Positions 1 to 58,534 of a stretch of 58,534 nucleotides of DNA are shown piece after piece; positions within the stretch are counted from its first letter, which is position 1, and every line of letters starts with the position of its first letter. Made by a program: the position numbers and the translations under genes. Source of the DNA: Candidatus Eiseniibacteriota bacterium. Lineage in GTDB: Bacteria; Eisenbacteria; RBG-16-71-46. Location of the stretch: NCBI GenBank assembly GCA_005893295.1, contig VBOY01000072.1, positions 1-58,534 of the forward strand. The letters are read 5' to 3'. The notes under the pieces were generated by a model. That model had not been told where the DNA came from and made no database searches. It worked only from the letters and a program-made list of their open reading frames with translations.

Positions 1-1090
1 GTTGCGGGGCCCGAGCGTGACGTAGAAGGTCATGCGCTTGCCATCGCGCAGCACCTCGACCGGAACCCGCTTCCCCACCTGGGTATCGGCGACGCGCAGG
101 CGGAACTTTTCCCGATCGGTGACGGGCTCGCCGTCGAACGCCACGATGACGTCGTTGCGCTTGAGACCCGCCCGCCCGGCCGGGGTGCCATCGCCGACGC
201 TCGCGATCACGACTCCTTTGTCGGTATTGAGGCCGAAGCCTTCCGCGATCTCGGGTGTGAGGGGGGACAGCGTCACTCCGAGCCAAGCGCGCGCGACCTC
301 GCCGTGGGCCACCAGCTGCTCGGCCACGTGTTTGGCGAGGTTGATGGGGATCGCGAAGCCGATGCCCTGACCGCTTGGATTGATCGAAATTGATCGACGC
401 GTCGGTTTGAATGAAGTCCTGATACTCCGGCGTGCCACCGAAGATCTGGAGGTCCGAGCGGCCGCGCGCGCTGACGATCCCCACGGTGACCGAGCCCTTG
501 AGCATGCCGAGTGGATTGCCCACTGCGATCGCCCAGTCGCCTACGTGGATCTTGTCCGAATCCCCGAGCGGCAGCGCCGGCAGGTGGTCGCCGTCGATCT
601 TGATCACCGCTACGTCGGTGGCGGGGTCGGTTCCCACGACTTTGGCCTTGAACGTGCGCTTGTCGTTCAGCGTGACCGTGATCTCGTCTGCGTTCGAAAC
701 GACGTGGTTGTTGGTCAGGATGTGTCCCTGCGGGTCCACGATGAAGCCCGAGCCCGAGCTCGGCACCCGCTGCGGACGGCGCGGCGCATCGAAGAAGCGC
801 CGGAACAGCTCGTCCTGCGGGTCCTCGGAATCCCCCGAGCCCACCTTCTTGCGCACGTCGACGAACACCACCGCGGGCAGTGCCTTGTCGACCACGCCGA
901 CGAATGGGCTCTCAGGGACCGGGGACGAAGAGCTGATCGCCGAGAGCAGACTCTTCTGGGCCGTCGACAGTATTTGCACGTTCAGCCCGGCGCTGAGCCC
1001 CAGACCGATCACCAATCCCACCAACACCAGCAGCAACGCGCTCACGTAATAGCGGCGCGGCCGCACCTTGCGGACCGAATCAGCACTCAT
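1..1090 (-). pseudogene. htrA: HtrA/DegP-family periplasmic serine protease (trypsin domain + PDZ). The 3' end runs off the window. As assembled, the frame is broken and the catalytic-Ser segment is absent.
   Basis: Reverse-strand translation from ATG 1090 (GGAGGA upstream) gives a membrane anchor, then GFIVDPQGHILTNNHVV (His box), DVAVIKI (Asp box) and FIQTDASIN. After a 10-bp tandem duplication at 379-398, the PDZ part (GIGFAIPINLAKHV...GLKRNDVIVAFDGEPV) continues in another frame. No GNSGGPL motif is present. The gene is missing from the ORF track because it is open to the window edge. Confidence 0.75.
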
Positions 1091-1368
1091 TGAAATCCTC
1101 CCCAAGGGTCCCGAGGCCCAGTGCGCTCGGGGACGACGCGCTCACCGATTCGATGCTCGAAAGACGAGCCTTGGATCGTTCAACCTAGCGCCCCGAAACC
1201 GGCGCCTGTCACAGGGCCGTCAAGTCTGGAGCGCCCAGCGTTTTCCATGGTCAACGCGGCCATTATACCCGGTCGAGCCCGACCGAGTTCCGCCCCGCAC
1301 GCTCGTCGCACGACACGCGGCGCTGGTCATCTTGTGGCCGCCAAAACGTCGTTGCTAGACTGCGGATC

Positions 1369-2106
1369 ATGGCCTCGGGCTCGGGGGTGTTCTTCCTTTC
1401 CGATGCGCACCTCGGCGCGGAGCCGCGCGAATTAGAAGCCGAGCGCGAGGCCTTGCTTCACGAGTTCCTGACCTCGCTTCGCGACCGTGCATCGGCGGTC
1501 TACATCGTCGGCGACTTGTTCGACTTCTGGTTCGAGTATCGGTCGGCGATCCCGCGACGGCCATTCGAAACGTTGACGGTGCTGCGCGACTTGCGTCGCG
1601 CCGGAGTCGAAGTCCACTACCTCTGCGGGAACCACGACTTCTGGCTCGGGCCCTTCCTGTCGCGCGAGCTGGGGCTCGTGACACACCCCGAGGTGTTGTC
1701 GTTGGAGATCCAGGGGCGGCGCATCTGGCTCCATCACGGCGACGGTCTGCTCGGGGGCGACCTGGGGTACCGCATCATCAAGGGAATCCTGCGCCATCCC
1801 TTGAGCATTCAGCTCTATCGGCTGCTCCATCCCGACCTCGGCCTCCCGCTCGCGCATTGGTTCTCCAAGCTCTCGAGGACCTCCCGCGCCGGGCGGCCGC
1901 TCGACGAAGAGCATCTGTGGCGGGAGATCGCCGCCCCGAGGTTCGCGGCGGGCTTCGATGCCGTCCTGGTAGGGCACCTCCATCACGCGATCGAGCGCCG
2001 CGAGGGCGGCCGCGACTTCTTCGTCCTCGGCGACTGGATCGATCAGTTCACCTACGTGGCGCTGGAGGAAGGACACTTCAGGCTCGGCGTCTGGCCGCGT
2101 CGCTAG
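1369..2106 (+). CDS. lpxH: UDP-2,3-diacylglucosamine diphosphatase (LpxH-type metallophosphoesterase)
   Basis: 245-aa ORF with the LpxH metal-binding motif set: FFLSDAHLG, VGDLFDFWFEY, GNHDFW, HHGD, GHLH. Confidence 0.8.
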   Translation: MASGSGVFFLSDAHLGAEPRELEAEREALLHEFLTSLRDRASAVYIVGDLFDFWFEYRSAIPRRPFETLTVLRDLRRAGVEVHYLCGNHDFWLGPFLSRELGLVTHPEVLSLEIQGRRIWLHHGDGLLGGDLGYRIIKGILRHPLSIQLYRLLHPDLGLPLAHWFSKLSRTSRAGRPLDEEHLWREIAAPRFAAGFDAVLVGHLHHAIERREGGRDFFVLGDWIDQFTYVALEEGHFRLGVWPRR

Positions 2107-2125
2107 TCCGGGGCGCCAGGCGGCC

Positions 2126-3046
2126 TCAAAACTGCGCGACGAACGACAGCCGGTGCGTGTCCCCGAGGTCGAGCTTGTAGGGGACGAACGCGTAGTCGAG
2201 CCGGACGGTCGGCAGCTTCCAGCCGACCCCGTAGCTGACCGGCGCGATCCTATCGCCGGCCCTCACTCCGAGCCTGAGGGCGGCCCCCACCGGATGAGTG
2301 ATCTCGCCTCCCACCATGGCCACACCGCTCTCCCCCCGCGTCAGGCGAGCCTCGAGGGCCACGTGCCCGCCGACGGCCATCGGGGAGCCGAACCCGTAGG
2401 AGACTCCGGCCTGTCCGGCCATGGGCAGCGGCACCGGCTGGCCGCGCTCGCCGCCGATCCGATACCGAGCCGCCGGGCCCAGGTGCTCGAGCGAGAGGCC
2501 GGCCTTGAGGCTCGGCAACGGCTCCCAGGTGGTGCCGGCGCCGAAGGCCATGGTCGTGGCCGCCGACTCGGCGATTCGCTCGCGCAACACCTGGGCCGAG
2601 CCTCCGATGCGCCACGCCTGGCCGGCGGCGAGCCCGTAGCCGAGCGAAAACTCCAGATCGTGGCCGCCGAAGGACCCGACCTCGTTTCCCACCTCGTCGC
2701 GCTCGACGATCGCCTCGGAATACATCGCCCGGATTCCGGCCGACGTCCCACCGCCTAACAATCGCCCGGCGACCGCGAACTGATCGTGGCGCAGGCTCTG
2801 CAGAAACTCGACGTGCGAACCGACGACCTGAATGCCGTGCACGGCGGCCAGGCCGGCAGGGTTCCAGAACGCGGATTCCACTCCCTCACAGAGCGAGACG
2901 TACGCGCCACCGAGAGCGGAGGCACGTGCGCCTGCCGGCACCTCGAGGAACGCGAAGCCCGGGGGGCCCGCGGCCGCCTGGGAAGGCGCGAACGTGAGCG
3001 CGAACAGGGCCAAGGAGAGGATCGAGCGACGGGGGATTCGGTTCAT
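2126..3046 (-). CDS. PorV/PorQ-like outer-membrane beta-barrel protein
   Basis: 306 aa with a signal peptide (..TFAPSQAAA). The N-terminal motif GARASALGGAYVS...AFWNPAGLA is typical of PorV/FadL-like barrels. It has an alternating beta-strand pattern and ends in ..SFVAQF. Confidence 0.55.
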   Translation of the reverse strand: MNRIPRRSILSLALFALTFAPSQAAAGPPGFAFLEVPAGARASALGGAYVSLCEGVESAFWNPAGLAAVHGIQVVGSHVEFLQSLRHDQFAVAGRLLGGGTSAGIRAMYSEAIVERDEVGNEVGSFGGHDLEFSLGYGLAAGQAWRIGGSAQVLRERIAESAATTMAFGAGTTWEPLPSLKAGLSLEHLGPAARYRIGGERGQPVPLPMAGQAGVSYGFGSPMAVGGHVALEARLTRGESGVAMVGGEITHPVGAALRLGVRAGDRIAPVSYGVGWKLPTVRLDYAFVPYKLDLGDTHRLSFVAQF

Positions 3047-3110
3047 GATGGAATGGGCGCGCCCGCGAGAGACGCCACGAGCGCGCCCACTCTACCAGGA
3101 CGACGCCGGG

Positions 3111-4637
3111 TCAGCGACCCTCGCGCCACGGGCGGCTGCGCGAGCCGTCGCCGCGCTCCGAATCGGAACGTCGTTTCTCTTCGTGGCGCCGCTCCTCGCG
3201 CGGAGGATCCGGCCTCGTGATCTCGCGCCGCGATTCGCCGTCACGACTCGGGCCACGCTCCGGACGGAGATCGCCGAGGTCGCGTCCCATCGGGATCCTT
3301 CTCTCTTCCGCGGGTATGCGTTCCATCCGGTCGCGTCCCCTGGGGACCCAGCGCTCTTCGGCGGGCACGCGCTCCAGCCGGTTGCGGCCCATCGGGACCC
3401 GTCTCTCTTGCGCGGGTGCGGGTTCGACTCGGTCCCGTCCCTCGGGCCGTGCGCCTTGGTTGGGTCGCAGCACCCGCCACGGCGGATCGGCGGCACGCGA
3501 TCCGGGGTCGGTCAGGTCATCGGGGCGGCGAGGGCGGAACCGTGGATCGTCCGATGGTTGTGGTCGTGGGTCCTTGCGGATCGGACGCACGCCATCGCGC
3601 ACCCGCTCGGAGCCTCGCGGCACCCACGCGAGCCCTCCTCGCACGCCACGCGTCGCGTCGCGTCGCGAGAAACCTGGAGGAGCCGGCGAATCATCCCCCC
3701 ATACGCCGCCGTTTCGGAACTTCGACGGAGGAACGTAGCCCGAAGGAGGGTCTGACCTGAAGCGAGTGAGCCGGCTCCCCCAAAGAGTGCTCCACCGCTT
3801 CCACCCGTCCCAAGAAGAATAGCACGTCCGGCTGGCAAGCAAGCCCCGATATCGGGGCGGGCAGCTCGGACGATAGACGTAATAGTAGTAGGGCACGAAC
3901 CCGTTCCAGTAGCTCGGCCCCCAGGCCCAGGCCCAATTGACCCGAAAGTCGATGGCACTACAGGTCGTGTAGTAGGGGTCGAAGCCGTCCCACCAGGCCC
4001 AGTGGTTGGGCCGGTGGCAGTCGTAGCACAGGTAGCGCGGGTAGCGGACCTGGTTATGGACGTAGTAGGAGACATAGGCGGTCGCGAAACCGCTCGGATC
4101 TTCCGGGTCCTCGAGCACCCGCCGTCGGATACGCTCCATGGCCACGAACGGGTCGCCGACGATCCGACCCTCCTGGGTCACGCCCTCTTCCTCGTCGTCC
4201 CCCTCGCCTTGGTACCCGATCTCGCCGGCCTGCGCATCGACGGGTCTCAAATACCACGGCAGGTTGCGGAACGGGCGCTCGGAGGCGATGCCCACAATGT
4301 ATCCCTCGCCCACTGGACCTTCCACGACCAGCTCGACGTCCGATCCCGCCGGCGGGATCGCGTAGCTGCGCCGTCCCTCGATGAAGCCACGGCTTCCCCG
4401 CTGGGGGAACAGGGCGTGCACGGCTCCCTCGGAGTCGATCTCGTAGACCAGCAGGTAGGCGTCATCCGAGGTCCGAGCCGTGATCCCGATCGTCTGGCCC
4501 GGCTGGTAGACGCCGTCCGCGCCACGGTCGGTCCACAGCTCGATGTCCAATCCTCGCGCGGGTGAAGCTTCGGCTCGGGAGGTGGGCGCAACTGCTGCCA
4601 CGAGAGCCACCACCAGCATTCCGCACGTCCTTCTCAT
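3111..4637 (-). CDS. Secreted DUF4384-like protein with a CYDCH/aromatic module and an Arg/Glu-rich repeat tail
   Basis: 508 aa with AAGGAAGG upstream of the ATG and a signal peptide. The N-terminal region (LWTDRGADGVYQPGQTIGI..DAYLLVYEIDSEGAVHALFP) resembles DUF4384. This is followed by YPRYLCYDCHRPNHWAWWDGFDPYYTTC and then 17-aa repeats. Confidence 0.6.
   Translation of the reverse strand: MRRTCGMLVVALVAAVAPTSRAEASPARGLDIELWTDRGADGVYQPGQTIGITARTSDDAYLLVYEIDSEGAVHALFPQRGSRGFIEGRRSYAIPPAGSDVELVVEGPVGEGYIVGIASERPFRNLPWYLRPVDAQAGEIGYQGEGDDEEEGVTQEGRIVGDPFVAMERIRRRVLEDPEDPSGFATAYVSYYVHNQVRYPRYLCYDCHRPNHWAWWDGFDPYYTTCSAIDFRVNWAWAWGPSYWNGFVPYYYYVYRPSCPPRYRGLLASRTCYSSWDGWKRWSTLWGSRLTRFRSDPPSGYVPPSKFRNGGVWGDDSPAPPGFSRRDATRGVRGGLAWVPRGSERVRDGVRPIRKDPRPQPSDDPRFRPRRPDDLTDPGSRAADPPWRVLRPNQGARPEGRDRVEPAPAQERRVPMGRNRLERVPAEERWVPRGRDRMERIPAEERRIPMGRDLGDLRPERGPSRDGESRREITRPDPPREERRHEEKRRSDSERGDGSRSRPWREGR
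3240..3440 (-). repeat. 51-bp (17-codon) tandem repeat, 3 full copies plus 1 partial, inside the 3' part of CDS 3111-4637
   Basis: The protein reads GRDRVEPAPAQERRVPM / GRNRLERVPAEERWVPR / GRDRMERIPAEERRIPM / GRDLGDLRPERGPSRD. The DNA copies lie at about 3390-3440, 3339-3389, 3288-3338 and 3240-3287. Confidence 0.8.
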
Positions 4638-4649
4638 CCCACACCTTCC

Positions 4650-5129
4650 TTACGGGCCTTCGTCGCGGGGCCGTTGCTCGGAATCCCTTCGCCCGCGCTT
4701 GCCCTGATGCTTCCTACCCCGTTCCGTCGCCGATCGCTCCGTGCGACGCTCGTTGCCGATCTCTGGTGCGCCGCCCGAGCGGCGCCATGATTCGTAGTCC
4801 CGCCCCTCCAGGTAACGGGGCTGCACCCGATATCCGGGTCGGTACCGATACCGGCCATAGTCCGGGTGGCTTTCCTTGATCCGCACGTAGCGCTCCCGGT
4901 AGAGGGCCACCGCCCCGGGGTAGTCGGCCCACCGATAGCGAAATCCGTAGGCAACGCACCAATCATAGTACGGATCGAAGAATCTGTAGCCGTGGCAGTC
5001 ATAGCAGAAGTAGCTGGGATGGGGTCGCGAGGCGACGCTGTAGCCGAGGAACACGCTCCGGTAGCCGGCGGCGCACCCGAGGAGGCCCGCCACCAGAGCC
5101 CCTGCCGCCACGGCAGTCGTCCAGCGCAC
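4650..5129 (-). CDS. Small lipoprotein with a CYDCH/aromatic module and a highly charged C-terminal tail
   Basis: 159 aa with a GTG start and GAGGAGG 6-7 nt upstream. Lipobox ..AGLLGC. The motif HPSYFCYDCHGYRFFDPYYDWC is paralogous to the module in 3111-4637. The tail is rich in R/E/K. Confidence 0.6.
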   Translation of the reverse strand: MRWTTAVAAGALVAGLLGCAAGYRSVFLGYSVASRPHPSYFCYDCHGYRFFDPYYDWCVAYGFRYRWADYPGAVALYRERYVRIKESHPDYGRYRYRPGYRVQPRYLEGRDYESWRRSGGAPEIGNERRTERSATERGRKHQGKRGRRDSEQRPRDEGP

Positions 5130-5139
5130 CCATTCCTCC

Positions 5140-5964
5140 TCACCGCACCCAGGCCAGCGGCCGGCCGCCGGCCCCCCGCGCCGGACGCGCCCGCAGCTCG
5201 GGATTCCCGGCCGCGGTTTGGTACGCCCAGTCGAACACCACTCGCGCTGGCTGCCCGAGCTGCGGAGCCACCAGGTCCGTCACGCGGAACTTGGCGTAAC
5301 GATCGTCGGCTGTCCAGACCACGTAGCAGTGCCCATCGATCAGCTCGACCGAGCCGCTCGGCGACCAACCCCCGCTGGGAGCGAAGTCGACCGCATCCAG
5401 GGAGCGGGCGTAGCCGGCGTCCTGGATGTCGACGTCGAGTGGCACGAACATCTGGTAGACCGACCCGTTGTAGCCGAAGAACATGTCGGTGGACGAATCG
5501 TCCCATCTCTGGACCGCCGCGGTCGAAAAGTCGTAGCCGCTTCCCGCGTCCTGGTCGAGGAAGTTCACCAGCGACCGGCCGAATCCTTCCGGGCGTGGCG
5601 TGTCGAACAGGATGTCCTCGGAGAGTTCGCTCTCGTTGCCGTGGCGATCGTAGGCGGTCACCCCGAAGTATCGAGTGACGCCGTTCAAGAGACCAGACAC
5701 TCGAAACGAGGTACCGGTGGTCGATCCGACCGGCTGGTATGCGCAGTCGGATCCGCGTGGGCAGGGCGCTACGTAGACCCGATAGCCGGCCACGTCGGGC
5801 TCGGTGTTGTCGAGCCAGTACACCCACACGTCTTGGTCACCCGTCACGGTGTAGACCCCGCGGGGAGGGGCCGGCGGAACGACGTCCCTCACGGAGACCG
5901 TGTCATCATCACATCCGGCCAACGTCAACGCCGCGGCAAATAGGAACGTCCACGTCGCGCGCAT
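5140..5964 (-). CDS. Lipoprotein with a fibronectin type III domain and an unassigned beta-rich C-terminal domain
   Basis: I chose the start at ATG 5964 (MRATWTFLFAAALTLAGC lipobox, GGAGG 8 nt upstream). The track ORF extends to 6180. The FN3-like segment reads PPAPPRGVYTVTGDQDVWVYWLDNTEPDVAGYRVYV...YFGVTAYDRHGNES. Confidence 0.65.
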   Translation of the reverse strand: MRATWTFLFAAALTLAGCDDDTVSVRDVVPPAPPRGVYTVTGDQDVWVYWLDNTEPDVAGYRVYVAPCPRGSDCAYQPVGSTTGTSFRVSGLLNGVTRYFGVTAYDRHGNESELSEDILFDTPRPEGFGRSLVNFLDQDAGSGYDFSTAAVQRWDDSSTDMFFGYNGSVYQMFVPLDVDIQDAGYARSLDAVDFAPSGGWSPSGSVELIDGHCYVVWTADDRYAKFRVTDLVAPQLGQPARVVFDWAYQTAAGNPELRARPARGAGGRPLAWVR

Positions 5965-6021
5965 GCCTCGAGCCTCCATGAATGGGCCGGGGAGCCGCCC
6001 GCACCACGAAAGCCGAAAACG

Positions 6022-6036
6022 GCAAGCCACGTGCCA
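6022..6036 (-). promoter_or_regulatory. Sigma-54 (-24/-12) promoter, perfect consensus
   Basis: The reverse strand reads TGGCAC-GTGGC-TTGC (GG-N10-GC). The expected transcription start is about 45-50 nt upstream of ATG 5964. Confidence 0.7.
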
Positions 6037-6340
6037 GGTTGGGCACGGAGAGGAGAGGCGAGAGCCACGTCCCCAACCACAACGGCAATCACGAGTTGCG
6101 GGGCTCGCAGAGGTCGTGGCGGTTCGCGGAACGGGCGCCGAGCGCTGCGGCGGCGATGCAGGTGTGCGGCGACACCACACTGCTCAAACAAGAGGACACC
6201 GGCCAAGTAGCTCGCGGCACCAGCCGGAACATCCCCCAGTGTCAGCCTATGCCACGTTTGACCGGTGTCTCACGCTTCGAAGCACGGCGAACCTGGACCC
6301 GATTCCCGGTCGTTCTAAACCACATGGTGCTACCGAACGG

Positions 6341-6718
6341 CTAGCCGGCGCTGCCGACACCCTGGTGATGGCAATCGTTCTGGCAGTCAATTTTGCCAGC
6401 GGTCAGCGCGTCTTTTGCCGCAGAGTGCCGAGTCGACTCGGCTTGCAGACAGTCGTTCTTTGCGTTGTTGTCCTCGATCAGCTGGCAGACTGCTACCTCG
6501 GCTGCGTGACGCTTTTGCTCCAGCTTGAACAGTAGATCGTACAGATCGTTGCAGTGCTTGATGCAGGTCGTGGGAGCGGCACGCGTCAGACCCACGCCGG
6601 TAAGGTTGTCGCCCACCATCGTGCACTGCGACAGGGTGAGCGAGACGACGCCGAGGACCGTTGCAAGCGCAACGAACACGACCGCACGGTAAATTCGGTT
6701 GGGGCTGGCATGCTGCAT
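6341..6718 (-). CDS. Small secreted Cys-rich helical protein (CX3C ... CX11C ... CX3C)
   Basis: I chose the start at ATG 6718 (GGAGGA 5 nt upstream). The track ORF extends to 6889. It has an N-terminal hydrophobic anchor and the motifs CIKHC, CQLIEDNNAKNDC and CQNDC. The region is visibly less GC-rich than its neighbours. Confidence 0.5.
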   Translation of the reverse strand: MQHASPNRIYRAVVFVALATVLGVVSLTLSQCTMVGDNLTGVGLTRAAPTTCIKHCNDLYDLLFKLEQKRHAAEVAVCQLIEDNNAKNDCLQAESTRHSAAKDALTAGKIDCQNDCHHQGVGSAG

Positions 6719-7149
6719 GAGTTCCTCCTTATGCGCGCAGGAGTCACGTACTTTTCCGCGATGGGCCCAACACCGTCGTTTTGATGTGCCGAGTAGGTCC
6801 TCCCCACACCCGTCTCCGCCAGCGCGTGGAATCGCCCTTGCGTCGAAGCTCGCTCGCAGGGGGAGTCGGTCGCGTCCGGGCGATCCCACGGATCCTGCGC
6901 CGAGGCGGTGACCCCGAGGTTTACAGACCGGATCTAGGAGTCCGAACCACAGGCGGCCGCCGTGCGCACGTCACGCGCAAACGGGTGGTCTCGAAAAGTC
7001 CCAGGCTAGCCGGTCGAACGGGCTGGTGCGCTGTCGAGATGACCGGGGCTCGTACCCTTCGTCCAGGGCCCGAAACGAGCCGGCTAGCCCAGATAAGAAC
7101 GCCTGGTTGCAGCGCTCTTGGAGGTCCCCCCCTCCGCGCAGGGCATTTC

Positions 7150-7164
7150 GCACTCGGCGTGCCA
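7150..7164 (-). promoter_or_regulatory. Candidate sigma-54 promoter
   Basis: The reverse strand reads TGGCAC-GCCGA-GTGC (GG-N10-GC spacing is correct, with one mismatch in the -12 box). It lies about 200 nt downstream of the activator gene stop and about 430 nt upstream of the next start codon (6718). Confidence 0.5.
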
Positions 7165-7367
7165 TCATTCGGACCGCAGGTGACAGTTCAAGAAACCGAT
7201 TGCCGCGCTTTGGGTTGCGCGGCCAGCCGCGATCGAGCGCGACGGCAGTGGGTGAGCATCGCGGACCAGATCACGAAACAAATATGACAATCCCGCCGAG
7301 CCTCGAGCTAACTCCTTTGGCTGAGCGGGGTTCGTTGTTAATCGGATTTACAGCGCCAATGACGATT

Positions 7368-10300
7368 CTATGACAGGTCGCTGGCAGTGCGCTCGGCAGC
7401 CCTGCGCTCGATCCGGAAACTTCGGATCTTGCTCAACAGGGTCGGATAGCTCAGACCCAGCTCGCGCGCTACGCGTGCCTTGTTCCAGCGGTTGCGCTCC
7501 AGCGATTCGCCAATCATTCGTCGCTCGAGGTTTGCGACGTTGTGGCGCAAGGTGCGCACCCTGCCCCTGTCCGCCTCGGCCGGATGCTTCTCCATCATCT
7601 CGGGAGGCAGCAAGCCGGGCCCCAGCGCGTCGCCCTCGTCGGCGAGCACCACCATGCGGCGCACCGTTTTGTCGAGCTCGCGCACATTGCCACGCCACTC
7701 GTAGATCATGAAGACCCGCATCACTTCGGGCAGGAACCCCTTCAGGGTCTTGTCCATCTGACGACTCGCGATCGCCAGGAAATGCTGGGCCAATACCGGA
7801 ATGTCCTCGCGCCGCTCGCGCAGCGCCGGGACGCGCACCGTGATGTCGTTGAGCCTGTAGTAGAGGTCCTCGAGGAAACGGCCTTGCTGGATGCGTTGGC
7901 GCAAGTCACAGCCGGTGGCGCAGATCACGCGCGAGTCGACGCGCTTGCTGCGGGTCGCGCCTACCGCGCGGATCTCGCCGCGGTCGAGCACGTGCAGCAG
8001 CTTGGCCTGGACCGACTCGGGGACTTTCTCGATCTCGTCGAGGAAGATCGTGCCTCCCTCGGCTTCCTCGAACAAGCCGGCCTTGTCCCGCACCGCGCCC
8101 GTGAAGGCACCATGCACGTGCCCGAACAGCTCGCTTTCGAGTAGCTGCTCTGGGATCGCGGCACAGTTGACGTGCAGGAACGGCCGCTCGCGACGGCTGG
8201 AGACCTCGTGAACCACTTGGGCGAGCAGGCCCTTGCCGGTGCCGGTCTCGCCCATGAACAGCACCGACGCCGGGCTGTCGCCGATCTTCGACAACAGGTG
8301 GAGGATGTCGGTCATCGCCCGCGACTGGCACACCACCCGATCCAGACCGGGGCTGGGAAGCAGCCGCTCGCGCAGCGCCTGGTTCTCCTTGAGCAGCATC
8401 GAGCGCTGCGCCTCGACGATCGCGACCGCCGCGGTGTTCGTGAACACCGCGAGCAGGTTGAGCTCGCGTTGCCGGAACGGCCCCAAGAGGTTGTCGCTCA
8501 GGCGATCGACGTAGACCACCCCCACGGATTGCGAGGGGAAGTTGAGCGGCACGCATACCAACGAGCCGACGCCCTCGAGATCGCCGCGGAGTGCGTGGAG
8601 GAACCGCGGGTCGGCCGCGACCCGGCTCGAGAACAGCGGGCCGCTCTCCCCGATCTTCGGGCCGGTGACGCGCTCGATCGAGCGCAGGATGCGCCGTGCG
8701 CGCTCGCGACCCATTCCATGCTGCGCCACGACTCCGAGCCGGACGCCGGCCGAGCTGAATGCCACGAAACCTCGATCCCCACCCGCGTTCTCGACCGCCA
8801 GCTTGACCGCTTGCGCCAACAGCCCATCCATGTCCGAGGCGTCGCGGAACAACCGGTTGGCCTCTTCGAGGGCCCGGAATTCGTTGCAGGTCGAAAGAGA
8901 CACGGCGACGTATTGCTGCTCGAGCTCGCGGCGCAGTGCTCCCGCCCGGTCCTCGGCCTTCTCGTCGCCGGCCTCGGGAAGCCAGGATTCCGCCTGCTCC
9001 AGGAGCCCGAGCGCGGCGTCGTAGTGCTCGCGCTCGGCCTCGAGCCGGGCCAGGTTGAGGATCGCTTCGGCCGCCGGCGCCAGGATGCCCAGCTCGCGGA
9101 ACAACACCGCGGCACGGCGCGCGGCTTCCGACACGGGCTCGAGGACCACTTGGACGCGCTGGCCGCCGGGCAGCAGCAGGACCAGCTCGGCCCACGCCGC
9201 CAGCGTAGTCGCCAGCTCGTAGGTCTCCTGAAGCTGCTCGAAGCATGCACAGGCGCTCTGCACCCTGGCTTCGAGCCGCCCCGCACCGCCCTGCAACGCC
9301 TCGATCCGGGCCAGGCCCCGCTCGGCCACGCCTTGCTCCAGACGATCGCCGAGGCGCCCGGCCAGCTGGGCACCGCTCATGAGGCGCGCCCGAGATTCCT
9401 CGACCCTACCGAGCTGGCCGAGCGCGATGCCGAGCCGGATCTCCAGCTCGCTCGCGAGGTCCCCTGCGGGGGCCAGCCGACGTGCTTCCTCCAAGGCCGG
9501 CTCCAGCAGGGCCACGGCGGCCCCGGGATGGCCGCGATCGATCTCGACCTCGGCCAGGAACTCACGTCCCAACAGGCTCTCGCGCACCGCCGAGACCCCG
9601 TCGGCCAGCGCGATCGCGCGGCGGAAATGCTCTTCGGCCGAGTCGAGCTGGCGGCGGCGGCGGGCGAGTCGTCCGATGGCCAAGAGCGCCGTGGCCTCGC
9701 CCTGCTGGTGGCCCAACTCCTGGGAAATCTGGAGCGAACGCCGAAAACTCTCCGCGGCGAGGTCCCATTGACCCAGGTTGAAGCGGATCAGACCCAAGTT
9801 CTGGTGGTGGCCGCGCATCCGGGAATAAAGCCCCGCGCGCTCGTCGATCTTGAGCGCTTGCTCGAGGAAACGCGTCGCTTCGCGCCACTCGCGAAGGTTC
9901 TTGTAGACCAGCCCGAGATTGTTGAGCGCCGTCACCAGGCCATCCGGATCGTCGATGCGACGGAAGGTGGCGGCGGCGTCTTGGAGCCATTCGATCGCCT
10001 CGGCGCTGCGGCCGAGGCGAGCCGCGCACAGCCCCATCGCCACCCCGACCTGCCCCACGGCCCGGTGCCGATCGGTGTTGCGCAGCACCTGGTAGGCGTA
10101 GCGCGCGTAGCGGCGAGCCTTACGGTAGAGGCCCAGCTCGACCAGCGAACGGGCCCGCTGGGCGGCCACTTCTGCCGCGCGCAGGCGGGGCTGGTCCAAG
10201 TCGCGGGCGACGCGTCGCGCGTCGGACAGGATGCGTAGGGCGGACTCGAAATCACCGCGGCGGTAGTGGGCTTCCGCCAATCGGAGCGTGATTCGGAATC

Positions 10301-10469
10301 GATCGGGCGCGGCATGGTCCGCGGTGCGAAGCGCCGCCGCGTACTCCTCCGCCGCGCCGGCGAAGTTGTCGGCCGCGAAGTACAGGTCGCCGATTGATTC
10401 GCGCCGTCCCGTGCCGTCTTTCAAAGGAAGACGCGCGTGAGTCGAATCGGGGGGGATCGCTCGATGCAC
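7368..10469 (-). CDS. Sigma-54-dependent transcriptional activator: TPR repeats + GAF + AAA+ + Fis-type HTH
   Basis: 1033 aa with a GTG start. The N-terminal half is TPR-like repeats. The AAA+ core has VLFMGETGTGKG (Walker A), GAFTGA and GGTIFLDEI. The C-terminal HTH reads ARVARELGLSYPTLLSKI. Confidence 0.85.
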   Translation of the reverse strand: MHRAIPPDSTHARLPLKDGTGRRESIGDLYFAADNFAGAAEEYAAALRTADHAAPDRFRITLRLAEAHYRRGDFESALRILSDARRVARDLDQPRLRAAEVAAQRARSLVELGLYRKARRYARYAYQVLRNTDRHRAVGQVGVAMGLCAARLGRSAEAIEWLQDAAATFRRIDDPDGLVTALNNLGLVYKNLREWREATRFLEQALKIDERAGLYSRMRGHHQNLGLIRFNLGQWDLAAESFRRSLQISQELGHQQGEATALLAIGRLARRRRQLDSAEEHFRRAIALADGVSAVRESLLGREFLAEVEIDRGHPGAAVALLEPALEEARRLAPAGDLASELEIRLGIALGQLGRVEESRARLMSGAQLAGRLGDRLEQGVAERGLARIEALQGGAGRLEARVQSACACFEQLQETYELATTLAAWAELVLLLPGGQRVQVVLEPVSEAARRAAVLFRELGILAPAAEAILNLARLEAEREHYDAALGLLEQAESWLPEAGDEKAEDRAGALRRELEQQYVAVSLSTCNEFRALEEANRLFRDASDMDGLLAQAVKLAVENAGGDRGFVAFSSAGVRLGVVAQHGMGRERARRILRSIERVTGPKIGESGPLFSSRVAADPRFLHALRGDLEGVGSLVCVPLNFPSQSVGVVYVDRLSDNLLGPFRQRELNLLAVFTNTAAVAIVEAQRSMLLKENQALRERLLPSPGLDRVVCQSRAMTDILHLLSKIGDSPASVLFMGETGTGKGLLAQVVHEVSSRRERPFLHVNCAAIPEQLLESELFGHVHGAFTGAVRDKAGLFEEAEGGTIFLDEIEKVPESVQAKLLHVLDRGEIRAVGATRSKRVDSRVICATGCDLRQRIQQGRFLEDLYYRLNDITVRVPALRERREDIPVLAQHFLAIASRQMDKTLKGFLPEVMRVFMIYEWRGNVRELDKTVRRMVVLADEGDALGPGLLPPEMMEKHPAEADRGRVRTLRHNVANLERRMIGESLERNRWNKARVARELGLSYPTLLSKIRSFRIERRAAERTASDLS

Positions 10470-10566
10470 GTTCGAACCCTCGGAATCCTGTTCTCGGCTC
10501 TCGTTGAATGCCCCCGTGGCTCGTCCGGGGACACTTCTACGACACGTGAGAGCCGCGCTCGACGAC

Positions 10567-10863
10567 CTAGAGCGCGGCTCTCAAGTACCACGCCGCCCAG
10601 ACGCTCCTGACCCGCTGGTACCACGAGCTGTGGCCTTCGCCTTCCGGGACCCGTCCCACGCGATGCCGGACCACGATCGTCTGGCCGACATCGGGATCGC
10701 CTGAAGTGATGACGGCGATCGGCCTCGGGGACGGGTTCGAGCCACCGCTTGAACCGGGGCTCCAACCGGCGGGCGGCCGCGCCTGGGCGCTACCCCAGCC
10801 GAGGGCCAGCGTTGCCATCACCAGGACAACGAAGACGAGAAGCGGGAAACGATGTTTGTTCAT
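10567..10863 (-). CDS. Small secreted hypothetical protein
   Basis: I chose the start at ATG 10863 (GGAGGG upstream). The signal peptide is MNKHRFPLLVFVVLVMATLALGWGSAQA. The track ORF extends to 10998. Confidence 0.4.
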   Translation of the reverse strand: MNKHRFPLLVFVVLVMATLALGWGSAQARPPAGWSPGSSGGSNPSPRPIAVITSGDPDVGQTIVVRHRVGRVPEGEGHSSWYQRVRSVWAAWYLRAAL

Positions 10864-10969
10864 GCGCTGGCTACTCCCTCCACGTTCGGGTGGACACCGA
10901 CACGACAGCCTTGAGGCCCATCGGGCTTCGAGGGGTGTCGCGAGGGGACCTCGTTTCAGCGCCACTTCG

Positions 10970-10998
10970 AGTATCCGCTGCGCGCTCGAAGGCGTCAA
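10970..10998 (-). promoter_or_regulatory. Candidate sigma-70-type promoter
   Basis: The reverse strand reads TTGACG-N17-GATACT, in the gap between ppx and the small secreted gene. Confidence 0.3.
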
Positions 10999-11014
10999 CG
11001 ACCAAGATGCCGCG

Positions 11015-11980
11015 CTAGGCGTCCTCCACTGCCTTGGCGGCTTGGCGGGCGAGGCCGTAGCGCAGTCCTTGGGTCGAGCACACGAGCGCGCGGGCCCGGA
11101 AGCGCTCCATCATGAGACGGACCACCAAGACCCCTGCCACCACGATGTCCGAGCGGCCCCGGCCCATGACGGCCCAGGTCCTGCGCTCGGCTTCGCTCGA
11201 GCCGAGCACTCGGTCGACCAAGACCTCCAGCCGGTCGCGGCCGATGGTCCAACCCTCGATGCGGGAAGGCTCGTAGGCGTCGAGACCGCGGTCGAGGGCG
11301 GCGAGCACCGTCACCGTGCCTCCCACCCCGGCCAGCAGGGGCGTCGACTCGGGCATCGCGATCAAGGCGGCTCCGAGCTCGGCGCGCACGTGACGCTCGA
11401 GCGATTCGATCATGGCCGGCGTCGGCGGGCCGTTGCCCAGGTGCCGCTCGGTCAGGCTCACCGCTCCGAACGAAAGGCTCGCCCAGCGACCCGCGCGCGC
11501 TCCCACGCCGCTCACTACTTCGGTGCTGCCGCCGCCGAGGTCGAACACGATACAGGCGCTGCTGCGCGCGACGCTGCCGAGGCCGATCACCACGGCCTCG
11601 TAGACCAGCTGCGCCTCCTCGTCGCCGCTCAGGATGTGGACCGGCACCCCACTCTTCTCGGCGATCGTCGCCCCGATCTCGGCGCCGTTGGCGGCGCCGC
11701 GCAGCGCCGCGGTCGCCCCGATTCGCAGGCGCGCCGCGCCCAGCGCGCGGGCACGCCCCACGAAGTCCTTGACCAAGTCCGCCGCGCGTGCCGCGATCTC
11801 GGGATCGATCCTTCCCGTCCGCTCGAGGCCCCGGCCGAGCCGGCATGGTTCTCCGGCGCGGGCGAGCGTCAGCAGGTTGGTGGCGCCGCCATCGAGCGAC
11901 ACCTCGGCGACCAGGAGACGGATCGAATTCGTGCCGACGTCGATCGCTCCGACGCGCACCGTGCGCGAGGGGAAAGTCAC
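11015..11980 (-). CDS. ppx: Ppx/GppA-family phosphatase (exopolyphosphatase-like)
   Basis: 321 aa with a GTG start and AAGGA upstream. The N-terminal motif VGAIDVGTNSIRLLVAEV and DLGGGSTEVV are ASKHA-fold phosphate motifs. Confidence 0.8.
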   Translation of the reverse strand: MTFPSRTVRVGAIDVGTNSIRLLVAEVSLDGGATNLLTLARAGEPCRLGRGLERTGRIDPEIAARAADLVKDFVGRARALGAARLRIGATAALRGAANGAEIGATIAEKSGVPVHILSGDEEAQLVYEAVVIGLGSVARSSACIVFDLGGGSTEVVSGVGARAGRWASLSFGAVSLTERHLGNGPPTPAMIESLERHVRAELGAALIAMPESTPLLAGVGGTVTVLAALDRGLDAYEPSRIEGWTIGRDRLEVLVDRVLGSSEAERRTWAVMGRGRSDIVVAGVLVVRLMMERFRARALVCSTQGLRYGLARQAAKAVEDA

Positions 11981-12087
11981 GTGAGTCCTTTAGGAAAGCA
12001 CGGCGGATCCCGCCGCGGCCGGCCCTGCGATTGATCGGTGGGGTCTATCCCTCGAGACCCGTGGACGCTCCATACCACGAGGTTCCG

Positions 12088-12116
12088 TTGACCGCAATCG
12101 GCCGCCTTGTTAGCGT
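12088..12116 (+). promoter_or_regulatory. Candidate sigma-70-type promoter upstream of rlmN
   Basis: TTGACC-N17-TAGCGT, ending about 37 nt before ATG 12153. Confidence 0.3.
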
Positions 12117-12152
12117 CCAGACTCGGCCGGCTCACGCACGGTAGGGTCCCGA

Positions 12153-13226
12153 ATGTCCGCCCATTCCCTCGCCTCGATCTCGCCTCCGCCCAGCCTGTTC
12201 GGGCTCAGCCGCGCCGCGCTCGCTGCGCGGCTGGCCGACCGTGGCATGCCGGCGTACCGGGCGGATCAGATCTTCGGCTGGGTCTACCAGAAGCATCACC
12301 GTTCGGCCGACCGTATGCTCAACCTGCCGGCTCCCCTGCGCGATGGCTTCCACGAGGTGTGCTCGCTCGCGCTCCCCGAGGTGGTCTCGCTCCGCTCGAC
12401 CTCGGACCAAAGCACCCACAAGTTCGCGCTCGGACTCGCCGACCACGCGCGGGTGGAATGCGTTTCGATGCGCGCCGAGCGCCGCCTCACCTTCTGTTTG
12501 TCGAGCCAGGTCGGGTGCGCGCTCGGTTGCACGTTTTGCGCCACCGGACTGATGGGCCTCACCCGCAACTTGAGCGCCGGCGAGATCGTGGCCCAGGTCC
12601 TGGTGATGGGAGACTTCCATGCCTGGCGCGACGCGCGCTTCAACCTGGTCTTCATGGGAATGGGCGAGCCGCTCGCCAACTTCGGGCCGCTGGTCGATGC
12701 GATCCACGTCCTACGCGACGCGAAGGGGCTCGGCCTCGGGGCGCGCCGCATCACGGTGTCGACGAGCGGCGTGGTGCCGCACATCGGGCGCCTCGCCGAC
12801 CAGGGATTGCCGCTCGGCCTGGCGATCTCGCTCCATGCCACCACCGACGAGCTGCGCAATCGGCTGGTGCCGATCAACCGGCGCTGGCCGCTCGCCGAGC
12901 TGCTGGACGCGGCGCGGGCCTACGGCCGGCACACCGGGCGCCGCGTGACGCTCGAGTACACGCTGCTCGCCGGCGTGAACGACGGTCCCGAGGACGCGGC
13001 GCGGCTCGCCGCCATCGCGCGCCGCCTGCCGAGCAAGATCAACCTCATTCCGTACAACCCGGTTCCCGGGATGGCGTGGAAGCGTCCCACGCAGGAGGCG
13101 ATCGAGGCCTTTGCCGAGCGGCTGTACCCGATTGCGCCCGCGGTGACGGTTCGCAAGACCCTGGGCGGGGAGATCTGGGCGGCCTGCGGCCAACTCGGGG
13201 CCGCGAGCGACGCGAGCGAGGCGTAG
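12153..13226 (+). CDS. rlmN: 23S rRNA/tRNA (adenine-C2)-methyltransferase, radical SAM
   Basis: 357 aa with the radical-SAM cluster motif SSQVGCALGCTFCATG and the RlmN-type N-terminus (YRADQIFGWVY). Confidence 0.9.
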   Translation: MSAHSLASISPPPSLFGLSRAALAARLADRGMPAYRADQIFGWVYQKHHRSADRMLNLPAPLRDGFHEVCSLALPEVVSLRSTSDQSTHKFALGLADHARVECVSMRAERRLTFCLSSQVGCALGCTFCATGLMGLTRNLSAGEIVAQVLVMGDFHAWRDARFNLVFMGMGEPLANFGPLVDAIHVLRDAKGLGLGARRITVSTSGVVPHIGRLADQGLPLGLAISLHATTDELRNRLVPINRRWPLAELLDAARAYGRHTGRRVTLEYTLLAGVNDGPEDAARLAAIARRLPSKINLIPYNPVPGMAWKRPTQEAIEAFAERLYPIAPAVTVRKTLGGEIWAACGQLGAASDASEA

Positions 13227-13348
13227 TTGGCGCTCCCCCGCTTGGCATGGGCCGCCGTCGACCAGCAGCGGGAGCACGCGACGAGTGAGGCCATTCATGG
13301 GGACCCCGCGAGGGAGCGTCGTCCCCGCGGGTCGTCGCCGAATCCAGG

Positions 13349-14878
13349 ATGACGCTCCGCGCGCGTCTCGTGGTGGCGTTCCTGGCGCTGGCCCTGGTGC
13401 CGACCGCCGCGCTCACCTGGCTCACCCTCGATCGTCTCGACCGCACCATGAGGATGTGGAGCACGCCGGGGGTCGAGCACACGCTCCAGTCGGCTCTCGA
13501 GATGAGCAAGTCCCTGGTGACCCGCCTCGAAGCGACGGTGACCGCCCAGGCCCAGGACTGGGCCCAGGCGCTCCCTCCGGGGCCGCTGAATGAGCCCCGC
13601 CGCACCGCGATCCGCATCGGCCTGAGGACCGCCGGCCTCGACTTCGTCCAGGTCTATCAGCTGCATGGAGACGGCTGGCGCCTGGTCGAGGAGGTGCGCC
13701 CCCCGGGAGTGCTCGCCGCCGTCCCGCTCGACCTCTCTTCGGACCTGCCGGCCGCTCTGGCCTCGGATCGTCTGGTGCGGTCGCGGCGCGGAGCGCTGGC
13801 CGGCGTGTCGCCAGCCGATTCGGGACGAGCGGTCGTGGCGGGTCTCCACGTCAATCCCGATTTCTTCGACCAGATCCAACGGGTCGGCGAGGGTGTGGGC
13901 TTCTACCGCCGATTCTCCGTGGTGCGCGACGTGTCGCGAATCTACCTGCTGCTGCTGGTCTTCGCCGTGGCGTTGACGCTCTCGGTCCTGGCGTTGTGGG
14001 TGGCCACGGCGCTCGCGCGCGGCATGACGCGTCCCTTGCACCGGATCGAGGACGCGCTCGAGCGCGTTGCGGCCGGTGACCTCGAAGCCCGGGTCGCGCC
14101 TGCCGGCGCCGCCGAGATGCGCGCTCTGGCGCAGCGCTTCAACGCCATGACCGAGCGATTGGCGGGGGCGCGCCTCGCACTCCAGGAAGCCGAGCGCGAG
14201 GCGGCGTGGCGAGACGTGGCGCGCCGGCTGGCGCACGAGTTCAAGAACCTTTTGACGCCCATGTCGCTCTCGCTGCATCGTCTGCGGCGCCGCGCCGGGG
14301 CGGTGCCGGAGAACGAGCGCGTCGCGGTCGACGAGAGCTTGAAGGCGCTGTCGCAGAGCGTGGACCAGATGGCGCGCCTGGCCGAGCAGTTCTCGCAGTA
14401 CGCGCGGCTCCCCGAGCCGCGCTTCGAGCGGATCGACCTCGGCGAGGTGACGCGGGCGGCGGTGGCGCTGCATGAGCACGAGGGGATCACGATCGTGGTG
14501 ATGGGGGACGATCCGACGCCGGTGCGCGGGGACGGCTTGCTGTTGTCGCGCGCGATCCACAACTTGGTGCTCAACGCCTGCGAGGCGAGCGAGCCGGGGG
14601 CGACGGTCGAGCTGCGGGTCACGGCGCGGGGGGGCGAGGCCATGGTCGAAGTCCTGGACCGCGGCAGCGGGCTCGATCCCGAGGTCGAGCCTCGGCTGTT
14701 CGAACCCTACGTGAGCACGAAGCGGCGCGGCAGCGGTCTTGGCTTGTCGCTGGCGCGGGACATCGCCGGGCAGCACCGGGGCACGGTGCGGCTCGAGAAC
14801 CGGGAAGGCGGCGGGGCGCAGGCGCTGCTGCGACTGCCGCTCGACGAGGAGGGCGGCCCTTGGACCGCGAGCGCATGA
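13349..14878 (+). CDS. Membrane sensor histidine kinase (NtrY-like)
   Basis: 509 aa with two hydrophobic segments and a HAMP-like linker. H-box LAHEFKNLLTPM. ATPase boxes NLVLNACEA, DRGSGL and GSGLGLSLA. Confidence 0.85.
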   Translation: MTLRARLVVAFLALALVPTAALTWLTLDRLDRTMRMWSTPGVEHTLQSALEMSKSLVTRLEATVTAQAQDWAQALPPGPLNEPRRTAIRIGLRTAGLDFVQVYQLHGDGWRLVEEVRPPGVLAAVPLDLSSDLPAALASDRLVRSRRGALAGVSPADSGRAVVAGLHVNPDFFDQIQRVGEGVGFYRRFSVVRDVSRIYLLLLVFAVALTLSVLALWVATALARGMTRPLHRIEDALERVAAGDLEARVAPAGAAEMRALAQRFNAMTERLAGARLALQEAEREAAWRDVARRLAHEFKNLLTPMSLSLHRLRRRAGAVPENERVAVDESLKALSQSVDQMARLAEQFSQYARLPEPRFERIDLGEVTRAAVALHEHEGITIVVMGDDPTPVRGDGLLLSRAIHNLVLNACEASEPGATVELRVTARGGEAMVEVLDRGSGLDPEVEPRLFEPYVSTKRRGSGLGLSLARDIAGQHRGTVRLENREGGGAQALLRLPLDEEGGPWTASA

Positions 14879-16215
14879 GCCGACGAACGCGACTGGACGT
14901 GCTGGTGGTGGACGACGACCCGGACATCCGCCGCACCCTGCGGGGGGTGCTCGAAGACGAAGGGCACGCGGTGGCCGAGGCCGACAACGGCCCGCGGGCG
15001 CTGGCCGCGCTCGAGGGGCGGCGCTTCGACGTGGTGCTGCTGGACGTCAAGATGCCCGGCATGGACGGGCTCCAGGCGCTCGACATGATCCGCGAGCAGG
15101 CGCCGAGGACCGGCGTGATCATGGTCTCGGGCGAGAGCACGATCTCGACCGCGGTGCAGGCCATCAAGCGCGGTGCGTTCGACTTCATCGAGAAGCCGGT
15201 GGACCCGGACCAGCTGCTGGGCGTGCTCAGACAAGCGGCGCAGGTGACCGAGCTGAGAGAGAGCCCGGTCACGCACTCCGGCGAGCTGGGAATCGTCGGT
15301 CGCAGCCCGGCGATCGCCGCGCTGATCGCCGACATCAAGCGCGTCGCTCCCTCGAACGCCAAGGTGCTCATCACCGGCGAGAACGGCTCGGGCAAGGATC
15401 TGGTGGCCGAGGCGATCCACCGACTCTCGAAGCGGTCCGAGCGGCCGTTCGTCAAGCTCAACTGCGCGGCGATCCCCAAGGACCTGGTGGAAAGCGAGCT
15501 GTTCGGGCACGAAAAGGGGGCGTTCACGGGCGCGGGGCAGCGCAAGCAGGGCCGGCTCGAGCGCGCCGACGCAGGGACGCTGTTCCTCGACGAGATCGGC
15601 GACCTGTCGAGCGAGTCGCAGGCGAAACTGCTGCGCGCCATCGAGACCGGAGAGGTCGATCGCATCGGGGCCACGGAAACGATCCGCGTCGACGTGCGGA
15701 TCCTCTCGGCCACCAACAAGGATCTCGCGACGGCGATGGATTCGGGAGAGTTCCGTCGCGATCTCTACTACCGCCTGAGCGCGCTGCCGCTGCACGTGCC
15801 GCCGCTACGCGAGCGGCGCGCCGACGTGGCGCTGCTGGCGGAGCACTTCCTCGCCGCCTTCTGTGCCAGCGAAGGTCGGCCTCAGAAACGGCTCACCGCA
15901 GAGGCGTCCGCGCTGCTGGAAGAATACCGGTGGCCCGGCAACGTGCGCGAGCTGAAGAACCTCATGGAGCGAGCGGCGATCCTGGTGGACGGGCCCGAGG
16001 TGCGCGGGGAGGATTTGGCGGCGTGGCTCGAAGCCGGCCCGCCGACAACCGACGCCGCCGGGCTGCGTGGCGAGATCGAGCGTCGCGAGGCGGAGGCGAT
16101 CCGCAAGGCTCTCGAGGGGGCGGGTTGGAACGTGACCCAGGCGGCAGCGGGGCTCGGGATCGATCGCACCAACCTGCATCGAAAGATGCGCAAGTACGGT
16201 CTGGCGCGGCGCTGA
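14875..16215 (+). CDS. Sigma-54-dependent response regulator (NtrC/NtrX family)
   Basis: Receiver domain (VLVVDDDPDI ... LLDVKMPGMDG), AAA+ domain (GENGSGKD, GAFTGA, TLFLDEI) and a C-terminal HTH. ATG 14875 overlaps the kinase stop (ATGA). The track ORF starts at 14860. Confidence 0.85.
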   Translation: MSRRTRLDVLVVDDDPDIRRTLRGVLEDEGHAVAEADNGPRALAALEGRRFDVVLLDVKMPGMDGLQALDMIREQAPRTGVIMVSGESTISTAVQAIKRGAFDFIEKPVDPDQLLGVLRQAAQVTELRESPVTHSGELGIVGRSPAIAALIADIKRVAPSNAKVLITGENGSGKDLVAEAIHRLSKRSERPFVKLNCAAIPKDLVESELFGHEKGAFTGAGQRKQGRLERADAGTLFLDEIGDLSSESQAKLLRAIETGEVDRIGATETIRVDVRILSATNKDLATAMDSGEFRRDLYYRLSALPLHVPPLRERRADVALLAEHFLAAFCASEGRPQKRLTAEASALLEEYRWPGNVRELKNLMERAAILVDGPEVRGEDLAAWLEAGPPTTDAAGLRGEIERREAEAIRKALEGAGWNVTQAAAGLGIDRTNLHRKMRKYGLARR

Positions 16216-16288
16216 GCGGGTGGGCGCGCAGGTGGCGCGCACTCCACGCGCGAACGGCGGGAGATGGCGAGCGACATGATCCTGACGA

Positions 16289-16303
16289 TGGTACGAGGCT
16301 TGC
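16289..16303 (+). promoter_or_regulatory. Sigma-54 promoter
   Basis: TGGTAC-GAGGC-TTGC (GG-N10-GC), 48 nt upstream of ATG 16351 and directly downstream of the response-regulator gene. Confidence 0.6.
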
Positions 16304-16350
16304 GGAATTCGTGGGCGCTCCCGACCATCCGCCCACGGAGGACGAACCAC

Positions 16351-17643
16351 ATGAACTCCCTCGGCCGGCCTTCCACGATTCTCCTCCTCGCTCTCGCTCT
16401 TCTTTCCTGCGGGTCCTGGCGAAGCGGCCGCGCCGCTTCCGCCCCGGATACCTTGGCTTTCGAGCCGAGCCCTCCGGACACCGGCCTCTTCGAGCCGGTC
16501 GCTCCGGCCGACGCGTCTCTCGACGAGGAGTGGCTGCGCGCGGCCTGGGACGATCGTTTGCTGGACGAGCCCGAGGAGTGGGGCCGGCGCGGCGAGCGCG
16601 GCCGCCTCGACGCTCACCTCGACTACAACCGCGTCGATCCGCTGCGGGTGGGCGTGGGCTGGCAGGCGCAGAGGCCGACGACCATGCGGCCGCGGCTGGG
16701 AGCCCGTCTGGAGTACGCGACCGGGCGCGAGCGCGTGCTCTACGCGGTTCAGGTCGAGCAACCGTTGGCGCCGCGAGGGATGCTGGCGGTCGGGGTCACG
16801 ATGGGGCGGCGCACCGAGCACAATCCGCTCCAGCAGGTCTCCGACGTCGAGAACAGCCTGGCGCTGCTGTTCGGGCGCCAGGACTATCGGGACTACTTCG
16901 AGCGCGAGGGATTCGGAGGCTACGTCTCCTCGCGGCTCGGCGGCGTGACGACCGCGAGCGTGAGCCTGATGAGCGAGCGTGACCGCTCGATCCCCCGCTT
17001 CCCCGGCACCCGATCCTGGCTCCACCGCCAGCGCACGCTGCGGCCGAACCCGCCGATCGAGGAGGATCGGGCTCGCATCGCGGTCGTGCGTCTCGAGCGC
17101 TGGCTGCCGTCGTCCGGGCGCGCGCGCGCCGGATTCGCCCATCGCGTGGACTTCGAGACCGCCGGCCGTCGCCTCGGCGGTGACCAGCGGTACGACCGCG
17201 CGCTAGCCGATCTGCGCGCCCTGATTCGGACCTCCCCGGCGACCGCGCTCGCGTTGCGCGCCGTGGGCGGATCGTGCCTCGGTGGCGTCCTGCCGCCGCA
17301 GAATGAATTCGTGATCGGCGGACCCGACGGGCTGCGGGCGCATGCCACCGGCGCCTTCCGCGGCGATCAGGTGGCCTTGATGCAGGTCGAGTACAGCGTC
17401 GAGCTGTGGCACATGCGACGGGGCGTGTTCGAGGGAGGCCTGCACGCGATCGTCTTCGTCGATAGCGGGCGGGCATGGAACCACCCCGACCACGGATGGA
17501 ACGTCCAGGATCAGCGCATGGACGTGGATGGCGGCTTCGGCTTGGGCACGGCCGAGGACAACCTGCGCGTGTATTTCGCCCGCAACCTGCGCCAGCCCGA
17601 TTCGGGCTTCGTGGTCAGCGCGCGGCTGCAGCGGCCGTTCTAG
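16351..17643 (+). CDS. BamA/TamA-like (surface antigen D15 family) outer-membrane protein
   Basis: I chose the start at ATG 16351 (GGAGGA upstream; signal/lipobox-like LLALALLSCGS). The C-terminal beta-barrel signature reads ..VDSGRAWN.., VDGGFGLG and ends ..ARLQRPF. Confidence 0.55.
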   Translation: MNSLGRPSTILLLALALLSCGSWRSGRAASAPDTLAFEPSPPDTGLFEPVAPADASLDEEWLRAAWDDRLLDEPEEWGRRGERGRLDAHLDYNRVDPLRVGVGWQAQRPTTMRPRLGARLEYATGRERVLYAVQVEQPLAPRGMLAVGVTMGRRTEHNPLQQVSDVENSLALLFGRQDYRDYFEREGFGGYVSSRLGGVTTASVSLMSERDRSIPRFPGTRSWLHRQRTLRPNPPIEEDRARIAVVRLERWLPSSGRARAGFAHRVDFETAGRRLGGDQRYDRALADLRALIRTSPATALALRAVGGSCLGGVLPPQNEFVIGGPDGLRAHATGAFRGDQVALMQVEYSVELWHMRRGVFEGGLHAIVFVDSGRAWNHPDHGWNVQDQRMDVDGGFGLGTAEDNLRVYFARNLRQPDSGFVVSARLQRPF

Positions 17644-17682
17644 GCGAGCCCATCCCCGCGTGCCGTCTCGCTCCCCACGGCC

Positions 17683-18302
17683 ATGAGCTTTCCGGCGGCT
17701 TCTCGACCAGCGCCGTGCCGCTCCTTCGCGTGGTTGGTGGCCGCAGCCCTGGGGCTCGCCCACCCGGCGCGCGCGCTCGAGGTGACGGTCGGCGTCCCTC
17801 ACGAACACGGTGGCTACGTGGTGGTGGAAGCGCGATGCGCGGATCTGTTCGGACCGCGGGTCGCCGAAAGTCTCGCGCGCGGGATGCCGGCCACGCTGGT
17901 GATCCACGGCGAGCTATGGCGTAAGCGCCCAGGGACCAGTACCGCGTCGAGCGCATGGGGTCGGGGGTGCTGCAGGTCGGCACGGTGGATTCAGTGGCGA
18001 CCGCGCTGTCGCGACCCTGGGCGCTCGCGGTCGGGCGCGTCGGCCAGCTCCAGACCCACAGCCGCTACTACGTGGTGGTGTTCGCGACCCTGAAGCCGCT
18101 GAGCGTCGAGGACGTGGCAGAGGTGGAAGGCTGGCTGTCGGGCGAGGTCGAGACCAAGCGCCGCGCCGGTTTCGGCGTGATCACGGAGCTGCCACGCTCG
18201 TTGTTCGACGCGGTCCGCAATTTCGCCGGGTTCGGAGATCGGCGGGCCCGCGCATCCTCGGACGAGTTCGAGCTCAGGGATCTGTTCCCGCCGCAGAGGT
18301 AG
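17683..18302 (+). pseudogene. Periplasmic DUF4390-like protein, interrupted by a 1-nt frameshift as assembled
   Basis: Track ORFs 17683-18093 and 17955-18302 carry the two halves in different frames. Sensible sequence switches frame around 17926-17934 (..HGELWRKR | RDQYRVERMGSGVLQVG..). A signal peptide is present at the N-terminus. The family assignment is tentative. Confidence 0.45.
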
Positions 18303-18304
18303 CT

Positions 18305-19318
18305 TCAGCGAGCCAGCGTGATCGCGACCGCGGGTTCGCTCGTGCCGCGCAGCCGGGCGAGCAGAACTCCCGGTGCCAGCGCGCGCCCGCCGGAGCTTAG
18401 GCCATCCCAGCGCCAGGTCCACCCGCCGCCGGCCGGCGCCGCGTCCGCAGTCGCCACCAGGCGCCCCGCGACGTCGAACAGGTCGAGCGGGCGAGCCTCA
18501 CCGCCCGAGCGCCGGAAGCTCAAGGCGCCGCGGGTGGGATTCGGGAACGCCACCAGCGAGGAGACCGCCGCGGGAGGATTGCCCGAAGCGAGGGCGAGCA
18601 AGAACGCTTCGAGGCCGGGCACCGAGCGGGGCGCGGCGATCGCCACGTTCTCGATCGTTCCGGACGCGTTGGCGAGCGCATCGCCGAACAGCGCCCGGAA
18701 GTCCTCGGCGAAGATCTCGTGGGGGCGGTCGGCGTGGCGGGCGCTCGGGCCGTACACCATGGGATCCGAGATGCCGCGCAGGACCCGGTAGCGCGACCAC
18801 AGGGACTCGGCCGCGTCCGGCATGAAGCCCAAGTGCACGACGTGCCCCAGCTCGTGAGTGAACTCGGCGTGCTGGTGCTCGGCGCTCAGTGGAACGACGC
18901 CGGGAGCGAGCAGGATCAGGCCTGGCCCCGCGGCGGATGCGAAGCCGGCGCGGCGTGGATACGGCAACAGGAACACTTCGGCCGACACGCCCGCGAGCGA
19001 GTAGCGAACCGCCGCCAGCGCCGCGCGCACCTCGTGCTCGTCGAACGGGTGAAACGCCCCGTCCCCCTGGTTCGAGATCGCCGGATCGGTCGGGCTCGTC
19101 ACCAGCTCGTACCGCGCGCCACCGGGAAGCACCAACCACAGGATCCCGTCTTCGTCGCGGCAGAAGTCGCGCAGAGTCTCTTCGGCGCCGTGGATCTCGA
19201 TGCCGTGGGCCGAGGCCCCGCTAGCGAGCTCGTCGGCGCGCGCGGCGAGAGCAGCGGTACAGATCGCGCCGAGGGCGGCGCCGCCGAGCGTGACGAGAGT
19301 GGCGAACGAGAGCCTCAT
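18305..19318 (-). CDS. Secreted HExxH zinc metallopeptidase-like protein with a FlgD-Ig/T9SS-type C-terminal domain
   Basis: 337 aa with a signal peptide and the motif HELGHVVH. The C-terminus reads AFPNPTRGALSFRR...LFDVAGRLV...WDGLSSGGRALAPGVLLARL. Confidence 0.6.
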   Translation of the reverse strand: MRLSFATLVTLGGAALGAICTAALAARADELASGASAHGIEIHGAEETLRDFCRDEDGILWLVLPGGARYELVTSPTDPAISNQGDGAFHPFDEHEVRAALAAVRYSLAGVSAEVFLLPYPRRAGFASAAGPGLILLAPGVVPLSAEHQHAEFTHELGHVVHLGFMPDAAESLWSRYRVLRGISDPMVYGPSARHADRPHEIFAEDFRALFGDALANASGTIENVAIAAPRSVPGLEAFLLALASGNPPAAVSSLVAFPNPTRGALSFRRSGGEARPLDLFDVAGRLVATADAAPAGGGWTWRWDGLSSGGRALAPGVLLARLRGTSEPAVAITLAR

Positions 19319-19333
19319 GCTCGCTCGTGAATC

Positions 19334-19348
19334 GCCACGAATGTGCCA
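19334..19348 (-). promoter_or_regulatory. Possible sigma-54 promoter (weak support)
   Basis: The reverse strand reads TGGCAC-ATTCG-TGGC (GG-N10-GC). However, the predicted start site is only about 4 nt from ATG 19318. Confidence 0.3.
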
Positions 19349-19522
19349 GTGAGGGGGCCCGCGGGCTGGTCAATGCACGCGCGTCAACGTGTTGCGGAGG
19401 CGATCGATGGGCCAGCGCGACCACTCGGCTGAGGAGCCTCTCTCGCGGCCCGCTTGGGGAAGCTCGCCCAAACCAGGCTCAAAGACGGGCCCGAAGACCC
19501 GTCCCAAGGGACCTCGAGGGGT

Positions 19523-20520
19523 TCAGGCCCCCGATGCGGGGGGAGCCACGAGATCCGGGGCCATCGGGGCCGCCCCGCCCAACGCTCCCTTGGGCGCACC
19601 GCCGAACCGCGAGAGCAAGAACGCGCCGGTTCCGATCTGGGTCAGGCCGAGGACCAGCAGAACGCCTAAGAGCCCGAAGAACAGCGCGGCGGGCCGCGCC
19701 ATGCCCGGAACCACGAGCAACACGACCCCGACGGCGAAGAACGCCGCGACCAACAGGCTGCCCGCCACGATCGGGACGAACCGTCGCGGCCCCGAGACCG
19801 GACGGTTCGTGAGCCGGCAGCCCAGGACGTAGGTCGCCGCGATCTGCCCGGCATACTGGAGCACCGTGTAAGCGATCGGAAGCAGGCACGCGAGCGGGAT
19901 CCCGATCACGGTCACGAACAGCAGCACGAGCAGCAGGAAAAAGCCGGGAATCGAAGCCAAGCCGACGAAGAACGACGCGACGGTGCGCTGGGACGCCGTG
20001 GTGGCCACGCGCACCAGACGCTGGGGGAACAGTCCCACGAAGACCCAGCCCGCGAACAACGTCACCAGCCAGCCCATGAAGACCGCGCCCAGCAGAACGG
20101 GAACCGCCGGCACCCCCCACGGCACCGGGAAGAAGCTGAGCGAGACGCTCTGCCCGTTCACGGTCGCGCCTTCCGCCTGGTCGAGTCGGCCACCGACCGC
20201 GACGGCGTCGCCGTCGACGACCGCGTTCTCGTCCAGGTGCACCGAGCCGAGCACCGCCACGACGGTGCCGTCCACGCGGCCGGCGACACGCACCGAGCCG
20301 AACACCGCCACGACGTCGCCCGATACGCGGCGGCCCGCTCGTCGATCGTGACCACGCCGCCCGAGGCGGTGTCGAAATCGGCGGTGCCGCTGCTGTCGGT
20401 CTCGATCACCACGCCATGCCGGTCCACGTGGACCCGCTTGACGTCGCGGCCGAGGGCCGGCCCGGCAAGCAACGCCAGGGATGCCAGGGTGAAGCCGACG
20501 GGACGGAGCCGCGAACGCAT
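19523..20520 (-). pseudogene. Membrane protein with a signal peptide, a beta-helical (bactofilin-like) repeat ectodomain and C-terminal TM helices; frameshifted as assembled
   Basis: ATG 20520 lies 4 nt after the anti-sigma stop (MRSRLRPVGFTLASLALLAGPALG...). That frame (track ORF 20158-20637) degenerates after ..VVTIDERA. The other frame (track ORF 19523-20311) continues with ..SGDVVAVFGSVRVAGRVDGTVVAVLGSVHLDENAVVDGDAVAVGG and then 4-5 TM segments. The frame switch is near 20325-20345. Confidence 0.5.
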
Positions 20521-20524
20521 CCGC

Positions 20525-21145
20525 TCAGAATCCAAGCAGAGCCACATGCCGGACCTCCCCGGGCGCGCCGCGCCGCGGACGCATCCACCAGAAGACCGCG
20601 GCGCACGCGAGCGTGGCCGAGACCAGGACGGATGCAATCGCGGGTTGCGAGAGCGGAAGGGCGAGGGCCCGTACGAGCGGCGCGAGCCGTTCCATCATCG
20701 CCCCCGCCACTTCCCATCCGTGGAGCAGGCGCAGCCACGAGAACATCAACGAGTGGACGACGAATAGTCCGGCTTGAACCACGCTCAAGTACGCTTGGCC
20801 GAGGCGCCCCGCCAGCCACACGTGAGTTTCCGCGCGGGCGATCCACGAGACGAACAGGTATGTGCTGATCGCCGAGACCGCGGTATAGGCCCAGCCCACC
20901 GCGGTCACGATCCGGCGCCGCAACCGCGATGGCAGCACGCGATCCAGGATGCGCTCGGTGAACACGGGGCCGGGATCCTGGACCCGAAGGGCTCCCAGCG
21001 TGCCGAACAGGAACGAGTAGGCGCGCGCCTCCGCTCCACAGGCGTCGCAGCCCTCGAGGTGGACGCGGAAGGCGTGAGCCTCGGCGGCGGACAGGTCCCC
21101 GTCCAATAGGAGCTGGACCTTCTCTCGTTCCGGGCACCGGGTCAT
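20525..21145 (-). CDS. Anti-sigma factor (zf-HC2 type), multi-pass membrane protein
   Basis: 206 aa. The N-terminal zf-HC2 motif is LLLDGDLSAAEAHAFRVHLEGCDACGAE, followed by several TM segments. There is a 4-nt overlap with the sigma gene. Confidence 0.75.
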   Translation of the reverse strand: MTRCPEREKVQLLLDGDLSAAEAHAFRVHLEGCDACGAEARAYSFLFGTLGALRVQDPGPVFTERILDRVLPSRLRRRIVTAVGWAYTAVSAISTYLFVSWIARAETHVWLAGRLGQAYLSVVQAGLFVVHSLMFSWLRLLHGWEVAGAMMERLAPLVRALALPLSQPAIASVLVSATLACAAVFWWMRPRRGAPGEVRHVALLGF

Positions 21146-21708
21146 GACATCCTCGCGATTCGTTCCTTGAGCAGCGCGCGCGCGCGATGGACGCGGGCCT
21201 TGACCGTGCCCAGAGGCAGGGTCAGCACCTCCGCGATCTCCTCGTACGACAGCTGCTGCTGATGGCGTAACAGAACCACGATGCGATAGTGCGGCGGCAG
21301 CGAATCGATCAGCTCCTGGCCTCGCCGCTCCTCCTCCTGGTGCTCGACCACCTCGTCGGGCCTGAGCCCCAAGTCGGGCACGTCGATCGAGTACTCTTCA
21401 TCGGTTCCTGGCTCGCGCCGGGTGAGTGGGATCGGCCGAAACTTCCCACGCCGGATGTGGTCGATGCACAGTCGCGAGGCGATCGTCATCAGCCAAGCAC
21501 CGAAGGCTCGAGTGGGATCGTAGCGATCCAGGGCCCGGAACATCCGGACGAACGTCTCCTGGGTAAGATCCTCCGCGTCCTCGGCTCGCCGCACCATTCG
21601 CAAGGCGAGCGAATACACCTGTGGCTGATACCGCTCGACCAGCTCTCGGTAGGCCCTTTCGTCACCCCTCAAGCATCGCCGAACGATGCCTTCCACGTCC
21701 CCGCTCAC
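21142..21708 (-). CDS. ECF-type RNA polymerase sigma factor (sigma-70 regions 2 and 4)
   Basis: 188 aa. Region 2 reads YRELVERYQPQVYSLALRMV..AEDLTQETFVR. Region 4 reads LSYEEIAEVLTLPLGTVKARVHRAR. Confidence 0.85.
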   Translation of the reverse strand: MSGDVEGIVRRCLRGDERAYRELVERYQPQVYSLALRMVRRAEDAEDLTQETFVRMFRALDRYDPTRAFGAWLMTIASRLCIDHIRRGKFRPIPLTRREPGTDEEYSIDVPDLGLRPDEVVEHQEEERRGQELIDSLPPHYRIVVLLRHQQQLSYEEIAEVLTLPLGTVKARVHRARALLKERIARMS

Positions 21709-21728
21709 CGCGGGCTGCCTAGCCGCGA

Positions 21729-21756
21729 TTACGGGCGGCGGGAGTGGAAAGTTTCA
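21729..21756 (-). promoter_or_regulatory. Candidate ECF-type autoregulated promoter
   Basis: The reverse strand reads TGAAAC-N17-CGTAA, resembling the ECF consensus (TGAAAC-N16-CGTA class). It ends about 20 nt before the sigma gene start. Confidence 0.4.
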
Positions 21757-21848
21757 TGGGGCCGCACCTTAAGCAGGCCGTCTCGAAACGGTCAAGACGG
21801 CCTGCCATGAGGGAGCCTTTCTTGACTTGGCGGGGAGCCGCCCCGTAG

Positions 21849-23156
<1,308 letters not shown>

Positions 23157-23210
23157 GGAGTCCCATGGAGGGCGCCGGGTTTCACGCGAACCCCGGCAGA
23201 CAAGGACGTC

Positions 23211-23573
23211 ATGCGCGACATCGGAACTCGCATCCAACGCTATCGCCTGTCCCGTTATGGACCGGCCGACGACTCCTGGCGGCGCCGCCTACGGTGGGCT
23301 TGGCCCCTGATCGGGCTGTGGCTCCTCTACGCTGGGCTGCTGAGCGAGCACAGTTGGTTCCGTCTGTGGCGGCTGAGCGCCGAGAACGAGCGGTTGCGCG
23401 CGGACCTGGAAACGACACGGGCCCAGATCGGCACCCTCGATGGCCGCTTGACCGATCCGCGGCAGCGCCAACGGTGGGGCGAGCGGACGCTCCGCGAGCG
23501 CGACGGCATGGCCCGCAAAGGCGAGATCATCTATCGCTATCAGGGCGGGGCGGCTGACAGCGCCGAACGCTAG
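23211..23573 (+). CDS. ftsB: Septum formation initiator (FtsB/DivIC family)
   Basis: 120 aa with a single TM segment followed by a coiled coil (LWRLSAENERLRADLETTRAQI) and C-terminal ..ARKGEIIYRY. It occupies the conserved position downstream of eno. Confidence 0.65.
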   Translation: MRDIGTRIQRYRLSRYGPADDSWRRRLRWAWPLIGLWLLYAGLLSEHSWFRLWRLSAENERLRADLETTRAQIGTLDGRLTDPRQRQRWGERTLRERDGMARKGEIIYRYQGGAADSAER

Positions 23574-23587
23574 GCTTACGTCCGGGT

Positions 23588-24379
23588 CTAGAAGCCAATC
23601 CCGAGCGCCATGCGCGCTCCCACTCCCCCCATGTCGAGTGACAAGGTGGGCTGGGTGTGGAGCGTCCGGTGCGTGACGACGCGACCGTCGGGGCTGGTCG
23701 AGTCGATGGTCAGCGCCAGGTTGCGGATCAACGCGTTGCGGTAGATCACGCCCAGCATCACCGAGTACCGAACGGCGAAGAACATGTGGGCTCCCACCTC
23801 GAGATAGTAGCCCGGCGCGTCCCGATCGCCCCTCTCCTTGAAGTTCCCGCCGAGCGTGGTGGCCGTGTCGGTCTGCGCCTCGGTGCGCTCGAAAATCGCC
23901 TTGTTGGCGGTGTAGCTCATGAACCCGCCACCCAGGTAAGCGCGGGCCTGGAAGTCACCCTGATTGTAGGGAGCCAGGTAGTAGGCCGCCCCGACGTGGA
24001 CCGGCACGGTCAACACCTCGGCGCGGTGCTCGATCGACTGCGAAATGCGCGGCAGGTACTCGAGATGAACGCTCGAGCGAATTTGGCCCAAGCCCGCGCT
24101 CACCGCCACGTTGGGGCGCACGAAGAAGCGCAGCTCTGCCTGGTAGTACCAGGAGGTGGTGATCTTTTCGAGAGTCTCGAGCCCCCGCGGCGCGAGCACC
24201 GTGCGGTTGTAAGTGGACAGGAAGTCGTTGAAATCGCCGCCGACGATCTGGGTCGGGTTGCTCGAGACGACCAGGCTCAAGCGGTGCACCTCGGCAGCCG
24301 CCCGCAGTCCCGGCGCCCACGCGGCGAGCACGCCGCACGCCACCCCGAACACCGCGATGACGCGTCGGATTCCAGTCAC
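23588..24379 (-). CDS. Outer-membrane beta-barrel protein, family unassigned
   Basis: 263 aa with a signal peptide, an alternating hydrophobic pattern and a C-terminal ..ALGIGF. Confidence 0.5.
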   Translation of the reverse strand: MTGIRRVIAVFGVACGVLAAWAPGLRAAAEVHRLSLVVSSNPTQIVGGDFNDFLSTYNRTVLAPRGLETLEKITTSWYYQAELRFFVRPNVAVSAGLGQIRSSVHLEYLPRISQSIEHRAEVLTVPVHVGAAYYLAPYNQGDFQARAYLGGGFMSYTANKAIFERTEAQTDTATTLGGNFKERGDRDAPGYYLEVGAHMFFAVRYSVMLGVIYRNALIRNLALTIDSTSPDGRVVTHRTLHTQPTLSLDMGGVGARMALGIGF

Positions 24380-24593
24380 CTGCGACCTCCCCTAGTCCGT
24401 TCGTGGGCAAGGCGATCCCGTAATCCCAAGTCGAGGGCGCGGAGAATAGCCAGCCGCGAACGGCCACGCAATCGAGGAAGCATTGCCAGGATGGCAGCCA
24501 TCCCAGGCCCACGCTCGAGCGGCGCCCGGGAGGCCCTCGCCGGCTCGCACGGCCTCGCGACTCGCCTCGGCCGCCGAGGCCTCGCCCGCTCGC

Positions 24594-24623
24594 TTGACAG
24601 GGCCCCGAGGAGGCGACTATGGT
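24594..24623 (+). promoter_or_regulatory. Candidate sigma-70 promoter for the tRNA
   Basis: TTGACA-N18-TATGGT, ending 11 nt before the tRNA 5' end. Confidence 0.45.
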
Positions 24624-24634
24624 CGGTCGGTTGA

Positions 24635-24711
<77 letters not shown>

Positions 24712-24765
24712 TCTGCGCCCCGGCGGGCTCGCTCGCCGGGGCGCGACCCATTTGTGGTGCTCCGC

Positions 24766-25694
24766 TCATCCGCTCTTCCGGTCGTCCCCCATGCCGCCGG
24801 ACGGCGGCTCCCCGGGCAGCGCGGGCGCGCGCAGCGGTGGACGTCCCGCCGCCTCTTGGACGTCGGCCGCGCGTTCGGCGCGCACCCAGGCGAAGAACAC
24901 CACGGTCATGACGACCCAGTAGAAGAGCCCGCCCGGGACCCACATGATGAGCCCACCCAGCTTCTGATCGTCGAGCGGGCTCAAGCCCCAGACGCGCGGC
25001 GCCGCGCTGTACCAGGGGTAGAGCACGACGTCGGCAAGGGTGATGAGCGCGGCCACGAACATCATCGGGATCCCGATCAGGAACAGATAGATCATCGTTC
25101 CCCCGGGTGACATGCGCGGGAACTCGGGGAGCGGGCTCAGGATCGGCCACCACATGATCATCGCGGTCACCATGAACTGCAGGTGCGTGACGATGTGGAC
25201 CGCGTGGTTGCGCATCATGAGGTCGTAGGCGGGCTGGAGATGCCAGCCGGTGAACGACAGGCTGTAGACGGTGAACGCCACCACCGGACGACGATCTGGA
25301 CCCAGCGCGGCCGGGTCAGCGGCCGCAGCGCGAACGCAGGCGTCCCGAGCAACAAGAGAGGCGGCGTGAGCTGGGTCAGCATCAGGTGCTGCACCATGTG
25401 GACGCTGAACAGATAGGTGTCGCTCAGGTCGTGGATCGGCCCGTTGAGCGCCAGGAACGTCGCGATCAAGCCGGTCGCGAAGGACGCGATCTGCCATCCC
25501 GACACCTTCTCCAAGGGCGCGGCGCGGTGGCGATAGGGTCCGATGGCGTAGGCGTAGAGGATCGCCAGCACGCCCAAGCCGATGATCGTGCTGTCGTGGC
25601 TCTCCCATCGCCGCCAGTCGTACAGCGGCACCGGGCGGCCGAGCCGCTCGAGCGCGGATCGAACCAACAGCGAATCCGGGATGTGGAGGATCAA
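24766..25694 (-). pseudogene. ctaG: Cytochrome c oxidase assembly factor CtaG (caa3_CtaG family), frameshifted as assembled
   Basis: The N-terminal half is in track ORF 25215-25694 (..HMVQHLMLTQLTPPLLLLGTPAFALRPLTRPRW). The C-terminal half is in track ORF 24766-25608 (RRPVVAFTVYSLSFTGWHLQPAYDLMMRNHAVHIVTHLQF...). The frame switch is near 25285-25300. Confidence 0.65.
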
Positions 25695-25704
25695 ACGGAG
25701 CAGG

Positions 25705-26019
25705 TCAGAAGACCCCGAAGAGCTTCATGAGCGCAATGATCACGAGCACGGCGAGCGAGATCGGGAGCACGAACAACCACGAGAACAAGCGATGGTCGAA
25801 CTTGAGGTGCATGTAGAACATCGCCACTAGCGCGAACTTGAGCGTCGACAGGGTGAGCAGCACGGGCACCAGCACCGGGTGCATGGCGGGGATGTAGAAC
25901 ACCGCGACCTCGACCGCCGTGATCACGGTCAGGACCACCGCGATGGCGAGGTACTCCTTGCCCTTCGGGTGCGCATGCTCGGCGGGATGGCGATCCGTCG
26001 AGTGCTGGTGATCGGTCAT
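25705..26019 (-). CDS. ctaF: Cytochrome c oxidase subunit IV (small 3-TM subunit)
   Basis: 104 aa with three hydrophobic helices, immediately downstream of subunit III. Confidence 0.65.
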   Translation of the reverse strand: MTDHQHSTDRHPAEHAHPKGKEYLAIAVVLTVITAVEVAVFYIPAMHPVLVPVLLTLSTLKFALVAMFYMHLKFDHRLFSWLFVLPISLAVLVIIALMKLFGVF

Positions 26020-26032
26020 GCTCCGTCTCTTC

Positions 26033-26638
26033 CTATTGGATCAGATAGATCAACGTGAAGATCGCGATCCACACCACGTCGACGAAGTGCCAGTAGAGTC
26101 CCGCGATCTCGACGTCGAGCGACTTCTCCTGCGGCAGCTTGCCGCGGATCGCGAGCGTGAACAAGGTCCACAGCCAGATCACCCCGATCGTCACGTGAGT
26201 GCCGTGGAACCCGGTGAGCACGTAGAACGTGCAGCCGAACAGATTCCCCTGCAGCTTGAGCCCGTCGTAGAAGAAGTGCGTGAACTCGTAGCACTGGCCG
26301 CCGACGAAGGTCATCCCGAGCAGCGCGGTGGCCGCCAGCCAGCCGGCGGTGCCGCGCCGGTCGCCATGCTGGCAGGCCGCCAGCGCCAGCACCATGGTGA
26401 GGCTGCTCATCAGCAGCACGAAGGCGCTGAACGAGGTGAACGGGATGTTCAGGACCTCGTGCGGATGGGGTCCCACGGTGTCGCGGCCGCGGTACACCAG
26501 GTAGGTCGCGATCAGTGAGCCGAAGAACATGCACTCCGAGCCCAGGAAAGCCCAGAACAGCATCTTGCGGCTGCTGAGCCCGGTGCTCGTAGGGTGCTCT
26601 TCGTGCGGCGCGGGATGCACGGCGGCGGCGACGGCCAC
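26033..26638 (-). CDS. ctaE: Cytochrome c oxidase subunit III
   Basis: 201 aa, multi-pass membrane protein with the subunit III pattern (..FWAFLGSECMFFGSLI.., ..YWHFVDVVWI..). Confidence 0.85.
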   Translation of the reverse strand: MAVAAAVHPAPHEEHPTSTGLSSRKMLFWAFLGSECMFFGSLIATYLVYRGRDTVGPHPHEVLNIPFTSFSAFVLLMSSLTMVLALAACQHGDRRGTAGWLAATALLGMTFVGGQCYEFTHFFYDGLKLQGNLFGCTFYVLTGFHGTHVTIGVIWLWTLFTLAIRGKLPQEKSLDVEIAGLYWHFVDVVWIAIFTLIYLIQ

Positions 26639-26806
26639 GTCAGAATCCTCCCAAGGAACGGGGATGGGTTATCGAGAATGGGCGAGCGGCAAGGCACCCG
26701 CGGCAGCGGGTCCGGCGCGGGAGCGGCGAGCGAGACGGTATCCGCCAGGATACGTCGCAGCGAGCCGCAACCGACGCAACGCAGCAGATACCCATTCTCG
26801 GCCGCC

Positions 26807-28624
26807 TCAATGGCATGGTTCGAACGCCCACGAGTAGAGACCCACCAACATGATGAGCAGGCCCGGAATGCCGAACCACCAACCGAAGATCATCCCCGAC
26901 ATGAGGAGCGCGATCCCGAGCGCGGCGACCGCCGGCCAGTACGAGCTCGGCGGCATGTGAATCGGCCCGCGGACGCGGTTCACGTCCTTGATCAAGTCGC
27001 TCGCGTCGGCTTCCCACAGCGGGTGCACACTGTGGACGGTCGGGATGCTGGCGAAGTTGTAGGCCGGCGGCGGCGAGGGAATCGCCCACTCGAGGGTGGC
27101 TCCACCCCACGGATCGCTCCCCGTGGTCTCGCCCGACCGCACACTGCGCAAGAAGTTCACGATGAACACCAGAGTCGCGATCACGATCGCGAACACGCCT
27201 ACGGTGGAAATCATGTTCATGGTGTCGAAGCCGAGACCGGGCGCGTATGTGTAGACGCGTCGCGGCATCCCGAGCAGGCCAACGAAGTGCATCGGGAAGA
27301 AGGTGACGTTGAGCGCGATGATGTTGAGCCAGAAGTGGATCTGCCCGAGCCGCTCGTCGAGCAGGCGCCCGGTGATCTTGGGGAACCAGTAGTAGATCCC
27401 GGCGAAGATCCCCATGATGGCGCCGCCGAAGAGCACGTAGTGGATGTGCGCGACCACGAAGTAGGTGTCGGTCTGCTGGAGATCCGCGGGTGGCGAGGCG
27501 TGCATGACGCCGGAGAGTCCGCCCATGATGAACATCGCGATGAACCCCACCGCGAACAGCATCGCCGTCTTGAGCTCGACCCGGCCGCCCCACATCGTGG
27601 CGATCCAGTTGAAGATCTTCACGCCGGTGGGGATGGCGATGAGCATGGTGGTGAGGGCGAAGAACGAGTCCGCGATCGGTCCCAGCCCGACCGAGAACAT
27701 GTGGTGGCTCCAGACCCCCCACCCCATGAAGCCGATGAAGATGCCCGAGTACACCACGACCGGGTAACCGAACAGAGGCTTCCTCGAGAACGTGGGCAAC
27801 ACCTCGGAAACGATCCCCATCGCCGGCAGGATGAGGATGTACACCTCGGGGTGACCGAACAGCCAGAACAAGTGCTGCCACAGCACCGGGTCCGCCCCGC
27901 TGGCGGGAACGTAGAAGTTGGTGCCCACGAAACGGTCGAACAGCAGGAACACCAGGGCCACGGTGATCACCGGGAACGCCAAGATGATCAGGAAGGCGGT
28001 CACCAGCGTCATCCAGGCGAAGACCGGCATTCGCATGAGCTTCATGCCCGGGGCGCGCAGGTTGATGATGGTGACGATGAAGTTGAACGCTGCGGCGAGC
28101 GACGAGATGCCCAGGACCTGCAGGCCAATCGCCCAGAAGTCGACCCCATGGCCGGGCGAGAACTGCTTCGACGTCAAGTTCGAGTAGCCGAACCAGCCGG
28201 TGTCCGGTGCTCCGCCCAGGAAGAAGCTCAGGTTGAGGAAGATGCCTCCGAGCAGGAACACCCAGTAGCTGAACGCGTTGAGCCTCGGGAACGCGACGTC
28301 GCGCGCGCCGATCTGGAGCGGAATGATGAAGTTGAAGAAGCTGGCCGAGAGCGGCATCACGGCGAGGAAGATCATCGTCGTCCCGTGCATGGTGAACAGC
28401 TGGTTGTAGAAGTCGGGACTGACGAACGTGTTCTCGGGGCGCGCGAGCTGGATGCGAATGAGCAGAGCTTCGAGCCCGCCGATCAGGAAGAAGAGAAACG
28501 CGGTGACGCCGTAGAGCACCCCGATCCGCTTGTGGTCGACCGTGGTGATCCAGCTCCACACCCCCGCCGCGAAGCTCGTGCGGGTTCCGGTCGCGACGCC
28601 GACGGGTGCGGTCGTGGTGGCCAT
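26807..28624 (-). CDS. ctaD: Cytochrome c oxidase subunit I
   Basis: 605 aa with the heme-copper oxidase motifs ..MIFLAVMP.., WLFGHPEVYILILPAMG and ..HHMF... Confidence 0.95.
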   Translation of the reverse strand: MATTTAPVGVATGTRTSFAAGVWSWITTVDHKRIGVLYGVTAFLFFLIGGLEALLIRIQLARPENTFVSPDFYNQLFTMHGTTMIFLAVMPLSASFFNFIIPLQIGARDVAFPRLNAFSYWVFLLGGIFLNLSFFLGGAPDTGWFGYSNLTSKQFSPGHGVDFWAIGLQVLGISSLAAAFNFIVTIINLRAPGMKLMRMPVFAWMTLVTAFLIILAFPVITVALVFLLFDRFVGTNFYVPASGADPVLWQHLFWLFGHPEVYILILPAMGIVSEVLPTFSRKPLFGYPVVVYSGIFIGFMGWGVWSHHMFSVGLGPIADSFFALTTMLIAIPTGVKIFNWIATMWGGRVELKTAMLFAVGFIAMFIMGGLSGVMHASPPADLQQTDTYFVVAHIHYVLFGGAIMGIFAGIYYWFPKITGRLLDERLGQIHFWLNIIALNVTFFPMHFVGLLGMPRRVYTYAPGLGFDTMNMISTVGVFAIVIATLVFIVNFLRSVRSGETTGSDPWGGATLEWAIPSPPPAYNFASIPTVHSVHPLWEADASDLIKDVNRVRGPIHMPPSSYWPAVAALGIALLMSGMIFGWWFGIPGLLIMLVGLYSWAFEPCH

Positions 28625-28633
28625 GGGTCTCCT

Positions 28634-29659
28634 CTACTTGAGGCTCTGGAGATACGCCACGACCGCGGCGATCTGGTCGGGCGCGAGCCCGAGCTTGGGC
28701 ATGATGGAGCCGGGTTTGCGCACCGGCGGATCCTGGATCCACTTAGCCATCTCTTCCGGCGTGTTCGGGTACAGGGCCCCGGCGAGCGAGGTGCGCGTTC
28801 CGACGTGGGTCAGGTTGGGACCGATCGTGCCGGGCGAGATCCCGGCGATGGTGTGGCACGCGACGCAGCCCGCGGTCAAGAAGACCTGCTTGCCCTTGCC
28901 CGCCAGCGAGGTCGAGTCGGGCTCGACCGGCGGACGCTTCTGCGCTGCGACCCAGGCCTCGAAGTCCTCGCGGGACTGGACCATGAGCTTCATCCGCATG
29001 TTGGCGTGCGAGACCCCGCAGAACTCGGCGCATTGGCCGGGGAACGTCCCGATCTTCTCGGGCGTGAACCACATCGCATTCGTGTGCGTCGGGATGACGT
29101 CGCGCTTCCCCCCCATCGCCGGGAACCAGAAGCTATGGATGACGTCCGCGGTCTGGAGGGAGATCGCCACCGGCTGTCCGATCGGCACGTGCAGCTCGCT
29201 CGCGGTCGTGATGTCGAGCCCCGGGTACTGGAATTCCCACCACCATTGATGGCCCACGACCTTGACTTCGAGCGCGCCAGCGGGTGGCTTCGATTGGGTC
29301 TTGAAGATCGTCACCACGGTCGGCACCGCGATGAACGCCAGGATGACGGCCGGCGCGATGGTCCAGCCGATCTCGAGACCCGTATGTCCGTGGGTCATCT
29401 TCGGCTCGGGGAGTCCGGGGCGGTTGCGGAAGCGCACCACGGCCACCACCAGTGCTCCTTCCACGAGCACGAAGATGACCACCACCCAGAACATCAGGTC
29501 CTCGAGCAGGCGTTGAATTTGGGAGGCGTAGTCGGCCTGCGGGTGCAGTGAGCTCTGGGGAAACTGTCGTAGCGTGCACCCCAACGACAGCAGCGGCAGC
29601 AGGACCAGAAGTGCCGAGATCGATCGCAGGAACCGCGTTCCGCGCGCGGAAGCCGCCAA
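28634..29659 (-). CDS. ctaC: Cytochrome c oxidase subunit II with a fused C-terminal cytochrome c domain (caa3-type)
   Basis: 341 aa with the CuA motif CAEFCGVSHANM and a C-terminal heme-c motif CVACH. Confidence 0.9.
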   Translation of the reverse strand: MAASARGTRFLRSISALLVLLPLLSLGCTLRQFPQSSLHPQADYASQIQRLLEDLMFWVVVIFVLVEGALVVAVVRFRNRPGLPEPKMTHGHTGLEIGWTIAPAVILAFIAVPTVVTIFKTQSKPPAGALEVKVVGHQWWWEFQYPGLDITTASELHVPIGQPVAISLQTADVIHSFWFPAMGGKRDVIPTHTNAMWFTPEKIGTFPGQCAEFCGVSHANMRMKLMVQSREDFEAWVAAQKRPPVEPDSTSLAGKGKQVFLTAGCVACHTIAGISPGTIGPNLTHVGTRTSLAGALYPNTPEEMAKWIQDPPVRKPGSIMPKLGLAPDQIAAVVAYLQSLK

Positions 29660-29777
29660 TGCGCTCTCCTCAGTTCGGCGTGCCCTCGAAAAAGACCGCG
29701 CGGCACGCTACCACGGGCCGATGGCGAAGTGAAGGGATGAGATCGCGCGGGGGGCGCGCAGCCCGCCTCGCCGCGCG

Positions 29778-30671
29778 TCACCTTCCGATCGCAGCGTCCA
29801 CGGTCAGCACCAGGAACAGAACGAACAGGTAGACGATCGAGAAACGGAACAGCTGGACGGCATGCGGGATGGCTCCAGTGCGCCACAGCCGCAGCGCGTA
29901 GTGGACGAACGCCGCGCCCAGCGCCAGCGAGCCGATCGCGTAGATCGGGCCCGCCGCCCGGAGCGGCACCAGCGCCAGTGAGACCGGGATCAGCGCCAAG
30001 GTGTAGATCACGATCTGCCGCCGGGTCTCGGGCTCGCCATGGGTGACCGGCAACATCGGCAGGTTTGCGCGCAGGTAGTCGTCGCGGCGATAGAGCGACA
30101 GCGCCCAGAAATGAGGAGGCGTCCAGAAGAAGACGATTGCCGCGAGCAGCACCGCGGGAAGTCCGACGTGGCCGGTGACCGCCGCCCAGGCGATCAATGG
30201 CGCCGAGGCGCCGGCTCCGCCCCCGATCACGATGTTCTGCGGCGTGCGCCGCTTGAGCCACGCCGAGTACACCACGGCGTAATAGAAGATGGACGCCATC
30301 GCGATTGCGGCCGCGAGCAGCTGGGTCCAAGTCACCAGGACCCACCAGGCCAGGGCGCCGAGCGTCACGCCGAGGGCAACGGCGTGGTATGGCGCCAGCA
30401 GGCCCGAGGGCAGCGGCCGGTCGCGGGTGCGCCTCATCACGGCGTCGATGTCTCGATCGACGTAGTGGTTGAAGCTCGCCGCCGAGGCCGCGGCGAGCGC
30501 GACCCCGGCCAGCGCGCCCCAGAACACGCCAGGAGCCGGCAGGCCGTGTGCCGCCATGAGGAGCGCCGGCAGCCCGGTCACCACCACCAGAGAGACGATG
30601 CGCGGCTTGGTCAGCTCGAGGTAGCCGAGCGCCACCCGGCGCGCGGCGGGGCGGGCGACGGTGGCGCTCAC
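29778..30671 (-). CDS. ctaB: Protoheme IX farnesyltransferase (heme O synthase)
   Basis: UbiA-family motifs LELTKPRI and NHYVDRDIDAVMRRTRDRPLPSG. I chose the start at GTG 30671, which overlaps the ctaA stop (GTGA). The track ORF extends to 31016. Confidence 0.85.
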   Translation of the reverse strand: MSATVARPAARRVALGYLELTKPRIVSLVVVTGLPALLMAAHGLPAPGVFWGALAGVALAAASAASFNHYVDRDIDAVMRRTRDRPLPSGLLAPYHAVALGVTLGALAWWVLVTWTQLLAAAIAMASIFYYAVVYSAWLKRRTPQNIVIGGGAGASAPLIAWAAVTGHVGLPAVLLAAIVFFWTPPHFWALSLYRRDDYLRANLPMLPVTHGEPETRRQIVIYTLALIPVSLALVPLRAAGPIYAIGSLALGAAFVHYALRLWRTGAIPHAVQLFRFSIVYLFVLFLVLTVDAAIGR

Positions 30672-31591
30672 GGGGCCGCCGCCGCGAGCATCCGCTCGCT
30701 CACCGGGAGCATCGCCGAGCGGCAGGTGGCGGTCACCAGCAGCGCCAAGATCGCGGTCGCCGTCGCCAGGTGCGCGGCGGAGAGCCACCACGGTGTGCCG
30801 AGCAGCACGTTCATGATGCCGATCATCACCTGGACTGCGGTGAGCGTGAGCGCCAAGAGCGTCCCACGCCGCACTCCCAGATCGGGCGCCGACCAGCCCT
30901 GCGTCGCCGCCCACAGGACCAACGGCACCAAGGCGTACGCGCCGTAGCGGTGCGCCATGTGGAGACCCACCAGCCCGCGCAGCGGCGGCAGCCACTCGCC
31001 GTTGCAGGTCGGCCAATCAGGGCACGCGAGCCCGGCGTGGTTCGCGCTCACCGTGGCGCCGAGCAACGCCTGCCCGAAGGTGCCGATCGCCGCGAGCGCG
31101 CAGGACGGCAGCAGCCACGTCGAGCGGGCGGGGCGCGGCTCGGGGCTGGCCTCGGCCCGGGCCCCCACCGTGAGCACGATCAAGGTCGAGAACAGCAGGA
31201 GCGCCACGCCGAGGTGCGCCGCGACGACGCTCGGGTCGAGCAGCTTCCACACCGTGAGCGCGCCCAGCACGACTTGCACCACGAGCAGTCCGACGCACAG
31301 CAGCGCCACGCCGCCCAGGCGGGCCCGCACCTCGCGGCGGGCCACGATCCACGCCACGGTGGCGAACAGCAGCACGCTCACCATCAGCGCAACCAGCCGG
31401 TGAAGCCACTCGACCAGCACGTTGAACTGGAGCGGCGGAATCAGGCGTCCCTGGCATAGCGGCCAGTCGGGGCAAGCGAGCCCGGAGCCGGTCGTACGGA
31501 CCACCGAGCCGATCACGATCAGCCCGAACATGACCAGCATCGTGGTCAGCGTGAGGCGCGAGGCGATGCGAAACGACTGGGTGGGGGTCAC
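30668..31591 (-). CDS. ctaA: Heme A synthase (COX15/CtaA family)
   Basis: Duplicated motifs GSGLACPDWPLC and HAGLACPDWPTC in a multi-TM protein. I chose the start at GTG 31591 (GGAGAA upstream). The track ORF extends to 31774. Confidence 0.8.
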   Translation of the reverse strand: MTPTQSFRIASRLTLTTMLVMFGLIVIGSVVRTTGSGLACPDWPLCQGRLIPPLQFNVLVEWLHRLVALMVSVLLFATVAWIVARREVRARLGGVALLCVGLLVVQVVLGALTVWKLLDPSVVAAHLGVALLLFSTLIVLTVGARAEASPEPRPARSTWLLPSCALAAIGTFGQALLGATVSANHAGLACPDWPTCNGEWLPPLRGLVGLHMAHRYGAYALVPLVLWAATQGWSAPDLGVRRGTLLALTLTAVQVMIGIMNVLLGTPWWLSAAHLATATAILALLVTATCRSAMLPVSERMLAAAAP

Positions 31592-31663
31592 GATGCGGGC
31601 TTCTCCGGGGCGTCGTGGGACCGATCCGCCGCGCAACGGCGCCGTGCCATGATGGAACGGCAG

Positions 31664-31692
31664 TTCAGAATGGGACTCGACGCTAGCATAAT
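31664..31692 (+). promoter_or_regulatory. Candidate sigma-70 promoter for the OsmC-like gene
   Basis: TTCAGA-N17-CATAAT, with AAAGGAG 4 nt before ATG 31773. Confidence 0.4.
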
Positions 31693-31772
31693 GCCCGTGG
31701 TTTGCAACCCGTCCGACGCGGCGAGCCGAGTCCGGAAGCCCGGAATGGTGTCCGTCGCGAGAAAGGAGTCGC

Positions 31773-32234
31773 ATGAGCCCATCCTTCTACGACGCGCAGG
31801 CAACGGTGCACAAGATCCAAGGGCTCCATCGTCGCGCCACGATCGCCACCGGAGTCACGATGGAGTTGGGCGTTCATGGACCGATCAAGGACTTCTACCG
31901 ACTCTCGCCCGAGCGCGACTTGCCGCTCCCGGTCGACTACATCGTCGCCGCCACCGGCGGCTGAATGCTGGGAACCCTCAACGGCGCACTGGAGGTGCGC
32001 CAGGTCCGGCTGGATCCCGACGCGATCGCGGCCGAAGTGGTCGGAGCTCACGAGGTACGGGAAGGCCTCCCGGTGCTGCGCGAGATCCGGATCCGGTACC
32101 GCTTGCGGGTGCCGGCGGCCGCGCGCGAGACGGTCGACCGCGCGCTCGCTCGTCACCAAGACAAGTGCCCGACGGCGGCCTCGCTCAAGGGGGCGGTCGA
32201 AGTGAGCTGGACCGCCGAGATCGAAGAGGTCTGA
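31773..32234 (+). CDS. OsmC/Ohr-family peroxiredoxin-like protein with an in-frame UGA (31962-31964) at the active-site Cys position; probable selenoprotein
   Basis: Track ORFs 31773-31964 and 31965-32234 are contiguous and in the same frame, separated only by TGA. Joined they give 153 aa: ..PVDYIVAATGG-U-MLGTLNGALE ... HQDKCPTAASL. This matches OsmC topology with its two conserved Cys positions. Confidence 0.6.
31971..32007 (+). promoter_or_regulatory. SECIS-like RNA hairpin downstream of the in-frame UGA
   Basis: Upper stem GGCGCAC / GTGCGCC (31983-31989 / 31995-32001) with loop TGGAG. A possible lower stem is GGAACC / GGTCC. The loop G lies about 27-29 nt after the UGA. Confidence 0.45.
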
Positions 32235-33269
32235 CTGGGCGCGCCGACTCGACCCGACTCGGATCGCGAGGCGATCCGCTACTGCTGGTCGGCGCTGCCG
32301 CGCGTCTCGCGCACGTTCGCGCTCAACATCCGCCTGCTGCGCGGCACGCTCGGCGACGCGGTTTGCATCGGCTACCTCTTGTGCCGTGCCGCCGATGCGC
32401 TCGAGGATTCGTGGCCGGGCGATTCCGACGCGCTGCGCGAACGCTTCGCGAGGCTGCTCTCGTCGTTCACCGGGGACCGTGCGGCCGCGGCCGACCTCGC
32501 GGCGCGCGCCGCGTCCCAGCCGCCGCGCGACGATCTCACGTTGGTCGCCCATCTCCCCCGCGTGCTCGCCGCGCTCGAGCGCCTGCCCGAGGCGCATCGC
32601 GCCGCAGTCGTCTGCGGAGCCACCACTCTGGCGCGCGGCATGTCCCGCTACGCGACCCGCGCCGCGGGGCGCCCGCGCGAGGCCCCCTACCTCGACACCG
32701 AGGCCGAGCTCGAAGACTACTGCTTCGTGGTCGCGGGGTGCGTGGGCGTGATGCTGACCGAGCTGTTCGCCGCCGAGGAAGGGGCCGGAGACCGCGCGAC
32801 GCACGCTCGGCGCCTGGCCCTGGCCCCGGCGGTGGGCCGCGCGCTTCAGCTCACGAACATCCTGCTCGACTGGCCCGCGGATCTCAGACGCGGTCGCTGT
32901 CACCTGCCGGCCTCGTGGCTCGCCGAGCACGGCCTCGCTCCCCATCAGCTCGTGGGTGCCGCCACGCGCGCGACCGAGTCGCTGGCGCGGCGGCTGGAAG
33001 AGAAGGCGCGCGAGGCGTTGGCCTCGGTCCCCGACTATGTGGAGTCGATCCCGGGCCGCTGCGTCCGGTTCCGCCTCTTCTGTTTGTGGCCCGCCTTGTG
33101 GGCGCTGGGGTCGCTCGAGCACGCGCGGCGCGATCCGCATTTTCCATGGGGGCCTGAACGACCGCGCTTGCCGCGACGCGCGTTGCTCGGGTCCGCCGTG
33201 GGCTCGCTCGTCTTGCAGCCGGCGGCGCTGTCGAGCCTGCGCGGCGCGATCCGCGGCGGGCGAGCCTAG
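32235..33269 (+). CDS. Squalene synthase-like (FDFT1/ERG9-type) farnesyl-diphosphate farnesyltransferase family protein; the 5' end is unresolved
   Basis: Motifs YCWSALPRVSRTFALNIRLL, AVCIGYLLCRAADALED, YCFVVAGCVG and NILLDWPADLRRGR. The conserved N-terminal motifs lie upstream of the first canonical start (TTG 32379), and the frame is open back to the osmC stop. Confidence 0.7.
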   Translation: MGAPTRPDSDREAIRYCWSALPRVSRTFALNIRLLRGTLGDAVCIGYLLCRAADALEDSWPGDSDALRERFARLLSSFTGDRAAAADLAARAASQPPRDDLTLVAHLPRVLAALERLPEAHRAAVVCGATTLARGMSRYATRAAGRPREAPYLDTEAELEDYCFVVAGCVGVMLTELFAAEEGAGDRATHARRLALAPAVGRALQLTNILLDWPADLRRGRCHLPASWLAEHGLAPHQLVGAATRATESLARRLEEKAREALASVPDYVESIPGRCVRFRLFCLWPALWALGSLEHARRDPHFPWGPERPRLPRRALLGSAVGSLVLQPAALSSLRGAIRGGRA

Positions 33270-34517
33270 CCCAGCTTCTCGGTGAGCACCGGCTCGGTCG
33301 TCCTTCCGGCCTCGCGCGCGGCGATCACGCGCAGGCGGTACGCCACCCACAGCGCTCCTCCGAGCAGCACGATCCCCGAAAGGCTGGTCGCGACCGGCGC
33401 TCCGAAGCGCTGGGCGATCGCGCCCGCCGCCAGGGATCCGAGCGGGGCGGTGCCGATGAACATGAGCGTGTAGAGGCTCATCACTCGCCCGCGCAGGCGG
33501 TCCTCGGTGGTGAGCTGGAGCAGCGTGTTGGTGCTCGCCACATAGAGGATGAGCCCGAAGCCAGCCGCGAAGCCCATCGCCAACGTGAGCGGCATCGATC
33601 GCGACCAGGCGAACACACCCATCCCCACGCCGGCCGAGGCGAGCCCGACCAATAGGTTGCGGCGCAGCCTCCAGCGATCGAGCCGCCTGGTCATTGCCAC
33701 CGCCGCGAGCAGCGATCCCAGGCCGAACGCCGACACCATCAGCCCGTAGCCCTCTGCACCCGCGTGCAGGATCTGGCGCGCGTAGACCGGAAGCAGCAAC
33801 GTGTACTGAAAGCCCAAGCCGCAGGTGACGCCGAGCGTAGCGCACCCCTTCGCCCAGGGTGGAAAGGGTGCTCGCCGTGCGGGGAACTTGGCGTGACGGC
33901 AGCTCCATGCGCGCGAGCGCGATGATCACGGCAACGAACGAGAGCGCGTTGAGCCAGAAGCACGCCGCCTCGCCGGCGCTCGCCACCAGCAACCCGGCCA
34001 CCGCCGGCCCCAACACGCGCGCGACGTTGAAGGCGGCCGAGTTGAGCGCGATCGCGTTCGACAGATCCTCCTTGCCGACCAGCTCGACCAGGAACGATTG
34101 GCGCGCCGGGAGATCGAAGGCGCTGATCGTGCCGAACACCAAGGCGAGACCGAGCACCATCCACGGCCTCACCACACCAGCGCTCACCAGGGCGGCGAGC
34201 GTAGCGGCCTGCACCAGCGCCCAGCTCTGCGTGATCAGGATGAGTCGACGCTTGTCCATCCGATCGACCACCACGCCCGCCCACAGCGAGAGCAGCATCA
34301 CCGGCAGGAACTGGGTGAAGCCGAGCAGCCCGAGCATCAAGGCGGAATTGGTGAGTCGGTGCATGAGCCAGCCCTGGGCGACGCTCTGCATCCACGTGCC
34401 GACGAGCGACAGCAACTGTCCGGTCCAGAAGAGTCGGAAATTGCGATGCGAAAGCGCGCGAAAGCGGCCGCGGAGAGCGGCCATCGAGACTTCCACGCTA
34501 GGTCGTCCCTTCGCCAC
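33266..34517 (-). pseudogene. MFS transporter (EntS/MFS_3-like), frameshifted as assembled
   Basis: The N-terminal half is the first ~210 aa of track ORF 31683-34517 (..FRLFWTGQLLSLVGTWMQ..). The C-terminal half is track ORF 33266-33817 and its upstream extension (ATLGVTCGLGFQYTLLLPVYA...). The frame switch is near 33833-33842. Confidence 0.7.
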
Positions 34518-34541
34518 GACCGAGGATCGAGTGAGCGGCCG

Positions 34542-35528
34542 TCACGGTGACGCGGCCGCCGCGGTGCTGTCTTCCGCGTGGCCCGGCATTCCGCTCGCGA
34601 GCCACTCGTGCACGGTGTCCGCGAACCACTCGGGCGCCGACAGCGGGTGCAGGTGCGAGGTCGCGGGCGACATGCGAAGCGCGGCGTCCGGCAGCAAACG
34701 CGACAGCTCGCTGGTGGCGGCGCGCGCCCAGGGCGTCTCGCGCTCGCCAACCACGAGCAGCGTAGGGCAGCGCAGGTGTGCCAGCGTGGCGCGCACGTCG
34801 TGCTCGAACGCCAGCGTCACGAGACGTCGAGCGAGCGGGAGCTCGATCGCGCGGATGCAGTAGCGCACGAACGAGAGCGTGCGTTCGTCGCAGCGGGCGT
34901 CGTAGACCCAGGCGTGGCGAGCGGCGAGCCATCGCGCCATGGGTGCCGCCAGCCGCTCCGGCAGGAAGCGCTGGCTCGCCAGCACCAGCGGCTGCTCCAC
35001 GTAGCGCTTCGCCCAGTAGCCCCGTGCGCTTCCCACGCGCGCGAAGCTGCTCGACAGGACGAGCGCCGCCACGCGCTCGGGCCGCGCGAGGGCCCACCGC
35101 TGCGCCAAGGCACCTCCCAAAGAGTGGCCCACCAGCAGGACCGGCCCCGGGACGAATGCGTCGGCGACCCGATCGAGATCGTCGACCAGATCCTCCCAGC
35201 GCGGGCGGTCCGCGAAGCGCACCCTCAAATCGAAGGTCACCACGTGAAAGTGGCGAGCCAGTGCCGGGACGGTCGCGATCCAGGCCTCCTTGAAACCCGG
35301 AAGCGGCGGCACGAGCAGGAGCGGTGGGCCGGCTCCTGATTCCACGACCTGGGTGGTACCGCCTTCCAGCTCGAAGGCCGTGGGTCGCCAGCCCGTTAGC
35401 CACGCTGGGTTCACGCGCCCCTGCCAGCCGTCGGGAAGGCAAACCGCGACCGGCTTCACTGCTGCTCCTCGCGACTCGCCCCCGCGTCGCGTCGGACCGA
35501 TTCCGTCGGGAGCTAAGTCATGTCTCAT
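34542..35528 (-). CDS. Alpha/beta-fold hydrolase
   Basis: Contains PPLLLVPPLPG, the nucleophile elbow VGHSLGG, and a C-terminal His region. The start codon is uncertain and may be an internal GTG. Confidence 0.75.
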   Translation of the reverse strand: MRHDLAPDGIGPTRRGGESRGAAVKPVAVCLPDGWQGRVNPAWLTGWRPTAFELEGGTTQVVESGAGPPLLLVPPLPGFKEAWIATVPALARHFHVVTFDLRVRFADRPRWEDLVDDLDRVADAFVPGPVLLVGHSLGGALAQRWALARPERVAALVLSSSFARVGSARGYWAKRYVEQPLVLASQRFLPERLAAPMARWLAARHAWVYDARCDERTLSFVRYCIRAIELPLARRLVTLAFEHDVRATLAHLRCPTLLVVGERETPWARAATSELSRLLPDAALRMSPATSHLHPLSAPEWFADTVHEWLASGMPGHAEDSTAAAASP

Positions 35529-36006
35529 CGCTCGAAGATCCTTCCCGTCGTGTTCCTTCTCTGGGCTTGGCTGATCCCCAACGCCGCGTGGGCGGACCCC
35601 GAGACTACGCCCGCCGGAGGGTCCCCGTCGTCCTCGGGCTCCGAGGCGTCCAGCGATAACGGTGGGCGGTCGAGATCTTCCGACCGTTCACGATCGTGGA
35701 GTCCATGCACCACCGCGAGGGCAGCGCCCTGAACCTGGCCCGGGTGGCGGCCATGAAGCAGGGGTTCGGCGGGGCATCGCAGCGGGCAGCGAAGGCCCGG
35801 GACGGGGAGCGACGTTCGTGGTCGAGCTCCCGGGGGTCCCGGCGAGCGACTCGCACCATGCGGAGGCGGCACCCTCGGACGCCGAGAAGGGCTCGGCCCC
35901 CGGTTCCGGCGACGACGTCGACCGCCTGGCGGCGTGATCGGCCCACCGCGATCGAATCCTCGAAACGATCCTGGACGCCGATGGCACCTGCGCCATGCGG
36001 GGCCCT
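35520..36006 (+). pseudogene. Remnant of a histidine kinase gene (signal-peptide ORF fused to the last ~60 aa of a HATPase_c domain, itself frameshifted)
   Basis: Frame 3 reads AVEIFRPFTIVESMHHREGSALNLARVAAMKQGFGG. Frame 2 then continues GIAAGSEGPGRGATFVVELPG (G2-box/terminal LP pattern). No H-box or N-box is found upstream, only MSHRSKILPVVFLLWAWLIPNAAWA. Confidence 0.5.
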
Positions 36007-37686
36007 CTAGCGCGTGATCACGATCTTCCGCACCGCGCGTCTTCCCCCCGACTCCAGCGCCGCGAAATAGATCCCGCTTCCCAGGGTGCGCCCGTCCGAG
36101 CTCGTGCCATCCCAGATCGCCGCGTGGCGCCCGGCGGGAAGCGTGGCTTCGATGAGGGTGCGCACCAGGCGGCCCGCATTGTCGTAGACCCGCAGCCGAA
36201 CCGGGGCGGCCGCGGCCAGGGCGAAGTCGATGGTGGTGGCGCGGCCAAATGGATTCGGCCACGCGGAGCCGAATGCGGTCCGCGGCGGCGCGAGCGGCTC
36301 GACGTCCACCGCCGGTTCGCTCAGCGCCCGATATGCATTCACCCGCGGACCGATCGGGTGATCGTAGGTCACGAGGTCGCCGGTGGCGACCACGTGCGCG
36401 ATGATCTGTTGTGGCGTCAAGCCCGGCATCCGGGCGCGCGTCAGCCCGCACACTCCAGCCACCAGCGGGCTCGCGAACGAGGTGCCGTCCCCGTACATGT
36501 ACGGGTTCTCGCCGTCCCACCCGAAGTAGAGCAGGTAGATGATCTGGCTGACGAAATCGAGCTCGTAGTTGCGGCAGATCGAGGACCACATGGCGCTCCC
36601 GGGCGCGGCTACGTCCACCCAGCTGCCCCAGTTGGAATAGGCCGCGCGCCGGTTGTCCTCGCCGGTCGCGGCGACCGCCAGCACGTTGGCGCACGCCGCC
36701 GGGTAGCTCGGCGTGTCGAGGCTGTCGTTGCCCGCGGCGGCGACGCATAGCACGTTGGCGGCCGTGGCCATATCGACCAGAGCCTGAAAGTAGTCCTGGG
36801 CGGTGGGATCCCTAGTTCCGAAGCTCATGTTGAGCACGTCGGCACCCTCGCCGGCCGCATACTCGAACGCCGCGGTGACCGCCGAGAGCGGCAGCTCGCC
36901 CGCCGAGTTTCCTACCTTGAGCGCCATGATCCGGCACTGCCATCCGGCCCCGGCGATCCCGGCGCCGTTGTCCGTGGCCGCGGCGGCGATCCCCGCGACG
37001 AACGTGCCGTGGAAGCCCTCGTCGATTCCCGACGGATCGATCATCGCCTCCGCGCTGGGATCGGCGTCGCCGTTGCCGAAGTCCCAGCCTTTCACGTCGT
37101 CCACCAGACCGTTGCCGTCGTCATCCACGCCGTTCCCTGGAACCTCGGCGCGATTGATCCAGATCTGGCTCGCCAGGTCCGGGTGACCGATATCGATGCC
37201 GTTGTCCATGATCGCAATCACCGTGTTGGTGTCGCCGCGACCCAGGTCCCAGCCCCCGGGCAACCCGACGCCGGCCGGCGACTCGACGTACCACTGGTAG
37301 AGCGGTTGGACGTAGGGATCGTTCGGGACGGTCGCGTAGAGCCGGAGCAGCAAGTCCGGAACCACCGCCCGGAACGCGCGGGTCGCGGAGAGTTCACGGG
37401 CGGCGGCCAGCGGATCGAAATCGTTGCGATCGCTTTCGAGAGTGAGAAAGCGCCTGCGGTCCGGACTTCTTGGCGAGGCTCCGATGACGACGTAGCGGCG
37501 GAGCCCGTGGCGGTCGAGGATCGCTTGCACGAGCGGCGTGCGCGCCGTGATCCGGCCGTTCAGCCCGAGGCGCAGTGGCTCCGAGTCATCGGTGGCGACC
37601 AGCAACGCGCCAGGCCTGAAGCTCGCGGCCCACGCGGGCGCGGCCACCAGGCACAGCATCCAGGCCAAGACGATCCGGCATCGCAT
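36007..37686 (-). CDS. Secreted subtilisin-like (S8) serine protease with a FlgD-Ig/T9SS-type C-terminal domain
   Basis: 559 aa with a signal peptide. Triad contexts are AIMDNGID, HGTFVAGIAAA and GTSFASPLVAG. The C-terminus reads AWPNPFGRATTIDFAL...VYDNAGRLVRTL...WDGTSSDGRTLGSGIYFAAL. Confidence 0.9.
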   Translation of the reverse strand: MRCRIVLAWMLCLVAAPAWAASFRPGALLVATDDSEPLRLGLNGRITARTPLVQAILDRHGLRRYVVIGASPRSPDRRRFLTLESDRNDFDPLAAARELSATRAFRAVVPDLLLRLYATVPNDPYVQPLYQWYVESPAGVGLPGGWDLGRGDTNTVIAIMDNGIDIGHPDLASQIWINRAEVPGNGVDDDGNGLVDDVKGWDFGNGDADPSAEAMIDPSGIDEGFHGTFVAGIAAAATDNGAGIAGAGWQCRIMALKVGNSAGELPLSAVTAAFEYAAGEGADVLNMSFGTRDPTAQDYFQALVDMATAANVLCVAAAGNDSLDTPSYPAACANVLAVAATGEDNRRAAYSNWGSWVDVAAPGSAMWSSICRNYELDFVSQIIYLLYFGWDGENPYMYGDGTSFASPLVAGVCGLTRARMPGLTPQQIIAHVVATGDLVTYDHPIGPRVNAYRALSEPAVDVEPLAPPRTAFGSAWPNPFGRATTIDFALAAAAPVRLRVYDNAGRLVRTLIEATLPAGRHAAIWDGTSSDGRTLGSGIYFAALESGGRRAVRKIVITR

Positions 37687-37700
37687 TCACGAGTCCTTAG

Positions 37701-37778
37701 CAGGCTGCTGAAAAGGCCCGACTGCTGCGTTGCTCGGTCGCTCCTCGCGCCTTGCATTCAGGCTTTTTCAGCAGCCTG
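37701..37778. repeat. 18-bp inverted repeat (one G-T position) with a 42-nt loop, abutting the Shine-Dalgarno sequence of the S8 protease gene
   Basis: CAGGCTGCTGAAAAGGCC (37701-37718) pairs with GGCTTTTTCAGCAGCCTG (37761-37778). Confidence 0.75.
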
Positions 37779-38152
37779 TGAGGCCATGGTCTTCGTCCAC
37801 GCGTCGAACGCGGCGACGCGGCAGGAATGGGCGAGCCACGCCCTGAGGAGATTTCGAGCAAGCGCCATGCCGCAAGGCGGGTCGAGGCCAAGACCCGTTC
37901 AGACGGCCGCTGCGATCGGCGGGGCGCCATGGCGAGCCGTCACATCGTGCCGTTTGCATCGGCACCCGCCCGAGCGGCGGGGGCTCTTGGCTGCCGTTCC
38001 CCCGGAGCGCGGGCGCCCTCCCCCATCCCGTTTGATATACAGTGTCGGCCTTCGATGCGGCGACCTGCCCGACGTGTTCCCGCGGAGGACGTGATGTCCA
38101 GTCCCTGCCCCGATGCGAGCGGCGGTCCGACTCACGACGGTCCGGGCGGGAC

Positions 38153-39469
38153 GTGAGGCTGTTTCCCGTGGGGTTTCTGTGGGGTGCCGCGACCTCGGCG
38201 CATCAGGTCGAAGGCGACAACTGCGGCAACGACTGGTGGCGCTTCGAAGCCCTCCCCGGCACGATCGCCCACGGGGACGTGAGCGGGCCCGCATGTCGCC
38301 ACTACGAATGGTTCGACCGCGACTTCGCGCTCGCCGCAGGCGACGGACACAACGCGCACCGATTCTCCTTGGAGTGGAGCCGCATCGAGCCCGCGCGCGG
38401 CCGTTTCGACGTCACGCAGGTGGCGCACTACCACGCGGTGCTCGCCTCCTTGAGGCGCCATCGCCTCGCGCCGATCGTCACCCTGCACCACTTCACGAAC
38501 CCCCTGTGGATCGCCGATCACGGCGGCTGGGAGAGTCGCGAAACGGTGGACCGGTATTGCGACTACGTGCGCTTCTGCGCGCGCGAATTCGGCGGCGAGG
38601 TGGACTGGTGGTGCACGGTAAACGAACCCGAGGTCTACGCGTTCCGCGGTTGGTCCGAGGGCGTGTGGCCGCCGGCGCGTCGTGACGACAGCGCGGCGCT
38701 CGCGGTGATCGCGAACCAGCTCGAGGCCCACGGGCGCGCCTATCGCATCCTCCACGAGGAGGATCGCATCGACGCCGATGGCGACGGCAAAGCGGCCTTG
38801 GTGGGGTTCGCCAAGCATCACCCGCAGCTCGAGCCGGCGCGCCCCTGGTTCCCGCTGGACGTCCTGCGTGCCCACCTCGAGCGCCGAGTCTTCAACGACG
38901 CCGTCGAGGAAGCCGCGATCACCGGGGTCGTCGACCTGTTCATCCCGGGAGCGCGGCGCATCCGGCGGCGCGTGCCCGAGCTGGCGGGGAGCCTCGACTA
39001 CCTGGGTCTCAACTACTACACGCGCTGGAAGGTGCGCATGCTGGGGCCCGAGCCCCACGTGGCTCGCCCGGGCGCTCGGCTCACGGACCTCCGCTGGGAG
39101 ATCCACCCCCAGGGCTTCGAGCAGGCGCTGGTGCGCGTCGGCCGGCTCGGCGTGCCGATTCTGGTCACCGAAAATGGATTCGCCGATGCGAGCGATTCGT
39201 TCCGGTCGCATGCGCTGGTGGAATACCTGTTCCACATGGAGCGCGCGATGGCGCGTGGTGTTCCGGTGCTCGGCTACCTGCATTGGTCGCTGCTCGACAA
39301 TTTCGAATGGGCCGACGGGTACGGGCCGCGCTTTGGTCTCTATCGAATCGACTTCGCCAACCCCGAGAGGCCGCGCACCCGCACCCGCAGCGCCGACCTG
39401 TACGCGAGCATCGTGCGCGCGAACGCGATCGACGATCAGGTGCTGGCCGACGTGGGGCTCGCCTTGTAG
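38153..39469 (+). CDS. Glycoside hydrolase family 1 beta-glucosidase
   Basis: Motifs FLWGAATSAHQVEG, TVNEP (acid/base) and VTENG (nucleophile). I chose the start at GTG 38153. The track ORF begins at 38042. Confidence 0.85.
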   Translation: MRLFPVGFLWGAATSAHQVEGDNCGNDWWRFEALPGTIAHGDVSGPACRHYEWFDRDFALAAGDGHNAHRFSLEWSRIEPARGRFDVTQVAHYHAVLASLRRHRLAPIVTLHHFTNPLWIADHGGWESRETVDRYCDYVRFCAREFGGEVDWWCTVNEPEVYAFRGWSEGVWPPARRDDSAALAVIANQLEAHGRAYRILHEEDRIDADGDGKAALVGFAKHHPQLEPARPWFPLDVLRAHLERRVFNDAVEEAAITGVVDLFIPGARRIRRRVPELAGSLDYLGLNYYTRWKVRMLGPEPHVARPGARLTDLRWEIHPQGFEQALVRVGRLGVPILVTENGFADASDSFRSHALVEYLFHMERAMARGVPVLGYLHWSLLDNFEWADGYGPRFGLYRIDFANPERPRTRTRSADLYASIVRANAIDDQVLADVGLAL

Positions 39470-39525
39470 GCGCGGTTGAGGCGGTCGGGTCACTTGGTTA
39501 TGCTGCCGCCCCGAAAGGAGCCGCC

Positions 39526-39714
39526 ATGTGTCCGCTGTGCGCCACCCAAGAGCCGAACGGCCACCGCTGCGAGATCCGCGAGCGACCCGACGGCCACCTG
39601 ATCTGCGCCTGCGGCCGACACTCCTGGCCCAACGCCGCGGCCTTGGAGGAGACCTGCCGGCTCCTGAGCCTCACCATCGAGCGCACTGTCCACACCTGGA
39701 CCCAGGGGCTCTGA
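39526..39714 (+). CDS. Small zinc-ribbon-like protein (CxxC ... CxC)
   Basis: 62 aa with AAGGAG 6 nt upstream of the ATG. The sequence begins MCPLCATQEPNGHRCEIRERPDGHLICACG. Confidence 0.5.
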   Translation: MCPLCATQEPNGHRCEIRERPDGHLICACGRHSWPNAAALEETCRLLSLTIERTVHTWTQGL

Positions 39715-39942
39715 GGCGCGGGCTCCCGAGACGACCCCGGTAACACGCGCGCGATTGCGCGACGGATGGGCCCGCGACACGCTTTGCTGCAGGGCGCGCG
39801 CGCGTGATCCTCAGGTCGCGCGGCGCGCCGTCGTCGCCGACGGGCTGATCCCCAGGGCTCTTCCACGAGGGACCTCCCTCGCTTGCTTGGTGCCCTCATG
39901 ATCCTGCGCTATGCTTGCCGCGCCGCAGGCATTGGAGCCCTC

Positions 39943-40314
39943 ATGACGCACGAAGACGCCCTCGAGCGGGTCCAGCGCGAGGTCGAGAGGCTGTGGCGGG
40001 ACCTCGTCTACCGCCGCCATCCAGCCGCTCATTTTGGCGAACAGCCTTGGCGCGAAAGCATCCGCGTGCGCCTGAAAGGCAGCACGCTCGAGGTGAGCGG
40101 CCGGCGCAGCCCGCCCCAGGAGCAGGCGGGCACGTTGTTCTATCACCGGGCCGAGATCTACTACGGAGAGTTCTCGCGCTTGATCGAGCTGCCGTGGGAG
40201 GCCGACGAGAAGCAGGTTCAGGCGCTCTACCACAACGGCATGCTCGAGATTCGGATCCCGGCGTCGGTCGCACCCCCCGCGGTGGAGGTCCCCATCAAGG
40301 GACCGACCACGTGA
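39943..40314 (+). CDS. Hsp20/alpha-crystallin family small heat-shock protein (unusually short)
   Basis: The C-terminal ACD pattern is ..AEIYYGEFSRLIELPWEADEKQVQALYHNGMLEIRIP. I chose the start at ATG 39943 (GGAG upstream). The track ORF starts at 39883. Confidence 0.6.
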   Translation: MTHEDALERVQREVERLWRDLVYRRHPAAHFGEQPWRESIRVRLKGSTLEVSGRRSPPQEQAGTLFYHRAEIYYGEFSRLIELPWEADEKQVQALYHNGMLEIRIPASVAPPAVEVPIKGPTT

Positions 40315-40457
40315 GCGGCGTGCGCCGGCCCGAGCCAGCTCGACTCGCGCGGGGCGGCCGCAATTCCAAAGAGAAGGCGCGGCGTTCGCGTCCCGCGCGC
40401 GAAGCGGCCGCGGCGCGCCGCCCGCGCCGCTCCGCCAAACGGCCGCCCCCGGTGTAC

Positions 40458-42899
40458 ATGCTTCCCCGGCGCGCGCAGAAGATCGAGATCGGCGGAGAAC
40501 CGCTCACCGAGACCGCCACCGTGACGCTCGCGCCACGCCAGGTGCCGGTCCTGCCGGTACGCCACACCGTGTTGTTCCCGTTCGCCCTCCTGCCGCTCAA
40601 TGTCGGCCGACCGAAAAGCCTGCGGATGCTGAACGACGCGATGGCGGCCGACCGCACCATCGCGGTATTCGCGGAGCGCCAACCGACGACGGAGGACCCG
40701 GCCGCCACGGACCTCCATCGCGTCGGCACGCTGGCGGTCGTGCTGCGCATGATCCGCATGCCGGACGAACAGGTGTCGATCCTGGTCCAGGGGCTGGCTC
40801 GGGTGCACCTCGACGAGGTGGTGAGCACCGAGCCCTACCTGACCGCCAAGGTCTCCCCCGTCTACGACGCGGAGGTGGACGACGTCGAGACGGCGGGGCT
40901 CGCGCAGGCGCTGCTCACGGAGTTCGAGCGCATCGTCTCGATCTCTCCCACGCTGCCGGCCGAGGTGCTGGTGGCGGCCAAGAACCAGAGTCCGCCGGGC
41001 CGGCTGGCCGATTTCCTGGCCTCGTTGCTGGAGCTCCCCGCGGACGTGAAGCAGCCGCTGCTCGAAATGCAGGACGTGAAGCAGCGCCTCCATTCGCTCA
41101 CCGAGATCCTGGCGCGCCAGCACCAGGTGCTCGAGGTGGGCCAACAGATCCAGGAGCAGGTGCAACAGTCGCTCGACCAGCGGCAGAAGGAATTCCTGCT
41201 CCGCCAGCAGCTCGAGGCGATCCAGAAGGAGCTGGGCGAGGGTGACGAATCGCGGCGCGAGATCGACGAGCTCAAGGAAAAGATCGAGAAGGCCCACATG
41301 CCGGAGGAGGTGCGGCGCGAGGCCGACCGCGAGCTGGCGCGGCTGGCCCGCATCCCGCCGCAGGCGCCCGAGTACACGGTGGCCCGTACCTACTTGGAAT
41401 GGATGTGCGAGATGCCTTGGGCCGTCTCGACCGAGGACGACCTCGACCTCAAGCATGCACGGGCGGTCCTCGACGAGGACCATTACGGGCTGGACAAGAT
41501 CAAAGAGCGCATCCTCGAATTCCTCGCGGTGCGCCGCTTCAAGCGCGACGCGCGCACGCCGATCCTGTGCTTCGTCGGGCCCCCGGGCACCGGCAAGACG
41601 TCGCTCGGCATGTCGATCGCCAAGGCCCTCGGCCGCAAGTTCATTCGTCAATCATTGGGCGGCGTGCGCGACGAGGCGGAGATCCGCGGGCATCGCCGCA
41701 CCTACATCGGCGCGCTGCCAGGCAACATCCTGCGCGGCATCCGCCGCGCCGGCTCGCGCAATCCGCTGTTCATGCTGGACGAGATCGACAAGCTGGGCGC
41801 CGACTTCCACGGCGATCCATCGAGCGCGCTCCTGGAGGTGCTCGATCCGGAGCAGAACGGCACCTTCACCGACCATTACCTGGACGTTCCGTTCGATCTA
41901 TCCCAGGTGCTGTTCGTCACCACCGCCAACTATCTCGATCCGGTCCCACCGGCGCTGCGCGATCGGATGGAAGTGATCGAGCTCGCCGGCTACACGGATC
42001 TCGAGAAGCTGGCGATCTCGCGCCGCCACCTGATCCCCAAGGCGATCCGGGAGAACGGGCTCGAGGAGCTGAACGTGACGTTCAGCGACGAGGCGATCCT
42101 CAAGGTGGTGCGCGACTACACCAGCGAAGCCGGGCTCCGCAACCTGGAGCGCGAGCTGGCGAACCTGTTGCGCCGCACCGCCAAGCTGGTCGCCGAGGGC
42201 GAGGAGCCGCCGCGGGCAATCGACCCGAATCGGGTGCACGAGCTGCTGGGCCCCGAGCGCTTCCAGACCGAGCAGCTGACGCGTATCGAGCAGATCGAGG
42301 CAACGGTCATGCCCGGCTCGAAGCAGCTCCTGCTCACCGGGCAGCTGGGCGAGGTGATGCGCGAATCGGCCCATGCCGCACTCTCCTACGTGCGCTCGCA
42401 CGTCGGCGAGCTGGGAATCGATCCCGAGTTCTTCGAGAGCTCCGACATCCACGTGCACCTGCCGTCCGGGGCGATCCCCAAGGACGGCCCGTCGGCGGGC
42501 GTCACGTTGTGCACCGCTCTGGTGAGCCTGCTCACGGGGCGCAAGGTGCGCACCGGAATCGCGATGACCGGCGAGATCACGTTACTCGGGCGCGTGCTGC
42601 CGATCGGTGGACTCAAAGAGAAGGTGCTGGCCGCCCACCGCGCGGGCATCAACACGGTGATCATACCGACCGAGAATCAGAAGGGGTTGGATGAGATTCC
42701 GGTCGAGGTCCGCAGCCACATGATCTTCGCGCCAGTGGACCGGATCGAGCAGGTGCTGGGCCTGAGCTTGGAGGGGGACGCGCCGGTCAAGACCGTGGTC
42801 GGGCCCACGGATAGCGAGACAGCCCCATCCGCGAGCGACGGGCCGGAGACGCCCAGCATCCAGACCGAGAGCGTCGTCGCCCGCCGCCGCGAGAGCTGA
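40458..42899 (+). CDS. lon: ATP-dependent Lon protease (LonA)
   Basis: N-domain VPVLPVRHTVLFPF, Walker A GPPGTGKTS, catalytic Ser context PKDGPSAG and Lys context GGLKEK. The start could be ATG 40458 or GTG 40311, which overlaps the hsp20 stop. Confidence 0.9.
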   Translation: MLPRRAQKIEIGGEPLTETATVTLAPRQVPVLPVRHTVLFPFALLPLNVGRPKSLRMLNDAMAADRTIAVFAERQPTTEDPAATDLHRVGTLAVVLRMIRMPDEQVSILVQGLARVHLDEVVSTEPYLTAKVSPVYDAEVDDVETAGLAQALLTEFERIVSISPTLPAEVLVAAKNQSPPGRLADFLASLLELPADVKQPLLEMQDVKQRLHSLTEILARQHQVLEVGQQIQEQVQQSLDQRQKEFLLRQQLEAIQKELGEGDESRREIDELKEKIEKAHMPEEVRREADRELARLARIPPQAPEYTVARTYLEWMCEMPWAVSTEDDLDLKHARAVLDEDHYGLDKIKERILEFLAVRRFKRDARTPILCFVGPPGTGKTSLGMSIAKALGRKFIRQSLGGVRDEAEIRGHRRTYIGALPGNILRGIRRAGSRNPLFMLDEIDKLGADFHGDPSSALLEVLDPEQNGTFTDHYLDVPFDLSQVLFVTTANYLDPVPPALRDRMEVIELAGYTDLEKLAISRRHLIPKAIRENGLEELNVTFSDEAILKVVRDYTSEAGLRNLERELANLLRRTAKLVAEGEEPPRAIDPNRVHELLGPERFQTEQLTRIEQIEATVMPGSKQLLLTGQLGEVMRESAHAALSYVRSHVGELGIDPEFFESSDIHVHLPSGAIPKDGPSAGVTLCTALVSLLTGRKVRTGIAMTGEITLLGRVLPIGGLKEKVLAAHRAGINTVIIPTENQKGLDEIPVEVRSHMIFAPVDRIEQVLGLSLEGDAPVKTVVGPTDSETAPSASDGPETPSIQTESVVARRRES

Positions 42900-42911
42900 G
42901 CAAGCCTGTCG

Positions 42912-43541
42912 TCACCCCGCGGTTCCTAGGACGCGCAAAAGCTGCTCGTCCGCCACCGGCTCGAACTCGGAGTAGTGTGCGCCCACCGCGCCGAGCGGCA
43001 CGGGCACCTCGAGGGCCAAGGCCCACTCCGCCTCACGCGCGAGCAAGGCCAATGACTCGCGTGACGCCACCGGCGCCGCCACCGCGCACCGGCGCGCCCC
43101 GAGCCGCGCGAGGCCGCGCAGCGCGGCAAGCACCGTGCTGCCGGTGGCGATCCCGTCGTCCACGAGAACCGCAACGTCACCCGGCTCGACCGCGAGCGGG
43201 TGACCGCGGTAGCGAGCCACGCGACGCGTCGCTTCGTCCGCGGCGGCCGCCGCCGCGCCGGCGCGCCAGTCGCGGCCCAACCCCAGCGTCCTGATCGCCC
43301 ACTCGTCCCAGTACTCGCCACCGGACTCCGAAACCGCGCCCACCGCCAGCTCGGGCTGGCCCGGCGCTCCCACCTTGCAAGCCACCAGCACCTCGAGTGG
43401 CTCCGAAAGCCGCTCGGCGATGGGGCGGGCCACCAAGACGCCCCCACGCGCGAGCCCATAGACGCGGCACGCCTCGCCGGCCAATCTCGAGGCCACGGCA
43501 TCGGCGAGGCAGGCCCCGGCGCTCGCGCGGTCGCGAAACAT
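42912..43541 (-). CDS. Phosphoribosyltransferase-family protein
   Basis: 209 aa with the PRPP-binding loop VAVLVDDGIATGSTV. The start lies 1 nt after the upstream stop. Confidence 0.7.
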   Translation of the reverse strand: MFRDRASAGACLADAVASRLAGEACRVYGLARGGVLVARPIAERLSEPLEVLVACKVGAPGQPELAVGAVSESGGEYWDEWAIRTLGLGRDWRAGAAAAAADEATRRVARYRGHPLAVEPGDVAVLVDDGIATGSTVLAALRGLARLGARRCAVAAPVASRESLALLAREAEWALALEVPVPLGAVGAHYSEFEPVADEQLLRVLGTAG

Positions 43542-43542
43542 G

Positions 43543-46401
43543 TCACCACGCTCTCACCACGGCTCGCGTCCAGCGGCCCGCGGGGGTCTCGAGCCTCATG
43601 AAGTAGACGCCGGCTCGCACCCGTCGTCCGCGCGCGTCCCTTCCGTCCCAGGCCAGCCATTGCCGGCCGGCGGCAAACCGCTGGGCCCGGGCCAGGGATT
43701 TCACCTCGCGGCCCAGCAGGTCGAAGATCGCGCAGTCCACGCGACCTTCCCGCTCGAGGGCGAACTCCACTTGGATGCCGACGCGGAACGGATTCGGCCA
43801 CGCGGCGCGGAAGCCGAAGCGCCCGCCCGCTCCCGCGACGCCGACGTTGGCCGGGGTCGACGCAGGATCGCCCGGGTCGCTCCCCGCGGCCAGCTCGTCG
43901 GCATCCAGGGCCTGGTCACGGTCGCGATCGATCCCCATCCGCTTGCCACTCCCTACCGGCACCCCGGTCACCGTCACCTCGCTGCCCGGGCCACTGAGGG
44001 CGCGTAGGTCCGCGCTCAAGACGAGCGGCTCGCCGTCCTTGTCCGGCTTCCACTGGTCAGCCCCCTGATACCACCAGCCGCGCGGGATCCCGCCGATCCG
44101 GCCTTTGGCGATCAGCTCGCAGAAGCCGCGGCCCGCCTGGTCCTTCAGCGTGTCGAGGCGCGCCACCGCCGCGGGAGCGGCGTCGTTGGGCCCGGAGAAC
44201 GTCACCTGGGCCCCCACCGCCGGCGCCATGCCGGTGTCGAAGGCGAGCAGGAACGCCTCGACGTCGCGGCGATTCTCGTCCGCCGTCTGGCTGTCGGGTC
44301 GAGTGAAATTGAAGCCCGGGAAATGGAGGAAGTCGAACAAGTCGTCGACCGCGCCGTCGTGGGTGAAACCGAAGCCGCGCTTGTTCGTGGCACCTGGCCG
44401 GTCAGTGAAGCCGGTCTTCTGGTAGAGGTTCCTAAGCTGCGGGACCTTCATGTCCTGCGACTCCGCCAGCGCCTGGTTGTCGATGATTTGGCCGTTGGTG
44501 CCGGTGCCGAAAGCGGCGGACGCGTGACACTGGTTGCAGGTCAGCAGGCCGTCGGTCGGTCGGCCGAAGAAGAAGGTCTCGCCGCGCGCCGCACTCGGCT
44601 GGTGGAGGGGCGCATCGCGGAGACTTCGGTCGAGGAACCGGTTCGGATTCGGCGGATAGACCAGCGGCAGCACGAAATCGTCGAACGCCGCCATCTCGCT
44701 ATCGGGGAGCTGCGCGGCGCGGCCCATGAGGTTGACGAACGCCGCGTTGAAAGCGTCCAGGTTCCGCCGGTCGGCCCGCCAGTGGAACATCCCGGTGTTG
44801 GGCAGGCCGCGCAGGCTCTGGGTGGTCATCGGACCCTTCATCGGGTGCACCTGGCTGTCGATCAGTGGATCGACCTGGCCCCCGGTGTCGATCGGCTGCA
44901 TGTCTCCCTGCGGGTTCCCTAAGTCCCAGGCGATGTTGTCGAAGTCGCCGAACAAGTGGCACGTCGCGCACGCTTCTTCCCCGTGGCCCGAGGTGAAACC
45001 GCCGTAGAAGAACTTGCGGCCGTTGACGATCGCGTCTGGCGTCGGATCCATGCCGATGCGCGCGGTCGCAAGCGGCGCGAGGTCGCTTGCGCGCAGCGTC
45101 TCGAGCTGGTTGCGGAAGCGCCCTACCACGTAGATCCTGCCGCGCGCGTCGTCCACCGTCACCGCGCTGGGGCCCGCCACGGTGGGAGCCCGGGCGCCGA
45201 TCGTGGGCGAGCCGGCGACGTCGATGCGGGCGATCCGGTTGTCGGCGAGCGCGGTCACGTAGAGGTGCTGGCTGTCGCCGGACCACGCCGCCCCGATCGG
45301 CAGCCCGAGCGCCACGTCGAGATCGCTCGCGGGGCCGGGCGTGGTGCCGAAGTCGAGGGTCGGGTTCAAGTCGATCCGGGTGACCGTTCCGCCGGCGGTG
45401 ATGAGCGCCGCGCGCGTGTCCACCATGTGTCCGCGCAGGTTGGGCTCGAAGCGCCGGAGGTTGCGCGCCTCGGTGCCCGTCACGGCCACCGTGCCGCCCG
45501 CGCTCACCGCGAGGCCGAGGTTGACGGTGGCGATGTCGCCGAAGATGCGGGTCACCGAATTGGTCGCGGTGGCGATCTCGGCGACATCGGTATCGAAGGC
45601 CGTATACGAGATCTTGGCCTGTCCGGTCGGATTCTGATTCGTGTTCCACACCTGGCCGGCCTCGTCCACCCACTGCGAGCCCTGCTGCTGGACGATCAGT
45701 CCGGTGATGGGCGGGGGTGGCAGGCCCTGCTTGAGCGGCGGATTGGGGGGCGGCGCGGCGCTGGTCGGCGGATTGGTCGACAGCGTCACTTCCTGCTGGG
45801 AGAGGACCGAGGTGCGGTTCCCGGCGTGAAACACCGCGACGTAGACCAGGCTACCGTTCGGATTGCGCGCCAGGGCGCGCGGCTTGCGGCCGTCGATCGG
45901 AATCGCCGCCGCCTGCGCCAGCGTCTTGGAGTCGTAGACCTTGACCATGTCCTCCTCGGCAACGCTGACGTAGGCGAACGGCACGCCCGGCTGGGCCGCG
46001 CCGGCGAACACGACGTCGCAGGGCTCGTCCCCGACTGCGAGCGTGGCGCGCACGTGCATGGTGGTGAGATCCACCACGCTCACATCGTCCGAAAGGTGGT
46101 TCACCACCCACGCCTCACCGTCGGAGAGCGCGGCTACCGACACGGGCTCGAGCCCGACCGGGACTTCGGCGACCCGGAGCGGCTCGGAGCCGGTAAGGTC
46201 GAACACCGAGAGGCGATTGTCCGCGGTGTTCACGACCAGCAGCCGGCTGCCGCTCGGCGTCATCGCCAGCGGGTGGACGTGGCTGCTCTCGAAATGGACG
46301 AAGTCGGGGGAGAGTGCGGCCTGGGAGGCGAGATGGCGGGGGACTGCCGCCAGGCCGAACCCGAGGGCGACGAGCGCCAAGAGGATGCCGAAGCGACGCA
46401 T
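43543..46401 (-). CDS. Secreted beta-propeller (YVTN-like) + di-heme cytochrome c peroxidase/MauG-like protein with a FlgD-Ig/T9SS-type C-terminal domain
   Basis: 952 aa with a signal peptide. It has two CXXCH motifs (CATCH, CNQCH) in a CCP-like context. The C-terminus reads AWPNPFRVGIQVEFAL...IFDLLGREVKSL...WDGRDARGRRVRAGVYFMRL. Confidence 0.7.
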   Translation of the reverse strand: MRRFGILLALVALGFGLAAVPRHLASQAALSPDFVHFESSHVHPLAMTPSGSRLLVVNTADNRLSVFDLTGSEPLRVAEVPVGLEPVSVAALSDGEAWVVNHLSDDVSVVDLTTMHVRATLAVGDEPCDVVFAGAAQPGVPFAYVSVAEEDMVKVYDSKTLAQAAAIPIDGRKPRALARNPNGSLVYVAVFHAGNRTSVLSQQEVTLSTNPPTSAAPPPNPPLKQGLPPPPITGLIVQQQGSQWVDEAGQVWNTNQNPTGQAKISYTAFDTDVAEIATATNSVTRIFGDIATVNLGLAVSAGGTVAVTGTEARNLRRFEPNLRGHMVDTRAALITAGGTVTRIDLNPTLDFGTTPGPASDLDVALGLPIGAAWSGDSQHLYVTALADNRIARIDVAGSPTIGARAPTVAGPSAVTVDDARGRIYVVGRFRNQLETLRASDLAPLATARIGMDPTPDAIVNGRKFFYGGFTSGHGEEACATCHLFGDFDNIAWDLGNPQGDMQPIDTGGQVDPLIDSQVHPMKGPMTTQSLRGLPNTGMFHWRADRRNLDAFNAAFVNLMGRAAQLPDSEMAAFDDFVLPLVYPPNPNRFLDRSLRDAPLHQPSAARGETFFFGRPTDGLLTCNQCHASAAFGTGTNGQIIDNQALAESQDMKVPQLRNLYQKTGFTDRPGATNKRGFGFTHDGAVDDLFDFLHFPGFNFTRPDSQTADENRRDVEAFLLAFDTGMAPAVGAQVTFSGPNDAAPAAVARLDTLKDQAGRGFCELIAKGRIGGIPRGWWYQGADQWKPDKDGEPLVLSADLRALSGPGSEVTVTGVPVGSGKRMGIDRDRDQALDADELAAGSDPGDPASTPANVGVAGAGGRFGFRAAWPNPFRVGIQVEFALEREGRVDCAIFDLLGREVKSLARAQRFAAGRQWLAWDGRDARGRRVRAGVYFMRLETPAGRWTRAVVRAW

Positions 46402-46551
46402 GACCGTGGATTCCGCAGGTGATTCGCGAGCGACTGCGCAATTGTAGCACCGGCGTGGGCGCCGCTCATCCCCCGAAGATCCACACTCGGAAATCCCGCC
46501 CGGGCTGGCGACTCGAGCGGAGATCCTTAGGTCGCCGGTCCCACGTCCGGG

Positions 46552-47148
46552 TCACGCCACCTTGCCGCCTGCTGGCTGCCCTTGCGTAAACTGGATCTCC
46601 ACGTCCTTGCGGTCGGCCTCGTCGACGTGGAAGAGCTGCCCCGGCTTGAACGACAGCCAGTCGGCGACCACGCTGTCGGGAATCTGCTGGATGCGCGTGT
46701 TGAAGGTGGTGACGGTGTCGTTGTAGAACTCGCGCCGGTCGGCGATCTGGTTCTCGATGTCGGTGATGCGGCTCTGGAGCTGCAGGAAGGACTGGTTCGC
46801 CTTGAGGTCGGGATAGTTCTCGGCCACGGCGAAGAATTGCCCGAGCGCCCGGCTGAGTTGATTCTCGGCTCCGGCGCGCTCGGCCACGGTCTTCGCCTGC
46901 GCGAGCGCTCCGCGCGCTTCGCTCAGCTTGTCGAATACCTCGCGCTCGTGCCGCATGTACCCTTCGCACGTCTTGACCAGCTTCGGCAGCTCGTCGTGGC
47001 GCTGCTTGAGCAACACGTCGATGTTGGCCCACGAGCGCGCGATGTTGTTCTTGAGCGCGACCAGGCCGTTGTAGATGGACAGGAAGTACCCGACGACTCC
47101 GACGATCACGAAGCCGATCGCCACGGTCCAAAAGATCTCTGCGAACAT
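46552..47148 (-). CDS. lemA: LemA-family membrane protein
   Basis: I chose the start at ATG 47148 (GGAGGAG upstream). It has one TM segment followed by YNGLVALKNNIARSWANIDVLLKQRHDELPKLV, the LemA signature. The track ORF extends to 47232. Confidence 0.85.
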   Translation of the reverse strand: MFAEIFWTVAIGFVIVGVVGYFLSIYNGLVALKNNIARSWANIDVLLKQRHDELPKLVKTCEGYMRHEREVFDKLSEARGALAQAKTVAERAGAENQLSRALGQFFAVAENYPDLKANQSFLQLQSRITDIENQIADRREFYNDTVTTFNTRIQQIPDSVVADWLSFKPGQLFHVDEADRKDVEIQFTQGQPAGGKVA

Positions 47149-47179
47149 CGTCTCCTCCCCGAGGGTGATCCTCCGCGCC

Positions 47180-47992
47180 TCAGCGCAGGCGGCCCAAGGA
47201 CAGCGCCGACAGCCAGTAGCCGAGCGCCGCAAGCGCCAAGGCCGGCCCGCCGCAGATCATGCCGAGGGCCTTCCAGCGCAGTGCCATCACCAGATCGCGC
47301 TCGGACGTCTGGCTGATGATGAAGGTGGTCTGGTTGCTGCCGCGGCGCACCACCGCGTCCACCTCGGTGTCGAGCGAGTGCAGTCTCAGCGCCCGCCAGT
47401 CGTCGGTCCCGGTCGCTTGGAGCGGCTCCGAGATCACCACCTCGGCGGCGCGCGGCACGGCGGTGCCGAGCACGTAGACGCGCTCTCCTTCCTCCAGCTT
47501 GCGCTCGCGGAAGCGCATCATGGAGAGCCGATACGCGGGTCCCAGGGCGGTGGGGTGCTCCTGCAAGTAGTGGGCATAGCAGTCCGGCAGGGTGAGACCC
47601 AGGCACGTCTCCTCGGTCCCGTGCGGAATCCTGCCGGTGGCCCCGTGCGGGTAGACGAGAGCCTGGCCGGTATCGTCCTTGAGGTAGAAGGGCTGGCCGG
47701 ACTGGTTGCGGTGCACCACGCTCCAGCCGCCGCGGCGGCCGCGCACCGCGACATCCACTTCCCAGTAGGCACATGGCTGGCCCGAGAACGGTGCCACCAT
47801 GGCGCTGCGTGGGACCACCTCGCCGTCGATCTCCACCAGGCCCATCGGCATCGAGCGAATGCGGGCGGTGGGCGTGTTCTCGATCAAGCGACACGTGTTC
47901 ATGTGACGGAAGCCGCGATAGAAGACGACCGGGCCCGCGGCGAGCGCCACCGTGGCGGCTAATGGCAGGCGCGGGTCGATCGGACCGATCAT
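47180..47992 (-). CDS. GIDE-domain-like two-TM membrane protein
   Basis: 270 aa with N- and C-terminal TM segments. The core reads GLVEIDGEVVPRSAMVAPFSGQPCAYWEVDV...QPFYLKDDTGQALVYPHGA. Confidence 0.55.
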   Translation of the reverse strand: MIGPIDPRLPLAATVALAAGPVVFYRGFRHMNTCRLIENTPTARIRSMPMGLVEIDGEVVPRSAMVAPFSGQPCAYWEVDVAVRGRRGGWSVVHRNQSGQPFYLKDDTGQALVYPHGATGRIPHGTEETCLGLTLPDCYAHYLQEHPTALGPAYRLSMMRFRERKLEEGERVYVLGTAVPRAAEVVISEPLQATGTDDWRALRLHSLDTEVDAVVRRGSNQTTFIISQTSERDLVMALRWKALGMICGGPALALAALGYWLSALSLGRLR

Positions 47993-47999
47993 GGAACGC

Positions 48000-48842
48000 C
48001 TAGATCCGCCGCACCGAGTGCAGGAAATCCACGGCGTTGGCCAGGTAGAGGAGGCCTCCCAGGCTCAGCGCCGGCCCGAGCACCAGGCCGACGGCTCGGA
48101 TCCACGGCGGGGCGAGCTCGCGTGGGTCGGGCGCGCGGTCGGAGATCCACAGGAAGTCGAGGTGCCCACCGTCGTCGATCCACAGCTCGGGTTCCACGTC
48201 GAGCCGTCGATCGACTCCCGTGCCGCCAGCGGACGCCACCTCGGCCACGTCATCGGTTCCCGTCTTGAGCCGCTCGATCTCCGCTGGCCATTCGAGCGGG
48301 TACCCGCGGCGCATCTGACCCACGACGTGGCACTCGCTCCCGGCCATGAGCGCTCGCTCGGTCAGGACTAGGTTCGCGCCCGCGCGGCGCAGCCAGCGCG
48401 CCTCGGGCGAGCGGGCGAGCAGCGCTTCGAGACCCGTGGGGAGAGGGTCCTTCGAGGCGACCTCGCGACGCGCGCTGACGGAGACGCTCCAGCGGCCACG
48501 GTGTCCGAGCACCTGCGCGGTGGCTCCGCCTTCGGTGAGGCGGAAGACGCGGCGCTGCTCGATCACCGCCGTCGGGCCGTGACCCGCGATGGCGACCTCG
48601 AGGCGGAACCCCGCGCACGGCTTGCCCGAGAGCGGGCCGAACTGGGGGCTCGCGAGAGCCACTCGTCCGCGGGTGCGCACCAGGCCGCTCGGCCCCTCGC
48701 CGAGTCGCGCCTCGGCGAGCTGGGCGAATCCGCGGGCGAGCCTCAGGACGCGGAGACCCTCGCTGAACAGCGGGGCGCCTCCGGCCACTGCGGCGGCGGC
48801 AAACGCGGCCCCCGCGAAGGTCGGCTGCATGTCGAAGCCCAT
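48000..48842 (-). CDS. GIDE-domain-like two-TM membrane protein (paralog)
   Basis: 280 aa with the same architecture: GLVRTRGRVALASPQFGPLSGKPCAGFRLEV...RVFRLTEGGATAQV. Confidence 0.5.
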   Translation of the reverse strand: MGFDMQPTFAGAAFAAAAVAGGAPLFSEGLRVLRLARGFAQLAEARLGEGPSGLVRTRGRVALASPQFGPLSGKPCAGFRLEVAIAGHGPTAVIEQRRVFRLTEGGATAQVLGHRGRWSVSVSARREVASKDPLPTGLEALLARSPEARWLRRAGANLVLTERALMAGSECHVVGQMRRGYPLEWPAEIERLKTGTDDVAEVASAGGTGVDRRLDVEPELWIDDGGHLDFLWISDRAPDPRELAPPWIRAVGLVLGPALSLGGLLYLANAVDFLHSVRRI

Positions 48843-48936
48843 GGCTCCCTGGTTATCGGCGTGCGGGGCTCCCTTCGTGAGGGGCCGATCCGACGAGCTT
48901 CTGGGCCGGTGCCGCGAGGTGCGACCCGATGTCCGG

Positions 48937-49146
48937 TCAGGTCTTGGGCGGGGCGGGAGATTTCGGCGGTTGCGGTTCGATCCGGCTTCCGCCGCGCTCT
49001 CTGCGCTCGTCGAGCCGCCCCTTGCGGTGTCCGTAGGCGAATACCAAGACCACCGCGAGCAGGTGGATCACCCACCAGCCGGGCTTGAAGAACCGCAGCC
49101 CCTCGGGCAGCACGGAGCCGGCGGTGTCGAGGAGGAAGGCCCTCAT
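48937..49146 (-). CDS. Small membrane protein, hypothetical
   Basis: 69 aa with one TM segment (WWVIHLLAVVLVFAY). The ATG overlaps the NUDIX stop (ATGA). Confidence 0.4.
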   Translation of the reverse strand: MRAFLLDTAGSVLPEGLRFFKPGWWVIHLLAVVLVFAYGHRKGRLDERRERGGSRIEPQPPKSPAPPKT

Positions 49147-49625
49147 GCGCGGGTGGAACCCGCGCCCGGAGGCCGCCGCCTCTCGACCCAGGCCTTCAGG
49201 AAATCACGGTCTCCGGCCAGCACCTGGCCGAGGTCGATTTCCCCGGGCAGCCACCAACGCGCCTCGTACACGGCCGCGCTCGCGCGGAACTCGAGCGAGT
49301 CCAGCTCGCAGCGAATGAACGTGATCTCCACCTCGAGGCCGTGCGGGTAGTCGTGCGAGGCCACCTCGATCACCTCGCGCGGCCGGGCATGGACGCCGAG
49401 CTCCTCGTGGATCTCGCGCGCCAGGGCGCGCTCGGGGCTCTCGCCCTGCTCGATCTTGCCGCCGGGGAACTCCCACTGGAGACCGAGCGAGCCCCCGGGC
49501 GGCCGCCGCGTGAGCAGCAACCTTCCCTCGTGCTCGACGACCGCCGCCACCACGCGCACGCGGTAGTTCTGGCTCGTCGAAGCGGCGCGGAGCGCCTGCA
49601 TGCGATCGCGGAGCGAATCGTCCAT
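49143..49625 (-). CDS. NUDIX hydrolase (MutT-like)
   Basis: NUDIX box GGKIEQGESPERALAREIHEELGV. I chose the start at ATG 49625. The track ORF extends to 49772. Confidence 0.8.
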   Translation of the reverse strand: MDDSLRDRMQALRAASTSQNYRVRVVAAVVEHEGRLLLTRRPPGGSLGLQWEFPGGKIEQGESPERALAREIHEELGVHARPREVIEVASHDYPHGLEVEITFIRCELDSLEFRASAAVYEARWWLPGEIDLGQVLAGDRDFLKAWVERRRPPGAGSTRA

Positions 49626-49707
49626 CGGATCGGGCGAGGTGCTGGGAGCGGTCTCAAGCCGCTGGGCACGCCCGCGGCGATCAGGATCGCATTGGCCTCC
49701 CGGGACT

Positions 49708-50412
49708 TCAAGCGGACCAGCGATCGCGCCTCCCACCCGCGACCGCGCGCCTGGGCGACGAAACCCGCGCACCGCGGCTTTCTAGCGATCGCTCCCAGGC
49801 GCCGGCCAGCTCGCGCTCGAAGCGCAGCAGATAACGACGCTCGCCGCGATGCCGCGCCGCGATCGCCGCCCTCGCCGCGGCGTGGAGCAGCGTCGCCTGC
49901 CGGGCATCGAGGCGGTCGAGCCGCGAAAGCTCGGCCGGCAGCCGCAGGTAGCACGGCGGCCGGTCCACCAGCAACGGCGAGCGCGCCAAAGCCCACAGGT
50001 CGCACGCCCGCTCTCCGCCGGGCACCAGCCTGCGCGCCTGGAGCAGGTGCGTGAACTCGTGGGCGACCGTGAAGCTGTCGATCCGCCGCGGCCGCACCCA
50101 CACGCCCGGCGCTTCGGGATCGAGCGATCCCCACCCCAAGACGCCTCGCTTCTTCGCCAGACCGACGGCGATCGTGAGGCCGTCGATCTCGGGGAAGAAG
50201 CCACGCACGTACTCGAGGCGCTCGCGGATGCGGGGCGCGTGCGGTGAGCGCAGCACCAGACGCGAGAAGCGCCAGCGGGGCTTGAGCGGGCCCAGGTCCA
50301 TGGCGAGCTGCTCGAGCCTGGTCGCCTGTCGCCGCGTTCCGCTGCGCCGGCCACCGCGGCCCGTGGGCTCGCGGCGCGCGTGGTCCATGCCTCCTCCCTG
50401 AGGTCGTGACAC
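49708..50412 (-). CDS. Hypothetical HExxH protein (possible zinc-dependent hydrolase)
   Basis: 234 aa with the motif VAHEFTHLL. No further family assignment is possible by eye. Confidence 0.4.
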   Translation of the reverse strand: MSRPQGGGMDHARREPTGRGGRRSGTRRQATRLEQLAMDLGPLKPRWRFSRLVLRSPHAPRIRERLEYVRGFFPEIDGLTIAVGLAKKRGVLGWGSLDPEAPGVWVRPRRIDSFTVAHEFTHLLQARRLVPGGERACDLWALARSPLLVDRPPCYLRLPAELSRLDRLDARQATLLHAAARAAIAARHRGERRYLLRFERELAGAWERSLESRGARVSSPRRAVAGGRRDRWSA

Positions 50413-50572
50413 GTCGCGCGTGCTTGTAGCACACCGGGCTGCCCTCGCTCAACCAGGGACGGCTGTGGCTGACGCAGACGACACGGGAGGATGGCTGGCG
50501 CGAACGCCCCGGCTCTGCCACTCTGCCCGGTTGCCGGCGCGCGGGGTCCACGCGACGCGCTCGCTGCACACT

Positions 50573-51286
50573 ATGCCCAGGATCTCGATCGTCGTCCCGG
50601 TCTACAACGAGCGCGCCAACCTCGATCCGCTGCTCGAGGAGCTGCGCGCCGCGCTCGCCGCTACCGGCGCGAGCTACGAGATCGTGCTGGTGGACGACGG
50701 CAGCGCCGACGGGAGCGCCGAATGGATCGTAGACGAGGGCCGGCGCGACGAGCGGGTGGTGCCGGTGCTCCTCAAGCGCAACCGCGGCCAGAGCACGGCG
50801 CTCGCGGTGGGGTTGATGCGGGCCCGCGGCGAGATCCTCGTGACGCTGGACGCGGATCTCCAGAACGACCCTGCCGATCTGCCGCGGGTGCTCGAGGCGC
50901 TGGGCGAGGCCGACGTCGTGTCGGGTGTGCGCGCGGATCGGCAGGACGGTTGGCTGCGCCTCGTGTCGTCGCGAGTCGCCAACGTCACGCGCCGTGCGTG
51001 GCTCGGTGATCCGATCACCGACATCGGCTGCTCCTTCAAAGCCTATCGCCGGGAAGCCCTGGAGGGCCTGCCGTGGTTCGCGGGCTGCCACCGCTTCCTG
51101 CCGGCGCTGTGCGTGTTCCGGGGCGCCCGCCTGCGCGAGGTGACGCTCCGTCACCGGCCGCGCCGCCACGGGCAGTCCAAGTACGGGATTTCGAACCGTC
51201 TCTGGCGAGGCCTCTACGACTTGGTCGGCGTGCGCTGGCTCAAGTCCCGCCTGCTCCGCTACGACATTCGCGAGGTGCCCCGATGA
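50573..51286 (+). CDS. Family 2 glycosyltransferase (polyprenyl-phosphate sugar transferase, ArnC/DPM1-like)
   Basis: I chose the start at ATG 50573. Motifs are ISIVVPVYNE, VLVDDGSADGS and TLDADLQND. The track ORF starts at 50420. Confidence 0.85.
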   Translation: MPRISIVVPVYNERANLDPLLEELRAALAATGASYEIVLVDDGSADGSAEWIVDEGRRDERVVPVLLKRNRGQSTALAVGLMRARGEILVTLDADLQNDPADLPRVLEALGEADVVSGVRADRQDGWLRLVSSRVANVTRRAWLGDPITDIGCSFKAYRREALEGLPWFAGCHRFLPALCVFRGARLREVTLRHRPRRHGQSKYGISNRLWRGLYDLVGVRWLKSRLLRYDIREVPR

Positions 51287-51561
51287 ACGAGTGGTTTGGC
51301 TCCCCGGTGGGCTGGTACGTGGTCGGATTCGCGGGTCAGCTGCTGTTCGGCTCGCGCTTCGTGGTCCAGTGGCTGATGTCGGAGCGGCACCGGCGGGTGG
51401 TGATCCCGGCGTCGTTCTGGTACCTGAGCTTGTGCGGGGGCGCGGCATTGTTTCTCTACGCGGTGCACAAACGGGATCCGGTGTTCGCCGTGGGACAGCT
51501 CGCGGGGCTCTTCATCTACGCACGCAACCTGTGGATCAAGCGCGGCGAAACAGTCTCGTGA
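51283..51561 (+). CDS. Lipid-A-disaccharide synthase N-terminal domain-like small membrane protein
   Basis: 92 aa with an ATGA overlap with the GT2 stop. The sequence reads GFAGQLLFGSRFVVQWLMSERHRRVVIPASFWYLSL..DPVFAVGQLAGLFIYARNL. Confidence 0.75.
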   Translation: MNEWFGSPVGWYVVGFAGQLLFGSRFVVQWLMSERHRRVVIPASFWYLSLCGGAALFLYAVHKRDPVFAVGQLAGLFIYARNLWIKRGETVS

Positions 51562-51571
51562 CGGTGCCGCG

Positions 51572-53152
51572 GTGCGAGCCGTGACCGCCTGGATCGACCT
51601 GGGCCGCGCGCGCGTGGCGCTGCTGCTGCTCGGGCTCATGCTGCTTCTCCCGCTCGGTGCCTACGGGCTGCTCGAGCCGACCGAGACGCGCTATGCCGAG
51701 ATCGCGCGGGAGATGCGCGCCAGCGGCGACTGGCTGAGGCCGCGCCTCGACGGCATCTCGCACTTCCACAAGCCGCCGCTCGCCTATTGGGCCGCCGGGG
51801 CCGGCATGGGAGTGCTGGGAGAGAACGCTGCGGGCGCGCGCCTTTTCGTCGTCCTCGCCTCGATGATCACGCTCGCCGCCACGGCGCTCGCGGTCCGCAG
51901 GAGGTTCCCGAGCCTCGGCGTCTCGCCGGCGCAGGCCATCTGGGTGCTCGGCACGATGCTGCTGTTCGCCACGCTGGGGCGCACGCTCGCGTCGGATCCG
52001 TTCCTCGCCGCCGCGGTCGCGACCTACTGGGCGCTCGCGCCCTCGCCATGGGCGATCGCCGCGCTCGGCGTCGGCTTCTTCGCCAAGGGGCCGGTGGTGT
52101 TCGTGCACACGGCGTTGCCGGTATTGCTGGTGGCGCTCCTCGGCCGCGACCGTCGCGTGCTCGGCTCGCTCGGGCCCGCGCGGGGCTGGCTCCTCTTCGC
52201 CGCACTCGGCCTACCGTGGTTCGTGATCGTCGGGCTACGCACGCCAGGCCTGCTGACCTATCTGCTGGAAAACCAGATCTGGGGCCGCTTCGCCACCACC
52301 GAGCACAACCGCCCGGGACCACCGTGGTATTTCGTGGGCGTCCTGCTGGCGGGCACTTTGCCGTGGACCGCGGCCCTCTTGGCCGGGATCGCTCGCTCGT
52401 GGCGCGAGCGCGTGAACGACGAGGCGCGGCTCGCCCTGGCTTGGGTGTTCGCGCCGCTCGTCCTGCTGTCGTTTTCCGGCTCCAAGCTCCCAGCCTACCT
52501 GCTGCCGTGCTTCCCGCCCGTCGCGCTGCTCGCCGCGCGAGGTCTCGAGGCCCGCTGGGCGCGCCTCGCCACGGCGGGGCTCCTGGCCCTCGCGATCGTG
52601 GCCGGCGTGGCCCTGGGACCTGCAGCGCTCGGCAGGCTCTTGGGGCCAGAGCCGAGGCTACCGGCCGTGGTGATGCTGCCGCTGGTGCTCGCGGCTCTGG
52701 CGAGCGGCTGGGCGGCGCTTCGCATCGGGCGCGGGCGGCCGCTCGATGGGTCATTGTTCCTCGCCGTCGCGTACGCCGCGCTCATCGTCGCCGCCTCACC
52801 CTTCGACGCGGCCCTGGGCTCGCCGCGGCGGCTGGCGGGCGTGCTGGCCGAGAACCGTTCGCCGGGCGAGCCGGTGGTGGAGGTCGCGCGGTTCAACGCC
52901 GGTCTGCCGTTCTACCTGGGGGAAACGGTGCGGCTGCTCGAGGTGGAGCGCGAACCCGAGTTCGACCCGGCGAGACGACTCGACGCGGTGTTGGTGACCC
53001 GCGATTCGCTGGCTGCTCTCGCGACTCGGCACGCGCGCGTGTGGACGCTCGGCCCCGCAGGACGCTGTGCGGAGATCGCCGAGGCCCTCGACCTGCGCTA
53101 CACGATCGTGGCGCGCTGGCGCAAGGACGCGCTCGGTTTCGTCTCGCGCTAG
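51572..53152 (+). CDS. ArnT/PMT-type (GT-C fold) membrane glycosyltransferase
   Basis: 526 aa with a GTG start, multi-pass. The N-terminal motif reads EPTETRYAEIAREMRASGDWLRPRLDGISHFHKPPLAYW. Confidence 0.8.
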   Translation: MRAVTAWIDLGRARVALLLLGLMLLLPLGAYGLLEPTETRYAEIAREMRASGDWLRPRLDGISHFHKPPLAYWAAGAGMGVLGENAAGARLFVVLASMITLAATALAVRRRFPSLGVSPAQAIWVLGTMLLFATLGRTLASDPFLAAAVATYWALAPSPWAIAALGVGFFAKGPVVFVHTALPVLLVALLGRDRRVLGSLGPARGWLLFAALGLPWFVIVGLRTPGLLTYLLENQIWGRFATTEHNRPGPPWYFVGVLLAGTLPWTAALLAGIARSWRERVNDEARLALAWVFAPLVLLSFSGSKLPAYLLPCFPPVALLAARGLEARWARLATAGLLALAIVAGVALGPAALGRLLGPEPRLPAVVMLPLVLAALASGWAALRIGRGRPLDGSLFLAVAYAALIVAASPFDAALGSPRRLAGVLAENRSPGEPVVEVARFNAGLPFYLGETVRLLEVEREPEFDPARRLDAVLVTRDSLAALATRHARVWTLGPAGRCAEIAEALDLRYTIVARWRKDALGFVSR

Positions 53153-53353
53153 CGACGGGAGGCCGGCTTCATCTCGCGCTAGCAACATGAAGCAGCCTTC
53201 ACCGCGGCTTGACGTCACGCGGCTGGAATTCCCCAGGCCGCTTTCGCTGGCGCGGCGGGAGCGACGGCCTGTATAGTCCCCGCACCTCCCCGATTGCCGC
53301 GGGTCGCATGGGCCCCAAGGACGTTCAAGGACGACGAACTCGAGGAGTCCTCA

Positions 53354-53905
53354 ATGCGTACGTTTGCACGGATGCTGGCGACTCTCGTCGCGCTCTCACT
53401 GTTTGTACCTGCCGCCGCCCTCGCCGCTGGAGCCATCACCAGCGTCGAAGGCATGACGTCCACGATCTTCCAGCACGGACAAAGCTCGTTCTCCGGGATC
53501 GGCCTCAGGGTCCAGGTGCATCCTACCCAGCTGATCCAAAACGTGACCCTGATGCCGACGCTGGAGTACTGGCGCAACACGAGCAACATCTCTTCCTTCG
53601 GGATCGAGTCGACCCGCAAGGACGCCACGATGGGGGTCGACGCTCGCTACGACTTCCCGCACCAGGGGCTGCGACCCTACGTGGGCGCCGGCATAGCGCT
53701 CCACTTCCTGTCCAACCGAGTGGACGCGCCCTCGCTCGGGCTCAATGACGCCACCGATTCGATGATCAAGGGAGGCCTGTCGTTGCTGGGTGGCGTGACC
53801 TTCGGGATCGCCGGGAAGCTCAGCAACTTGATCGAGCTCAAGTACCACCACGTGCCCGATCAGAGCCAGCTCAAGATCAACTGGGGGCTGAGCTACGGGC
53901 TGTAG
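53354..53905 (+). CDS. Small outer-membrane beta-barrel protein (OmpW/OmpA-beta-like)
   Basis: I chose the start at ATG 53354 (GAGGAG upstream). It has a signal peptide (..FVPAAALAAGA) and beta-strand periodicity. The track ORF starts at 53294. Confidence 0.5.
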   Translation: MRTFARMLATLVALSLFVPAAALAAGAITSVEGMTSTIFQHGQSSFSGIGLRVQVHPTQLIQNVTLMPTLEYWRNTSNISSFGIESTRKDATMGVDARYDFPHQGLRPYVGAGIALHFLSNRVDAPSLGLNDATDSMIKGGLSLLGGVTFGIAGKLSNLIELKYHHVPDQSQLKINWGLSYGL

Positions 53906-54033
53906 CGCGGAGCCGGCGGCACCGAGTCCCGCAACCACTTCCGGGTGGGCGTCCTCTGCTGCCGCCGGCCGCCTCGCGCTCTCCATCCGCCACGCTGCAG
54001 CAGAGGGTCGCGCGCCAGAGGCGGCTCCGCTTT

Positions 54034-55612
54034 CTATCGAAGGACCTGGATCTTCTCGGTCTGCGTGAACCGCCGGCTCGCGTCGGTCATGCTGGTCGCC
54101 CGGAAGCGGAGGAAATAGACGCCCGGCTTGAGCGCGCGGCCGTCCACCCGCACCGACTGAACCCCGACCCCCCGGATCCCATCCACCAGCACCTGGACCC
54201 GCGCGCCCTGCACCGAATACAGGCTCATCTCGACCCGCGCTCCCTCGGGCAACGCGTACTGGAACTCGGTCGTGGTGCGGAATGGATTGGGGTGATTGGG
54301 GCTCAGTGAGAACGCCTTCGGCACGGCACCGGCCGGCCGTTCCGCCAGCACCTTCTCGGCGGGCCCACCGCTGGCCTCCGTCACGGCGTTCGCCGGCGCG
54401 CTCGCGATGGGCGTGGCGCTCCCGATCACCCAGCTATCGATCACGGTTCCTTGCGTGCAGGTGATGTCGTTCTTGTTCGATCCTGTGTCACCCACCGGCC
54501 CGCAATACACCGTGCCTTCGATACCGGTCGCGGTGAAATGGATCTTGACCGCGTTGTGGTGCATCGCCCGATAGGCCGACCACGACGGCGGCGGGCACCC
54601 GCCCGACCACAGCTCCAGATTCGTGCCGCCGGGAGCCGCGGTGATGTGGGTCACGCCCGACTGCGGGTACGAGCGCTCGTAGTTGTGGCTGTGGCCGTTC
54701 AGGTTCATCACGTACTTGCTGTGGCTCGCCCCGAGAGCGTCCATGATGCTCTTGAGCGTCGAGCTGCCCGCGTGGTAGCCGGACGAGTAGGCCGGCTTGT
54801 GCCCGAAGGTCACGATGAAGGTGATCTTGGGATCGCTCTGCGCCTGATCCATGATCGGCTTCACCTTGGTGTTCCAGTCACTCCAGGCGCCCGACCACTC
54901 CTCGGGGTAGGCGATGAAGCGCACGTTGCCGTAGTCGAACCAGTACCAGTCCTCGCCACAGCAGCTCACCGAGGGCGAGCCCACCGAGGTCTGCGAGTTC
55001 GGGAAGTCGAACCGACCCTTGTAGTTCCTCAAATCGTCCGAGGTGCTGGTCCATTCGTGGTTTCCCCACGCCGGCATGTCGGCCGCATCCTGGGACCACG
55101 CCATGATGTCGTTGAAGTGCAGATCCACCGCCGCCTGGCCGACCGGATTGGCATAGGTGATATCACCGACCATCAGCACGAAATCGGGACGGGCGGACGC
55201 GATCATCCCCTGGATCACTCCCATGCGGGACCAGTTCGTGTTGTTGCCGACATCTCCCTCGACGTAGATCGTGAAGCCCGAGGAGCCCCGTGGCAGGGGG
55301 GTCTTGAAGACGTGATCGGGTCCGCTGCCGATCGAGTAGTGGTAGGTGGTGTTCTCGGTGAGCCCGGTGATCTTCGCTTCCCAGAACGGACCGGGGGACG
55401 AGTAGGGCAGGATGCTGGGCGTGACCGCGGTCTTGGTCTGACCGTAGGCCGTCGTGAGCCCGTAGCGAATCGTGTTCTCGGTGCCTCGCCAGTCGAAGGT
55501 CACCGAAGTCTGACCGGTAATGGTCCAGTGGATCTCGTCCGCCGCGAACGCGCTACCGGCCACCACCGCAGCACAGACAACCATCAACGCGCACAGCCTG
55601 TGCGGAGCCACT
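54034..55612 (-). CDS. Secreted purple-acid-phosphatase-like metallophosphoesterase with a FlgD-Ig/T9SS-type C-terminal domain
   Basis: Motifs VEGDVGN, VGDITYAN, WGNHEW, FGHKP and GHSHNYERS. The C-terminus reads PNHPNPFRTTTEFQYAL...LYSVQGARVQVL...GVYFLRF. I chose the start at GTG 55612 (AAGGAG upstream). The track ORF extends to 55788. Confidence 0.8.
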
Positions 55613-55758
55613 CTCCCCTTACTCCTTTCCTCCGTTATGACGGGCCCGCCATGAGCACGCCACGCAGTCGCGTCCGAACGGACCGCGCCGCGAGCCAGAT
55701 GAGGACGATGTGGGGACTTCCTTGGGAAGACCCGGCCGGGCGAACCTGCGATACGCGG

Positions 55759-55773
55759 GCAGGAACAATGCCA
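55759..55773 (-). promoter_or_regulatory. Candidate sigma-54 promoter
   Basis: The reverse strand reads TGGCAT-TGTTC-CTGC (GG-N10-GC), about 145 nt upstream of the phosphatase start. Confidence 0.5.
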
Positions 55774-56023
55774 AGCGGATCCCTCCATCGGCTCAAGTTA
55801 ACACGTTACACCACAATCAGATGGATTTGAGCAGGCGCCGTGGGGAGATTCGCGACCCGCTCAGCAAGAGACCGCCGCAACGCCCTCCTGCTCACTTTGC
55901 AATCAGCCGGCCAGCGGGACGGGCCCGAGCAATCATCGTCCGGGTGCTGGGGGCTAGTGCGCGGAAAGTGGGGAGATACGACCCGCGCCGTCGGTTCGCA
56001 CCATGCCAGGCACGGGGCACCAG

Positions 56024-56085
56024 GGTCAAGAAAAAAACGCCGCAGAAAAAACGTGGCCCCACCTAAGGATGCAAGGTCGCATCCT
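56024..56085 (-). terminator. Candidate intrinsic terminator of the upstream (56162-58534) gene
   Basis: On the reverse strand, the hairpin AGGATGC-GACCTT-GCATCCT (56066-56085) is followed by GTTTTTTCTGCGGCGTTTTTTTC. The T-runs begin about 14 nt after the stem, so the geometry is atypical. Confidence 0.4.
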
Positions 56086-56161
56086 CGCTCGACGACCGCG
56101 AGCCCCGCCCACCGACCTGGTACGCGGCGCCGCGGCAGAGGGCCGCAAGCGAGAGGTCGAT

Positions 56162-58534
56162 CTACTGCACGATGACGAATCGACCCGTGGCCACGTTCTT
56201 CCCTGCCCGGATCTTGTAGAAGTAGATCCCGGAGGAGAGTCCGCTGTGGTGACCCACCTCGAGCTGATACGGGCCGACAGCCGCGTCTCGTTCATTCAGC
56301 ATCTGCTCTACGCGTCGTCCCGCGGCGTCGTAAACCACCACCTCCAGAGGTCCGCGCCGTGAGGTGGTGAACGTGAGGAGTGCTCGCGAGCGCACCGGGC
56401 TCGGGCGCACCATGGCCCGCAGCGGTGCGGTCTCGAGCCCCGACTCCCTGACGCGAGGTTCCACCGCCACCGGTCCGGACTCCGTCACCAATCGGATCGA
56501 CAGGTCATCGACCAGGAACGTCTCTCCCGGCGCCGCCGGGCTGTCCAGCACCTGGAAGTCCAAGGTCGAGCCCGCCGCGGAGGCCACGAACTCCGTGGTG
56601 AGCGTTTGCCATGTCGTCGTCAGCGGCACCGGCGCCGACAACGACGCCCCGGCCCGCGTCGCCCCCACGAATTCGCGCACCTGGATGCACGCGGTCCCCG
56701 TTCCACTCTCCGAGCGCACGCGGGCCGTCAGCCGGTACTTCGTCCCGGCCGCCGGGACCAGCGCAACCCAGTTCGGGCTGTCGTTCACGCCGAACCTGCC
56801 GGGCAACGTGCTGGTGAGCTGCATCGCCCAGTCGCCGTCGGCTCCACCCCCCACGCGCTCCAGCAGCGCGCCGTTGTATCCCTTCCACCCACTCAACCCT
56901 GCCTCCACGGATGGGTTGCCCACCAGGTTGGCGCTGGTGAGGGGTGTGGAACCGATCGAGAAGGCGTCGAGGACCTCGCCCAAGGTGCAGGAGACATCGT
57001 TGGGGTTGGAGCCGGTATCGCCGGCGGGGCCGCAGATCGCCTCGCCTTGGATGCCGGTCGCGGTGAAGGTCAAACGCACCGTCTCGTGGTGCATGGCGCG
57101 GAACGCCGACCACGCGGGCGGCGGGCAGCCGCCCACCCACAGACAGACGGGGTCGATCGCTTTGCCGAGCACCGAGCCGCCGCCGCCGCTGGTGACGTGG
57201 GTGACGCCGAACTGTGGATAGGAGCGTTCGTAGTTGTGGCTGTGCCCGGTCACGTTGAGCACGTACTTGGGATGGTGCGCCCCGAGCGTGTCGAGGATCG
57301 CCTGGAGGATCGCGTTGCTGGGATGCCGGCCCGAAGAGTAGGCGGGACGGTGCCCGAAGGTGACGATGAAGGTGATCAACGGATCGGCCTCGGCCTGGTC
57401 CATCAGCTCCTTCGCCCGATTCTTCCAGTCCGGCCACACCCGGCCGGTATAGACGTCGGGGTAGGAGATGAAGCGCACGTTGCCGTAGTCGAACCACGAC
57501 CAGTCTTCGCCGCTGCCGTTTCCGAACGGCTGATCGGGGGAGGCCTGCGGGTTGGGCAGATCGAAGCGACCTTTGTAGTTGCGTAGACCGTCCGGCGCCG
57601 CCCAGTCGTGGTTGCCCCACGCCGGCATGTAGGCCGCGTCCTGCGACCACACCATCACGTCGTTGAAGTGCCGATCGACGCTCGGCTGGCCGTTGTCCTG
57701 GGCGTAGGTGATGTCGCCCAACACCAACGTAAACCGGGGCGCGCCCGCCGCGATCAACCCCTGCACCACCGCCACCCGCGGATACTTGCCTGCGTCGCCG
57801 ATATCGCCCTCGGCGTAGACCGTGAACCCCGAGCTGCCGCGCGGCAGCGGCGTGCGGAACGTGTGGTCCGCTCCCGACCCGATCGCATAGTGATACAGCG
57901 CGTTCTCCTGTAGCCCCTCGATCCGCGCCTCCCAGAACGGCCCCGCCGACGAAACCGGCAGCGGAGTCGGCGTGCTCGCCGTCACGCTGTCGCTGTAGTC
58001 GCTGCTCAGCCCGTAGTGAACCGTGCGCTCGAACCCCCGCCAGTCGAAGCTCACCGCGCGCTGCCCCACGATCGTCCAGTGCACCTCGTCCACCGCCTGC
58101 CCCTGCGGCGCCGCCTGCACCGTCACCACCCGCTCCGCCGGCGTCACATCCTCCGCTCCGCGCGCATCGCTCACCTGCAGCCGCACCGTGTAGCTCCCTG
58201 CGTTGGCGAAGATCACCGGCCCGGGATCCTCCACGCTCTGGTTCGCCGCGCCACCTCCGAAGTCCCACGTCACCACCAGCGGCAGGTCGCCGTCCGGGTC
58301 GCTCGCGCTCGCCGCGAAGCTCACCGACTGGCCCGCGTAGATCGTCACGTTCCCCGCCGGCTCGGTGATCGTCCCCTCGGGCGGCTGGTTGGGCGGCGCC
58401 ACGTGGATCGCCGCACTGGTCGCACTCCCTGTCAGCCCCTGATCGTCGGCCACCGTCAGCGTCACCGCCCAGTCGCCCGCTCCGTAGCAGTGACTCGCCG
58501 TCGCCCCGGCCTGCGGCCCCACCACCATCCCATC
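56162..58534 (-). CDS. Secreted PKD-domain + purple-acid-phosphatase-like metallophosphoesterase + jelly-roll (CBM-like) domain + FlgD-Ig/T9SS-type C-terminal domain; the N-terminus lies beyond the window
   Basis: The ORF is open to the window edge. It has PKD-like repeats (..WDFGGGAANQ..YTVRLQVSDARG) and phosphatase motifs AEGDIGD, LGDITYAQ, WGNHDW, FGHRP and GHSHNYERS. The C-terminus reads ..VVYDAAGRRVEQM...LSSGIYFYKIRAG. It is a paralog of 54034-55612. Confidence 0.8.
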   Translation of the reverse strand, partial: DGMVVGPQAGATASHCYGAGDWAVTLTVADDQGLTGSATSAAIHVAPPNQPPEGTITEPAGNVTIYAGQSVSFAASASDPDGDLPLVVTWDFGGGAANQSVEDPGPVIFANAGSYTVRLQVSDARGAEDVTPAERVVTVQAAPQGQAVDEVHWTIVGQRAVSFDWRGFERTVHYGLSSDYSDSVTASTPTPLPVSSAGPFWEARIEGLQENALYHYAIGSGADHTFRTPLPRGSSGFTVYAEGDIGDAGKYPRVAVVQGLIAAGAPRFTLVLGDITYAQDNGQPSVDRHFNDVMVWSQDAAYMPAWGNHDWAAPDGLRNYKGRFDLPNPQASPDQPFGNGSGEDWSWFDYGNVRFISYPDVYTGRVWPDWKNRAKELMDQAEADPLITFIVTFGHRPAYSSGRHPSNAILQAILDTLGAHHPKYVLNVTGHSHNYERSYPQFGVTHVTSGGGGSVLGKAIDPVCLWVGGCPPPAWSAFRAMHHETVRLTFTATGIQGEAICGPAGDTGSNPNDVSCTLGEVLDAFSIGSTPLTSANLVGNPSVEAGLSGWKGYNGALLERVGGGADGDWAMQLTSTLPGRFGVNDSPNWVALVPAAGTKYRLTARVRSESGTGTACIQVREFVGATRAGASLSAPVPLTTTWQTLTTEFVASAAGSTLDFQVLDSPAAPGETFLVDDLSIRLVTESGPVAVEPRVRESGLETAPLRAMVRPSPVRSRALLTFTTSRRGPLEVVVYDAAGRRVEQMLNERDAAVGPYQLEVGHHSGLSSGIYFYKIRAGKNVATGRFVIVQ

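Follow-up and report, generated by a model that had tools for sequence, protein, structure and literature searches.

A probable sigma-54-regulated envelope operon and upstream structured RNA conserved in Candidatus Eisenbacteria

The locus described here is best explained, with moderate confidence, as a sigma-54-regulated envelope operon accompanied by a structured RNA and conserved across the uncultured phylum Candidatus Eisenbacteria. Its features in the window (the whole 58.5-kb stretch of DNA that was analyzed) are as follows.

7368–10469, minus strand: sigma-54 activator (bEBP; Pfam TPR_12, GAF, Sigma54_activat, and HTH_8)
7150–7164, minus strand: P1, putative second sigma-54-type promoter TGGCACGCCGAGTGC, ahead of the structured RNA
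6998–7142, minus strand: predicted structured RNA domain A (nhmmer, covariation)
6341–6718, minus strand: orfS, an inserted ORF separating RNA domains A and C (cysteine-rich product of 125 aa)
6185–6272, minus strand: predicted structured RNA domain C (nhmmer, covariation, folding)
6161–6176, no strand assigned: palindrome GGTGT-N6-ACACC, candidate upstream activator sequence (conserved position)
6022–6036, minus strand: P2, predicted sigma-54 promoter TGGCACGTGGCTTGC, unique exact match within the window, ahead of g1
5140–5964, minus strand: g1, lipoprotein with FN3 and a C-terminal beta-sandwich
4650–5129, minus strand: g2, small lipoprotein with CxxCH module and basic tail
3111–4637, minus strand: g3, secreted protein with DUF4384, aromatic module, and cationic tail
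3278–3446, minus strand: 51-nt (17-aa) tandem repeat, 3.3 copies, in the g3 tail (Tandem Repeats Finder)
3051–3092, minus strand: 18-bp GC-rich hairpin in the g3–g4 gap (folding, inspection of relatives)
2126–3046, minus strand: g4, PorV/PorQ-family outer-membrane beta-barrel with signal peptide (NCBIfam NF033709)

The first-pass annotation had reported an exact sigma-54 motif at P2, and this motif proved to be the sole exact match to TGGCAC-N5-TTGC in the window, where 0.06 would be expected. Its -24 TGGCAC and -12 TTGC elements are exactly spaced and stand at a plausible distance from a gene, with 57 nt between the 3' end of P2 and the g1 ATG (5964). Sigma-54 transcripts usually start about 11–12 nt past the -12 GC, and the predicted start site at ~6010–6011 would give a leader of ~46 nt to g1. 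Scanning 70 related Candidatus Eisenbacteria loci for TGGCA[CT]-N5-TTGC revealed the motif in 67, located 34–83 nt 5' of the first gene (median of 54 nt 5' of g1), whereas 0.0055 matches per locus would be expected by chance. The aligned -24/-12 bases (positions 1–5 and 12–15) were invariant, the spacer (positions 7–11) was free to vary, and the motif persisted in L070–L072, L074, and L078, which share only 35–45% protein identity. No convincing motif was found in L075 and L081, whose best candidates had three mismatches, and L080 had a candidate with two mismatches at best. These comparisons indicate that P2 is a genuine sigma-54 promoter, not a chance match. Sigma-54 control of the g1-g2-g3 operon is strongly supported, since the motif is kept at the same place in relatives with an invariant consensus and a varying spacer; the RpoN-type control proposed from the single sequence is thus supported by 67 of 70 loci, together with the adjacent activator gene. 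No RpoN box was found within the 58.5-kb window, which holds two sigma-54 activator genes, and these imply that rpoN exists.

The activator encoded upstream on the same strand had been read as a TPR-GAF protein, and Pfam recovered these domains: ~500 aa of TPR repeats are followed by GAF, an AAA+ sigma-54 interaction domain (Sigma54_activat, E 1.6e-63), and a Fis-type HTH. Its translation includes the GAFTGA loop, so that it combines the AAA+ domain with GAFTGA and the DNA-binding domain of a cognate bEBP. An activator with 60–79% identity was encoded at the equivalent position in most of the Eisenbacteria loci that reach into the upstream flank, and nearly every locus had some sigma-54 activator gene adjoining the operon. 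In L074 and L081, which are among the most distant loci, the neighbor was a PAS/GAF kinase (Pfam) instead of the TPR-GAF activator; on inspection, the N-terminus of the ORF after this kinase reads like a response-regulator receiver, and the L081 ORF gave a tblastn match to the window's activator. The palindrome GGTGT-N6-ACACC lies ~135 nt 5' of the P2 -24 element, the distance sought for an upstream activator sequence being 80–200 bp upstream. The pattern had four matches in the window versus 0.33 expected, an exact copy stood at the equivalent position in ~30 loci, and its consensus was visible in alignment A5; in L071, the palindrome was located 5' of the RNA promoter instead. This conserved palindrome could be the activator's binding site and is offered as a candidate.

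The distance of 1.4 kb between activator and operon was given correctly in the first-pass annotation, but the region is not empty, containing P1, the RNA, orfS, and the palindrome. P1 (TGGCACGCCGAGTGC) has one mismatch to the consensus, and its GGCA...TGC bases were invariant in 51/51 aligned loci, with a variable spacer. RNA domain A, found by nhmmer in 60 loci, is closed by a long stem that surrounds an invariant AGGGUACGAGCCCC, and it contains two further hairpins, one invariant (CGGAGGGGGGGACCUCCA) and one variable. Its predicted partners were paired in 95.3% of cells versus at most 52% with slid partners, and its 83 compensatory cells (25.6 in shuffles) were reached by 0 of 500 shuffles. 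Domain C, found in 47 loci (nhmmer), forms a long stem-loop whose apex carries an invariant CACUGGGGGAUGU, with a U-rich tail after it; 90.9% of cells were paired versus at most 43.5% with slid partners, compensatory change occurred in 13 pairs (reached by one of 500 shuffles), and the folding z-score was -3.3. Domain C looks like a terminator. The covariance model of domain A found a single copy in the window. Rfam 15 covariance models gave no match at E≤1 over 5900–7500, and only one tRNA reached the gathering score over the whole window. The pattern of covariation points to a previously undescribed structured RNA with its own predicted sigma-54 promoter. The orfS insertion would make this RNA ~1 kb long here, versus roughly 350 nt otherwise. 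orfS has a strong SD (AAGGAGG) 5' of its ATG at 6718, a coding-like codon-position GC of 0.63/0.42/0.75, and a product whose N-terminus resembles a lipoprotein signal; no homologue was found in 81 loci and no Pfam family was matched, which suggests that orfS is lineage-specific.

The coordinates and tight packing of the three operon genes stood as annotated: the g1-g2-g3 gaps are 10 and 12 nt, and the SDs GAGGAGG and AAGGAAGG overlap the preceding stop codons TGA and TAA, a spacing that appears tight enough for translational coupling. An envelope location is reasonable for g1–g4 because all four products carry export signals by sequence (lipoboxes or signal peptides). As for the proposed conserved trio, the g1–g3 pair held whereas g2 did not: g1 lay immediately 5' of g3 (with g2 between where present) in 75/75 loci with both genes, even in lineages with different flanking genes, and g2 was present in 27/75 loci. 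The conserved core in these loci is g1 and g3, with g2 an accessory paralogue of the g3 module. Because members of the phylum share gene order across more than 15 kb, adjacency in close relatives says little about a functional link. The operon had been described as having no assignable function, and PDB, Pfam, NCBIfam, PADLOC, and Foldseek searches likewise returned no specific function.

The g1 product was annotated as an FN3-domain lipoprotein, and both parts held: it has the lipobox LAGC, followed by DDD, and an AlphaFold model (pLDDT 86.3) with an FN3 fold despite a weak Pfam score (E 0.003; 18 bits, below the gathering threshold of 25). The model matched single FN3 domains with a TM of about 0.75 and rmsd of 2.6–3 Å, and Foldseek matched it both to FN3 domains and to 4ei0, a DUF4466 lipoprotein. 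Against the HmuY haemophore family (Pfam), the C-terminal domain scored 15.6 bits versus a threshold of 27, over 40 residues only.

The g2 product is, as annotated, a small lipoprotein (lipobox LLGC) with a CYDCH module, which reads C-Y-D-C-H...DPYYD-x-C; it matched no Pfam or NCBIfam family. CYDCH is a CxxCH sequence, the haem-c type motif, on which the earlier reading was silent. The g3 product, expected to be a secreted DUF4384-like protein with the same module and repeats, has a signal peptide, a Pfam match at E 1.9e-14, a module similar to that of g2 (BLASTP E 6e-9), and the 51-nt repeat (Tandem Repeats Finder score 177). Its DUF4384 match (PF14326, aa 43–122) scored 53.9 bits versus a gathering threshold of 27 and covered profile positions 1–81 of 81; the function of this domain is known in no protein. 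The Ig-like DUF4384 domain is followed by a linker helix, the aromatic module (aa about 185–290), and a disordered tail of ~200 aa. Residues C204, C207, H208, and C226 are invariant in the module, and the consensus Y-P-R-x-x-C-x-[DE]-C-H...D-P-Y-x3-C was invariant across homologues down to 27% identity; CxxCH was present in 41/41 g3 homologues examined and was also invariant in the g2 family. The g3 tails were net positive in every one of the 41 sequences (median +14), and their charge rather than their sequence is what is conserved, because Lys replaces Arg in lower-GC relatives. Among 1.84 billion proteins, only 68 represent the module family. The module, with an aromatic content of about 29%, is predicted to be rich in beta structure and was poorly modeled (pLDDT about 35–60). 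It had no match to PDB sequences or to cytochrome or zinc-finger families in Pfam and NCBIfam, and Foldseek gave no hit at E≤0.001, where the model is of low confidence. The CxxCH motif in exported proteins (g2 and g3) suggests haem c, with Cys3His zinc as the alternative.

The PorV-like outer-membrane protein gene noted 64 nt 3' of the g3 stop passed the PorV/PorQ family model NF033709 (103.9 bits versus a cut-off of 90). All equivalog models failed, with bits/cut-offs of 74.4/220 for PorQ, 20/250 for PorV, and 35/325 for PorV2. The 81-nt g3–g4 region folds at -47.1 kcal/mol (z -4.2), and inspection of 55 related loci showed a comparable long hairpin at this position in most of them, with no conservation of its sequence; this hairpin is likely a terminator or attenuator. 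g4 adjoins g3 in core Eisenbacteria, and its partnership with g1–g3 is uncertain because it is missing beside them in the most distant loci (L074, L080, and L081). The comparisons place g4 outside the ancient core, divided from g3 by a hairpin of conserved position.

Comparison with characterized regulons revealed a mixture of familiar and unfamiliar elements. As in PspF-pspABCDE and NorR-norVW, a -24 GG/-12 GC promoter is combined with an activator gene adjoining its target; as in classical bEBPs, the activator is an AAA+ protein with GAFTGA and a Fis-type HTH, and the candidate palindrome at about -135 resembles the upstream sites of their regulons. The GAF sensor domain is shared with NorR, NifA, and FhlA, whereas the N-terminal TPR repeats set the protein apart from classical bEBPs. 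The target genes are unrelated to those of characterized sigma-54 regulons and, unlike in the PspF and NorR regulons, two predicted sigma-54 promoters stand in tandem 3' of the activator gene, serving the RNA and the operon, respectively. A structured non-coding RNA with its own predicted sigma-54 promoter directly 3' of an activator gene recalls CbrB-CrcZ (Pseudomonas), LuxO-Qrr (Vibrio), and Nla19-Pxr (Myxococcus), RNAs that are likewise conserved across their clades. However, the present RNA has no sequence or Rfam relationship to CrcZ, Qrr, or Pxr, and differs from them in its G-rich conserved motifs (GGAGGGGGGGACCUCC and CACUGGGGGAUGU), in the lipoprotein ORF inserted inside it in this window, and in having no known target or protein partner.

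The envelope proteins also differ from their nearest analogues. g4 resembles the T9SS PorV/PorQ barrels in passing the family model and having a signal peptide, but it falls under the PorV, PorQ, and PorV2 equivalog cut-offs, and the operon contains neither core genes nor sorting domains. As in Cyc2, MtrCAB, and PioAB, exported CxxCH proteins are encoded beside an outer-membrane beta-barrel; unlike in those systems, there is a single CxxCH per protein, in an unrelated aromatic beta-rich module, and the barrel is of a small PorV/FadL type, unfused and unaccompanied by multihaem proteins. The g3 DUF4384 matches the full-length profile of the accessory domains, although those of orthocaspases and Ser/Thr kinases differ from it in that the g3 domain is N-terminal, secreted, and fused to the CxxCH module and cationic tail.

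Several readings of these data were weighed. It is possible, though we hold it only tentatively, that g2 and g3 belong to a novel family of exported c-type cytochromes with one haem each and that the operon is an inducible electron-transfer or redox-sensing module, periplasmic or at the outer membrane, with haem bound via C-x-[DE]-C-H and the invariant downstream Cys as distal ligand. Adjacent Cys and His are a hallmark of haem c attachment, which the module matches in all g3 homologues and the g2 family; both proteins carry Sec-type export signals by sequence, the beta-barrel gene adjoins g3, and the three invariant Cys, being odd in number, cannot all form disulfides. Maturation of c-type cytochromes is plausible in the phylum because Cyc2 homologues and cytochrome c oxidase have been reported from Eisenbacteria MAGs (PMC9769843). 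Against this, g2 and g3 match no cytochrome family in Pfam or NCBIfam, the beta-rich, aromatic module differs from typical class I cytochromes, its alignments show no second conserved His or Met as the usual distal haem ligand, the window contains no cytochrome c maturation genes (no WWD motif), and one haem per protein with a small PorV-type barrel is unlike known porin-cytochrome conduits. A somewhat unlikely alternative is that C-x2-C-H...C forms a Cys3His knot for zinc or another metal, stabilizing a small aromatic domain, and that the proteins act as scaffolds or tethers, their cationic tails linking the outer membrane to peptidoglycan or another anionic polymer. The invariant set of exactly three Cys and one His fits such a knot, the tails are always net positive, proline-rich, and free in sequence, FN3 and beta-sandwich are common adhesion or scaffold folds, and DUF4384 is an Ig-like sandwich that orthocaspases and Ser/Thr kinases carry as an accessory domain. 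However, adjacent Cys and His seldom coordinate one zinc ion, Pfam found no zinc-finger family, and no polymer is known as a binding partner.

An accessory role in type IX secretion, with g4 as a PorV/PorQ paralogue and g1–g3 as surface-attached partners or cargo-handling factors, is improbable. In its favor are the family-level score of g4, the acidic residues that follow the lipidated Cys of g1 (C-DDD), which presumably resemble the Bacteroidota signal for surface lipoprotein export, and the PorV-like genes that adjoin proteins with T9SS-type C-terminal domains in the distant loci L070, L071, and L078. Yet g1–g3 lack a C-terminal sorting domain (no Por_Secre_tail, Pfam), domains of that type being confined to additional genes in two distant loci, L070 and L071; g4 does not reach equivalog level for either PorV or PorQ and is absent beside g1–g3 in three distant loci; and no T9SS core genes were found among the neighboring genes scanned (1–17.6 kb). 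That the P2 motif is incidental, the operon being transcribed from an unrecognized sigma-70-type promoter or by upstream read-through, is very improbable. The terminator-like hairpin ending the upstream RNA could let some read-through pass, but no sigma-70-like site was detected near g1, and exact -24/-12 bases around a variable spacer in nearly all loci far exceed the chance expectation.

Under the explanation we favor, a sigma-54-regulated envelope operon with its RNA, the activator would sense a signal via its GAF or TPR part, bind the candidate palindrome, and open sigma-54 holoenzyme complexes at P2 and P1, with P1 driving the structured RNA. The operon products would come together at the outer membrane within the periplasm, where g1, together with g2 where present, would form the lipid-anchored parts. 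g3 would combine a cofactor-binding module with an Ig-like domain for binding and a long, flexible cationic tail; its cofactor site, C-x-[DE]-C-H plus the distal Cys, would most likely hold covalent haem c, otherwise zinc, and its tail may contact anionic envelope polymers. The hairpin after g3 would allow g4 to be expressed at a different level, and in core Eisenbacteria the g4 barrel would probably serve as the docking partner at the outer membrane. Physiologically, the system probably alters the envelope in response to a signal, either in redox terms or in structure, and is probably not metabolic. Overall, we judge the regulon to be genuine and restricted to the phylum, of a known regulatory kind with undescribed parts.

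Every item that the first-pass annotation had listed was found at the position assigned to it, and the four genes concerned are arranged as follows.

Genes of the envelope operon and the barrel gene behind it
g1, FN3 lipoprotein: ATG 5964 to stop 5140, reverse strand, following the P2 promoter motif
g2, small CYDCH lipoprotein: GTG 5129 to 4650, reverse strand, after g1
g3, DUF4384 secreted protein: ATG 4637 to 3111, reverse strand, after g2
g4, PorV/PorQ-family barrel: ATG 3046 to 2126, reverse strand, after g3

The tight packing that had been described was borne out, with gaps of 10 nt between g1 and g2, 12 nt between g2 and g3, and 64 nt between g3 and g4, and the SD sequences of g2 (GAGGAGG) and g3 (AAGGAAGG) do overlap the preceding stop codons; the g1-g2-g3 geometry is that of translational coupling. 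The sigma-54 motif claimed upstream of g1, TGGCACGTGGCTTGC (P2; 6022-6036, reverse strand), is present and represents the sole exact match to TGGCAC-N5-TTGC in the 58,534-base window, for which dinucleotide-preserving shuffles gave a mean expectation of 0.06. The g1 start codon lies 57 nt from the 3' end of the motif, and a transcript start near 6010-6011 with a g1 leader of about 46 nt is predicted, assuming the usual start 11-12 nt past the -12 GC. No RpoN box was found in the window.

The G+C content of the window is approximately 67%, and the closest g3 and g1 homologues were 58-81% identical, those with a source name being from Candidatus Eisenbacteria (Eiseniibacteriota). A scan with one genome per species revealed 79 loci with a g3 relative; the records naming a taxon were mostly Eisenbacteria MAGs, with a few labelled as other phyla. 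The latter loci (L007, L010, L018, L053, L057, L076, and L077) are labelled Limnocylindria, Udaeobacter, Saccharimonadaceae, Methylomirabilota, Verrucomicrobiia, or Gammaproteobacteria, with g3 identities of 49-61% (76% over a fragment in L076). Because their gene order is the same as that of Eisenbacteria, these contigs are probably mis-binned, and binning error is the simplest account of the labels. In L076 (8500-11700), the g1, g2, and g3 matches are broken up and fused into aberrant ORFs, which looks like frameshift errors of long-read assembly rather than real pseudogenes.

Two long contigs showed the gene order RlmN, Ppx/GppA, a small ORF, the TPR-GAF activator, a gap of about 0.9 kb, g1, (g2), g3, and a PorV-like gene, followed by an opposite-strand metallophosphoesterase, the whole order being as in the window. 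The locus is also present in complete Eisenbacteria chromosomes (OY970178.1, OY970342.1, and CP070702.1). Since synteny within the phylum spans more than 15 kb, adjacency in close relatives proves little, and the distant loci are the informative ones. Co-conservation of the g1/g2/g3 trio held for the g1-g3 pair but not for g2: g1 immediately precedes g3, or is separated from it by g2 alone where that gene is present, in 75 of the 75 loci holding both, even where all else has changed, but g2 occurs in only 27 of them. In two of the distant loci, L074 and L081, a PAS/GAF histidine kinase gene (Pfam) comes after the pair, and after it an ORF with a response-regulator-receiver-like N-terminus, which in L081 was matched by tblastn with the activator of the window; a DUF3108 gene precedes the pair in L081.

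To evaluate the conservation of P2, we counted the motif in every locus that offered 160 nt or more of upstream sequence (n = 70). It was exact in 48 loci and carried one mismatch in 19, 17 of which had the tolerated variant TGGCAT, against a chance expectation of 0.0055 per locus. Positions 1-5 and 12-15 showed no variation or next to none (one exception at most), positions 7-11 were free to vary, and the distance to the g1 start ranged from 34 to 83 nt (median 54) in loci with the motif. The two long contigs, examined first, have exact TGGCAC-N5-TTGC motifs 52-53 nt before g1, with a different spacer in each. The motif was retained at a protein identity of just 35-45% in L070, L071, and L072 and, with one mismatch, in L074 and L078; it was weak in L080 (two mismatches) and was not found upstream of g1 in L075 or L081. 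This footprint across relatives is as strong as in-silico promoter evidence can be, and judged by it P2 is most probably a real promoter. The finding as such is real.

The g3-g4 spacer contains an 18-bp GC-rich hairpin (3051-3092, reverse strand; -47 kcal/mol and z -4.2 for an 81-nt region), and inspection of 55 related loci showed a comparably long hairpin of unrelated sequence in the same place in most of them. We read this hairpin as a putative terminator or attenuator without a U-tract, which would make g1-(g2)-g3 a tightly coupled unit and give g4 an expression level of its own. A separate sigma-54 promoter for g4 was considered and dropped, as 57 of 59 loci showed no such motif before this gene.

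Alignment of the activator-g1 spacers revealed that the 1.4 kb upstream of P2 is not empty and holds several conserved blocks, listed here with the ORF that interrupts them.

Features between the activator gene and P2
P1, second sigma-54-type promoter, TGGCACGCCGAGTGC: 7150-7164, reverse strand, before the structured RNA
RNA domain A: 6998-7142, reverse strand, invariant CGGAGGGGGGGACCUCCA hairpin, variable hairpin, and long closing stem
orfS: 6341-6718, reverse strand, 125-aa Cys-rich ORF with a lipoprotein-signal-like N-terminus, in the insert between domains A and C
RNA domain C: 6185-6272, reverse strand, long stem-loop with invariant apical CACUGGGGGAUGU and U-rich tail
Palindrome GGTGT-N6-ACACC: 6161-6176, after domain C and before P2, with the -24 element about 135 nt downstream

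In P1, GGCA...TGC was invariant in 51 of 51 loci, with a varying spacer, and the start of the RNA is predicted near 7138. Of the related loci, 60 had domain A and 47 had domain C, and covariation was strong in both domains. For domain A, 95.3% of cells were paired, compared with at most 52% in slid controls, and compensatory change occurred in 83 cells versus 25.6 in shuffles, a value reached by none of the 500 shuffles. For domain C, 90.9% of cells were paired (at most 43.5% in controls), and 13 pairs had compensatory changes, which 1 of 500 shuffles reached. A covariance model found one copy of domain A in the window and weak syntenic matches in the distant loci L071 and L072; the L071 RNA has the same plan, with TGGCACAATCAGTGC followed by a related hairpin and closing stem. 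Rfam gave no RNA match in 5900-7500 under permissive settings and just a tRNA in the whole window, and the predicted structured RNA between the activator and g1 is undescribed.

The two domains are about 100 nt apart in relatives, whereas about 700 nt are inserted between them in the window. The insert carries orfS, which is preceded by a strong SD and is coding-like in its codon-position GC; no homologue was found in any of the 81 related loci, and orfS was thus rejected as a conserved part of the system. Most genes around orfS have a higher third-codon-position GC than it does (0.75), which is suggestive of a recently acquired ORF.

The palindrome GGTGT-N6-ACACC was matched exactly in the same place in about 30 loci, while in L071 a copy instead precedes the RNA promoter by about 145 nt. 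As the site at which the activator binds, the palindrome is a good candidate; the window has a further copy inside the activator gene (8433-8448). Just past the activator stop there is a conserved AT-rich block, CT(G/A)TAAA..TT.ACAACGAA.CCCGC (7290-7345, reverse strand, in the window; 7810-7850 in L001), with only a looser AT-rich stretch at its place in L071 (8125-8150); its role might be that of an IHF-type site or of a promoter element.

The window also holds a second sigma-54 system on the forward strand, in which a HAMP histidine kinase (13349-14878) is followed by a response-regulator sigma-54 activator (14860-16215) and a one-mismatch motif, TGGTACGAGGCTTGC (16289-16303, forward strand). 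This motif falls where an ORF weakly similar to Omp85/DUF5686 begins (16264-17643). A further sigma-54-like motif with one mismatch, TGGCACATTCGTGGC (19334-19348, reverse strand), precedes the longest ORF at 18305-19318 (reverse strand) by 16 nt; at that distance it is too near to act as promoter for this start codon, so either translation begins farther along or the match arose by chance.

Protein analysis upheld the domain assignments. The activator (7368-10469, reverse strand) has the TPR repeats and GAF domain ascribed to it, together with a sigma-54 interaction domain (E 1.6e-63, with GAFTGA) and HTH_8. The lipoprotein calls were confirmed by lipoboxes in g1 (LAGC) and g2 (LLGC), and g3 and g4 start with ordinary signal peptides. 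The FN3 assignment of g1 stood at the level of fold, with a TM score of about 0.75 to single FN3 domains, but the Pfam match was sub-threshold. The g1 model is confident (pLDDT 86.3, pTM 0.76) and comprises the FN3 domain and a second beta-sandwich; Foldseek related the whole chain to a Parabacteroides DUF4466 lipoprotein and, beyond this and FN3 domains, gave no functional lead. Pfam matches to HmuY and PorV were sub-threshold and were set aside, and nothing was found by Pfam in g2.

For g3, DUF4384 was matched over the full profile length (Pfam E 1.9e-14), and the reported repeats correspond to a 51-nt repeat of 3.3 copies in the tail. The AlphaFold model, based on 24 homologues, had a mean pLDDT of 48 and is usable for the DUF4384 sandwich only; Foldseek with this low-confidence model returned generic Ig folds, none at E ≤ 0.001, and a g3 profile search of PDB sequences returned only low-complexity noise. 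The operon matched no model in the PADLOC defence-system library, and the literature found on DUF4384 mentions it as an accessory domain only. The g3 tails are 60-250 residues long, variable in sequence, and proline-rich in most homologues, with a net positive charge in all 41 (+7 to +45, median +14). Lys occurs in lower-G+C relatives where high-G+C ones have Arg, which indicates that charge rather than sequence is under selection.

The module said to be common to g2 and g3 was recovered as the region around CYDCH...FDPYY (BLASTP E 6e-9), and g2, which is a small lipoprotein and paralogous to the g3 module, keeps C-Y-D-C-H-G...D-P-Y-Y-D-x-C. A search with g3 residues 180-300 against 1.84 billion representative proteins returned only 68 matches (E ≤ 0.001), in most of which the module sits roughly where it does in g3, and so low a number indicates a small, phylum-restricted family. 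Y199, P200, C204, C207, H208, P221, Y222, and C226 were invariant down to 27% identity; C259, the fourth Cys of core Eisenbacteria g3, was not conserved. C-x-x-C-H was present in 41 of 41 g3 homologues examined, and the residue preceding the second Cys was Asp in 16 and Glu in 1 of the 17 sequences in alignment A4. This protein module is undescribed.

With three invariant Cys and one His, disulfides cannot account for all of these residues. An adjacent Cys and His mark the covalent attachment of haem c, and in His/Cys-ligated haems a Cys acts as distal ligand, a role that the third invariant Cys of the module could play by analogy. Haem c binding by the g2/g3 module is a tentative reading of the motif. 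The same region may instead be a Cys3His metal site with a structural zinc or tether role, which we regard as only slightly less likely. No cytochrome c maturation genes were found in the window (no WWD motif); Eisenbacteria MAGs with Cyc2 homologues and cytochrome c oxidase have been reported (PMC9769843), making c-type cytochrome maturation plausible in the phylum. A porin-cytochrome conduit of the Mtr/Cyc2 type was rejected, as the operon differs from these in having one CxxCH per protein and a small barrel. The fullest version of the haem reading makes g2 and g3 new, Eisenbacteria-restricted, exported monohaem c-type cytochromes with an aromatic, beta-rich module, forming with g1 an inducible outer-membrane redox module, while the single TPR-GAF activator co-induces a new sigma-54-dependent RNA; we consider this combination rather unlikely.

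A link of the locus to type IX secretion appears improbable. The PorV-like call for g4 was correct at the family level (NCBIfam PorV/PorQ family, 103.9 bits against a cut-off of 90), yet g4 falls below the PorV and PorQ equivalog cut-offs. It comes after g3 in core Eisenbacteria; L070 and L072 have extra genes between g3 and g4 (an M6 peptidase carrying a T9SS-type C-terminal domain in the case of L070), and g4 was not found in the neighbourhood of g1-g3 in L071, L074, L080, and L081.

In the explanation that we propose, the TPR-GAF activator would respond to a ligand or partner, bind the palindrome, and activate P1 and P2. The g1 lipoprotein, with g2 where present, would anchor a complex to a membrane; g3 would contribute a polycationic arm as well as a domain for binding and a site for haem or a metal; and g4 would serve as the outer-membrane docking partner in core Eisenbacteria. 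We are highly confident of the regulatory part, and the explanation as a whole, regulation and envelope roles together, seems reasonably probable. The first-pass reading was essentially right, and the regulation is of a known kind: as in classical sigma-54 regulons, the activator gene adjoins its target, and the RNA arrangement is like those of the comparison systems CbrB-CrcZ, LuxO-Qrr, and Nla19-Pxr, with no sequence relationship to any of them.

Eisenbacteria are a widespread phylum of soil and sediment; to our knowledge they have no cultured member, and their regulation and envelope are almost uncharted. We found nothing on Eisenbacteria regulation in the literature. The locus presents a complete sigma-54 circuit legible from sequence, from the activator and its candidate binding site through the two promoters to the RNA and the envelope operon, and this circuit is conserved across the phylum. 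Its regulatory logic is ordinary, and the new parts are a protein module with an invariant haem-type CxxCH, outside any described family, and a strongly covarying structured RNA that belongs to no Rfam family.

Follow-up and report, generated by a model that had tools for sequence, protein, structure and literature searches.

An exported CxDCH domain shared by two adjacent Eisenbacteria proteins: a candidate new monohaem c-type domain

In an uncultured soil bacterium of the Candidatus Eisenbacteria, two neighboring minus-strand open reading frames encode exported proteins that share a CXXCH-containing module, and sequence comparisons indicate that this CxDCH module is a real domain that is absent from the described families. 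The likeliest reading, serious but tentative (probability roughly 0.45), is, judging by the sequence, that this is a new monohaem c-type domain. The window, i.e., the whole stretch of DNA analysed, is 58,534 nucleotides long, and the parts of it that concern the two proteins are:

3111..4637, minus strand: large exported protein, 508 aa (open reading frame with a PF14326 match)
4272..4511, minus strand: DUF4384 (PF14326) beta-sandwich head of the large protein (Pfam match)
3738..4175, minus strand: conserved CxDCH domain of the large protein, residues ~155-300 (conservation and AlphaFold2 model)
3960..4028, minus strand: large-protein signature, C204-Y-D-C207-H208 ... D220-P-Y-Y-T-T-C226 (homologue alignments)
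4650..5129, minus strand: small lipoprotein, 159 aa (GTG start, lipobox LLG-C19)
4956..5006, minus strand: small-protein signature, C42-Y-D-C45-H46 ... D52-P-Y-Y-D-W-C58 (homologue alignments)

Both open reading frames lie where the first-pass annotation had placed them (minus strand, 3111-4637 and 4650-5129) and contain the two peptide stretches that it quoted. Its claim that these adjacent exported proteins share a module is borne out as a true paralogy: BLASTP aligns them with 21 identities in 55 positions (E=8e-9, composition-adjusted), and a profile-profile comparison aligns the two families with a probability of 95.5% (E=1.5e-8) over 79 columns that span residues 38-119 of the small protein and 200-317 of the large one, with 13 columns invariant across both families. 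The segments that follow the motif are, as had been noted, rich in Tyr, Trp and Arg (Y 12%, W 10.5% and R 11% in residues 196-300 of the large protein; Y 19% and R 17% in residues 36-118 of the small one) and both tails are strongly charged (R 24-26%, E 11-15%). Such a shared bias toward Tyr, Trp and Arg would suit the view that two aromatic-rich, low-complexity proteins resemble each other merely by chance or by composition, but the composition-adjusted E value, the profile probability and the invariant columns, together with the adjacency of the two genes in 26 loci, make this explanation so extremely improbable that we have rejected it. The signature is invariant in both families over hundreds of homologues, and the match is thus far beyond chance.

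At the DNA level the motif cores, the 15-mers TGCTACGACTGCCAC (4014-4028) and TGCTATGACTGCCAC (4992-5006), differ by a single base, as had been reported; the DNA flanking them has diverged (75% column identity over 71 nt), which marks the duplication as an old one. The small lipoprotein, present at about one third of the loci, is not an equal partner of the widespread large protein but a partial paralogue of it, restricted to certain lineages. The first-pass annotation had proposed a possibly novel haem- or metal-binding domain of about 35 residues, duplicated within the operon. The duplication and the lack of a described family both stand, but the size does not: there is no discrete 35-residue unit in the large protein, where the shared part forms the core of a conserved domain that spans about 150 residues (~155-300).

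The large protein consists of a signal peptide with an AxA-type cleavage site (SRA-EA, by sequence inspection), the DUF4384 domain (residues 43-122, E=1.9e-14, 53.9 bits against a gathering cut-off of 27), an acidic linker, the CxDCH domain, a Trp/Tyr-rich stretch and a disordered tail rich in Arg, Glu and Pro. Its homologues number 456, and those that are named belong to Candidatus Eisenbacteria. The CxDCH domain comprises a helix (GDPFVAMERIRRRV), the strands YVSYYV, DFRVN and YYYVYR, the CYDCH loop and the DPYY-x2-C turn. An AlphaFold2 model of this protein has a mean pLDDT of 82.7 and a pTM of 0.85, with pLDDT values of 78-91 around the motif. In this model, the sole confident one, the CxDCH domain packs against the DUF4384 domain and is predicted to be beta-rich (a three-stranded sheet plus loops), folding confidently without a cofactor. 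The small lipoprotein carries an N-terminal hydrophobic stretch and the lipobox LLG-C as its Sec export signal (again by sequence inspection), followed by the module core at residues ~30-118 and a charged Arg/Glu/Gly tail; it has no match to DUF4384 (PF14326). All of its 204 homologues are unnamed or called "hypothetical protein", and among them C19, C42, D44, C45, H46, D52-P53-Y54-Y55 and C58 are invariant. Its AlphaFold2 model, built with 30 homologues, is unusable (mean pLDDT 64.6, and only 41 at the motif).

The strongest property of the module is the conservation of its signature, which in full reads C-x-[DE]-C-H ... [DNH]-P-[YF]-x3-C. The C-x-[DE]-C-H motif and the third cysteine are kept in 298 of the 305 homologues retrieved; the seven exceptions are two chance hits to repeat proteins and five sequences that are apparently frameshifted, fragmentary or degenerate. 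Over 58 diverse sequences, with identities down to 25%, the signature is invariant, and the homologues that bear it come from metagenome-assembled genomes (MAGs) of Eisenbacteria and from others labelled Gemmatimonadota or Bacteroidota. The histidine of CXXCH, whose conservation had been set beforehand as a test, is retained in essentially all homologues. The loop from the second motif cysteine to the third invariant one varies from 13 to 19 residues, and the turns on both sides of it are fixed. With only 67 clusters among 1.84 billion representatives the family is narrow, and it is therefore a lineage-specific invention rather than something universal.

No family in the databases searched matches this module. 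No match to a known non-haem family was found in Pfam, NCBIfam or PDB sequence profiles, and there is likewise no similarity to any cytochrome c family by these three or by Foldseek against the PDB. Searching Pfam at E<=10 with 30 module sequences gave nothing relevant to the module, magnetochromes included. At E<=0.001, Foldseek found no PDB match for the large-protein model; the weaker matches (E>=0.0076) cover only the DUF4384 head, being Ig/MG-like sandwiches such as alpha-2-macroglobulin, C3 and GbpA, and consequently teach nothing about the module. Our literature searches on DUF4384, and on Eisenbacteria together with cytochrome, found nothing about the CxDCH family.

What, then, does this domain bind? 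An invariant histidine placed directly after the second cysteine is a requirement of haem c attachment and is poorly explained by a disulfide or a typical zinc site. The attachment and ligation of haem in these proteins, as well as their physiological role, we infer as follows. Sec would export both proteins unfolded, the small one as a lipoprotein and the large one by way of a type-I signal peptide. The cytochrome c maturation System I (CcmA-H) of this lineage would then recognize the invariant C-x-D-C-H in the periplasm and link one haem covalently to both cysteines, the adjacent histidine becoming the proximal iron ligand. Apart from this motif histidine, neither alignment has an invariant His or Met that could serve as a distal ligand, and the conserved candidates are limited to Cys226/Cys58 and Tyr residues. 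The distal ligand would therefore have to be the third invariant cysteine or the invariant tyrosine one helical turn earlier, and the haem would be an unusual one with His/Cys or His/Tyr ligation. Conserved Arg and the many Tyr and Trp residues would pack around the porphyrin with its propionates. The haem module of the large protein would be seated on the DUF4384 beta-sandwich, the small lipoprotein being a partial duplicate found in some lineages.

Genes for cytochrome c maturation are certainly not lacking in the lineage. Proteins of the CcmC/CcmF/CcsA type score above the Pfam cut-off in 46 of 46 related genomes (28 sampled genomes of the phylum and 18 that hold distant family members). 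We have tried this co-occurrence as a falsifier; carriers and non-carriers of the domain alike have Ccm genes, and their presence consequently does not discriminate. The source MAG, which is 87% complete, has sub-threshold CcmC-like matches after an ABC ATPase gene, cut by the end of contig C103, which is probably why CcmF was not found there; ResB, of System II, is absent from it. Among the genes of the same MAG are some for multihaem c cytochromes, one of which, an ActA-like protein, has five CXXCH motifs. Several observations nevertheless weigh against haem: the domain is predicted to be beta-rich, is modelled confidently without a cofactor and resembles no cytochrome c in sequence or fold in these searches, a conserved distal His or Met is missing, the invariant acidic residue and third cysteine would also suit a metal site, the Ccm genes are uninformative, with CcmF not found in the MAG, and it is precisely at the motif that the small-protein model is unreliable.

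The first rival to haem is such a metal site. The three invariant cysteines with His208 or one of the invariant Asp residues could bind Zn, Fe or Cu, the metal stapling the long irregular loop that connects the CxDCH turn to the DPY-x3-C turn, and there would be no haem. This is consistent with the ligand set (three Cys plus invariant His and acidic residues), with a variable loop between fixed turns, as in metal knuckles, and with a motif region that is almost devoid of regular secondary structure and still has a pLDDT of ~80. Some very weak zinc-knuckle and zinc-ribbon matches point in the same direction (zf-CCHC_2 at E=0.025 and Dof at E=0.055), but each was obtained with one of 30 members and is not significant, and the spacing is not that of a knuckle or ribbon, there being one CxxC plus a single distant Cys and no second CxxC knuckle. 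Moreover, exported proteins of oxidising envelopes do not often contain Cys-rich zinc sites, and an adjacent Cys-His pair seldom ligates one and the same ion. System I accepts nearly every exported CXXCH that is accessible, and in an organism with this system an exposed one would be expected to receive haem. We consider a metal site rather unlikely, yet a live rival.

The other rival takes CXXC for what it classically is, a dithiol/disulfide motif, either redox-active or structural; the histidine would tune the thiol pKa and the third cysteine would be a resolving or free thiol, making the module a thiol-based redox sensor or merely a disulfide-stabilised fold. In the large protein of the Eisenbacteria a fourth invariant cysteine, C259, would permit two disulfides, but in the wider family and in the small lipoprotein the number of conserved cysteines after the signal or lipobox is three, and thus odd. 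There is no Pfam match to the thioredoxin family, the modelled three-stranded sheet with loops is not a thioredoxin fold, and the absolute conservation of the His and the acidic residue would be left unexplained. A disulfide seems unlikely, though it too is a live rival.

The cluster runs from an FN3 lipoprotein through the small lipoprotein and the DUF4384 protein to a PorV/PorQ-like barrel, and the features around the module proteins are:

7368..10469, minus strand: TPR-GAF-AAA+ sigma-54 activator, conserved upstream neighbour (Pfam domains of its homologue in locus L004)
6022..6036, minus strand: sigma-54 promoter TGGCAC-GTGGC-TTGC, read from the sequence, ~60 nt upstream of the ATG at 5964
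5140..5964, minus strand: FN3 lipoprotein, operon gene 1 (LAG-C lipobox, FN3 domain, C-terminal beta domain)
2126..3046, minus strand: PorV/PorQ-family (FadL-like) outer-membrane barrel, final cluster gene (NF033709 match, E=1.2e-29)

The FN3 lipoprotein gene accompanies the DUF4384 gene in different phyla (68 of 80 loci), its product having 44% identity to the counterpart in locus L090, and the sigma-54 motif is found upstream of it in 60 of 64 related loci. The gene for the TPR-GAF-AAA+ activator is syntenic in 53 of the 80 loci, and this protein is probably the regulator of the operon. The barrel, syntenic in 51 of the 80, exceeds the cut-off of the NCBIfam model NF033709 (103.9 bits against 90) and scores far below the cut-offs of both the PorV and the PorQ equivalog models. 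The C-terminal domain of the FN3 lipoprotein gave weak matches to the Pfam HmuY family in nine of 31 members (best E=9.4e-4, none reaching the gathering score), and no HmuY structure is among the 60 best PDB profile matches listed for this lipoprotein, nearly all of which are FN3 domains; an HmuY-like nature may thus serve as a lead, suggested by sequence. The FN3 lipoprotein, the barrel and the module proteins could together form a sigma-54-controlled outer-envelope unit, whose likely role would be in redox sensing, electron transfer or haem handling. The most complete version of this proposal, in which the domain founds a structurally new class of monohaem c-type cytochromes, with non-canonical His/Cys or His/Tyr ligation, and joins the FN3 lipoprotein and the PorV/FadL-like barrel in a sigma-54-controlled outer-membrane device for redox, haem handling or sensing, shared by Eisenbacteria, Gemmatimonadota and some Bacteroidota-labelled lineages, must be regarded as somewhat unlikely.

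If the domain does bind haem, it would represent a structurally new and very small class of c-type cytochromes and would point to an unstudied outer-envelope module in uncultured phyla of the FCB group that are widespread in soil and groundwater. A His/Cys or His/Tyr haem within a Tyr/Trp-rich shell would be relevant to redox sensing and long-range electron transfer. Were it to hold a metal or act as a thiol switch, the domain would nonetheless be exported, strictly conserved and undescribed. It is directly testable owing to its clear genetic context, which includes a sigma-54 promoter and a dedicated TPR-GAF activator as well as a barrel and a partner lipoprotein.

Compared by their generally known features with the c-type cytochromes, especially the small monohaem and lipoprotein ones, the CxDCH proteins are similar in having an invariant CXXCH, in being Sec-exported and in coming from a lineage with cytochrome c maturation. 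His/Cys-ligated haems are known in SoxA, TsdA and DsrJ, and the extra conserved cysteine of the CxDCH domain could be a distal ligand of this kind. However, the domain differs from c-type cytochromes in being beta-rich, in having no distal His or Met and in the invariant acidic residue inside the motif. Magnetochromes (MamP/MamE/MamT/MamX) are likewise very small CXXCH-centred units that are duplicated among envelope proteins, but a magnetochrome is a unit of about 20 residues with a conserved upstream His as sixth ligand, whereas neither CxDCH alignment has a conserved upstream His and the CxDCH unit belongs to a fold of about 150 residues. DUF4384 is an uncharacterised Ig/MG-like sandwich found alongside caspases and kinases; the large protein and 58 of its 58 diverse relatives carry a bona fide copy and in this resemble other PF14326 proteins, although the Pfam model leaves the CxDCH domain uncovered. 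The two remaining likenesses concern neighboring genes: the upstream FN3 lipoprotein recalls the HmuY-type lipoproteins through its sub-threshold matches, and the downstream barrel, which passes the NCBIfam family model, recalls PorV/PorQ of type IX secretion.

All the genes of the operon region lie on the minus strand in the first 10.5 kb of the window, where its open reading frames are:

1-1105, minus strand: HtrA-like (HtrA/DegP-like) protease gene
2126-3046, minus strand: outer-membrane barrel, 306 aa
3111-4637, minus strand: large signal-peptide protein, 508 aa
4650-5129, minus strand: small lipoprotein, 159 aa
5140-5964, minus strand: FN3 lipoprotein
6341-6889, minus strand: small Cys-rich exported protein, probable ATG at 6718
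7368-10469, minus strand: large TPR-GAF-AAA+ sigma-54 activator

Pfam assigns residues 43-122 of the large protein to DUF4384 (PF14326, E=1.9e-14) and has no match for the 159-aa lipoprotein; in NCBIfam the barrel scores 103.9 bits against the PorV/PorQ family (cut-off 90), and neither the lipoprotein nor the 508-aa protein has a match. The HtrA-like gene is split across two frames near ~400-440: its 368-aa frame runs into an Arg-rich nonsense tail past DASIN, the PDZ part resumes in the frame at 1-438, and the stretch with the catalytic GNSGG is apparently absent. Either the gene is frameshifted or a pseudogene, or the assembly is in error here. The small exported protein between activator and operon (6341-6718, minus strand) carries the motifs CIKHC and CQNDCHH, the latter a CX3CH, which is a less common form of the haem c attachment motif; far upstream of its gene, at ~7150-7164, is a second sigma-54-like motif (TGGCAC-GCCGA-GTGC).

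The first-pass annotation had proposed that the large protein and the small lipoprotein share a duplicated CXXCH module, and the two do align (BLASTP, residues 182-236 against 21-68: 38% identity, E=8e-9). The 15-mers encoding the motif core, at 4014-4028 and 4992-5006, indeed differ at a single base; the DNA flanking them has diverged, which makes the duplication an old one. Chance was considered as the source of the shared module and excluded. While the homology thus stands, its proposed extent of some 35 residues was too short: the profiles of the two families align over 79 columns (95.5% probability), which carries the homology through the Tyr/Arg-rich part. Composition counts bear out the aromatic/Arg-rich segments and charged tails that had also been described. 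The tail of the large protein (3111-3648, minus strand; 26% Arg, 14.5% Pro, 19.5% Glu+Asp) has repeated units resembling G-R-[DN]-R-x-E-R-[IV]-P-A-E-E-R, and among homologues, proteins of 450-600 aa, it varies highly in length and sequence.

Homologues number 204 for the small lipoprotein and 456 for the large protein, all the named ones being from Candidatus Eisenbacteria. Invariant positions are the lipobox Cys, C42, D44, C45, H46, D52-P-Y-Y-D56 and C58 in 30 small-family members, and C204, D206, C207, H208, D220-P-Y-Y, C226 and a fourth Cys (C259) in 28 large-family members; a joint alignment retains 13 invariant columns (Y-x-C-x-D-C-H, D-P-Y-Y, C, R, P, R). Searched against 1.84 billion representative proteins, the joint profile found only 67 clusters, whose members are built either as short lipoproteins or as DUF4384 proteins. 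The signature C-x-[DE]-C-H plus [DNH]-P-[YF]-x3-C is kept in distant members down to 25% identity; across the 305 retrieved sequences the first X of CXXCH varies (Y, N, A, S, L, D, E, G) and the second is always acidic. Since 298 of these 305 have the full signature, and the other seven comprise two repeat proteins hit by chance and five seemingly frameshifted, fragmentary or degenerate sequences, loss of the His among homologues, which the first-pass annotation had named as evidence against its reading, is not what we observe.

Within the phylum the module occurs in 106 of 151 sampled genomes. In the window's own family every genome listed has the large form, and roughly a third also have the small one, always ~1 kb upstream of it. 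A scan of species-representative genomes located the family mainly in Eisenbacteria, and also in metagenome-assembled genomes (MAGs) labelled Gemmatimonadota/Gemmatimonadales and Bacteroidota/Ignavibacteria. The gene neighbourhood was counted over 80 loci: the DUF4384 protein is present in 78, the FN3 lipoprotein in 68, the sigma-54 activator in 53, the PorV-like barrel in 51, HtrA in 41 and the small lipoprotein in 26. The FN3 lipoprotein of the window is 44% identical to that of a distant locus. In Gemmatimonadales loci (L073, L074, L076, L077, L080, L081, L086, L089) the DUF4384-CxDCH gene is the sole member of this set, with no FN3 lipoprotein partner; in L074 its neighbours are a DUF58/VWA gene on one side and an M28 peptidase gene on the other, a context unlike that of Eisenbacteria. 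Two related loci (L004, 9999-10781; L005, 4140-4922) have an additional 260-aa gene between the DUF4384 gene and the barrel, with no Pfam match and no counterpart in the window. A perfect sigma-54 promoter (TGGCAC-GTGGC-TTGC, i.e. TGGCAC-N5-TTGC; 6022-6036, minus strand) lies ~60 nt upstream of the start codon of the FN3 lipoprotein gene (ATG at 5964). An equivalent motif precedes this gene at 60 of 64 related loci, some of them in Bacteroidota-labelled MAGs; the module is therefore part of a conserved sigma-54-controlled envelope operon.

AlphaFold2 modelled the small protein poorly at the motif (pLDDT 41). For the large protein, a model of residues 25-330 built with 58 diverse homologues reached a mean pLDDT of 82.7 and a pTM of 0.85. 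It predicts an N-terminal beta-sandwich (DUF4384) and, after an acidic linker of poor model quality, a helix (GDPFVAMERIRRRV), a sheet of three strands (YVSYYV, DFRVN, YYYVYR) and two more helices. No regular secondary structure is predicted for the CxDCH turn, the variable loop or the DPY-x3-C turn, yet these parts have a pLDDT of ~78-91. Foldseek against the PDB returned nothing at E<=0.001, and its weak matches, Ig/MG-like sandwiches, fit only the DUF4384 head; the fold of the module thus appears not to be represented among solved structures.

What might such a module bind? System I accepts nearly any exposed CXXCH. With an invariant His directly after the second Cys, Sec export and System I hosts, covalent haem c is the best explanation, at a probability of roughly 45%. 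The module contains no conserved His or Met that could serve as distal ligand, so the candidates would be the third of the invariant cysteines or the Tyr that precedes it by one turn. A Cys3-His/Asp metal site would account for this third Cys and for the invariant acidic residues, as well as for the knuckle-like loops, but neither export nor neighbouring Cys and His as ligands fit it well, and we consider it unlikely. Less probable still is a redox or structural disulfide, which leaves both the His and the odd number of cysteines outside Eisenbacteria unexplained. For haem c, maturation proteins in the lineage are necessary. The MAG (3.04 Mb, 87% complete) clearly encodes multihaem cytochromes (among them an ActA-like protein and one other, each with five CXXCH motifs), and on one of its contigs (C103:1-2935, locus L006) two CcmC-like membrane protein genes come after an ABC ATPase gene, the last of them cut off by the contig end; ResB and CcmF were not found in this 87% complete assembly. 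CcmC/CcmF/CcsA-type proteins exceed the Pfam cut-off in each of the 28 genomes sampled from the phylum and in each of the 18 with distant family members; their presence does not discriminate, because genomes without the module have them too. The C-terminal beta domain of the FN3 lipoprotein gives sub-threshold matches to the model of HmuY, a haem-binding lipoprotein, in 9 of 31 family members (5140-5964, minus strand, and its homologues in L013-L091; best E=9.4e-4), and no HmuY chain is among its best 60 listed PDB profile matches; this is a weak candidate link to haem handling. Judged from gene neighbourhood only, the module may act at the outer membrane together with the lipoprotein and the barrel, in sensing redox state, transferring electrons or handling haem.

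Among known families, the large protein belongs to DUF4384, but the module lies outside that model and is itself an undescribed domain. Like c-type cytochromes, it has the motif, is exported and occurs in a lineage with maturation proteins; it differs from them in having neither a known distal ligand nor similarity of family or fold. Because it agrees on some points and not on others, we class it not as a proven cytochrome but as a domain that putatively works like a c-type haem site.

Follow-up and report, generated by a model that had tools for sequence, protein, structure and literature searches.

Does the in-frame TGA that divides an OsmC-family gene in this DNA end a protein, or is it read as selenocysteine (Sec)? 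The gene lies in the window, as we call the whole 58.5-kb stretch of DNA that was analysed, and the initial annotation proposed that it encodes a Sec-for-Cys protein of the OsmC family. That reading is supported by the Cys column in which the TGA stands, by the conservation of the TGA among relatives and by a covarying SECIS element. On these comparisons of sequence, we estimate with a probability of about 0.93 that positions 31773–32234 encode a true OsmC-family selenoprotein and include a SECIS that is conserved; peroxidase function is proposed by homology with characterized members of the family.

Gene structure and reading frame

The coordinates were read again and agree with the description of two same-frame ORFs split only by a TGA: the frame from the ATG at 31773 is open to that TGA, in the context YIVAATGG-[TGA]-MLGTL, and beyond it stays open, without a shift, as far as the terminal TGA at 32232–32234 (Table 1). 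Counting 63 codons, the TGA and 89 further codons gives the 153 residues expected of the joined protein, and its assignment to the OsmC family holds, since with Cys placed at the stop it matches the Pfam OsmC family PF02566 at 43.3 bits against a gathering threshold of 27.5 (E = 5e-11). The match extends over residues 51–146, and the domain therefore spans the TGA. The second conserved Cys of the family, said to be kept in a DKCP motif, is found at codon 132.

Table 1 Positions of the OsmC-family gene and of features in and around it
Feature	Position in window	Strand	Details
ctaA (heme A synthase, COX15-CtaA), divergent	30668–31591	−	tblastn with the CtaA protein of locus L161
Candidate sigma-70-like promoter, TTCAGA-17-CATAAT	31664–31692	+	Consensus scan, 1 site vs 0.1 expected
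Shine-Dalgarno-like AAAGGAG	31762–31768	+	4 nt 5′ of ATG 31773, read from sequence
Putative OsmC-family selenoprotein gene, complete	31773–32234	+	153 codons, U at codon 64
In-frame UGA, proposed selenocysteine residue 64 at first active-site (presumed peroxidatic) Cys position	31962–31964	+	
Candidate bacterial SECIS core	31983–32001	+	7-bp stem GGCGCAC (31983–31989) with GUGCGCC (31995–32001), apical loop UGGAG (31990–31994)
Cys132 codon (HQDKCPTA), presumed resolving cysteine	32166–32168	+	Near-invariant in family; on CP motif of OsmC 1ukk

The TGA occupies the active-site Cys column and is conserved

At the protein level, 1,509 relatives were found. Among the best 120 of these, 25 are full length (152–161 aa) and 95 are shorter, C-terminal proteins of ~89–101 aa that cover 58–66% of the query and mostly start with MLGTL, the products that gene callers give for a gene with a conserved in-frame TGA. 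In the full-length homologs the residue at the TGA column is Cys in 24 cases (GGCMLGTL) and Gly in one (P0012). A family profile alignment places the TGA column on the AGC motif, and Cys132 on the CP motif, of OsmC from Thermus thermophilus (1ukk), so that the proposed coincidence of the UGA with the conserved Cys is borne out by both the homologs and the solved structure.

Conservation of the codon was assessed in two sets of DNA. Scanning a single genome for each species left 80 loci, from Eisenbacteria, Gemmatimonadota (Palauibacter and Longimicrobiales among them), Acidobacteriota and one MAG labelled Gammaproteobacteria, and every one of the 80 has TGA in this position. Of 80 loci from a metagenome scan that used Cys forms as seeds, 77 have TGA and three have TGC. 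Taken together, 157 of the 160 loci, all independent and drawn from other assemblies, show TGA there, with protein identities as low as ~48%; a base error turning TGC or TGT into TGA, which was to be checked by mapping reads, is excluded by these relatives instead. The carriers of TGA forms are uncultured MAGs or metagenome contigs throughout.

Homologs align by tblastn to residues 1–153 in one frame across the TGA. The 36 codons 5′ of the TGA hold zero in-frame stops in 145 distinct TGA forms, their entropy by codon position is 0.90, 0.85 and 1.32, with the third position the most variable, and judged by these patterns in the sequence the part upstream of the TGA is coding. The terminal stop is TGA in 103 of 152 family genes, that of the window included. 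Since TGA most often ends these genes, it has not been reassigned genome-wide.

A conserved hairpin at SECIS distance from the UGA

The perfect 7-bp hairpin with a loop G that had been noticed downstream of the UGA was confirmed letter by letter: it begins 18 nt after the TGA, and the G residues of its loop stand 27, 28 and 30 nt after it. The loop starts 26 nt after the UGA, a spacing of 25 nt, and the local hairpin has a predicted minimum free energy (MFE) of −14.5 kcal/mol. Bacterial SECIS (bSECIS) elements are described as having an apical loop of 3–9 nt on a stem of 4–16 bp, a G in the first two loop positions, usually in the pattern N1-G-[G/U]-N-N2 with N1 and N2 pairing, a UGA-to-loop spacing of 16–37 nt, and an MFE of −7.5 kcal/mol or lower (PMC13188914). 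The window hairpin agrees with all four of these properties, and in its loop, U-G-G-A-G, the U and the final G are able to pair.

Taken alone, the hairpin is not beyond chance: in this DNA of 69% G+C, a single-sequence fold of 60 nt has z = −1.1, and 27 of 200 shuffled sequences are at least equally stable. Its significance rests on the conservation of the TGA, on covariation and on the comparison with Cys forms given below. When 142 distinct TGA forms are aligned without gaps, six core pairs are 99–100% paired, and three of them vary in a compensatory manner, namely pair 23–39 (GC 109, GU 18, CG 15), pair 26–36 (CG 135, GU 4, UA 3) and pair 27–35 (AU 92, GC 34, GU 15). The covariation score of 0.248, a statistic that ignores kinship, compares with 0.123 in shuffled alignments, 0 of 500 of which reach it, and with at most 0.078 in slid registers. 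RNAalifold recovers the identical stem unprompted.

The pairing is kept even through changes in the protein, with Gly-Ala…Val-Arg giving way to Ala-Ala…Val-Arg(CGG), Gly-Gly…Ala(GCU)-Arg or Gly-Val…Ala(GCA)-Arg. A seventh pair (22–40) requires CAR as the following codon, which is the case in the window, and the lower stem predicted in the window is not conserved across the family; conservation belongs to the short upper stem alone. Zero Rfam families match at either gathering or permissive thresholds, a blank that carries little weight because the element sits inside the coding sequence.

Most Cys forms do not keep the full hairpin core

Cys-form DNAs provide a control, albeit with n = 10 only, three from the metagenome scan and seven retrieved individually. 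The hexapeptide GALEVR, encoded across the hairpin, can be compared between 99 TGA forms and seven Cys forms. In the TGA forms, Ala is encoded by GCA in 93 and GCG in 6, and Leu by CTG, Val by GTG and Arg by CGC or CGT in all 99. In the Cys forms, by contrast, Ala is GCG in all seven, Leu is CTC in six, Val is GTC in two and Arg is CGG or CGA in four, and these codon choices disrupt the stem or abolish the GG of the loop. All six core pairs are formed in 155 of 158 TGA forms vs 3 of 10 Cys forms. Fisher tests, in which kinship is ignored, give p = 4e-9 for Leu, 7e-8 for Ala, 7e-6 for Arg and 2e-8 for the core pairs, and GCA makes up just 4.7% of the Ala codons in the window genes. Since the Cys forms are spread over at least six separate clades that lie between TGA forms, the contrast does not stem from one event. 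The hairpin put forward for SECIS checking thus agrees with the bSECIS model, covaries and is specific to TGA forms.

Genomic neighbourhood

The gene is divergent from ctaA, which heads a ctaA-ctaB-coxBAC-ctaG cluster (25215–31591), and the candidate promoter lies in the ~180-bp intergenic region between the two. On the 3′ side follow a squalene/phytoene-synthase-like gene and an MFS transporter gene; the latter has an apparent frameshift at ~33828–33835. The Cys-form ortholog at locus L161 has the same neighbours, from which it follows that Sec and Cys forms are orthologs, and the divergent ctaA arrangement recurs in Cys-form loci. Among the 80 genome loci, divergent ctaA is the largest flank class (14 loci) and the other flanks vary. 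A universal gene neighbourhood was considered and is ruled out by the differing flanks across the 80 species.

Sec machinery in the window and in relatives

Within the 58.5-kb window, a tRNA scan yields tRNA-Met only and no tRNA-Sec, and a Pfam scan of ~40 ORFs reveals no SelA, SelB or SelD domain, in line with the earlier statement that the window holds no sel genes. The window organism is probably Eisenbacteria-like, to judge from its enolase, every named relative of which is labelled Eisenbacteria (up to 84% identity).

In relatives, selA is found directly beside the gene. At metagenome locus L136, the terminal TGA of selA and the ATG of a TGA-form OsmC gene overlap as ATGA. This locus was first matched with an approximate E. 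coli SelA query and was then confirmed independently with TIGR00474, on which its selA scores 520 bits against a cutoff of 268. The order DinB-selA-OsmC, with the OsmC gene split into ORFs of 63/64 and 89/92 aa, is also present at L169 and on an 82-kb contig, and partial 3′ ends of selA lie upstream of the OsmC gene at L139 and L151. The closest named relatives of the L136-type SelA are Candidatus Eisenbacteria MAGs. One Eisenbacteria MAG (WGS set DASXQT01) carries both genes on separate contigs, selA on DASXQT010000082.1 (L171) and the TGA-form gene on DASXQT010000015.1 (L049). We know of no role for selA besides making Sec-tRNA(Sec).

Searches of the fetched loci for the remaining machinery gave no selB, selD or tRNA-Sec: the tRNA scan of 171 loci yielded tRNA-Met only, selB was not found near selA at L168, L170 and L171, and tblastn with an approximate E. 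coli SelD query had no match. Of the Sec machinery, selA alone is documented, and in relatives only.

Alternative explanations of the in-frame TGA

An error of sequencing or assembly, or a recent nonsense mutation that turned a Cys-type OsmC gene into a pseudogene, would also place a TGA here, and the apparent frameshift in the MFS gene makes errors or decay in this assembly possible generally. Yet 157 of the 160 independent loci, which come from different assemblies and phyla, share a TGA in this very column, with both flanks conserved in frame; recurrent error or parallel decay at one codon is not credible, and we give this explanation almost no weight. Somewhat less remote, if still very improbable, is that the TGA is a true stop and that the locus encodes 63 and 89 aa, the second made by termination-reinitiation at UGA-AUG, as a split OsmC-like protein devoid of the first Cys. 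An ATG does follow the TGA directly in every TGA form, and gene callers take the 89-aa ORF for a protein. However, Cys forms retain this Met to the same degree (CMLGTL), which argues against the ATG as a start-codon adaptation, and the internal ATG at 31965 has no Shine-Dalgarno-like motif 5′ of it. A split protein would, moreover, lose the first active-site residue although the remaining active site is conserved, and would leave unexplained both a TGA-specific GG-loop hairpin at SECIS distance and the selA operon.

The UGA might also be read through with a residue other than Sec, by a near-cognate or suppressor tRNA or by lineage-specific reassignment to Trp, Cys or Gly, with the hairpin as a stimulator. 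One database entry (P0033) has Trp at the column and the homolog P0012 has Gly, and tRNA-Sec, selB and selD are absent from the fetched DNA. Against reassignment stands the use of TGA as the terminal stop in 103 of 152 family genes and in many window genes. The residue replaced is a redox-active Cys, the classic partner of Sec, the hairpin fits the geometry and loop pattern of a SelB-type bSECIS, and several contigs show translational coupling between selA and the gene; read-through of this kind appears just as improbable as the split protein. Decoding of the UGA as Sec is the reading that we retain.

Fold and proposed mechanism

An AlphaFold model of the joined protein (pLDDT 96.9, pTM 0.89) was compared by Foldseek with solved OsmC/Ohr structures (2onf, 6ebg, 1nye, 1ukk), giving TM scores of 0.65–0.83 over ~150 columns; with an alignment of this extent, the 63 residues upstream of the TGA belong to the predicted fold. 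In the model, residue 64 lies between helices 53–62 and 66–75, and Cys132 between helices 115–131 and 133–138.

In the chemistry of OsmC and Ohr proteins, the first Cys attacks the hydroperoxide and the second resolves the oxidised form. By homology to these enzymes, we infer that the product is a 153-residue OsmC-family thiol/selenol peroxidase. Geometry and covariation suggest that UGA-64 is read as selenocysteine. When the ribosome is at the UGA, the hairpin inside the coding sequence would serve as a bacterial SECIS, whose GG-bearing apical loop would recruit SelB-GTP-Sec-tRNA(Sec), and Sec insertion would compete with RF2. In the protein, Sec64 would replace the first, presumed peroxidatic Cys and reduce the hydroperoxide, Cys132 of the CP motif would resolve the selenenic acid as a selenenylsulfide, and a dithiol donor would reduce the latter; these three steps are modelled on OsmC/Ohr.

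Comparison with known OsmC-like selenoproteins

The statement, in the initial annotation, that OsmC-like selenoproteins had been reported from metagenomes is correct. Three sequences from the Sargasso Sea were described by Zhang, Fomenko and Gladyshev in 2005 (COG1765/YhfA, PF02566, motif UxxT; PMC1088965), and the family is still listed in reviews of 2022 (PMC9312934) and 2026 (PMC13188914), so that selenoproteins of this kind have been known since 2005. The Sargasso Sea family and the window gene have in common the OsmC fold, the replacement of a redox Cys by Sec, a SECIS directly 3′ of the UGA and the existence of Cys homologs. They differ in the motif, which in the window is U-M-L-G-T (UxxxT), with the Thr one residue later and the UxxT pattern itself absent, and in family assignment, as the Sargasso Sea sequences belong to COG1765 whereas the best profile matches here are to OsmC proper (1ukk, TIGR03562). 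They differ also in distribution, three marine sequences vs a clade in MAGs of Eisenbacteria, Gemmatimonadota and Acidobacteriota. The comparison is with the published description of the family, whose representatives are AACY01145085, MBR72571.1 and MCS5647933.1.

The best NCBIfam match is NF041052, ‘OsmC_like_Se’, OsmC-related (seleno)protein (E = 3e-6), which aligns nearly the whole model with residues 50–149, but its score of 27.2 bits is far below the curated cutoff of 95 and places the protein outside the family. Consistent with a score below that cutoff, the 97-aa truncated ORF of one relative (P0092) is named ‘OsmC family protein’ by NCBI. The TIGR03562 OsmC peroxiredoxin subfamily, at 16.4 bits against a cutoff of 85.8, likewise does not include the protein. 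OsmC (E. coli 1nye and 1qwi, T. thermophilus 1ukk) and Ohr (6ebg, 1n2f) have the same fold as the model, and in the profile alignment with 1ukk the active-site motifs correspond as AGC to GGU and CP to CP; identity of these structures to the window protein is just 12–22%, and they carry Cys where Sec is proposed here. With the bSECISearch consensus, of the E. coli fdhF type, the window hairpin shares its placement as a stem-loop inside the reading frame 3′ of the UGA, as well as the loop pattern N1-G-G-N-N2, but it has no sequence similarity to fdhF.

A search of one collection of papers for selenoproteins in Gemmatimonadota/Gemmatimonadetes or Eisenbacteria found nothing relevant, and the 2026 review (PMC13188914) does not mention Gemmatimonadota, Eisenbacteria or Acidobacteriota.

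Evolution and biological meaning

Neighbour-joining combined with Fitch parsimony, on a tree that has neither outgroup nor support values, places Sec at the midpoint root and requires at least seven changes to Cys or Gly. As a tentative lead, Sec looks to be the commoner state in the clade and probably the ancestral one, with several independent replacements of Sec by Cys. We tentatively propose, at slightly less than even odds, that these genes form a distinct, not separately described clade of OsmC-family selenoproteins outside NF041052, in which Sec is the majority and probably ancestral state with at least six losses to Cys. The clade would belong to phyla of soil and sediment that are for the most part aerobic and carry oxidases (Eisenbacteria, Gemmatimonadota, Acidobacteriota), and would be translationally coupled to selA in one lineage; it is possibly a principal client that keeps the Sec machinery in these genomes.

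The known principles of Sec decoding are unchanged by the window gene. Because Sec and Cys orthologs occur at one locus, that of the window and of L161, their codon usage shows the cost of a SECIS placed inside a coding sequence. The family could be of use in studies of Sec/Cys exchange and of the constraint that a SECIS puts on protein sequence, for instance the change of Ala-Val to Val-Ala that keeps the stem.

For annotation, most of the ~1,500 relatives are apparently stored as ~89-aa fragments, as are 95 of the best 120. The clade is common among uncultured bacteria of soil and sediment, and its members are routinely entered, wrongly, as truncated proteins. The selA-OsmC operon and the conserved heme A synthase/cytochrome oxidase neighbourhood hint that peroxide defence may be tied to aerobic respiration in these organisms. 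Reading the UGA as Sec would restore a full-length enzyme in genomes of Eisenbacteria, Gemmatimonadota and Acidobacteriota, and would flag these bacteria as selenium users.

selA and the residue at the Sec/Cys column

The gene order DinB-selA-OsmC(TGA), in which the OsmC gene carries TGA at the Sec/Cys column, is kept in two loci on related contigs, L136 and L169, and in an 82-kb JGI contig bearing P0128, a database relative of the OsmC protein of the window. The OsmC start is overlapped by the selA stop in the motif ATGA, and the Sec-synthesis gene and the selenoprotein gene apparently form one operon. At L168, another related locus, domain assignment places overlapping genes other than OsmC behind selA, and these have a possible, putative tie to selenium or thio-nucleoside metabolism.

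Other residues also occur at this column among database relatives: Gly in the full-length homolog P0012, and Trp in the entry P0033, where the source of the entry probably translated TGA under another code.

Features of the window and of loci on related contigs
Feature	Location	Strand	Remark
Sigma-54-dependent activator	window 7368-10580	-	1,070-aa TPR-GAF-AAA+ protein
Sigma-54-dependent activator	window 13289-16215	+	response regulator, adjoining HAMP histidine kinase
ctaA-ctaB-cytochrome c oxidase-ctaG cluster	window 25215-31591	-	complete; divergent from OsmC gene
Long ORF	window 31683-34517	-	spurious, one of several
MFS_3 transporter gene	window 33269-34517	-	broken at about 33828-33835
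ctaA-ctaB-cytochrome c oxidase-ctaG cluster	L161:1-5881
DinB-selA-OsmC(TGA)	L136:47-1965
DinB-selA-OsmC(TGA)	L169:1708-4135
DinB-selA-OsmC(TGA)	82-kb JGI contig of P0128
Genes after selA	L168:7001-10202		domains 2-thiour_desulf (PF04463) + DUF1722, and DUF72

Gene neighbourhood in the window

The 69% G+C composition of the window gives rise to ORFs of great length, the longest reaching 985 aa, that lie antisense or out of frame; third-position G+C was the criterion separating real genes from such artefacts, and these ORFs, being unlike real genes in this respect, were rejected. Two sigma-54-dependent activators are encoded in the window. The MFS_3 transporter gene near the OsmC gene is spread over two frames, as seen by alignment with its ortholog in L161 (a Cys-form locus with the same neighbours), of which residues 40-257 match frame -2 and residues 268-458 frame -3; the break is due either to an indel in the assembly or to a genuine frameshift or pseudogene.

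The divergent cta/cox-OsmC arrangement is common to the window, with its Sec form, and to Cys-form loci, and occurs in 14 of the 80 species loci kept from a scan of one genome per species. The OsmC gene may possibly be co-regulated with aerobic respiration.
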